Position numbers and translations under genes: made by a program. Source: Monopterus albus (taxonomy: Eukaryota). From it: 19,970 nucleotides of DNA. Below the pieces are notes generated by a model. That model did no database searches. It was not told the origin of the DNA and worked only from the letters and a program-made list of their open reading frames with translations. Below, piece after piece: positions 1 through 19,970 of this stretch. Location of the stretch: contig NW_018128417.1 in the NCBI RefSeq assembly GCF_001952655.1, positions 11,996 through 31,965 on the forward strand, given 5' to 3'. The stretch's first letter is position 1, and every line of letters starts with the position of its first letter.

Positions 1-175
1 ATATATATATTTGGGTAGCCTCTAGAACATTCTTCCCTGCCTGGTTTGTTGGACTTTGTTTGGCAGCTTTGACACTGACATACTGTAGCTCTCCATCGCG
101 CCTAAGAATGCCAGCTGTTAGGTCAGCTCTGCAGCGCACACGGTCAATCAGCACGTGATCAAACACCTGTTTCCT

Positions 176-228
176 GTACGTAGATTGTTTATATTGTAAA
201 TATAATAATAAACGTGAATCCACTGTGT
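176..228. repeat. 53-bp direct repeat, copy 1 (gtacgtagattgtttatattgtaaatataataataaacgtgaatccactgtgt)
   Basis: Seen directly. Near-identical 53-mer recurs at 646-698 with 2 mismatches; the two copies lie 470 bp apart. Confidence 0.85.
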
Positions 229-645
229 ACTCGTATGCAACTTTATTAGCAGCTTCCTCGTAACATTGCGCCAACAACATAACATGAGTATAACATCAAA
301 GTCTCTAGTAACATCCTCTCTGCCCCCTAAATAAATTATAAAAAAAATTGTCACAATTCCGAGGTCGGGCTTTATAGCCTGTGAGGGTTTGGATGTCCCT
401 CCAGAGACTCTGTGCATCTCTAGTGTTGCTGAAGTGTACAGATATTTTCTTGTTGTATTGACATTTTGCCTCCCTGATTCCATGGGACAGGTTGGCTCTT
501 GCTGTTGCTAGGCCTGCGGTGTCACCGGCCCTAACGACTGCATCCAAAGCCCTCAAGAGTCTATGAACCTCACCTGTCATCCATGGCTTCTGGTTAGCAT
601 GAAAATAATATTTTTGTGGGTGACATCATCAATGCATACGTAGGG
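229..645 (-). mobile_element. Non-LTR retrotransposon (L2/CR1-clade-like) ORF2 N-terminal-region fragment
   Basis: Minus ORF 305..580 encodes ...TARANLSHGIREAKCQYNKKISVHFSNTRDAQSLWRDIQTLTGYKARP. From memory this matches the conserved ..AYRxARxxLxRxIRxAKxxYxxKIExxF..DPRSMWQGIxAITDYK segment upstream of the RT domain in fish LINE ORF2. No RT or endonuclease domain is present, so it is a fragment. Confidence 0.45.
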
Positions 646-698
646 GTACGTAGATTGTTTATATTGTTAGTATAATAATAAACGTGAATCCACTGTGT
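646..698. repeat. 53-bp direct repeat, copy 2
   Basis: Seen directly; pairs with 176-228. Confidence 0.85.
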
Positions 699-727
699 TG
701 AAATTTTTAACTCTCCATAACGCTAAA

Positions 728-1411
728 TCAATGGGAGCCCTGAACTTGTTTCTCTGCAACGAGATGGTCCCATCTGGGGGTAATAGGAGACAATGACACC
801 CGAAGTGTGTTGCTTATGTTCAGTCTACTCCGTTGTTTTGTTTTGGTTGCTGTCACTGCAGAAAAACCTGCTTCACACAGATAGGATGTCGGAAATGGCA
901 ACAGGGTTTTCAGTGCTGTGGTGGCGATCTCAGGGTATTCTGTCATGACTTTAATCCAGAACACCGGCAGAGTTGTTGTCTCGAACATACTTTTAAGGCC
1001 GCCGTCATTTGCGATCTCCAGCAGTTGATCTTCTTCTTGCACAGACCTGCTGGATTCACCTGGTTTGTTGACAAATGGGTTGCGGATCCCTTCCTTGGCA
1101 GTTCGTGGGTCCTTTGTGGTTGGGAAGTAGCGCTCGAACTCTTTTAAAGGCAAAGACAGGTGATCGTGCACCAGCTGGGAGAATGAAGACTCAGGCTCAG
1201 TGTCACCCCAAATCCCCGCTAATGTTTGAAACATGTCCAAAATGCCTCTGTTGACGCGCCGTCCCCACAAATCCAGTTTGGCTTTAAATGCAGCTACTTT
1301 ATCTGCCAACTTGAAGACAGTTGTCATTTTCCCCTGAAGTGACAGATTGAGTTCATTGAGCAGGCTGAATATGTTGCACAAGTAATCCAGTTTTGGCGCT
1401 GAAGTGACCAA
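728..1411 (-). pseudogene. hAT (Charlie/ZBED5-like) transposase, C-terminal hATC dimerisation-domain portion only (227 uninterrupted codons)
   Basis: Translation KEFERYFP...NPFVNKPGESS...LLEIANDGGLKSMFETTTLPVFWIKVMTEYPEIATTALKTLLPFPTSYLCEAGFSAVTATKTKQRSRLNISNTLRVSLSPITPRWDHLVAEK is the characteristic C-terminal region of hAT-Charlie transposases and their domesticated ZBED5/FAM200/GTF2IRD2-like relatives. The N-terminal BED finger and catalytic core are absent; upstream of codon 1 there is only about 150 bp before the TIR. Confidence 0.7.
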
Positions 1412-1553
1412 GATGTAACCGAGATAATGCGGTCATTTTTCAAAATAAAAGATCGTTCAGATTCAGATAATAAATAAAACGGAAATACTTAATGATTTCT
1501 TGTGCGGCCCGGTACCAATTGATCCACGGACCGGTACCGGTCTGCGGCCCGGG

Positions 1554-1568
1554 GGTTGGGGACCACTG
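1554..1568 (-). repeat. hAT-Charlie terminal inverted repeat (CAGTGGTCCCCAACC on minus strand)
   Basis: Seen in sequence. Starts with CAG as hAT TIRs do. Putative 8-bp target-site sequence ttctagtg at 1569-1576 cannot be verified without the other end. Confidence 0.55.
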
Positions 1569-2628
1569 TTCTAGTGAACACAAGCTTCACCTCAAACATT
1601 TATTACAAGCAGGCACATCTGTAAAATCCCCAACATACATCTAAAGATGCAACCCCCTGCTGCGCAACAGGAAGAAATCTTTGACTTTTCCTCTAACATA
1701 TGGGAGGGAACTCAGTGTGACCGAAACACAGATTGTTGAGGCCCGAGTCTGCAGGTGGGACAAGAGGAAGCAGCTAGCATGGATATGCTCACTATTCACA
1801 CACACACAAATTACTTTGTCATTGCACTGACCGAAAATTATGAACACAAAAATGTAGAAGTAACACAATGGTATGCGAGCTTCAATTTCACACGTTTCTA
1901 GCCTCTATGGCTTTTCATAAATTCTAGCAGCCCTGAAGTGTATTAAGAAATGAACACATTGTATTGGACTTGTTTGAGCTGTACACGTTTAAATAAATCA
2001 ATCCTGCAAAACTGGTTGTATAGGATAAAAAAGAAGAAATATTAAGACACTCAAACATTATTTAAAGATTTTAATACTGTTCACGACCAGACACACAAAC
2101 AGTATCAGCAACAACCATAACAAGGAAAAAGAGACACTTGATAAAGCTAAATGCATAATAGTGCAGATCTGTTATATGTGATTAACTTCTGTAATTTCTC
2201 TTGGCCAAACTTGATCACCAAAGTAAGAGATCATAAAGCACCCTGTCAGCTGCTGATCATAGAAATGTAAAGCTGATATTTAAAAAATAAATTTCAGGAA
2301 GTGGTTCTTCTCTTTAGATCTACAAAACCAGTGTCAGACCAAACAAATACACCCCCCCATTAAAAACTAAAACAAGCGGTAAAACGGCCTCCTTATCTTA
2401 AAACTGTAATTTGTTCAAATTCTTTAGTGTAAATCTTGCCAAGTGTAGCGGAGTTATAATTCCATTTGCCATAACCCAAATAATTTGTTGCAATGGCATT
2501 TTATTTTGTTACTCCCTCCAGAAGTGAGATGTGTGTGGTGGTAATAGATTGGGGTGCCCCTGCAAACTTGAGGGGGTGCAGCCCGTGCTGCTTCCTTACT
2601 TATAATAAGGAAGCGTGGTTCAATTGGC

Positions 2629-2790
2629 GCCAGTCTGCCATACACTCTCATGGAGGTAAGTTGCGTTCGCTGCTGCTATACTAGCATAGCATGACAATTG
2701 GTACCTAAGTCTAAAACTGTTTTTGTTCCCTTTTAGTTAATTTGAATGCAACGGAGCTAAAGCTGTGCTGTTTTATGTTCTCTGTACCAG
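2629..2790 (+). repeat. Exon-like duplicated unit, copy A (27 bp + 81-bp GTAAGT..TTTTAG intron-like segment + 54 bp)
   Basis: 2629-2655 and 2737-2790 recur contiguously at 2823-2903. The intervening 2656-2736 starts GTAAGT and ends with a polypyrimidine run plus TTTTAG. Confidence 0.7.
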
Positions 2791-2822
2791 GTATTGTGCA
2801 TTTTAATTTATTTTATACACAG

Positions 2823-2903
2823 GCCAGTCTGCCATACACTCTCACGGAGTTAATTTGAATGCAATGGAGCTTAGGCTGTGCTGTTTTATGTTCTCTGTAC
2901 CAG
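2823..2903 (+). repeat. Exon-like duplicated unit, copy B (no intervening segment), followed by AATAAA at 2905-2910
   Basis: 81 bp co-linear with the two halves of copy A at ~90% identity. Separated from copy A by a 32-bp GT..AG spacer (2791-2822). Confidence 0.7.
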
Positions 2904-3402
2904 AAATAAAGACATTTGTAGCTGAAAGATTGTCTCCAGCCGGGTTAATCACAACGCAGAGTACCTCGACACGGATGTGACGAAATCATTCCGCTACACA
3001 AGCACGTGTAATACCCACAGTATTTAAGGTATTTGCTTTTCCATTAGATATTTCAAAAAGTTTTTGTGCAGCCAATTCTAGAACAAACTCTCACAAAAAC
3101 TAAAATGAAGTGAAAAACACATGCTAGTTTGTCTTCTAGCTAAATCTTACTCGACAGGTATTACAGTACGCAGATATTGTTGCTTCAGGACCTGGGCTAA
3201 ATGGTAAAACATGTAAACTTAGTGACAAAGAGTGACTGTGGCTTCGACACGTGCTATCTAAATGACCACTTAGAAAAACTGCTTCACTCTATTTAATCCG
3301 TTTGTGTTTTCTGCTTTTTGAACTTACAGCCTACAATAAAGATGCTTAAAGGCAGCTGTATATCTAAACAAAAGCAATCAGGTTACTTAGGTATAACCAG
3401 TC

Positions 3403-3665
3403 ATGCAGCATCAGATTTCTCCAACTACTCCAACCTGGTTTTTTTGGTTCCTTCGGCTGCTCCCTGCCAGCATCAAATACATTAAGTATCTGATGCTGGA
3501 TGCCAATCCTGACAAGTTAAAAGCCACCAGTCAACCCAAGATGCATGTTTTTGGACTATGGAGTACCCGGAGAGGACCCATGCAGCAATGGTGATATATA
3601 CAAACTCCACTCAGAAAAGTCAGCCAGAAGGTTCAAACGTGGAACCTTCTTGCTGTTAAGTCTAG
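3403..3665 (-). mobile_element. tRNA-derived SINE fragment with Deu-type central domain, 5' head truncated
   Basis: Contains ..catgtttttggactatggagtacccggagaggacccatgcagcaatgg...caaactccactcagaaaag...ggaaccttcttgctgttaag. From memory this is colinear with the widespread teleost SINE core (..ggagtacccggagaaaacccacgcag..gagaacatgcaaactccacacagaaagg..gaacccaggaccttcttgctgtgagg..). The tRNA head would lie at the high-coordinate end and is missing. Confidence 0.5.
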
Positions 3666-3971
3666 TCCAGCGTGGACGTATCTAACATTTGTTCAGTGGA
3701 GACAGCCCTACAGTACATAGACTTCCAAAGGCTATGGTTTTAGTTTAACAGATATTGGATGGGGTTATTTTGAACCCGAGGATGGACTGAACCGGAAACT
3801 GTAGCCACTTATCAGTGGTCAAAAGACATGGCAACCACTATTGTAATCTGATGAGACAGACAAGGCAGATGTTTCCAGTAAGATCTGGAAACCTGTACTG
3901 AAACCTTTTCACAGTGAATGCTAATGCCCTGTGCCCAGTGGAAAACACCTGGCTATGTAAATCTTTGGTCA

Positions 3972-3977
3972 TTTATT
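3972..3977 (-). promoter_or_regulatory. Candidate polyadenylation signal (AATAAA on minus strand) for the VWA5A-like gene
   Basis: Plus tttatt at 3972-3977, about 270 nt downstream (minus sense) of the stop at 4245-4247. Confidence 0.35.
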
Positions 3978-4244
3978 TCACCTTAACTGTTTTTTTATGT
4001 CCCTATAAAACAAACATACAGCATGTCTTAAAAACAAGATGATTAAAAGCTCAGTTATTGTGTATGTAGCCTATCAGGAATCAGGTTACAGCAGAAAGCC
4101 AACTGTATTTTGCCATGTACGGGCATGGATTTGCACCGACAAAGTTCAAAGAACTTTAGACAAAGAAATGCTGCGTATCTATGTAAGAAAAGCTACAAGA
4201 TCATCTCAGGCTCGTCTCTCTCTCACACCATCTTGTCTTCATGC

Positions 4245-4452
4245 TCAGTGGACAAGTAGAGGGGCTGTGGTCAGCTGCAGGTTCAATCCCCTGAGAGGTG
4301 AGAAGGGAGGCAGGTCTTCGTAGCCCAACAGCTGACGGGTGGATGCCTCCCAGCTCCAACCAAACTCCAGCCGGCTGTAGGCACATGGGTACTGCCGGTC
4401 AGCCCAGCAAACCCAGTCCACCGCCCTCTTCACCTCCTCCCAGTGCTCAGAC
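4245..4452 (-). CDS. VWA5A-like gene, terminal coding exon (..SEHWEEVKRAVDWVCWADRQYPCAYSRLEFGWSWEASTRQLLGYEDLPPFSPLRGLNLQLTTAPLLVH*)
   Basis: Acceptor ctttctctaccag|GTCTGAG at 4453-4454. The frame continues from the previous exon (..CCT AG|G TCT..). The segment KCEWELLERKAVAWMRAH from my recollection of human VWA5A aligns with SEHWEEVKRAVDWVCWAD. Stop TGA at 4245-4247. Confidence 0.55.
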
Positions 4453-4599
4453 CTGGTAGAGAAAGTCAGACATTATCAAAGGAGGAAGCTGCTCTGAGAA
4501 CAGTTGGCCGGGTTTACAAAATCATCCAGAGCAAACAGATTAAATAAATTATGATACTTTAACAACCTGGCATTATTATTTATATGCATTTCTTTTATA

Positions 4600-5230
4600 A
4601 GGTGTGCTTTATGGGACATTGGAATTTATCACATTTACAAAAAGAACTGATACTTTGATCGATTCTTCTTACAGATCAGTTTCTCCTCTGATGCCACAAG
4701 TGTTCATGTTTGATTTCTCCACTGCTCTATGTTTGTACCTTATTTGGACTACTGTGTTGAGTGTTGGGGAAATACATACAAAGCGCATTATGCTCATTAT
4801 TTAAACTACAGAAAAGGGCCATTAGAATTGTTCATGGACTTGGTTATAGGGATCATACAAATTCATCATTTGCACATTCAGGATTTTTAAAATTTTTTGA
4901 CTTAGTAAAATACAAATCTGCTGTATTTATGTATAAAGTCAGATATAATTTGGTGGCAAGTGTTATTCGGGGTCTGGTGATCGAGAGGGTGGTTATGGAT
5001 TGAGGGGCCACTTAAATTTAAAAACTCAGGCCATACGTACAACTAGGAAAAGTTTTTGTATATCTGTGAGTGGTGTAAAATTATGGAATAGATTGGGTGA
5101 TGATTTAAAACAATGTACAAGTGTAAAACAATTTAAGAATAAATATAAAAAGGCCTGCATAGCTGGGTATTGTTTTAAGTTATTATCGGTGTATTTATGG
5201 GTGGGATATGAATAATTTATTGTTTATCAT
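4600..5230 (+). mobile_element. Non-LTR retrotransposon ORF2 C-terminal / 3' tail fragment (RTE/Rex3- or L2-like), frameshifted
   Basis: Three consecutive plus ORFs (..KLQKRAIRIVHGLGYRDHTNSSFAHSGFLKFFDLVKYKSAVFMYKVRYNLV.. / ..RGHLNLKTQAIRTTRKSFCISVSGVKLWNRLGDDLKQCTSVKQFKNKYKK..). The pattern ..TN..F..LKFxDLVK..K...GxKLWN.L....K is typical of the extreme C-terminus of fish LINE ORF2. Confidence 0.45.
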
Positions 5231-5496
5231 TTGTTTGCCAATTATGTAAATGTGATTTGTGGTTAGAAGGAATGTAGTAATTTGGTGGTTGCGGGAATTT
5301 AACCAGTGTAGTCGTTTAGTTAAATATTTGGGTTGTGTCAACCATAGTTTGGATCACTAGGGGTAGAACTAGATAAGTATTACTTCTTTCTACTCCCTTG
5401 CAAGCATGTAATGACTAATCATCATCAAGAGAAATTTCTATTTTTTTGGTTGTATATGGTAATTGGTTTGGTTGTTTTGTGTTACATGTTGATTTC

Positions 5497-5560
5497 TTTT
5501 TTTTTTTTTTCTCTGTTTCTCTGTTTTATTACATGCTTGGAATAAATAAATAAATAAATT
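5497..5560. repeat. Simple repeats: T14 homopolymer (5497-5510) and (AAAT)5 microsatellite (5541-5560)
   Basis: Seen directly. Confidence 0.9.
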
Positions 5561-5619
5561 TTGGATTGATCACGTCTTGTATTTTCTGTGACTTTTTTTG
5601 ATCTAATTTAGGTTGTAAC

Positions 5620-5700
5620 CAGTGGTGGAATGTAACTAAGTACATTTACTCAAGTACTTCTTTTTTGAGGTACTTGTACTTTGAGTATTTTCTTCTCATG
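5620..5700 (+). mobile_element. Tol2-like hAT terminal fragment (CAGTGGTGGAATGTAACTAAGTACATTTACTCAAGTAC...GAGGTACTTGTACTTTGAGTA)
   Basis: Starts CAG and carries repeated AAGTAC / TACTCAAGTA subterminal motifs like Tol2-type hAT ends. Another TTTACTCAAGTAAAG occurs at ~5895. I found no matching opposite TIR. Confidence 0.25.
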
Positions 5701-6068
5701 CCAATAAATATACAGCTAATACTTTTTATTAAACTACATTTAAATAAGAGATTGAGTTACTTTACAAATCAAGATTTTTTTGCAGACAAAACATGGCAAC
5801 TATTTTGATAAATACTGATGTAATTTTTCATGACAAAGTGCTATTGTCATATTTCCTGTATTTCATGGCTCCAGCTCCTCAGATATGAAAAAGCAAAGAG
5901 GAGTTTTACTCAAGTAAAGGATCTGAATACTTCATCCTCCACTTTTCAACACGTATTTTGGCTGCACATTGAACCTTTGAGACTAGACTAAGGATGTGTT
6001 TTTAAAAATACTTAGAAAGGCATTTATTTTACATTGCTTTACATTGTTGTGACTAGCTGAGGACTGAC

Positions 6069-6201
6069 CTAGGCTGAGAGGAGTCGTCCAGGCGGAAGAG
6101 GGTGTGCAGCAGTTTGCCTTCCTCCAGCCTCTCCACCCTCATCAGCTGCAGAACCAGGAGAGTCGCCAGTAACCTCAGGATATCCGCATGGGCCCTCACA
6201 C
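6069..6201 (-). CDS. VWA5A-like gene, penultimate coding exon (..VRAHADILRLLATLLVLQLMRVERLEEGKLLHTLFRLDDSSQP..)
   Basis: Acceptor tgtgttgtgcag|GT.. at 6202-6203. Donor CCTAG|gtcagt at 6067-6068. Open in one frame only, and phase-compatible with both neighbours. Confidence 0.55.
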
Positions 6202-6637
6202 CTGCACAACACACATGGTTTTAACACTGGTGGGAACCAAAGCTCCAGTCCCGGTTGAGATGTCTGTACTAGTTATTAACAACAGGCCACACTGACAAAA
6301 ACTGAACTGTTTGCTATGTCACAACTTCACAAGTACAGAAGATCCCAGTACAAACCGGCCACAGTAACATTTACTACATAGGAAAAGATGTTATTCATGT
6401 GCTTTTTACAATCTAGGCTGATTGTACCACTTCTTTACTGGCTGATGATGCTGTTAAAGCAGAACTGTGAGAACTAACCTGTTCACACAATGAAATTGGA
6501 AAATTGGCGCCAGCTTTCAGGTAATGGTAGTATTTCTAGTAATGATGGCTCTTCTAACCTTACTTTGAATCATGATTTTGCACTGAATATGCAACGTTTC
6601 ATTAGGTTTTTGTCGTACAGGTTCTGTGAGCTCTCAC

Positions 6638-6740
6638 CTAGAGAACGGATGCCCTTGTTTTGCAGGTACACGTTGGCAAAGAGATCTACGTCAACATTTA
6701 TGGATTCACCCAGCTCTGTGGTTAACTCCCAGTAGCCCTC
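6638..6740 (-). CDS. VWA5A-like gene, coding exon (EGYWELTTELGESINVDVDLFANVYLQNKGIRSL)
   Basis: Acceptor gtgtgttgcag|GAGGGC at 6741-6742. Donor TCTCTAG|gtgaga at 6636-6637. Aligns to the recalled human VWA5A segment NGSWDLNEDLAKILGMSLEEI. Confidence 0.55.
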
Positions 6741-7124
6741 CTGCAACACACATTACAGGTTTTCCCTTCATTCAAGCTTAAAACAGTTTTTCATGAATAT
6801 ACTGTCAATAACAATGTAGATTGCAACAAATATGTCCCACATGATCATGCATCTCTGCGCCAGGCCATCTGAAAATGAACACTAAACCAACACAATGAGT
6901 GACAGAAATAATATACTGTAATCCACTTAGTTTGAATAAAACAAGTCCTCTTAATTTCACAGTTTCAGCCTATTAGACTAAACAGGTATGTGTCTCAAAC
7001 ACATTCATGGCAGTAAAAGAAGAGACACAGCTAATAAAATTCTTTGGGGCAGCAACAATGACAACATTACTTTCATACAACTATACATGTGCTGTAAATG
7101 AAGCTAGGCCATTATTAATGTTAA

Positions 7125-7500
7125 TCAAATTAACTCCTCCACACTGACCATGGTTTGTTGGCACAACACTGGTTTTTCCAGCCTTTCTGAGTAGCTCCTC
7201 TTTGCTACTCTGATCTCCTTTGTCAGTGTGTTTCTAGCCTGCTTATACAGGGTCCTGTCCCCATTCTTGTAGGCCTCCTCTTTTGCGTGACAGAGCTGTT
7301 TGAGCTTCACTGTGAACCAAGGTTTAATGTATGTGCAGACAGTCTTAATGGAGGCACACACACACATGTCCTCACAGAAACTGATATAGTCAGTAAACTC
7401 ATCCAGGTCTGTATCTGCAGCCACAATAACACCCCAGTCTGTACAGTCAAAGCAGGCCTGTAGCAATGCTTGTCACCCAAACTGAGTCTGCTCACAGACA
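7125..7500 (-). mobile_element. Non-LTR retrotransposon ORF2 N-terminal-region fragment (family distinct from the 229-645 fragment)
   Basis: Minus ORF ..ACFDCTDWGVIVAADTDLDEFTDYISFCEDMC...IKPWFTVKLKQLCHAKEEAYKNGDRTLYKQARNTLTKEIRVAKRSYSERLE.. From memory this matches the ..CFDCTDW..F...DLDE.TD.V.SYI.FCED...P.K....N.KPW.T..I..L...K..AF..GD...YK.AR..L...I..AK..Y..KLE block of fish LINE ORF2. Confidence 0.5.
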
Positions 7501-7590
7501 CACGCTGTCTGGTTCACTCAATCACAACATTGTTAACAAAAGGTTTGAGTCTTCGAACAGAGTTGGTGGTAACAAAAATCAAAGCTGATA

Positions 7591-8808
7591 CAGTGGAACC
7601 TTGGATTGCGAGTACCCCGGTTTGCGAGTGTTTTGCAAGACGAGTGTAGTGGTTAAAAATAAACAAGGTTCCAGAGGTAATATGTAATAGAACAGTATGC
7701 ACTTCATATATAGATATTATTTGTAATAGTTATGTAAGGCTGAGCTAAGTGTTTACAGAAGCTTGATCTGTTTCTTGCGCAAGCAAGAATATCTTGGGCT
7801 GTGTCCCCATTGTTTAACCTATGGGTCAACATCCCGAGTGACTTCCTCCTTAGATGGGGAATGGATAGCTGCAGCCTTATGTGAACTGTTCGTGTGCTCT
7901 GTTCAGGTTTAGAAAAAGGAAATGTGCGCTAGGTCAATGCGACCTAGAAGTTCATGTACTAGACATTTTTAGACAATGCTCGGAAGAAGTTTTGTGTGGG
8001 TAGCTGGCATGAGACTGTGTCTCATGCTCAGGCCATGGAAGGCTGTATAAGTGCAAGCAGATAAAAGGCTAGGATAGCTGGGTTAGAGCAGAAGAATTGA
8101 GGATGACAATGCCACTGTGAAAAGTGTTCCGGGGACCCAGGCCTGGGTGGGGAAACAAACTCAGGACTATGAACTCTGACTGACGGTACCTCGTGACCAA
8201 CAACAACTGACTGGACTGACTGGCGCTTTGACAATCTTCTTATTTAATACTTTATCTATCACATTGCAGGAGGAGTGACTCTGGTCTCCGTTCTCTGTTC
8301 CCTATCAGATCTTCTGTTTCACTATTACTCTGTTCAGAATAATTGTAATATTAAATGGTCATTTAAATTGGGATGATTTGTCTGAATTAATTTAGTCGGC
8401 TTCACACTCTAGCCATGACACAAGCAAAAACATTTTGATTCGATATACGAGTGAGGTCTCGCAATATGAGTAGTACGTACACTTTGTCTGCCGAGCATCA
8501 CGTGACGCAAGTCATAACTGAGCCGATGGTTCTCGCGCTTCACTCGTATAGTCAATATCTATACTGCAACAATGGCCCCTCACGCCAGCCACGATTCTTT
8601 TCAAAGGTCAAGTGCAGGTTAATGTTTTATTTTTACTTTATACTGTATTTTTTATTACTGTAATCATTTTTATATGGATAAGTGGGTGTGGAACGAATCA
8701 TCTGAGTTTCCATTATTTCTTATGGGAAAATTCGCTTTGATATACGGTTGCTTTGAATTACGAGCACATTGCTGGAATGAATTATACTCGCAATCCAAGG
8801 TTCCACTG
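7591..8808. mobile_element. Non-autonomous Tc1/mariner-superfamily DNA transposon (1218 bp) with perfect 24-bp TIRs and flanking TA
   Basis: Left end 7591 CAGTGGAACCTTGGATTGCGAGTA. Right end 8785-8808 TACTCGCAATCCAAGGTTCCACTG is its exact reverse complement. TA at 7589-7590 and 8809-8810. No transposase-like ORF inside. Subterminal ..ttgcgagtg.. / ..cgcaatatgag.. repeats. Confidence 0.65.
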
Positions 8809-9507
8809 TATTTTACTTGCCAGCAGGACATGCAAACTGTTCATTTATTCACACACCTGCACCTGCACCTGAATGAAATGCATCCATGATCCATGTTTTT
8901 AATTTCATCTGTTCAGTAGAAATGCTCACGTAGACCCATTAAAAATGCAAAATCTCTTACTGAATGCTGCATCTGGAAGATCTTTGTCCATTTGTGCGTT
9001 AGTGTTTCCGGATCAGCTGGTGTCATCCTGAAACAGCACAGTCACAACAGGACACTTGTCAGTGTGACAGCTGATGTATAATAAAAACGCATATGCCCAG
9101 GGATGTAAAGAAAACCACACACTTCAGCTGACTTGCTCTTCCTTCCACATGCATAAATGCACATATACAGAGAACACACAAAAACACCCTTCAGTCCACC
9201 AGCTAGTTAACAGCTGATTTCCTCTGGTCAGCTAAAGCCTTGTCAGCATTTAAAATGAGTACTCTGGCAACACTAATTGTTTTAAAAAACTTTTAATCAG
9301 ATTTTCTAAATAGAAGCATATTTAAAAAATGTATTATTCTAGGACTCACTCCACATCCAGTGCGTCCAGCACACCTGAAGTCTGAGGACATATTAGGGAT
9401 AACCTCTTCCTCCTTAAAACAGATGGACGTGCATCTCCAACATGTTCAGGTTCCCTCTGGGCCAGTCCGAATCCAAAACAAGAACGTGGTGGTTGAATTT
9501 TCTCTAC

Positions 9508-10524
9508 AGAATGGCTTAACAATTGCGCTTTTTCTACAAGATTAGGCTCAGTGTGGTCTGATGTCCCCAGAAATTGCACACTAGATTCATAGGAAGCGAT
9601 ATAATCTGAGTCCTGGTCAAAAGCAAAATTGGATATTGCCCCTTCATATGAGAAGACTTTGATTCCAGTTGTATCAGCTGCCATTACTGGGGCTAAAGAT
9701 GCTTCCTTTGCAAGATGTATAGGCACAGCTGCTGTACACAATTCCACAGAGACAGCGGAACTCTTCTCTGTGTCCAGAAGGTCAGGAGCTAATGAAGACG
9801 TCATTAAAGCACCCGTGGCTAATTCTTGAGCAAAGAAAGAGGGATGACTGCCTGAGTACATGGTAATGTCAGGTGAGGAGAATTCACCATGACGTTGCCT
9901 GAAGGCTCTCCTGTGTCCTGCTGACCGCTTCAATCGAGGCTCCATGTCACGAATGTTGCCTAAGAGGGCAGGAGGAGGAGCTGGGCAAGGAGGAGGAGGA
10001 GGAGCAGAGCCAGGAGGAAGAGGAGCTTGGCACAGAAGACGAGAAGCACGTCTAGGAGGGGGAGGGGCAGAGCAGGGAAGGGGAGGAGCAGAGCAAGGAG
10101 GAGGAGGAGCTGGGCAAGGTAGGGATGGAATCAACATAGTTTTAAGATAAGGAGATGGTCCAGGAAGAGCAGGAGCTAGGCGAGGAAGAGCAATAGGTGT
10201 GCCAGAAAGAGGGGGTGCTGGACAAGGAGCAGAACCAGAGTGAGCAAGAGCATGGAACGTACGAAGAATGTGGGGAGCAGGAGATAAAGAGAGTGCAGCA
10301 TTGCCAGAAAGAGGGGGGCAAGAGGTATCAAGACCTTCCATGAGGTCTATATCAGATAAGGCAAGTTCATCTTCAACAAAACTAACACCCATCGCTTCAT
10401 TTGATTCTGTGCCTGATTCCAATTCATGCGTCCTTTTTCTGCTCCTTTCCAACATTAGGTAATCCGAAAATGAAGCACCGTCTATTGGTAATTCCTCAGC
10501 CAAATCAGGTAAGGAGTAGCAAGT
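9508..10524 (-). CDS. VWA5A-like gene, large coding exon (339 codons) encoding a proline-rich low-complexity linker (..PCPAPPPPCSAPPLPCSAPPPPRRASRLLCQAPLPPGSAPPPPPCPAPPP..) followed by ..DHTEPNLVEKAQLLSHS
   Basis: Part of the 402-codon minus ORF 9346..10554. Proposed acceptor ttttctttatcag|ACTTGC at 10525-10526 is phase 0 and matches the upstream exon. Proposed donor CATTCT|gtagag at 9506-9507 is chosen because it joins ..NLVEKAQLLSHS to EGYWELTTEL in frame, mirroring the recalled human ..NHLVQLIYHQNA|NGSWDLNEDL. Exon boundaries are inference. Confidence 0.45.
9960..10140. repeat. Degenerate purine-rich minisatellite (GGAGGAGCAGAGC(A/C)AGG-like units) forming the proline-rich coding tract on the minus strand
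   Basis: Seen directly: ggaggaggagctgggcaaggaggaggaggaggagcagagccaggagg...ggaggagcagagcaaggaggaggaggagctgggcaagg. Confidence 0.75.
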
Positions 10525-10786
10525 CTGATAAAGAAAAGAAATTGAGAAAGCCAAAAAAAAAGTCAGAACCTATCTTAAAACAACTGCAATACAAACTTTT
10601 TTCCAGTTTATGCAATTAAATGTTTCTAGATCAGCTCTCTCAAAGCAAACTTTTAGGATTCCTGATCTAGGTTTTAACAAGTCCTTTCAGAATACCAGCC
10701 TGCCCCTGCTTTCACATTAAATGTCATTTTCTGTGAATCTCATGCAAAAAGACTGGAGTTATTATTATCATCCATAACTTCATATA

Positions 10787-12326
10787 CAGTGGGGAAAACA
10801 AGTATTTGATACACCGCCGATTATTCAAGTTTTCCCACTTACAAAGAATGGACAGATCTGTAATTTTCATCATAGGTACACCTCAACTGTGAGAGACAGA
10901 ATCTACAAAAAAATTCCAGAAAATCACAGTTAGATTTTTAAATAATTTATTTCCATTTTGTTGCATGAAATAAGTATTTGATACAATAGAAAAATAGAAC
11001 TTAATATTTGGTACCGAGGTCAGATGTTTCCTGTAGTTCTTGACCAGGTTTGCACACACTACAGCAGGGATTTTGGCCCACTCCTCCATACAGGTCTTCT
11101 CCAGATCTTTCAGGTTTTGAGGCTGTCGCTGGGCTCCCTCCATAGATTTTCTATTGGGTTCAGGTATGGAGACCGGCAAGGCCACTCCAGGACCTTGAAA
11201 TGCTTCTTACGGAGCCACTCCTTAGTTGCCCTGGCTGTGTGTTTGGGGTCACTGTCATGCTGGAAGACCCAGCCACAACCCATCTTCAATGCTCTTACTG
11301 AGGGAAGGAGGTTGCCCAAAATCTCGCGATACATGGCCCAATCCATCCTCTCCTCAATACGGTGCAGTTGTCCTGTCCCCTTTGCAGAAAAGCACCCCCA
11401 AAGCATGATGTTTCCACTCCCATGCTTCACGGTTGGGATGGTGTTCTTGGGATTGTACTCATCCTTCTTCTTCCTCCAAACACGGTGAGTGGAGTTTATA
11501 CCAAAAAGTTCTATTTTGGTCTCATCTGACCACATGACCTTCTGCCATGCCTCCTCTGGATCATCCAAATGGTCTTTGGCAAACTTCAGACAGGCCTGGA
11601 CATGTGCTGGCTTGAGCAGAGGGACTTTGCGTGCGCTGCAGGATTTTAAGCCATGACGGTGTAGTGTGTTACTAATGGTAACTGTTGAGACTGCGGTCCC
11701 AGCTCTCTTCAGGTCATTGGCCAGGTCCTCCTGTGTAGTTCTAGGCTGATCCCTCACCTTTCTCAGCATCACTGATACTCCACGAGGTGAGATCTTGCAT
11801 GGAGCCCCAGTCCGAGGGAGATTGACAGTCATCTTGAATTTCTTCCATTTTCTCATAATTGCACCAACACTTGCTCACCAGGCTGTTTGCCTATTGTCCT
11901 GTAGCCCATCCCAGCCTTGTGCAGGTCTACAATTTTGTTCCTAGTGTTCTTAGACAGCTCTCTCTTGCTATAGTGGAGAAGTTGGAGTCTGATAGATTGA
12001 GTGTGTGGACAGGTGTCTTTTATACAGGTAACGAGTTCAAACAGGTGCAATTAATACAGGCAATGAGTGGAGGATAGGAGGGCTTCTTAAAGACAAACTA
12101 ACAGGTCTGTGAGAGCCAGAATTCTTGCTGGTTGGTAGGTGATCAAATACTTATTTCATGCAATAAAATGGAAATAAATTATTTAAAAATCTAACGGAAT
12201 TTTTTTGTAGTTTCTGTCTCTCACAGTTGAGGTGTACCTACGGTGAAAATTACAGATCTGTCCATTCTCTGTTAGTGTGAAAACTTGAAAAATTGGCAGT
12301 GTATCAAATACTTATTTGCCCCACTG
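10787..12326 (-). mobile_element. Tc1-like (Tc1/mariner, IR/DR-type) DNA transposon, full length (1540 bp) but inactivated
   Basis: Ends CAGTGGGGAAAACAAGTATTTGATACACC (10787-) and GGCAGTGTATCAAATACTTATTTGCCCCACTG (-12326) are inverted repeats. Inner copies of ..AAGTATTTGATACA.. lie at ~10970 and ~12135, giving an IR/DR structure. TA at 10785-10786 and 12327-12328. The DDE transposase lies inside. Confidence 0.9.
10883..12050 (-). pseudogene. Tc1-family DDE transposase, split across three frames (frameshifted; initiator Met lost)
   Basis: ORFs 11853..12050 (..[29 protein letters not shown]..), 11110..11856 (..[11 protein letters not shown]...[13 protein letters not shown]...[10 protein letters not shown]...[17 protein letters not shown]..) and 10883..11185 (..[31 protein letters not shown]..) are colinear with Sleeping Beauty/Tc1 transposase (helix-turn-helix, DD(34)E and C-terminal motifs). 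Confidence 0.9.
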
Positions 12327-12470
12327 TATCAACAGTAACTTACCAATGAGCAAATGAATGAGCACTGCTTTGCTTTATCAATATGAGTGTGATGTCGCAC
12401 AAGGATATGGGACTCATTAATTAACAATTAACATTTAGGACTCATTAACCTAATAAGTGTTACTTATTAT

Positions 12471-12488
12471 CCCCCCCCCCCCCCCCCC
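12471..12488. repeat. C18 homopolymer
   Basis: Seen directly, about 145 bp from the Tc1 element end. Confidence 0.95.
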
Positions 12489-12767
12489 ACTTTTCCTGCT
12501 TTAAAAAACAACAGCTCACTCTAAAGAATGCATTTGTCTTCCCCAGCAAGAAATTACAAACATGCCGTTGTGGTTTATGTATGAAGGGAATTGGTGAATA
12601 ATGTGGAGAGGCTGAGGCCTGCCCATCATAGTTCAACAAAGAGACAAAGAGATAAAAGCAGGACTAGCACATACCAACAGGTAAATTTGCTCTTTCCCCT
12701 CTCCCTGGTTATACTACACACTGTGTGATGTTACCTCCAAAAAAAACCAAAAGAAAAAAAAACATAC

Positions 12768-12911
12768 ATCACATAGTACATCTGACAGTTCTTTGTCCTC
12801 CTCTTCACTATGCTCAGGAGAAATCCAGCTGATGTATGTGAGGATGTCCACATCTTCCTCTGCAATCAACTTGGGGATGTCTGTGAAACCATCCTCTGTT
12901 TGTTCTGGGTC
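12768..12911 (-). CDS. VWA5A-like gene, coding exon (DPEQTEDGFTDIPKLIAEEDVDILTYISWISPEHSEEEDKELSDVLCD)
   Basis: Acceptor cttccatattttag|GACCCAG at 12912-12913. Donor GAT|gtatgt at 12766-12767; an alternative donor GAT|gtacta lies 9 nt upstream. Open in one frame, phase 0/0. Confidence 0.45.
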
Positions 12912-13006
12912 CTAAAATATGGAAGAGGAGTTTGGTTGGGAGCTACCAGAAGTGGATACAAATAAAAAGGTAGAAATGTTTAAAATCCAGTGACAACTGC
13001 ACAAAC

Positions 13007-13102
13007 CCTTTCCTCAATGGCCACAAAGCTGGTGAACTGAGACAGGATGGAGAACTCTCTGCTCAACCCAATGATGAAGGATTTCAGCTCCGCTTTCTTC
13101 CC
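13007..13102 (-). CDS. VWA5A-like gene, coding exon (GKKAELKSFIIGLSREFSILSQFTSFVAIEER)
   Basis: Acceptor ctctcttccag|GGGAAG at 13103-13104. Donor GGAAAGG|gtttgtgc at 13005-13006. Matches the recalled human VWA5A segment ..KKDALNLSLESGVISSFTAFIAINKE.. Confidence 0.6.
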
Positions 13103-13202
13103 CTGGAAGAGAGGGAGAGAAAATAAACCATGTGGAGCTCAGACTGGATTTAAACTGAGGTGTGTTGCTTTTGGCCTCACTCAATGACACACACAAACGC
13201 AC

Positions 13203-13319
13203 CTCATGTTCAGCTTCATCACTATCCAGGCTTCCGTCTTCATAATCCCTGATGAGGGCCCTTGCTGTGAGCTTGTGAAGAAACTGAACACATACATCAA
13301 TACACATTATAATCATCAC
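13203..13319 (-). CDS. VWA5A-like gene, coding exon (..IDVCVQFLHKLTARALIRDYEDGSLDSDEAEHE)
   Basis: Donor CATGAG|gtgcgt at 13201-13202. Matches recalled human ..PDVNLTIHRLAARSLLQTKDMG... The 5' boundary is uncertain: acceptor catgag|GTGATG at 13320-13321 gives phase 0. Confidence 0.5.
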
Positions 13320-13439
13320 CTCATGTTCATGATAATGACAGTCACCATCAATTAGTTGCCAGGTTACTCAGAGAAATCTGAGGGCTGTTTCACAAAACCT
13401 AGATAGTGCATTAAGCTGGGCTTTTCCAGTTATCCTGGC

Positions 13440-13652
13440 TGAACTTAGCTGTGAATCCATCCGTTATCTATACTGCTTATCCTGAAGAGGGTCATGGGGG
13501 GCTGGAGCCAATCCCAGCTGACACTGGGTGAGAGGCAGGGTCCACCCTGGACACGTCACCAGTCTATCACAGGGCTGACACAGACAGACAACCACAGACA
13601 CGTTCTTGGTGTGAGGCAGCAACGCTAATCACTGCACCACCATGCCACCCCT
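13440..13652 (-). mobile_element. tRNA-derived SINE (Deu-domain-type), internally deleted; tRNA-like head at the high-coordinate end
   Basis: Reverse complement of 13590-13652 reads GGGGTGGCATGGTGGTGCAGTGATTAGCGTTGCTGCCTCACACCAAGAACGTG, a tRNA-like head with A and B boxes. 13470-13560 (ggctggagccaatcccagctgacactgggtgagaggcagggtccaccctggacacgtcaccagtctatcacagggc) matches the tail of the same teleost SINE family as 3403-3665. Confidence 0.55.
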
Positions 13653-13774
13653 AGCCATGAAATGGATTCACAAAAGCAGTAGTGCATAAATTATCATGGA
13701 GATTTATTCTGTGCAGCCTCCTTAGTCCAGGCTAACAGCCAGGCTCCATTAATCCTATTCCCTTATCTGTTCTG

Positions 13775-14730
13775 TTAGCAGTCACTCTGTGTCTTATCAT
13801 CTTTATGCAGATGATGTTCAAATTTATTGCTCTTTTAATGACTCTGAGTTCCATTTTTTAGCTACATTGTTAGAGTGCTTGTCATCCATCAAGAACTGGT
13901 TTAACAGTAACTATCCTCATATAAACTCTAATAAGACTGAAGTGCTGATTATTGCGCCTGATAATAAGATCCCGTCAATCAGACAACGCCTTGGTTCATT
14001 GGGCTCCTCTGTCCAGTCGAGCCTCAGAAACCTTGGTGTTGTGTTTGATCACACTATGTCTCTCGATTGTCATGTAAGACAGGTGGTAAAAAATTGTTTT
14101 TATCATCTGAGGAATATTTCTAAATTAAGGCAAATGTTATCAAAGGTTGACCTGGAGATGATTATCCATGCTTTTATCTCTGCACGTCTTGATTATTGTA
14201 ATTCCCTTCTTATTGGTTACAATAAGTCAACTGTAAATCGTCTTCAGATTGTGCAGAATGCTGCAGTTTTTATCACCTAAAGAATATTTCTAAACTAAGG
14301 CAAATGTTATCAAAGGTTGATTTGGAAATGATTATGCATGCTTTTATCTCTGCACGTGTTGATTACTGTAATTCCCTTCTTATCTGTTACAATAAGTCAA
14401 CTGTGAATTATCTTCAGATTGTGCAAAATGCTGCAGTGAGGCTTTTAACAGGAACCCCTAGAAGAGCTCATATTACGCCTGTCTTATTTTCACTTCACTG
14501 GTTACCAGTCAGGTTTAGAATTGATTTTAAAATTTTAGTACTAACATTTAGGGCACTTCATGGTCAGGCACCTCAGTATATTGCTGACCTATTGACCCCA
14601 TATTTTCCGAAGCGTGCTCTCCACTCCTCAAGTCAGGCCATTTTAGTGGTCCCCAAAACCCGTTTGAAAACTAGGGGGGGCCTGTCTTTTCAGGCTCTGG
14701 CTCCCACAGTTACTGTTATATAGAGCCTGT
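13775..14730 (+). mobile_element. L2-clade LINE, 5'-truncated (RT C-terminal half plus 3' region)
   Basis: Plus ORF starts ..SYHLYADDVQIY (RT YxDD box). It continues ..IKNWF..NYPHINSNKTEVLII...LGVVFD..MSLDCHVRQVVKNCFYHLRNISKLRQMLSKVDLEMIIHAFISARLDYCNSLL.G..KST...LQIVQNAA(V)RLLTG..R..HITPVLFSLHWLPVRFRIDFKILVLTFRALHGQAPQYIADLLTPY..RALHSS...LVVPKTRLKTRG, the classic fish L2 ORF2 C-terminus. Confidence 0.75.
14097..14437 (+). repeat. 170-bp tandem duplication inside the L2 RT-coding region (copy 1 14097-14266, copy 2 14267-14437)
   Basis: Seen directly. ..ttttatcatctgaggaatatttctaaattaaggcaaatgttatcaaaggttgacctggagatgatt..ctgcagt recurs immediately with about 93% identity. At the protein level RNISKLRQMLSKVDLEMIIHAFISAR.DYCNSLL.GYNKSTVN.LQIVQNAAV is encoded twice. 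Confidence 0.85.
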
Positions 14731-14934
14731 ATGAATCATTCCACAAAAATGGTTGAAGTGCTGTCACTTAGCCTATTTTTACAGACACCAAAATCCTTAA
14801 AGTTGACATAATCATAGTAATTTCATTCTAATGACAAAACACAGATTATTCATCTGATGTTCAATTTTAGCAAATTAATTAAATGTCTTGTCATTTTGAG
14901 CATAGACCTACCTTTCATAATTTTTTCATGAATT

Positions 14935-15660
14935 CAGTTTCTTTCAAAAAAGAAAAAATCCTGACACTTGCAGACAACACGATGGTCATTGGCCTCATTC
15001 AAGACGGTGACGAGTCGGCCTACAGACGGGAGGTTGAACAACTGGCCCTGTCGTGCGGTCGTAACAACCTGGAGCTGAACACACGGAAGACAGTGGAGAT
15101 GATAGTGGATTTTAGGAGGAGCTCCACCACTCTATCTCCACTCACTATACTCAGCAGCACTGTTTCAGTCATGGAGTCCTACAAGTTCCTGGGCTCCACA
15201 ATCTCTCGTGACTTGAAGTGGGCAACCAACATCAGCACCATCATTAAAAAGGCATCAGAGGATGTACTTCCTGCGTCAGATCAGGAAGTTCAACCTGCCC
15301 CAGGAACTTTTGATTAAGGTCTATAGAGGAACCATCGAGTCTGTTCGCTGCTCATCCATCACTGTCTGGTTTGTTCCAGGAACCAAATAGGACAGGAACA
15401 GATTTCAGCGAACAGTCAGGACTTTGGAGAAAATCATTGGTGCAACCCTGCCCTTCATAGAGGACCTGTACACCTCACCGGTCAAAAAGAGGGCAGAGGA
15501 GATTTCTGCGGACCACTTACATCCTGGACACAAAGTGTCTGAACACCTTCCCTGTGGACGGCGTTACAGGTAAGACAAGCAGACACAGAGACAATTTCTT
15601 CCCCAGGCTATTACACTCTTGAACAGCCAGTCTATGTTTCCCCTTTTAACTTGTATATAT
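14935..15660 (+). mobile_element. CR1/L2-clade LINE (Rex1/Babar- or jockey-like), 5'-truncated RT C-terminal fragment with frameshifts
   Basis: ORF 14883..15317 ..LADNTMVIGLIQDGDESAYRREVEQLALSCGRNNLELNTRKTVEMIVDFRR....LSPLTI.SSTV..MESYKFLGSTISRDLKW..NISTIIKKA.. continues out of frame as ..YFLRQIRKFNLPQELLIKVYRGTIESV...ITVWF....RNRFQRTVRTLEKIIGATLPFIEDLYTSPVKKRAEEI..D..HPGH.....LPCGRRYR....QTQRQFLPQAITLLNSQ. This is the familiar fish LINE RT tail (..FFPQAIRLLN). Confidence 0.65.
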
Positions 15661-15884
15661 TTTGTATTTATTCTGTTTTTAATCGGGGGCCATTGGGCTG
15701 GAGTCAAATTCCTTGTATTTTTGATAATACTTGGCAATAAAGTTTATGCTTATTATTTCATCGGCTTTATTAAATGGAACACTGAAATAAAACAAATAAG
15801 CTAGCTAATCATTATTAATATTAAAGAGATATCACCCAACAAGCACAGTGCCATTCGTGCGAGGAGTCCGTTCATTTTCACTAC

Positions 15885-15953
15885 ACTACCTAAGCAACAT
15901 GCTGGCATGGTCAAATGGAACACAGCTTCTGTGTCAGTGAATGTGTGATCAAC
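15885..15953 (-). CDS. VWA5A-like gene, small coding exon (VDHTFTDTEAVFHLTMPACCLGS); boundaries tentative
   Basis: Open in one frame only. HTFTDTEAVFHL matches the recalled human KTFEDKVTFPL. Acceptor cacgag|GTT (weak polypyrimidine tract) and donor AGT|gtagtg are chosen to keep phase 0 with the neighbours. The alternative donor G|gtagtg gives phase 1 and no compatible downstream acceptor. Confidence 0.35.
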
Positions 15954-16641
15954 CTCGTGTTCTGGTGAAGAAAACAGTGAACACGGATTCATCCAAATTA
16001 CTTACACCTGGCTTCATCCAGCTAGGCATCCTCAACCTGGTTTGGCCTTCGTGAAACGTATTAAGCCAGGATGCACTTAACACACTTTCTCATGTTATCC
16101 TGGAATTTTTAATTCTGCTTTTGTGAAACAGCCCTCAGGTTATGTGGGTACCTAGTGTGTTTACATGCAGTCTAGTCACCTGGTAATGTAAATCTGTTTA
16201 TACATGCAGCAGATCATTACCCAGATTTCTCCTCCACCCGTGACTTATTTTGGAAGGATGGGCCACTGAATTCAATTGCATAGAGATAGAAAATGCTGCT
16301 TCCTGTCTTTTTTTTTCTACTGTATATCGGAGCGAACCGACAGCATAGCGAGAGAGACAAGACGGCAGACATAGTGGAGCGTCTTTTCACAGCACACTGT
16401 TTAAAATAATCCTGACACTCTTCTCTGCTACTTTCTTGTCTTCAGTGTTTTATCGTGCATCTGCAGAAAGCCAGTGACCTCCAAGAGAAATCTAGCTAGG
16501 GAAATGAGGTTTTTGTAATCCCCTATATGATTACAAAAAATGAGTTTTGATTTGTTTAGTTTTTTTTTTGTTTAAATGACAGATTAATCTGCTGGAGAAA
16601 TCTGACTAACAGGTCAGTGTGTGTGCTTACTGTGCCCCTGG

Positions 16642-16722
16642 TCTTCTGCAGCTCGCTGGTCGACACCATCGTTTTAAGCTCCTGACCACTTAGGTTTCCA
16701 AGGAGGGTGGCCTGCAAAAATA
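16642..16722 (-). CDS. VWA5A-like gene, coding exon (ATLLGNLSGQELKTMVSTSELQKTRGT)
   Basis: Acceptor catatttttgcag|GCCACC at 16723-16724. Donor GGCACA|gtaagc at 16640-16641. Single open frame, 81 nt, phase 0/0. Confidence 0.45.
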
Positions 16723-16927
16723 TGCCAAATATTTCCTTGTTTATTGCTTCTTAAATATGAGACTTTGCTACATCTTATTGTACATTTTTATTGTTGTTTC
16801 TGACAAAAAAACTAATTTGCCGCAATTTCTTCAGTTTTTCTGCAATTTGAAGATGTCACCTTGCGCTTTGGGAAACTGAAGAGTTTCTAATATTTTATAC
16901 ACTAAACAATTAAGATGCAGTTCATAC

Positions 16928-17098
16928 CTGAGTGCAGTGTGGCACAAAGCCATAGACCAGGGTGTGGCAGTCATTGAACAGAGCATGGAGTTGCTTGGGG
17001 GCTTGTACAGGAGTAGGTGCTGTTGGGCTGAACTGCTGCCACTTCACTGAAACGGAACTGCAACCAGGAGACGTCATACGCTTCACCTGACGTGCCAC
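16928..17098 (-). CDS. VWA5A-like gene, coding exon (VARQVKRMTSPGCSSVSVKWQQFSPTAPTPVQAPKQLHALFNDCHTLVYGFVPHCTQ)
   Basis: Acceptor tgtgcctgtag|GTGGCA at 17099-17100. Donor CACTCAG|gtatga at 16926-16927. Aligns to the recalled human ..ALRTLKRSLQPAVEDVSLSWHLPPGLSAKMLSPEQTVIFRGQRLISYAQLTG. Confidence 0.55.
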
Positions 17099-18054
17099 CT
17101 ACAGGCACAACAGACATGTCACACTTAACAGCTGTTGTACTGGGAATGCAGTGGGACTGAAAAGATCCTCTTGTGAGACATGTCAAGTCCTAAGTCTTGC
17201 TTGATGAACATCATATATCCCCTGGGATGAAGCAGCAGATCCATTTGGACAAATACATATTTACAGCAAGACAAAAATGATAAATAAAAAAAAAACAAAA
17301 TGATCACACCTTGTTTTTTTTTTTTACTGAAAAGGCACTGATTATACAATAGTGCAACAACACCCTATAAGCCTCAAGGCCTGGACGAAAGCATTTATTA
17401 CATTAGTTCACAAATGCTGTTACAATAAAGGGGCTATGATTAGTGTTTTTTTAATAGCAGTGTACAGTACTGCACCAATGACAATGTGGAAACAAAGTGA
17501 CAATCTGAAAGGGGTCTTAGTGAAGAACCTACAGAGAATCAGTGTTTAGCTGTCTGGACCACGAGGTCACTGTTCTGGCTCACTCAAAGAGCTCTCGCAG
17601 TGTCGGTTTCAGACTCAGCAAGCAGCGGTTTTCAGTGACAAAGCTCTGAAAACCCACTGTTCAATCCACCAAATTGGAGACAGACAAAATTAGAGACTAG
17701 CTGGGGGAAACAGGATTTAGCAGCTAAAGGGCCAGAGATTTTCCTCAGGAGGTGGTAGAGACCAAAACAGAAAATAAATTGGACTGACATTCATCAGGTG
17801 GGCAGCGTCAATGATAATGCTGCTCCTTAAATGCTGAATAAGTAAGTTTGCTAATACAGTGTATATGTCACCACAAAACGTGTTCACAACTTGTTTCCAA
17901 TGCCCTGAAGTTGCCACAATATCAGTTACTGCAGGCTTGACTGTGAATCATTTATCTTAACTGAGGTACAGAAACAATATACTGCATTTTTTTCATCATA
18001 AAATCAGGAAAAATGAAAAAATTAAAACCACAATAATTACTAGCAAAAAAACAA

Positions 18055-18066
18055 CCCCCCCCCCCC
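18055..18066. repeat. C12 homopolymer (G12 on the gene strand), 35 nt inside the intron downstream of exon 18100-18199
   Basis: Seen directly. A further G6 on plus at 18083-18088. Confidence 0.95.
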
Positions 18067-18099
18067 ACCACAACACCTAAAAGGGGGGCGTCTTTTTAC

Positions 18100-18199
18100 C
18101 TTCTCTGCCCAGTTGTGCTTGGTTTTTGTGTCAAAGAATTCATAGGCTCCTCCTCCTGCCTGGGCCAGGGCTCTCAGCATGTGCCGATTGGCTGTCGAA
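18100..18199 (-). CDS. VWA5A-like gene, coding exon at the end of the VWA domain (STANRHMLRALAQAGGGAYEFFDTKTKHNWAEK); most upstream exon visible in the window
   Basis: Acceptor ccattacag|TTCGAC at 18200-18201. Donor GAGAAG|gtaaaaag at 18098-18099. Aligns to recalled human ..IKGIARASGGTSEFITGKDRMQSKA... Further 5' exons (VIT and most of VWA) must lie beyond 19970 or were not detected. Confidence 0.6.
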
Positions 18200-18299
18200 C
18201 TGTAATGGCACAGAGAAGCAAAAACACATATACCTTTAAAATGCCTGTAATAAAAAAAAGCTCAGTGTTCAGATGGTTGTTACAGCTATATCAGAAATG

Positions 18300-18905
18300 T
18301 TCATGTAAATGTGTTTGCCATTAGAGTGTGGTGGTTAGCAATAAATCAGATTCCAGAAGAAATATGTAATAGAACAGTATGTAGCTCATATTTGTTATTA
18401 GCTTGTGTAAGAGAGAGCTGAGTGGTTATGGGGTTATTAAGTTCATGTGAGTTGGGCTTATGTAAGGGGTCAGGATGTTTCCTGTTTTCGAAGTGCAGGG
18501 TTCCCGGAATAGAGGAGTGAGAAGGGGGGCCCGATAGACGTCAAGACTGACAAAGTCCAGCTGTTGTAAAATGGCTATATAGCTGATAAAGGAGTGAGCC
18601 TGAGGAAGAGAGAGGACCATGCGGCAGTGAACAGTAGACCATGTACCTTTTGGGGACCCAGCCGGCTGGGGAAGACGCTGACTGACTCGGGACTGACAAC
18701 CAATGACTTGACTGACTGGTGCTCTGGCAATCTTTAGGTTTTATCTATCACATTGCAGGAGGGAGGCTCTGTTCTCTGATCTCTGTTCCCCAACTACAAG
18801 ATTATGTGTCTAAATACTACTCTATTCAGAATAATTGTAATATTAAATGATCCTTTAAATTGTAATGGTTTGTATGAATTAATTTAGTCGGTATTACACT
18901 CTTGC
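18300..18905 (+). mobile_element. Truncated second copy of the internal region of the 7591-8808 Tc1/mariner-type non-autonomous element (no TIRs)
   Basis: 18320-18395 is similar to 7635-7710 (..gagtgt[a/g]gtggtta..aataaa..attccaga.gaaatatgtaatagaacagtatg..). 18700-18905 is similar to 8205-8425 (..ctgactgg.gct.tg.caatctt...ttatctatcacattgcaggagg....cagaataattgtaatattaaatg.tc.tttaaattg...tgaattaatttagtcgg..tacactct.gcca.gaca). Same orientation, about 80-85% identity by eye. Confidence 0.6.
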
Positions 18906-19689
18906 CACGACAAACCTTGGCGTTGTCTATGCAGGTAGGAGTCCCATTTTGACTGTCCTTAAAGAATTTGTGTGAAGGGGAACCAAATAACTTGATTGTA
19001 TCCTGACAGGTGGCTGGGAAAAACTACGGCAATTACTAACACTAACATCATTACTAATACTGATGTAAATAACTTGCTTTAAATGTTTGCAGGATACGGT
19101 GATGTTGTTTTTACATGCCTGAATTTTATGTAATAGTGAAACAAGCCTCTAAGGATTGACAGAGATAAAGTTATAAGTGGGAGACAGCGGAGTGAACAGC
19201 AGAGACTCAAAGTGCTTTCTGTTTGAGAATAAGTGTGGATTTTGATGTGTGTTTAAACAGGTACACATATTTTTTTTGGTGTGGAGATGCGTGTCTGAAG
19301 TTAGGGACAGAGGGAGTGATTGTGTGTATGGCAATTTCTTGTTGTTTTTGTGTCAATTTCATGTGTTTTTAGACTATTTACTGCTGAGGTGAGTATAAAA
19401 CTTATTTTTTTATTTTTGTGAAACAATGAGAATGTGTGGGGGGTATGATTCTCCCCCTCTTTGCTCCGTTTGTGTGTGTTCTACTATCGACTTCCTATAT
19501 GACCGAGTGTGTGTGTGAGTGAGAAGGTATAGCGCTTATTAACATTGTGTAAATAAGTAACTGTGTGTGTGCTGGTTGTTGTTGTTGTTTTGTGTGTGAT
19601 TGTGCTGTGCATGGTTGATGCTCTGAGGACAATAACGTATGAATGTAGCCTCCATTGGGTTGGACGAGATAAAATACATTTGAAAGGCA

Positions 19690-19890
19690 ATAGCATTGGA
19701 TTGGATAATGAACGGCATGAAATTGAGTTATGAGGTGTAAAATTGCCTGAATTGGATAAAAATATAGAATTTGAGGCTAAAGAGCAGAGTCTGACCTGCA
19801 GGTGGGTCTGCAGTAGAATTTGGCTTACATAACTCAGCATTGGATTGGCAGTTGAAAAGCTGTTAAAGCATTGGATTGGCTTTGTGAATT
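19690..19890. repeat. Cluster of ATTGGAT(T/A)GG motifs (cattggattggat / gaattggataaa / cattggattggcag / cattggattggct) plus palindrome ctgcaggtgggtctgcag
   Basis: Seen directly: four or five copies within about 200 bp. ATTGG is the reverse complement of a CCAAT box. Confidence 0.5.
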
Positions 19891-19970
19891 GTGTAATAAT
19901 ATATTATACAGTGAACTGTGTAAAAAGTTATTGAAATTAGGAGTAACGTTTCTGCAGTGCAGGCAGACTT

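What the first reader, a model, noticed from the sequence alone, without database searches (positions are those of the whole stretch)
2627..2910. Tandem pair of exon-like units, one with and one without a perfect 81-bp intron-like segment, ending in AATAAA
Copy A is 27 bp (gccagtctgccatacactctcatggag), then an 81-bp segment starting GTAAGT and ending in a polypyrimidine run plus TTTTAG, then 54 bp (ttaatttgaatgcaacggagct..ctctgtaccag). A 32-bp GT..AG spacer follows. Copy B has the same 27 + 54 bp fused seamlessly (..cacggag|ttaatttgaat..) and is followed 1 nt later by AATAAAG. This is what a transcribed two-exon unit would look like next to a processed (intron-less) copy of itself, or a tandem exon duplication in which one copy gained or lost an intron. 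It lies about 1 kb beyond the 3' end of the VWA5A-like gene, on the opposite strand. There is no long ORF, so if transcribed it is likely non-coding or UTR.
Basis: seen in the sequence. Interest (0 to 1): 0.5.

Follow-up and report, generated by a model that had tools for sequence, protein, structure and literature searches.

The report
Spliced copy beside its two-exon source
In a transposon-rich stretch of a fish genome just past the PARP4 gene, a short promoter-plus-two-exon unit sits 32 bases from an intron-less copy of the same two exons, most likely a small RNA-derived (reverse-transcribed) patch; it is a tidy but ordinary kind of genomic fossil whose transcription could not be tested here.

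Summary
Copy A is 27 nt (2629-2655), an 81-nt GTAAGT...TTTTAG segment (2656-2736), then 54 nt (2737-2790). A 32-nt spacer follows. Copy B (2823-2903) is the same 27+54 nt fused, 77/81 identical, with AATAAA at 2905-2910.

Three sequence-internal results support a spliced, RNA-derived origin for B:
- The 81-nt segment has a near-consensus donor, pyrimidine tract, AG-free zone and branch-like CTAAA. It is the only donor/acceptor pair that strong in the window.
- A/B homology starts at the only TATA(-31)+Inr combination on the + strand.
- Homology stops at a donor-like CAG|GT, and the flanks share nothing, which argues against a plain DNA tandem duplication.

B has no poly(A) tail or target-site duplication. 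It therefore resembles template-switch or break-repair cDNA patches, not a LINE-type processed pseudogene.

The neighbouring gene is PARP4, not VWA5A. No Rfam family, RNA structure, protein relative or collection match was found. The region is not conserved downstream of PARP4 in sea bass or Trematomus. Transcript support, genome-wide copy number and the direction of change stay untested. Interest is low to moderate.

The parts
2590..2614 (+). Palindrome GCTTCCTTA-CTTATAA-TAAGGAAGC that contains the TATA-like box.
   Evidence: Read. Self-match 2590-2614 on the opposite strand. Hairpin in the fold (not more stable than shuffles).
2601..2608 (+). TATA-like box TATAATAA, 31 nt upstream of the Inr A (28 nt upstream of where the A/B homology starts).
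   Evidence: the only TATA(-34..-27)+Inr combination on the + strand of the window, and one of 5 on both strands.
2630..2636 (+). Initiator-like CCAGTCT (YYANWYY), with A+1 at 2632. This is the putative transcription start of copy A.
   Evidence: The same heptamer is present in copy B (2824-2830).
2629..2655 (+). Copy A, exon-like unit 1 (27 nt).
2656..2736 (+). 81-nt intron-like segment present only in copy A. It has the donor GAG|GTAAGT, a branch-like CTAAA 22 nt before the 3' end, a pyrimidine tract, no AG before the terminal AG, and the acceptor TTTTAG|T.
   Evidence: No stable RNA structure.
2737..2790 (+). Copy A, exon-like unit 2 (54 nt). It ends CAG and is followed by GT.
   Evidence: The donor-like score at 2791 is in the top 0.5% of positions.
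2791..2822 (+). 32-nt spacer, GTATTG...ACACAG. Read here as the first 32 nt of the intron that follows exon 2 of copy A. It is too short to be an intron itself.
   Evidence: No significant similarity to either outer flank.
2823..2903 (+). Copy B: units 1 and 2 fused with no gap (27+54 nt), 77/81 identical to spliced copy A. Inferred to be an RNA-derived (cDNA) patch.
   Evidence: Homology is limited to the exon-like parts.
2905..2910 (+). AATAAA hexamer one base after copy B. It lies outside the A/B homology, no poly(A) tract follows, and it is possibly incidental.

Best explanation
Copy A is the 5' end of an RNA polymerase II transcription unit, active or decayed. It has a TATA box at -31, an initiator, a 27-nt first exon, an 81-nt GT-AG intron, a 54-nt second exon, and the first 32 nt of the next intron.

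Copy B is a DNA copy made from the spliced RNA of that unit, or of an identical paralogue. It begins at the transcription start, has the intron removed exactly, and ends at the 3' edge of exon 2.

B has no poly(A) tail and no target-site duplication. It was therefore most likely laid down in one of two ways: as a short cDNA patch captured during double-strand-break repair, or by reverse-transcriptase template switching. The two copies have since drifted about 5% apart, including one CpG decay in each, with no sign of constraint.

Shown: the repeat, the splice and promoter signals, the limits of homology, and the lack of poly(A) or duplicated flanks. Inferred: that A is or was transcribed and spliced, that B came from RNA, and the insertion mechanism.

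A sub-variant that cannot be separated here: A+spacer+B entered together as one chimeric cDNA. In that case the reverse transcriptase reached the 5' end of a spliced RNA and jumped onto an unspliced RNA of the same gene, and the parent gene lies elsewhere.
For: - Exact repeat, far beyond chance.
- The indel boundaries coincide with a donor in the top 0.015% and an acceptor in the top 0.26% of positions. This is the only such pair within 60-150 nt in about 40 kb of both strands, apart from the same donor with the site at 2790. A branch-like CTAAA and an AG-free zone are read directly. An 81-nt intron is close to the modal intron length of compact teleost genomes (own knowledge: about 79 nt in Fugu).
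- The left limit of homology (2629) lies 3 nt from the A+1 of the only TATA+Inr combination on the + strand (5 on both strands). The chance of landing within 3 nt of such a site is about 1e-3.
- The right limit of homology is CAG|GT, with a donor-like score in the top 0.5%.
- Nothing outside the exon-like parts is shared. The spacer matches neither the sequence upstream of A nor that downstream of B, and neither flank recurs anywhere in the window.
- Published precedents for partial, spliced, RNA-derived insertions without poly(A) or target-site duplication: class 2 templated sequence insertions (PMC5110952), and LTR-retrotransposon template-switch retrocopies, reported as 5 of 7 in zebrafish (PMC5131818).
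Against: - No transcript evidence of any kind could be consulted.
- B lies only 32 nt from its presumed source, which random integration does not predict. It needs either a cis-acting repair event or co-insertion.
- An RNA-derived copy that ends exactly at an exon boundary should continue into exon 3. The sequence after B (AAATAAAGACA...) has no second copy in the window, so a parental exon 3 is missing or lies more than 17 kb away.
- No related sequence was found in any searchable collection, so family size and polarity (loss in B versus gain in A) are untested.
- The splice and promoter scores use approximate matrices and simple consensus patterns.
Confidence: 0.5

Rival explanations
1. Both copies are fragments of a dispersed repeat: a transposable element, or a multi-copy gene family with its own promoter and a small 5' intron. 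Such elements pass through RNA, so their genomic copies exist in spliced and unspliced forms. The pair here would then be two members, or a 5' rearrangement of one insertion.
For: The window is dense with transposon remains: a Tc1 transposase with 134-nt inverted ends, reverse-transcriptase fragments and other repeats. Retroelements with optional introns and partial tandem arrangements are known (Penelope-like elements, own knowledge). The A1-X-B1-A2B2 order resembles the split direct repeats of tyrosine-recombinase retroelements (PMC4157794).
Against: There are only two copies in 20 kb. No RT, endonuclease or recombinase ORF adjoins the pair. No hammerhead ribozyme or any Rfam family matches. 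A six-frame translation of 2440-3012 matched no predicted protein among the 8000 candidates scored. The representative search gave only spurious hits to repeat proteins. No exact match was found in the viral, metagenome or prokaryote collections, though these hold little fish DNA. The fish genome itself could not be searched, so this rival is not excluded.
Confidence: 0.2
2. A DNA-level tandem duplication of a two-exon segment, followed by a separate change in one copy. That change would be either precise intron loss in B (cDNA-mediated conversion or a microhomology deletion using the AG...AG at the boundaries) or intron gain in A (insertion with later recruitment of splice sites, or reverse splicing).
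For: - The two copies are head-to-tail and close together.
- The indel position is ambiguous by 2 nt (AG/AG), as in microhomology deletions.
- The start of the 81-nt segment (GTAAGTTG) matches the start of unit 2 (TTAATTTG) at 6 of 8 positions. This could be a decayed 8-bp target duplication (read; it also appears as the extension of repeat D2).
- The 81-nt segment has a weak global similarity to the 81-nt unit (p 0.002-0.03 depending on the null).
Against: - A tandem duplication predicts that the spacer is made of the sequence downstream of B joined to the sequence upstream of A. Neither matches.
- The duplicated block would have to begin by chance at the TATA+Inr start site and end at a donor-like site.
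- A random insertion or deletion would carry splice signals this strong with probability of order 1e-6.
- The similarity between intron and unit falls to about the top 3% when compared with real windows on both strands.
- Intron gain is rare in vertebrates (own knowledge).
Confidence: 0.15
3. Coincidence or artefact: two short similar sequences with an unrelated 81-bp indel that merely looks like an intron, or a mis-assembly that stacked two alleles.
For: The region is AT- and T-rich, so pyrimidine-tract-plus-AG contexts are locally common. Acceptor-like scores also occur before 2791, 2823 and 2904. No external support for function was found.
Against: The repeat has zero occurrences in shuffles. 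The joint donor/acceptor strength is unique in the window. The copies differ at 4 sites and have unrelated flanks with no gap, which is unlike collapsed or duplicated haplotypes.
Confidence: 0.03

Closest known systems
Class 2 templated sequence insertions (cDNA patches at repaired double-strand breaks; Onozawa and Aplan, PMC5110952)
   Same: A short insertion templated from a transcribed sequence. It can contain spliced exons, and has no target-site duplication, no poly(A) tract and no cryptic poly(A) requirement. Copy B shows all of these.
   Different: Described templates lie at distant loci, whereas here the presumed template is 32 nt away. Junction features of end joining (microhomology, untemplated bases) cannot be scored without the empty site.
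Template-switch (LTR-retrotransposon-mediated) partial retrocopies (Tan et al. 2016, PMC5131818)
   Same: Partial, truncated copies of spliced mRNAs without poly(A) or target-site duplication, reported in zebrafish among other species.
   Different: Those copies are embedded between LTR-retrotransposon sequences. No LTR pair or retrotransposon ORF flanks this locus.
LINE-mediated processed pseudogene
   Same: It is intron-less relative to its source and begins at the transcription start.
   Different: No poly(A) tail, no target-site duplication, only 81 nt long, and adjacent to its source.
Reverse-transcriptase-mediated intron loss by cDNA recombination (Fink model), and promoter-retaining intron-less teleost genes (PMC6385490; title and abstract seen)
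   Same: Exact removal of an intron from a genomic copy via a spliced RNA, and proximity of the cDNA-derived sequence to the parent gene.
   Different: That model replaces the intron-bearing copy. Here the intron-bearing copy persists and the intron-less one sits beside it, so at most this would be an abortive or one-sided version.
Split direct repeats (A1-B1-A2-B2) of PAT/Ngaro tyrosine-recombinase retroelements (PMC4157794)
   Same: The order of repeat halves, A1 ... B1 then A2B2 contiguous.
   Different: The internal region here is 81 nt with splice signals, not several kb with RT and recombinase ORFs. No such ORFs are nearby.

Membership tests
Spliceosomal GT-AG intron (segment 2656-2736) | 5' splice site close to MAG|GTRAGT | tested here: met
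   GAG|GTAAGT; score in the top 0.015% of all positions on both strands (approximate matrix).
Spliceosomal GT-AG intron (segment 2656-2736) | Pyrimidine tract plus AG acceptor, a branch-like site 18-40 nt upstream, and no intervening AG | tested here: met
   CTGTTTTTGTTCCCTTTTAG|T, top 0.26%. CTAAA lies 22 nt upstream with no AG in between (read).
Spliceosomal GT-AG intron (segment 2656-2736) | Removal from RNA observed (spliced reads or cDNA) | not testable with these tools
   No transcriptome of the source species is accessible. Copy B is the only, indirect, witness of the spliced form.
RNA polymerase II core promoter upstream of copy A | TATA box about 25-31 nt upstream of an initiator (YYANWYY) | tested here: met
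   TATAAT at 2601 and CCAGTCT with A+1 at 2632. It is the only such combination on the + strand and one of 5 on both strands. Activity was not tested.
LINE-type processed pseudogene (copy B) | Introns of the parent are absent | tested here: met
   27+54 nt fused exactly at the GT...AG boundaries.
LINE-type processed pseudogene (copy B) | 3' poly(A) tract | tested here: not met
   The sequence after B is AAATAAAGACATTTGTAGCTGAAAGATTG..., with no A-run.
LINE-type processed pseudogene (copy B) | Target-site duplications flanking the insert | tested here: not met
   No significant similarity between the 40 nt before B and the 500 nt after it.
Class 2 templated sequence insertion / cDNA patch | Templated from a transcribed sequence, possibly spliced, and lacking both target-site duplication and poly(A) | tested here: met
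   An exon-exon junction is present, and target-site duplication and poly(A) are absent. Transcription of the template is inferred from promoter and splice signals.
Class 2 templated sequence insertion / cDNA patch | End-joining signatures at the junctions, judged against the empty site | not testable with these tools
   No orthologous or allelic empty site could be obtained. The sea bass and Trematomus loci are not alignable here.
DNA-level tandem duplication | The junction between copies equals the downstream flank joined to the upstream flank, so homology extends beyond the exons | tested here: not met
   The spacer 2791-2822 matches neither 2300-2628 nor 2904-3400 above chance. The flanks are unique in the window.
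Dispersed repeat / transposable element family | Many copies across the genome | not testable with these tools
   Only 2 copies in the window. No hits in the viral, metagenome or prokaryote collections, nor among predicted proteins. The source genome is not searchable.
Penelope-like retroelement (optional intron, pseudo-LTR) | Hammerhead ribozyme motif in the repeat and an RT plus GIY-YIG ORF | tested here: not met
   No Rfam match at gathering threshold, or at E up to 10, in 2200-3700 except an irrelevant bacterial sRNA at E = 8. No ORF over 65 aa in 2400-3400.
Tyrosine-recombinase retroelement with split direct repeats | RT and YR ORFs between A1 and B1 | tested here: not met
   Only 81 nt lie between the halves, and there are no ORFs.
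Structured small RNA gene | Match to a known family, or a fold more stable than shuffles | tested here: not met
   No Rfam hit. Fold z-scores range from +0.4 to +1.5 for the unit on both strands, the intron and the precursor.

The most novel reading that the evidence does not exclude
The pair could be a fossil of a cis-acting RNA-to-DNA event at the source gene itself. One form is an abortive, one-sided version of cDNA-mediated intron loss, in which the gene's own spliced transcript was reverse-transcribed and joined 32 bp downstream of exon 2 instead of replacing the intron-bearing copy. The other is the reverse polarity: a recent intron gain in copy A by reverse splicing or insertion. Either would be a rare, directly datable natural intermediate for models of intron loss or gain in vertebrates.
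Probability: 0.12. Interest if true: 0.55.

Novelty: new member of a known kind. Interest (0 to 1): 0.27.

Why it matters
If the reading is right, this locus is a compact natural example of a spliced RNA being copied back into DNA right beside its own template, in a teleost. The mechanisms that make retrocopies in teleosts are less well characterised than in mammals. Such cases bear on how introns are lost through cDNA intermediates and on how breaks in transcribed DNA are patched.

As it stands, it is one short, apparently unconstrained, non-coding relic in transposon-rich intergenic DNA. It is useful for annotation: it should not be called as two exons of a gene without RNA evidence, and the neighbouring gene is PARP4.

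Tried and rejected
1. **Known RNA families.** Rfam at gathering threshold on the whole window, and at E up to 10 on 2200-3700, gave nothing relevant. Folding of the unit (both strands), the intron and the precursor was no better than shuffles. A small structured RNA, miRNA-like hairpin, spliced-leader RNA or vault RNA gene is therefore rejected.

2. **Orthologous loci.**
   - PARP4 relatives were found. The loci of Dicentrarchus labrax (L001) and Trematomus bernacchii (L003) were fetched with 10-kb flanks.
   - Only the last PARP4 exon aligns, at 82-85%.
   - The closest Logan contig (L002) is 80-92% identical and far from the feature.
   - No relative close enough for non-coding comparison was reachable.

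3. **Family search through proteins.**
   - Exact look-ups of the 63-aa and 65-aa ORFs and of the Tc1 ORF were not on record.
   - The first protein search was wasted on the low-complexity 402-aa exon.
   - The 57-aa frame over copy B gave only multi-repeat chance matches.

4. **Exact DNA scans.** The viral, metagenome and prokaryote-genome collections returned 0 hits. The unit's sequence string occurs in no paper.

5. **'The intron is a decayed copy of the unit'** (both are 81 nt). Global alignment gave p = 0.002 with mononucleotide shuffles and 0.013 with dinucleotide shuffles. It ranks only in about the top 3% of real windows on both strands. Not accepted.

6. **Rogers-type intron gain by internal tandem duplication.** This predicts similarity to the rotated unit (E2+E1). 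None was found, z = 0.55.

7. **Transposon ends.** No terminal inverted repeats were found on the 81-nt segment. The 10-15-nt inverted repeat 2443-2457/2985-2999 is at chance level for the region.

8. **Coding reading.** Copy B has a 16-codon ATG frame (MQWSLGCAVLCSLYQK*) that looks signal-peptide-like. It is stopped after 4 codons in copy A and by the AATAAA region in B, and is not statistically remarkable. Left as speculation.

9. **Bacterial promoter/terminator scan**. Irrelevant for a vertebrate locus.

Full report
**Observation.**
- Copy A is GCCAGTCTGCCATACACTCTCATGGAG (2629-2655), then an 81-nt segment (2656-2736) that starts GTAAGT and ends TTCCCTTTTAG, then 54 nt (2737-2790).
- A 32-nt spacer follows (2791-2822, GT...AG).
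- Copy B (2823-2903) has the 27-nt and 54-nt parts joined without a gap.
- AATAAA is at 2905-2910.
- The repeat finder recovers both halves, 91% over 35 nt and 95% over 56 nt. Counted directly, the copies agree at 77 of 81 positions. Two of the four differences are CpG/TpG changes, one in each copy.
- Each half occurs exactly twice in the window with up to three mismatches allowed, and never in 200 dinucleotide-preserving shuffles. The repeat is real.

**Context.**
- The window is teleost DNA full of transposon remains. These include a Tc1 transposase (Pfam HTH_Tnp_Tc3_2, DDE_3) between 134-nt inverted ends, reverse-transcriptase fragments, and other dispersed repeats.
A query built from its exons hits PARP4 proteins carrying the PF26156 MVP-ID C-terminal domain, at 80-85% identity in percomorphs such as Dicentrarchus, Champsocephalus and Zoarces.
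- Its last coding exon ends at about 4248, so the feature lies roughly 1 kb beyond the 3' end of PARP4, on the other strand.

**Is the 81-nt segment intron-like beyond chance?** I scored every position of both strands with approximate vertebrate splice-site matrices (frequencies from memory, so the numbers are rough).
- The donor at 2656 (GAG|GTAAGT) is in the top 0.015% of positions.
- The acceptor before 2737 is in the top 0.26%.
- 2656/2736 is the only donor/acceptor pair that strong and 60-150 nt apart in the whole window, apart from the same donor with the acceptor-like site at 2790.
- The segment also has a branch-like CTAAA 22 nt from its end and no AG before the terminal AG.
- Its length is close to the modal intron length of compact fish genomes (own knowledge).
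- The indel can be placed at three positions because AG ends both the 27-nt part and the segment. Only one placement gives GT...AG.
- A random indel would carry such signals with a probability of order 1e-6.

**Where does the homology start and stop?** This turned out to be the most informative point.
- The left limit (2629) lies 3 nt from the A of an initiator-like CCAGTCT, and a TATAAT sits 31 nt upstream of that A. This is the only TATA(-34..-27)+Inr combination on the + strand and one of five on both strands.
- The right limit is CAG|GTATTG, with a donor-like score in the top 0.5%.
- Outside these limits the two copies share nothing. The 32-nt spacer resembles neither the sequence upstream of A nor the sequence downstream of B. 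Neither flank recurs anywhere in the window.
- A DNA tandem duplication would make the spacer out of exactly those flanks, so it is disfavoured.
- Homology confined to 'transcription start to exon edge, minus the intron' is what a copy made from spliced RNA looks like. The same argument sets the polarity: loss of the intron in B via RNA is more economical than gain in A.

**What kind of RNA-derived copy?**
- B has no poly(A) tract and no target-site duplication, so it fails two defining features of a LINE-type processed pseudogene.
- It fits the published class of short cDNA patches at repaired double-strand breaks. These class 2 templated sequence insertions can include spliced exons and lack target-site duplications and poly(A) (PMC5110952).
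- It also fits partial retrocopies made by reverse-transcriptase template switching, which account for 5 of 7 informative zebrafish retrocopies in one survey (PMC5131818). No LTR element flanks this locus, however.
- The unusual point is that the copy sits 32 nt from its presumed template. There are two ways out:
  - a cis event, in which a break in the transcribed gene was patched with its own transcript. RNA-templated repair in cis is known in yeast (own knowledge);
- The TATA box at the right distance upstream of A (about 1% by chance) mildly favours A being native.
- A weakness of all RNA readings is that B should run on into exon 3. The sequence after B has no counterpart in the window.

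**Alternatives examined.**
- Structured RNA: no Rfam family matches, and no fold is more stable than shuffles.
- Penelope-like elements and tyrosine-recombinase elements with split direct repeats (A1-B1-A2-B2; PMC4157794) resemble the layout. Their ribozyme or ORF hallmarks are absent.
- The idea that the 81-nt segment is itself a decayed copy of the 81-nt unit gets only weak support, p from 0.002 to about 0.03 depending on the null. The rotated arrangement expected for intron gain by internal duplication gets none.
- A dispersed repeat family remains possible, because the source genome could not be searched:
  - exact scans of the viral, metagenome and prokaryote collections found nothing;
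  - a six-frame protein query found nothing, with the candidate cap reached;
  - the representative search returned only chance matches to internally repetitive proteins.

**Comparative attempt.**
- PARP4 loci with 10-kb flanks from sea bass (L001) and Trematomus bernacchii (L003) align to the window only over the last PARP4 exon, at 82-85%.
- The nearest Logan contig is 80-92% identical and lies elsewhere in the gene.
- The unit is therefore not a conserved exon pair at this position across percomorphs. No species close enough to provide an empty site was reachable.

**Verdict.**
- The copy is better described as a short cDNA patch or partial retrocopy than as a classical processed pseudogene.
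- The AATAAA is outside the homologous part and may be incidental.
- There is no ORF of note and no evidence of constraint: about 5% divergence, with CpG decay in both copies.
- I rate this a new instance of a known kind, of low to moderate interest. There is a small chance (about 0.12) that it records a cis cDNA recombination event or an intron gain, either of which would be more interesting.

Noticed in passing
window 4248-18261, minus strand (exon-like frames at 4248-4472, 6056-6220, 6573-6752, 12717-12911, 12983-13138, about 13230-13310, 16559-16750, 16925-17098, 18043-18261): The large minus-strand gene is the 3' half of PARP4 (vault poly-ADP-ribose polymerase), not VWA5A. The best matches carry the PF26156 MVP-ID C-terminal domain at 80-85% identity in percomorph fishes. 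No identical protein is in the collection.
   Followed up: yes
window 9349-10569, minus strand; 9970-10257: A 407-codon open frame (probably a large PARP4 exon) contains a Pro/Ala-rich low-complexity stretch encoded by about 21-nt GGA-rich tandem repeats. It has no Pfam match, and the word-based protein search saturated at 8000 candidates with no hit.
   Followed up: partly
window 10784-12329: A Tc1/mariner element inside a PARP4 intron. It has 134-nt and 72-nt inverted terminal repeats (89-92%) around a 254-aa transposase frame (Pfam HTH_Tnp_Tc3_2, DDE_3).
   Followed up: partly
window 7588-7614 and 8785-8811; also 7632-7709 / 8302-8420 versus 18314-18391 / 18794-18912: A perfect 27-nt inverted repeat pair lies 1170 nt apart, like the ends of a roughly 1.2-kb non-autonomous DNA transposon. 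Parts of the same element recur at 81-82% identity about 10.5 kb away, so there are two copies of one dispersed repeat in the window.
   Followed up: no
window 14096-14437: A 170-nt unit is duplicated in tandem (90-91%) inside a reverse-transcriptase-like (LINE-type) fragment. The duplication repeats the protein segment ...LSKVDLEMI.HAFISAR.DYCNSLL....
   Followed up: no
window 176-228 and 646-698: A 53-nt direct repeat (96%) brackets a 417-nt segment that carries a retroelement-like open frame on the minus strand. This is either a nested insertion with an unusually long duplication or a local rearrangement.
   Followed up: no
window 731-1432, minus strand: A 234-codon open frame just upstream of the feature has no Pfam match at E <= 0.01. 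From memory its C-terminal part resembles hAT-type transposase dimerisation regions. Not verified.
   Followed up: partly
window 2656-2736 versus 2629-2655 plus 2737-2790: The intron-like segment and the fused unit are both exactly 81 nt, and they align globally better than most controls (about 55% identity; p 0.002-0.03 depending on the null). The tail CTGTTTT-TGTTCCCT versus CTGTTTTATGTTCTCT is the best-matching part. This is too weak to call homology.
   Followed up: yes
window 2776-2790, 2808-2822, 2889-2903: Every unit boundary is preceded by a pyrimidine-rich ...CAG context that scores as acceptor-like (top 0.17-0.32% of positions), not only the intron's own 3' end. Both units start GCCAG and end ACCAG. 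This may reflect local T-richness or a junction microhomology. Unexplained.
   Followed up: partly
window 2859-2909 (copy B) and 2746-2760 (copy A): Copy B holds a 16-codon ATG frame (MQWSLGCAVLCSLYQK*) with a signal-peptide-like hydrophobic core. In copy A the same frame stops after 4 codons. It could be the relic of a start-codon exon of a secreted-protein gene, but it is not statistically remarkable.
   Followed up: no
L001 16547-20644 and L003 10001-15565: In sea bass, a C-type lectin gene follows PARP4 on the same strand. In Trematomus bernacchii, a single gene model fuses a lectin domain with the PARP4 C-terminal domain, which is probably an annotation merge of neighbouring genes.
   Followed up: no

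Follow-up and report, generated by a model that had tools for sequence, protein, structure and literature searches.

The window analysed here is a stretch of 19,970 nucleotides from Monopterus albus (contig NW_018128417.1). Its minus strand carries, at positions 18199-4245, a spliced multi-exon coding gene that is almost certainly the 3' part of the teleost orthologue of PARP4 (vault PARP), comprising the last 11 coding exons and 785 codons (Table 1). A spliced minus-strand gene had been proposed at the locus by an earlier reading made without database searches (the original prediction), and per-exon tblastn against orthologues bears this out, with E-values of 1e-9 to 1e-34, well beyond chance. 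As that reading also held, the exons cover the final part of the VWA domain and everything after it up to the C-terminus, and it is to this part of the gene that our description of it as intact refers. The BRCT, WGR/PARP-catalytic, VIT and VWA exons, which make up roughly its N-terminal two thirds, would lie upstream, past the window on its high-coordinate side.

Table 1. Coding exons and intronic transposable elements in the window; a slash marks a splice junction.
Feature	Position	Strand	Remarks
PARP4 exon a	18100..18199	-	first in window; acceptor ccattacag/TTCG, donor GAAG/gtaaaa; its first base belongs to a split codon; codes for the last VWA residues, STANRHMLRALAQAGGGAYEFFDTKTKHNWAEK; 89% identity to Lates PARP4 (tblastn); human PARP4 alignment from residue 1006
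PARP4 exon b	16928..17098	-	171 nt, phase 0; canonical AG/GT; 91% identity to Lates and Platichthys PARP4
PARP4 exon c	16631..16711	-	81 nt; tttttgcag/GCC, ACA/gtaagc
PARP4 exon d	13203..13283	-	81 nt; gtgttcag/TTTCTT, GAG/gtgcgt; 93% identity to Lates and Platichthys
PARP4 exon e	13007..13102	-	96 nt; canonical sites; 88-91% identity to orthologues
PARP4 exon f	12768..12911	-	144 nt; attttag/GAC, predicted donor GAT/gtatgt; closes conserved post-VWA module, opens variable linker
PARP4 exon g	9350..10524	-	large, 1175 nt; linker; ORF open to 9346; predicted donor GGA/gtgagt at 9350
PARP4 exon h	8961..9027	-	67 nt; gtttcag/GATG, TCA/gtaaga
PARP4 exon i	6638..6740	-	103 nt; MINT domain; contains S671 and R675 (human S1614 and K1618)
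PARP4 exon j	6069..6201	-	133 nt; MINT domain
PARP4 exon k	4245..4452	-	208 nt; terminal coding exon; stop TGA at 4247-4245; contains R744 (human R1689)
LINE-like ORF fragment	7128..7472	-	intron h/i; ORF translation; putative assignment
Non-autonomous Tc1/mariner-type element	7591..8808		intron h/i; 1218 bp; perfect 27-nt TIRs, TA flanks
Tc1-family DNA transposon	10787..12326	-	intron f/g; 1540 bp; ~200-nt TIRs, TA flanks
LINE reverse-transcriptase fragment	13753..14720	+	intron c/d; antisense to PARP4; YADD motif
Second RT-like LINE fragment	14883..15314	+	intron c/d; ORF translation, motif recognised by eye

The assignment to PARP4 rests on several protein comparisons. In a word-index search, all 43 significant matches were PARP4 or PARP4-like proteins, many of them bearing PF26156 (PARP4 MVP-ID), with Lates calcarifer PARP4 giving the best score (E 1.8e-176). 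An exhaustive search placed PARP4 isoform X2 of Platichthys flesus (XP_062257934.1) at the top (E 5.2e-204), and the other top matches were again PARP4. This protein contains BRCT, PARP, VIT and VWA domains, the last of which is directly followed by the region that matches the query; the closest full-length relatives likewise combine BRCT, PARP-catalytic, VIT and VWA domains in one protein. Human PARP4 is the sole match in the PDB (9bw6/9bw7/11jf), where model residues 1-208 align with human residues 1006-1214 (E 1.5e-71) and residues 628-771 with 1572-1716 (E 1.8e-26), the second stretch being the MVP-binding MINT domain. Between the tail of the VWA domain and the C-terminus, the model is colinear with both human PARP4 (1724 aa; 9BW6/9BW7) and Platichthys PARP4, which differ from it in that the catalytic half lies outside the Monopterus window. 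Identity to the Platichthys protein is 88-93% across exons a-e and 50-82% across exons h-k. PARP4 has already been annotated in many teleosts, and the gene described here is an ordinary vertebrate gene, with nothing to suggest a new kind of system.

The encoded segment consists of four parts. The last ~20 residues of the VWA domain, from exon a, are followed by a post-VWA module of ~200 aa that is strongly conserved (human 1006-1214), a fast-evolving proline-rich linker of ~400 aa, contributed mostly by the single 1175-nt exon with its heptad repeats, and a C-terminal helical MINT / MVP-ID domain (human 1562-1724). In human PARP4 the MINT domain, residues 1562-1724, binds repeat domains 3-5 of the major vault protein, and S1614, K1618 and R1689 contact MVP in the cryo-EM structure (PMC12280208); the MINT-MVP interface is already structurally solved. 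These contact residues are kept or conservatively replaced in Monopterus, where they correspond to S671, R675 (a conservative K to R change) and R744. By homology, the domain would dock the enzyme within the vault cage, onto MVP repeat domains 3-5, and the M. albus protein probably binds vaults as well.

The exon model given here departs from the original prediction in several places. All 10 introns are bounded by canonical AG...GT sites, the phases are consistent, and the 785 codons end in a single terminal stop; the nearest AATAAA is at position 3977, 267 nt downstream of exon k. Seven of the 11 exons first proposed (a, b, e, f, i, j and k) coincide exactly with ours, four were wrong, and exon h had been missed. 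The segment 16722-16642, now replaced by exon c, had been given the wrong frame and bounds: its flanks are 'ca' and 'cc' rather than AG/GT, contrary to the claim of canonical sites at every boundary, and it holds the one internal stop in the earlier 2239-nt concatenation, whose reading frame is not open throughout. The corrected exon encodes ATLLGNLSGQELKTMVSTSELQKTRGT, and 28 of 28 residues are identical to Lates PARP4 (100%). Exon 13319-13203 had been over-extended at its 5' end, the true acceptor (gtgttcag/TTT) being at 13283, and 10524-9508 stopped short at its 3' end, the frame continuing to the donor at 9350. The candidate exon 15953-15885 is covered by no homologue, and we consider it spurious. 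The downstream frame had still worked because each of these errors changes the length by a multiple of 3 nt; frame-compatible junctions alone are no guarantee of correct exons.

Exon boundaries around the linker are placed with less help from homologues. The acceptor of exon f has the same position and phase as in the Lates exon. However, its donor lies in poorly conserved sequence and is placed provisionally, from the open reading frame, consensus sites and phase; the boundaries of exon g, in a similarly poorly conserved region, are predicted on the same grounds, and the phase of its donor at 9350 fits the next exon. The original prediction had instead spliced from 9508 to 6740, omitting exon h entirely along with the final 158 nt of exon g. 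This junction has a GT donor (CATTCT/gtagag) and keeps the frame, but it is improbable that it represents a real or major isoform. It would remove the conserved KWTKIFQMQHS at the start of the MINT domain (human 1572 onward), and the gtgagt donor at 9350 is a far better consensus than that at 9508. Moreover, the skipped exon h is conserved with Lates and Platichthys in both protein and DNA. It encodes (E)MTPADPETLTHKWTKIFQMQHS (..ADPETLTHKWTKIFQMQHS), a conserved stretch that opens the C-terminal domain and forms the N-terminal edge of the MINT / MVP-interaction domain, with 83% identity to Lates, DNA-level conservation at positions 5833-5936 of the Lates locus (L001) and a human PARP4 alignment that begins at residue 1572. 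The PARP4 transcript is probably spliced as in Table 1 and expressed in M. albus.

Within exon g, a 21-nt unit is repeated in tandem seven times (9970..10119, minus strand), and its translation gives Pro-rich heptads of the PCPAPPP / PCSAPPL type (TRF and translation). The exon is only 29% identical to its counterpart in Platichthys, another percomorph, yet the two remain colinear, and the Monopterus linker differs in having its own heptad repeat array. It is mildly interesting that a Pro-rich linker exon, presumably disordered, evolves fast between percomorphs while the adjoining modules stay 80-93% identical. A further idea, which we regard as a long shot, is that repeat turnover in this heptad array has remodelled the disordered linker and, separately, that TE-derived intronic segments such as 15953-15885 serve as minor alternative exons; either could change the tethering of the catalytic half inside the vault.

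Could this be a truncated duplicate or unprocessed pseudogene of the 3' half of PARP4, without functional upstream catalytic exons? The upstream exons lie outside the window, and databases hold short 'PARP4-like' models of the C-terminal part only (P0014, P0016), although these are most simply fragmentary annotations. A relic of this kind is nonetheless very unlikely, given that 785 codons are open and 10 of 10 introns canonical. Exon a opens mid-codon at a good acceptor, and therefore an upstream exon is required. In addition, the coding segment in the window is under purifying selection, with a dN/dS of ~0.16 against the Lates orthologue over 380 codons, a rough value in that a few of the codon pairs, which were taken from HSPs, reach into introns.

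The main value of the analysis lies in correcting the identity of the gene, since the tool-free reading had found the right superfamily and the wrong paralogue, VWA5A in place of PARP4. Its placement in the VIT/VWA superfamily and the view that the gene is apparently functional both stand. Protein searches, which had been expected to return VWA5A-like proteins at the top, returned PARP4, and none of the 43 significant matches of the word-index search was a VWA5A entry. The VWA5A peptides cited in that reading are genuine, occurring verbatim in entries P0184-P0186, and the colinearity it described is detectable, though weak; it covers model residues 7-53 and 119-190, which fall at the VWA end and within the post-VWA module. 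These short stretches show 32% identity over 47 aa (E 5e-4) and 26% over 74 aa (E 1e-3), and C-terminal VWA5A fragments have no detectable match to the window protein. In contrast, primate PARP4 is 58% identical to it in the post-VWA module (E 4e-74) and 40% in the MINT domain (E 4e-31). A single VIT-VWA family includes VWA5A, PARP4 and ITIH (PMC10539598), and the low identity to VWA5A relative to PARP4 therefore indicates that the seeming colinearity reflects distant paralogy within this family rather than orthology. The ~765-785 residues that follow the VWA domain, the PARP4-specific MINT domain among them, equal about the length of an entire VWA5A, and this region, with its linker of ~400 aa (mostly one 392-codon exon) and its MINT domain, is not the short C-terminus, free of Pro-rich linker and MINT domain, expected of VWA5A. 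VWA5A is not known to have the long Pro-rich linker or, at full length, a PARP domain. That the locus holds a VWA5A-like (BCSC-1-type) gene, encoding a VIT-VWA protein without a PARP domain, can be set aside for practical purposes.

The introns of the PARP4 gene are rich in transposable elements, and 0 exons are touched by these insertions, as the original prediction had stated. Of the elements it named, the Tc1 transposon, the MITE-like Tc1/mariner element and the LINE fragments were recovered, and a SINE was not confirmed. Taken together, the DNA transposons share with Tc1/mariner elements TA target-site flanks, CAGTG termini, long TIRs and, in the larger copy, transposase remnants of the HTH_Tnp_Tc3_2 and DDE_3 types. 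The larger copy departs from such elements in its interrupted transposase frame, and the 1218-bp copy in having no transposase at all, with no transposase-like ORF found inside it. The larger element has inverted repeats at 10784-10982 and 12142-12329, ends in TA/CAGTG...CACTG/TA and contains an ORF (11110-11856, minus strand) matching HTH_Tnp_Tc3_2 (1.7e-22) and DDE_3 (1.5e-9); because its transposase reading frame is broken, it is a decayed copy. Neither the second RT-like fragment nor the LINE-like ORF fragment in intron h/i has a Pfam match. The first LINE fragment matches RVT_1 at E 7.6e-6 and 26.2 bits, under the Pfam cutoff of 29.6, and carries an internal duplication of 170 bp x 2 at 14096-14437 (TRF).

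Transposon-expanded introns are typical of fish genomes. Conservation with the Lates locus at the DNA level is limited to exons and their immediate flanks, and the Monopterus gene differs from Lates PARP4 in its TE-enlarged introns, which grew by lineage-specific insertion of the Tc1, non-autonomous Tc1/mariner and LINE sequences. Intron c/d, for example, spans 3.3 kb in the window, compared with ~110 bp in Lates.

The minus-strand gene is a known one, the PARP4 orthologue of a percomorph fish whose closest named match is a flatfish protein. The original prediction had placed it in the VIT/VWA superfamily as a VWA5A-like gene; the superfamily and the architecture hold, but the gene named was the wrong one. 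When the conserved parts of the translation were used as query in a word-index search, 43 proteins matched significantly (best E 1.8e-176, Lates calcarifer). Those with a family name are called PARP4, 'poly [ADP-ribose] polymerase 4' or PARP4-like, and none is VWA5A. Many carry PF26156, the Pfam model of the PARP4 MVP-ID C-terminal domain; PARP catalytic, VIT and VWA domains occur as well in the longer proteins. When 1.84 billion representatives were searched exhaustively with HMMER, the top match (E 5.2e-204) was XP_062257934.1, 'protein mono-ADP-ribosyltransferase PARP4 isoform X2 [Platichthys flesus]', which contains BRCT, PARP, VIT and VWA domains and to which the query aligns directly after VWA.

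The sequence relationship to PARP4 is also seen among proteins of known structure. Human PARP4 (entries 9bw6, 9bw7 and 11jf) is the sole match among all PDB chains, with residues 1006–1214 aligning to residues 1–208 of the predicted protein (E 1.5e-71) and residues 1572–1716 to residues 628–771 (E 1.8e-26). The latter region is the MINT domain (human residues 1562–1724), which is bound to MVP (major vault protein) at its repeat domains 3–5 in cryo-EM structures (PMC12280208). The MVP-contact residues highlighted in the human protein, S1614, K1618 and R1689 (PMC12280208), correspond to S671, R675 and R744 here. A Pfam scan of the translation found no domain; the set searched lacked PF26156, so this result is uninformative for MINT, and P0002, a retrieved protein with a precomputed PF26156 annotation, likewise had no PF26156 match in that set.

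The peptides originally attributed to VWA5A occur verbatim in the short fragments P0184–P0186 retrieved by peptide search, so the attribution itself was accurate. P0188, a fragment named VWA5A, was retrieved with them. Short fragments were all that this search returned for VWA5A, and they sufficed for a direct comparison. In BLASTP against the predicted protein, P0186 gave 32% identity over 47 amino acids (E 5e-4) and P0185 26% over 74 (E 1e-3), and VWA5A C-terminal fragments gave no match. Primate PARP4 matched at 58% over 208 amino acids in the post-VWA module (E 4e-74) and at 40% over 144 in the MINT region (E 4e-31). ITIH, PARP4 and VWA5A make up the VIT-VWA family (PMC10539598), and the colinearity with VWA5A is distant paralogy within it. 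The post-VWA module (residues 1–220) was also found at 34–39% identity in four remote matches, P0128 (from an ENA sample), P0144, P0135 and P0124. These are VIT-VWA proteins with a downstream ubiquitin domain and no PARP domain; P0124 has no VIT match.

To correct the exons, several PARP4 orthologues were aligned to the window by tblastn and the sequences at the junctions were examined. All ten introns are bounded by AG and GT with consistent phases, and the 785-amino-acid product has a single, terminal stop. The model is colinear with Platichthys PARP4, with identities of 88–93% in exons a–e, 58% in exon f, 29% in exon g and 50–82% in exons h–k. Sensitive tblastn with Lates, Pampus and full-length Platichthys PARP4 found no upstream VWA, VIT or PARP exons in 18200–19970. 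Residues of full-length PARP4 before about 1020 have no tblastn match anywhere in the window, which places the exons for the catalytic, VIT and VWA domains past position 19970.

Features of the PARP4 locus, in window coordinates
Feature	Position	Strand	Location	Remarks
Exon a	18199–18100	minus
Exon b	17098–16928	minus
Exon c	16711–16631	minus
Exon d	13283–13203	minus
Exon e	13102–13007	minus
Exon f	12911–12768	minus
Exon g	10524–9350	minus		large Pro-rich exon
Exon h	9027–8961	minus		67 nt
Exon i	6740–6638	minus
Exon j	6201–6069	minus
Exon k	4452–4245	minus
Tandem duplication	14096–14437		intron c/d	170 bp x 2, 90% match
Tc1 element	10787–12326		intron f/g	TA/CAGTG...CACTG/TA ends; ~200-nt terminal inverted repeats
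Tandem repeat	9970–10119	minus	exon g	21 nt x 7
Non-autonomous Tc1/mariner-type element	7591–8808		intron h/i	1218 bp; perfect 27-nt TIRs (TACAGTGGAACCTTGGATTGCGAGTA), TA flanks
Conserved non-coding block	7469–7541		intron h/i	Lates locus L001 5961–6039
LINE-like ORF	7128–7472	minus		translation only
LINE-like ORF	4761–5212	plus		translation only
Conserved non-coding block	2029–2188		about 2 kb downstream of stop	Lates locus L001 9211–9381
Putative hAT-like ORF	731–1432	minus	downstream of PARP4 stop	234 aa, stop to stop

A spliced minus-strand reading frame with canonical boundaries had been predicted from 11 segments, and this is broadly real: seven exons were placed exactly, but four were wrong and one was missed. 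Joined, the segments span 2239 nt and contain two stops in the intended frame, one terminal and one internal. The internal stop falls in the third segment, 16722–16642, which is flanked by ggca and ccag rather than AG and GT and, being displaced by 11 nt relative to exon c, is read in the wrong frame; the other ten segments are bounded by AG and GT or the stop codon. No homologue aligns at 15953–15885 in tblastn with PARP4 orthologues, and this exon was dropped. Segment 13319–13203 has the correct 3' end but includes 36 nt too many at the 5' side, and segment 10524–9508 starts correctly but ends 158 nt before the consensus donor GGA/gtgagt of exon g. The donor at 9508 was rejected in favour of the one at 9350, being phase-incompatible with exon h, which its use would require skipping; this conserved exon (..KWTKIFQMQHS) was absent from the original list. 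The resulting length changes are multiples of three, so that the downstream frame still seemed to agree without adjustment.

DNA similarity between the window and the Lates calcarifer PARP4 locus (L001) is found, apart from the two non-coding blocks below, only at exons and their immediate flanks, and the Lates exon boundaries that can be checked coincide with ours. A rough Nei-Gojobori estimate over 380 aligned codons (dN 0.065, dS 0.40, dN/dS ~0.16) indicates purifying selection and, with the open frame and canonical splice sites, argues for a live gene, which is presumably expressed. Two non-coding blocks share 72–75% identity with Lates and may be conserved UTR or regulatory sequence, or else an old repeat common to both. 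In Lates, PARP4 is followed downstream by a gene for a C-type lectin (Lectin_C, L001 10341–10732); no equivalent was seen in window 1–4244, where there are TE-like ORFs instead.

As originally stated, no exon is interrupted by a transposable element, and the Tc1 element, the MITE-like Tc1/mariner element and the LINE fragments described in the introns are present. The proposed SINE had no tRNA-like or Rfam match in Rfam and ARAGORN searches of the whole window, which also found no RNA genes. The transposase ORF of the Tc1 element matches HTH_Tnp_Tc3_2 (1.7e-22) and DDE_3 (1.5e-9) in Pfam, and its broken frame marks a decayed copy. The 1218-bp element seems, from its perfect TIRs, to have inserted fairly recently. 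Intron c/d measures 3.3 kb in this window versus ~110 bp in Lates and contains antisense LINE reverse-transcriptase fragments (sub-threshold RVT_1 match, YADD motif), within one of which lies the 170-bp duplication. Several LINE-like ORFs and the putative hAT-like ORF have no Pfam match at E<=0.01, and their assignment to transposable elements is accordingly putative; the latter ORF looks similar to the C-terminal portion of transposase-derived proteins of the hAT/Buster type.

By homology with human PARP4, we infer that the protein of this species binds MVP. The helical C-terminal MINT domain (exons h–k) would contact MVP repeats 3–5 electrostatically and so hold the enzyme against the vault cage's inner wall (after PMC12280208), and the long, low-complexity Pro-rich linker of exon g would keep the N-terminal part, with BRCT, PARP, VIT and VWA, tethered in the vault lumen. 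Translated, the tandem repeat inside exon g gives Pro-rich heptads. At this site Platichthys PARP4 has a repeat array that differs from this one and is longer, and the PARP4 linker thus appears to evolve by repeat turnover.

Follow-up and report, generated by a model that had tools for sequence, protein, structure and literature searches.

The largest exon of PARP4 in Monopterus albus encodes a fast-evolving, probably disordered linker with an in-frame 21-nt repeat

The window analysed here is a stretch of 19,970 nucleotides from the genome of Monopterus albus, and its minus strand carries the 3' half of the gene for PARP4 (vault PARP). The identity of the gene was set via the human PARP4 sequence in the PDB: the spliced C-terminal exons align with human residues 1572-1716 (E = 4.6e-28; PDB 11jf_P, 9bw6, 9bw7), and exons further upstream align with residues 1005-1044, the end of the vWA domain, and with residues 1122-1213 (E = 1e-35). 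By this alignment, both the MVP-interaction domain (MVPID, human 1570-1724; Pfam PF26156) and the ITIH-like VIT/vWA region upstream of the linker are present. Identity of the C-terminal domain to seven teleost products, with PF26156 carriers among them, is 76-84%, and relatives are annotated as PARP4 with PF26156 PARP4_MVP-ID. A Pfam scan of the C-terminal exons gave no match with a library that lacked the PF26156 model, as was found by scanning proteins that have PF26156 in a precomputed table. An Rfam scan of the window gave no match. In Dicentrarchus labrax, the gene model directly upstream at the same locus has BRCT, WGR-like_PARP4, PARP, VIT and VWA domains; the positions of the N-terminal BRCT and PARP catalytic domains fall outside the window.

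Eight AG/GT exons join into a single open frame of 664 codons that continues through to the stop codon. The human alignment and the exon model place the exon ending ..FTSFVAIEER, in the post-VWA, ITIH-like region, at 13007-13102 of the minus strand. On the other side of the linker, they likewise place the EGYWELTTELG.. exon of the MVP-interaction domain (6638-6740), the exon reading (G)VRAHADILRLLATLLVLQL.. (6069-6201) and the last coding exon, ..SEHWEEVKRAVDWVCWADRQYPC..LLVH (4245-4452, with the stop TGA at 4247-4245), all on the minus strand. A reading of the sequence alone had joined ..FVAIEER to EGYWEL.. by one linker exon of 1017 nt. The interval actually holds three minus-strand exons (12911-12780, a big exon of 1175 nt, and 9027-8961), and that reading had missed both of the small ones. 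The upstream one, DIPKLIAEEDVD = DPEQTEDGFTDIPKLIAEEDVDILTYISWISPEHSEEEDKELSD (12780-12911), aligns to ..FPDIPKVSELIAKEDVDFLPYMSW of human PARP4, up to residue 1213, and is conserved in four of the teleost loci compared below (L001, L002, L006 and L007). The downstream one, of 67 nt (8961-9027), reads (E)MTPADPETLTHKWTKIFQMQHS and starts the MVP-interaction domain with KWTKIFQMQHS. It aligns to human PWTELLSLQTE at residue 1572 and lies inside a blastn match to L002, its splice sites and phase fit, and eight teleosts share its W, T, F, Q and S without exception.

The exon between these two is the single largest, with more than 300 aa, and lies between anchors equivalent to human residues 1213 and 1572. 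Its ORF, phases and donor place it at 9350-10524 of the minus strand, giving 391 codons plus 2 nt that are entered in phase 0 and left in phase 2. A polypyrimidine tract and acceptor (..tttttttttggctttctcaatttcttttctttatcAG) are read at 10525-10560 of the same strand, and the acceptor at 10526-10525 sets the exon start at 10524, just where the sequence-only reading had put it; L002 has an equivalent acceptor (..tctcatttcgcAG). The 3' boundary had been put at 9508, on a donor GTAGAG. Conservation, phase and a relative's transcript move it to GA|GTGAGT, so that the exon ends at 9350. The TGA of this consensus donor (GTGAGT, 9344-9349, minus strand) is also the in-frame stop that closes the ORF, and the entry and exit phases, together with an ORF-closing GTGAGT or GTAAGT donor, are common to this exon, L002, Coryphaenoides rupestris and D. 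labrax. The transcript-derived P0063 reads ..SSFHPSSV|SMSAD.., matching the prediction for the equivalent donor of L002. From these relatives and from splice logic, we infer the exact boundaries of the big exon in M. albus and its inclusion in the mRNA.

The prolines of the exon are concentrated in aa 69-189 (9958-10320, minus strand), a segment with 33% Pro that contains SEG-like low-complexity segments at aa 110-123, 131-164 and 166-189; the first 68 aa have 2.9% Pro and the last 202 aa have 5.9%. Within this segment is a core tandem array of a 21-nt unit (9964-10128, minus strand; aa 133-187; 47% Pro). Its ~7.9 units encode ~55 aa of PPPPCSA-like heptads: PSLPCPA PPPPCSA PPLPCSA PPPPRRA SRLLCQA PLPPGSA PPPPPCP APPPAL. 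TRF reports positions 9970-10119 (score 119; period 21 with 7.0 copies and 69% matches; consensus AGGAGGAGGAGCAGGGCAAGG). Shifted by 21 nt, the sequence matches itself with a nucleotide identity of 0.653, and there are more peaks at lags of 42 and 63; in codon-shuffled controls the best lag averages 0.544 +/- 0.022, and 0 of 2000 shuffles reach 0.653. TRF and the lag-21 test thus agree with the degenerate plus-strand repeat that had been noticed at about this place, and the minus-strand translation quoted for it (PCPAPPPPCSAPPLPCSAPPPPRRASRLLCQAPLPPGSAPPPPPCPAPPP) agrees exactly with the sequence. Copies of the unit that are older and more degenerate (ALPRLAP ALPGPSP ..SAPCPAPPLSG) occupy 10142-10257 of the minus strand, where the repeat family D1 has 10 copies at 21-nt spacing, 63-68% identical, and where TRF finds two copies of period 21 at 10150-10192. 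The 21-nt unit was found nowhere else in the window. This is a genuine coding minisatellite inside a coding exon. Because its copies match at only 69%, the array reads as old and interrupted, which suggests that it is fairly stable and argues against high present-day instability. A plus-strand ORF at 9893-10147 (85 aa, G/A-rich) was set aside as the mere antisense of the proline tract.

The same exon was compared in D. labrax (L007/P0062), C. rupestris (L001) and the Logan contigs L002, L006 and L008; a more distant, compact locus, L005 (an ENA contig with P0017), was left out. At the equivalent position the other teleosts have exons of 292-488 aa, and the lengths of the big exon in four teleosts (1175, 878, 1466 and 887 nt) are all 2 mod 3. 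A polyproline core is found in all five of the complete or near-complete teleost exons (this fish and four others): the maximum 55-aa window contains 34-47% Pro with P-runs of 4-14, against a human figure of 20%. Because this core is common to the five exons, proline-richness as such is not lineage-specific. The repeats themselves are another matter. The D. labrax exon has an in-frame tandem repeat of 78 nt x 2.7, that of C. rupestris has repeats of 54 nt x 6.3, 12 nt x 37.6 and CCA x 12.7, and the L002 species, the closest available relative, has no comparable array at the equivalent place. Because the units differ in this way (78 nt; 54 and 12 nt; none), the expansions are independent. Every repeat period, across four species, is divisible by three. 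The other exons, of 878-1466 nt, differ from that of M. albus in their units, and their sequence cannot be aligned with the window. That five teleosts have kept a polyproline core suggests that it may be under some constraint that a "neutral spacer" would not have. PARP4 is often broken at this place by gene predictors: the sea bass locus is split into two adjacent gene models, and the products recovered from barramundi and eelpout are C-terminal fragments only.

The exon is hypervariable compared to its conserved flanks. In alignment A1, a single column of the big exon is invariant, versus about 90 columns after W405. A BLASTN comparison of the big exon with L002 found no match, although 511 nt of the adjoining downstream intron can be aligned, at 64%. 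Composition-filtered BLASTP of the exon against seven teleost products found no match, nor did Pfam and PDB searches. An exhaustive HMMER search of 1.84 billion representative proteins found no genuine match to the exon and no second sequence of the species; the sole match, a bacterial proline-rich repeat protein, was spurious, being matched only via PPPPPP. A word-indexed protein search with the whole exon gave no match among 8000 candidates, which probably came mostly from proline-rich words. Two local resemblances were tried and rejected. One, to P0060 (FHALAHS..PAPP, PPPPR..SR.LC), scored 76 against a mean of 69.5 +/- 10 for shuffles preserving local composition; the other, to human exon 30 (FAFDQDSD versus FAFQSSDTESD), gave z values of -0.4 to 0.9 with whole-sequence shuffles. 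The linker is probably disordered. AlphaFold2 with an 8-row alignment lends this weak support: it gave aa 30-391 no secondary structure and the C-terminal domain nine helices, at a mean pLDDT of 39.9, with low confidence throughout, the control domain included. In a Uversky charge-hydropathy plot, the exon and the folded MVPID are not told apart.

A hypervariable exon at this position is already well documented. In human PARP4 the largest exon is exon 30: it encodes ~360 aa, almost all of which are predicted to be disordered, is fast-evolving with dN/dS > 1, and is highly variable in length and sequence among vertebrates (Daugherty 2014, PMC4038475). The folded domains of PARP4 inside the vault are bridged by long disordered regions (PMC12280208). 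Like the fish exon (391 aa), human exon 30 (347-360 aa; residues about 1223-1570/1582) is a single very large exon of the same gene. Both follow the ..DIPK..EDVDFLPYMSW motif and precede the PWTELL/KWTKIF start of the MVP-interaction domain, and both are P/S/A-rich (11% Pro in human, 14% in the fish). Unlike the fish exon, human exon 30 has no tandem repeat and no P-run of 3 or more. In the published alignment it ends ..HWQDA just before PWTELL.., whereas the fish KWTKIFQMQHS is on a separate 67-nt exon. No sequence similarity is detectable between the two, and the orthology is positional only. The tract also resembles formin FH1 domains, in having runs of 4-5 prolines with short spacers in a region that is probably disordered, from which stiff polyproline-II segments can be expected. 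Unlike in formins, there is only one P5 run and no flanking FH2 or other actin-related domain; the likeness is compositional rather than one of family membership.

The reading that best accounts for these data, to which we give a probability of roughly 0.85, is that this is the largest exon of teleost PARP4, encoding a fast-evolving and probably disordered linker with an in-frame repeat derived by slippage. The linker joins the catalytic and ITIH-like (VIT/vWA) body of the enzyme to the small C-terminal helical domain, by which PARP4 docks on the inside of the vault shell wall. The in-frame repeats, which recur in the linker because there is little constraint on its sequence beyond staying in frame, probably stem from replication slippage or unequal exchange. 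In M. albus, a 21-nt unit encoding a PPPPCSA-like heptapeptide was amplified to ~8 copies, in addition to a few older ones upstream, and then diverged, adding roughly 55-100 residues to the polyproline core that is general in teleost PARP4 linkers. Since polyproline stretches are stiff and extended, a role as spacer or tether is plausible.

Two functional proposals are compatible with this reading. The better of them, which we still regard as unlikely, is that the exon forms a pathogen-facing specificity surface under recurrent positive selection, with adaptive turnover of the repeats; such a surface has been proposed for mammals and birds. The largest exon has a dN/dS of 1.1-2.3 in six vertebrate pairs, with localised positive selection in primates and bats (PMC4038475), and the fish exon is less alignable than the neighbouring intron, arguing that it is not merely drifting at the neutral rate. 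However, turnover of indels and repeats in low-complexity DNA can also give divergence faster than that of an intron, and a pathogen partner is not known from any species.

The second proposal, that the polyproline core is a docking module for SH3, WW, EVH1 or profilin partners whose avidity is tuned by the copy number of the heptad, is the more doubtful one. The core is kept in all five teleost exons, and the tract matches a class I SH3 motif (RLAPALP), a class II SH3 motif (PPPPRR) and a WW group II motif (PPLP) and has one P5 run. These patterns ([RK]xxPxxP, PxxPx[RK], PPLP and P5) are very permissive, however, with one match to each, and PPxY and [FWYL]PPPP do not occur in the tract. The position and sequence of the core cannot be aligned between species, and the human exon lacks polyproline runs. 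Furthermore, the presumed location of the linker in the vault lumen would limit its access to cytoskeletal partners.

It is very improbable that the tract or the whole ORF is absent from the mature protein as an intron, a pseudo-exon or an exitron. The flagged frame is open for 407 codons, while the remaining five frames contain 12-28 stops and the longest ORF among 1000 shuffles is 198 codons, which is in keeping with its original assignment as a coding exon; the multiples of three in the repeat periods point the same way. In other teleosts, the proline-rich big exon is joined to ..WTKIFQMQHS-EGYWEL.. in transcript-type contigs (P0059, P0060, P0063/L006) and annotated gene products (P0058, P0061, P0062), and is thus included rather than spliced out, and a transcript that skipped just the 1175-nt exon would be out of frame downstream of it. 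P0044, an ORF from another fish, does lack the big exon and could be taken for an exon-skipping transcript. It also lacks the EGYWEL exon, and all that its middle part matches, collinearly but without significance (E about 4-5), are the EGYWEL and FVAIEER exons translated in antisense. We took it for a probable assembly chimera and set it aside.

Least credible of all is the original proposal of the sequence-only reading, a lineage-specific proline-rich insertion of ~340 aa into a linker of ~100 residues in human: the exon indeed has no homologue detectable by sequence, the heptad array itself is lineage-specific, the tract is not conserved in length and sequence across vertebrates and the human exon lacks polyproline runs and repeats, as had been claimed, but only ~121 aa are proline-rich and ~55 aa are repeat, the polyproline core is shared by five teleosts, and the human interval between the identical anchors 1213 and 1572 has 358 residues, against ~416 in this fish, so that an insertion relative to human is refuted.

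The record is thereby corrected: the exon is not an oddity of M. albus or a large new insertion, but an ordinary further instance of the largest PARP4 exon, whose hypervariability is well documented. For annotation, the value lies in a 1175-nt exon with two small conserved neighbours. The length variation of this exon among teleosts, noted before, is visibly driven by recurrent in-frame expansion of tandem repeats around a polyproline core. A more speculative extension, to which we attach a low likelihood, is that teleost linkers share a polyproline core absent from mammals that has been rebuilt by independent in-frame minisatellite expansions, with turnover perhaps selected. If selected, such turnover could adjust how long or how stiff the tether is that keeps the enzyme within the vault, or alternatively could vary a surface that binds pathogens or partners. 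If true, this would provide a tractable experimental handle on the role of the enigmatic PARP4 linker.

The gene on the minus strand of this eukaryotic, fish-like stretch, which holds many transposon remains, is by sequence similarity PARP4, the vault PARP, with its 3' part in the window and its predicted stop codon at 4247-4245 (-). A composite query of the conserved exons neighbouring the large linker exon retrieved fish fragments, some named poly(ADP-ribose) polymerase and some carrying PF26156, PARP4_MVP-ID. Against PDB sequences, the exons downstream of the large exon matched residues 1572-1716 of human PARP4 (11jf_P, 1724 aa; E = 4.6e-28), and those upstream matched residues 1005-1044 and 1122-1213 (E = 1e-35). 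The large exon itself is a further case of a hypervariable exon type already described in the literature.

An open frame of 407 codons (10569-9349, -) has no stops, against 12-28 in the other five frames of the stretch; when the surrounding 1.7 kb was shuffled 1000 times, the longest ORF reached 198 codons, and GC by codon position is 0.59, 0.54 and 0.32. The sequence-only reading had placed a single 1017-nt linker exon here, at 10524-9508. The peptide that it quoted occurs exactly in the minus-strand translation, and its acceptor is correct, the exon beginning at 10524 and being preceded by CAG and a long polypyrimidine tract. Its 3' boundary falls short, as the ORF continues to a consensus donor, GA/GTGAGT. 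The TGA within this donor closes the ORF, which places the exon at 10524-9350 (-; 1175 nt, in phase 0, out phase 2). Nor is the linker a single exon. Between the exon encoding ..FVAIEER (13102-13007, -) and the big ORF, a 132-nt exon at 12911-12780 (-) encodes DPEQTEDGFTDIPKLIAEEDVDILTYISW.. and is kept from fish to human, where the sequence is ..FPDIPKVSELIAKEDVDFLPYMSW, ending at 1213. Downstream, a 67-nt exon at 9027-8961 (-) encodes (E)MTPADPETLTHKWTKIFQMQHS and supplies the base missing after the phase-2 donor. It lies within a block still alignable at the DNA level with L002, a contig of another teleost; its W, T, F, Q and S are invariant in 8/8 teleosts aligned, and its human counterpart in the alignment is 1572 PWTELLSLQTE, where the folded MVP-interaction domain begins. 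The earlier donor at 9508, TCT/GTAGAG, would be in frame if joined directly to the EGYWEL exon (6740-6638, -), but the invariant KWTKIFQMQHS would be lost, and comparison lends that donor no support.

With the corrected boundaries, eight AG/GT exons form a single open frame of 664 codons up to the stop. The same arrangement is found at three other teleost loci, L002 (878 nt), Coryphaenoides rupestris (grenadier, L001; 1466 nt) and Dicentrarchus labrax (sea bass, L007; 887 nt), whose large exons have a phase-0 acceptor, an ORF-ending phase-2 donor (GTGAGT or GTAAGT) and lengths that are all 2 mod 3. P0063, a contiguous ORF on a 7.2-kb RNA-type contig from a species close to L002, supports this model independently: it reads ..SSFHPSSV/SMSAD..KWTKIFQMQHSEGYWEL, the very junction that the genomic sequence of L002 predicts. 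The contig concerned (L006, Logan SRR11928263) is otherwise spliced PARP4 RNA, yet 77 nt with stop codons and GT..AG ends remain in it at 3776-3852, separating the DIPKL exon from the large one; if these are an intron, the large exon there starts about 100 codons earlier than in L002. A metaclust protein (P0044, 224-aa ORF), in which 44 residues connect the FVAIEER and DIPKL exons to the final two of PARP4, is probably an assembly chimera; those residues give collinear, non-significant matches (E ~4-5) to the EGYWEL and FVAIEER exons translated in antisense.

Gene prediction apparently splits PARP4 at the hypervariable exon. In the sea bass locus (CAJNNU010000006.1) two gene models stand side by side: 1-9676 encodes a 1340-aa protein with BRCT, PARP, VIT and VWA, and 10001-13258 a 458-aa protein with MVP-ID whose N terminus falls within the large exon. 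Barramundi (P0058, 'uncharacterized protein LOC108872816') and eelpout (P0061, 'hypothetical protein VZT92_004879') yielded C-terminal fragments only. The annotated downstream product of the grenadier contig (3616-12309) combines PARP4_MVP-ID, VIT and VWA, which suggests that PARP4 is followed directly by a second VIT/VWA gene or that gene models were merged.

The 2.26-kb intron 12779-10525 contains a Tc1/mariner transposase open frame of 254 codons in the same orientation as PARP4 (11113-11874, -; HTH_Tnp_Tc3_2 E = 1.7e-22, DDE_3 E = 1.5e-9), and much of its size is due to this insertion, the corresponding L002 intron being only ~560 nt. A run of 18 C lies at 12471-12488 (+) in the same intron, just downstream of the DIPKL exon. 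The intron between the exons at ~16617 and 13283 holds reverse-transcriptase-like ORF fragments (13753-15314, +; RVT_1 E = 1e-6 for 13753-14277), and a 170-nt tandem duplication at 14096-14437 (2 copies, 90% match) duplicates part of this RT-like frame. Beyond the PARP4 stop, two long ORFs without a Pfam match, 731-1432 (-; 234 aa) and 308-625 (-; 106 aa), look by eye transposon-derived (a hAT-type C-terminal region; RT-like 'CHPQKYYFHANQKPWMT..'), and the 3' flank seems to consist of accumulated remnants of mobile elements.

The large exon had been taken for an insertion into a linker given as about 100 residues long in human. Conserved anchors instead define a human interval of 358 aa (residues 1214-1571), against 13 + 391 + 12, or ~416 aa, in Monopterus albus; the exon is therefore not an insertion. 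In human, a ~360-aa segment wholly within the largest exon, exon 30, is predicted by secondary-structure software to be almost completely disordered, was present in all ESTs examined, and has a dN/dS of 1.75 between human and rhesus; five other pairs of vertebrates gave 1.1-2.3, and both its sequence and its length differ widely between vertebrates (Daugherty et al., PLoS Genet 2014, PMC4038475). Human exon 30, as given in that alignment, is 11% Pro and 15% Ser, and differs in lacking runs of at least three prolines and any tandem repeat.

Fish sequences show how variable this exon is. Over the C-terminal domain, the window protein shares 76-84% identity with seven teleost products, including those of Lates calcarifer, D. 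labrax and Zoarces viviparus, whereas the large exon gave no composition-filtered BLASTP match to the same seven products, no match to human PARP4, and no true match when 1.84 billion representatives were searched exhaustively with HMMER. Sensitive BLASTN against L002 found nothing within the exon, although the neighbouring exons are 85-89% identical (DNA) and the intron immediately 3' is 64% identical over 511 nt. Smith-Waterman scores of its non-repeat parts against the L002, grenadier and human exons were within shuffle expectation. In an eight-species alignment the exon has one invariant column, versus about ninety in the following 160 residues.

The proline-rich part is confined to aa 69-189 of the exon (121 aa, 33% Pro; 10320-9958, -), with a tandem core of 55 aa (47% Pro); the first 68 aa (2.9% Pro) and last 202 aa (5.9% Pro) are of ordinary complexity. 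The roughly 340 aa of low complexity claimed earlier was thus overstated about three- to six-fold. Tandem Repeats Finder reports a 21-nt array at 9970-10119 (7.0 copies, 69% matches, score 119), its units read on the minus strand, and a second, two-copy array of the same period at 10150-10192. The 21-nt rows from 10128 (-) read PSLPCPA, PPPPCSA, PPLPCSA, PPPPRRA, SRLLCQA, PLPPGSA, PPPPPCP and APPPAL. At lag 21, nucleotide identity reaches 0.653, a value attained by 0/2000 codon-shuffled controls (best-lag mean 0.544 +/- 0.022); additional peaks stand at lags 42 and 63. A repeat search found ten copies in register at 9968-10257, and the unit is absent from the rest of the window. Together, these results establish a genuine repeat, in frame and confined to this site. 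Strand asymmetry is strong across 10001-10500 (+; GC skew +0.31, AT skew +0.30), and the coding strand of the proline tract is nearly pure pyrimidine. Homopurine/homopyrimidine runs can adopt unusual DNA structures that favour slippage.

A polyproline core is present in 5/5 complete or near-complete teleost large exons (richest 55-aa window 34-47% Pro, with P-runs of 4 to 14; 20% in human), and richness in proline is therefore in itself a trait of teleosts rather than of the window's lineage. The lineage-specific slippage proposed earlier is supported by the repeat architecture, which differs in each exon: 21 nt x 7 (69% matches) here; 78 nt x 2.7 (89%) in sea bass; 54 nt x 6.3, 12 nt x 37.6 and CCA x 12.7 (90-100%) in grenadier; and, in L002, no comparable array, only a 23-nt CCTCCA run. 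All periods are multiples of three, as repeated slippage or unequal exchange would yield in a linker constrained in frame but otherwise tolerant. The window array is the most decayed of those compared, which would argue against the marked present-day length polymorphism that had been expected. In the grenadier large exon the 12-nt unit (3074-3524) is in frame as a putative (SQSV/SQPV)n, and at 1885-2080 part of the DIPKL exon's acidic tail seems to occur twice in tandem, ..STPQDPQRPEQ..YMAWNAEEEDE then ..STPQDPHFYMALNSEDED...

By position and behaviour, the large exon supplies the tether that links the enzymatic body to the vault-docking domain; it stays in frame, is expressed in relatives and can otherwise change freely. 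Structural studies describe the folded domains of PARP4 as connected by long disordered regions within the vault lumen, and its C-terminal domain as fixed to the MVP wall (PMC12280208; PMC10450202). Modelling hints weakly at a disordered linker in Monopterus albus: AlphaFold2 on an 8-row alignment gave no secondary structure for aa 30-391 and nine helices in the C-terminal domain, at a mean pLDDT of 39.9 with the control domain low too, and a charge-hydropathy plot was uninformative on disorder. A role of the proline tract as an SH3, WW or profilin ligand is a possibility raised by its motifs: RLAPALP, PPPPRR, PPLP and a P5 run match once each, and neither PPxY nor [FWYL]PPPP was found in the tract. 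Basic clusters lie near both ends of the exon (RSRKR, aa 26-31, nt ~10449-10432; RRKR, aa 371-374, nt ~9414-9403), at the start of human exon 30 (KRKHRKIPFSKRK) and near the end in grenadier (RRKR) and the transcript-type teleost ORF P0059 (KRKKKR); these NLS-like clusters may be the linker's sole recurring short motifs. The most economical reading would be a spacer whose polyproline segments add stiff length, and by analogy with Daugherty et al. it might also be a variable recognition surface.

The sequence-only reading thus stands for the repeat, the acceptor and lineage-specific slippage, and gives way on the 9508 boundary, the single-exon linker, the low-complexity extent and the insertion relative to human. 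Two by-products follow: a corrected PARP4 exon model, and the indication that repeat turnover drives length variation of the large exon in teleosts.
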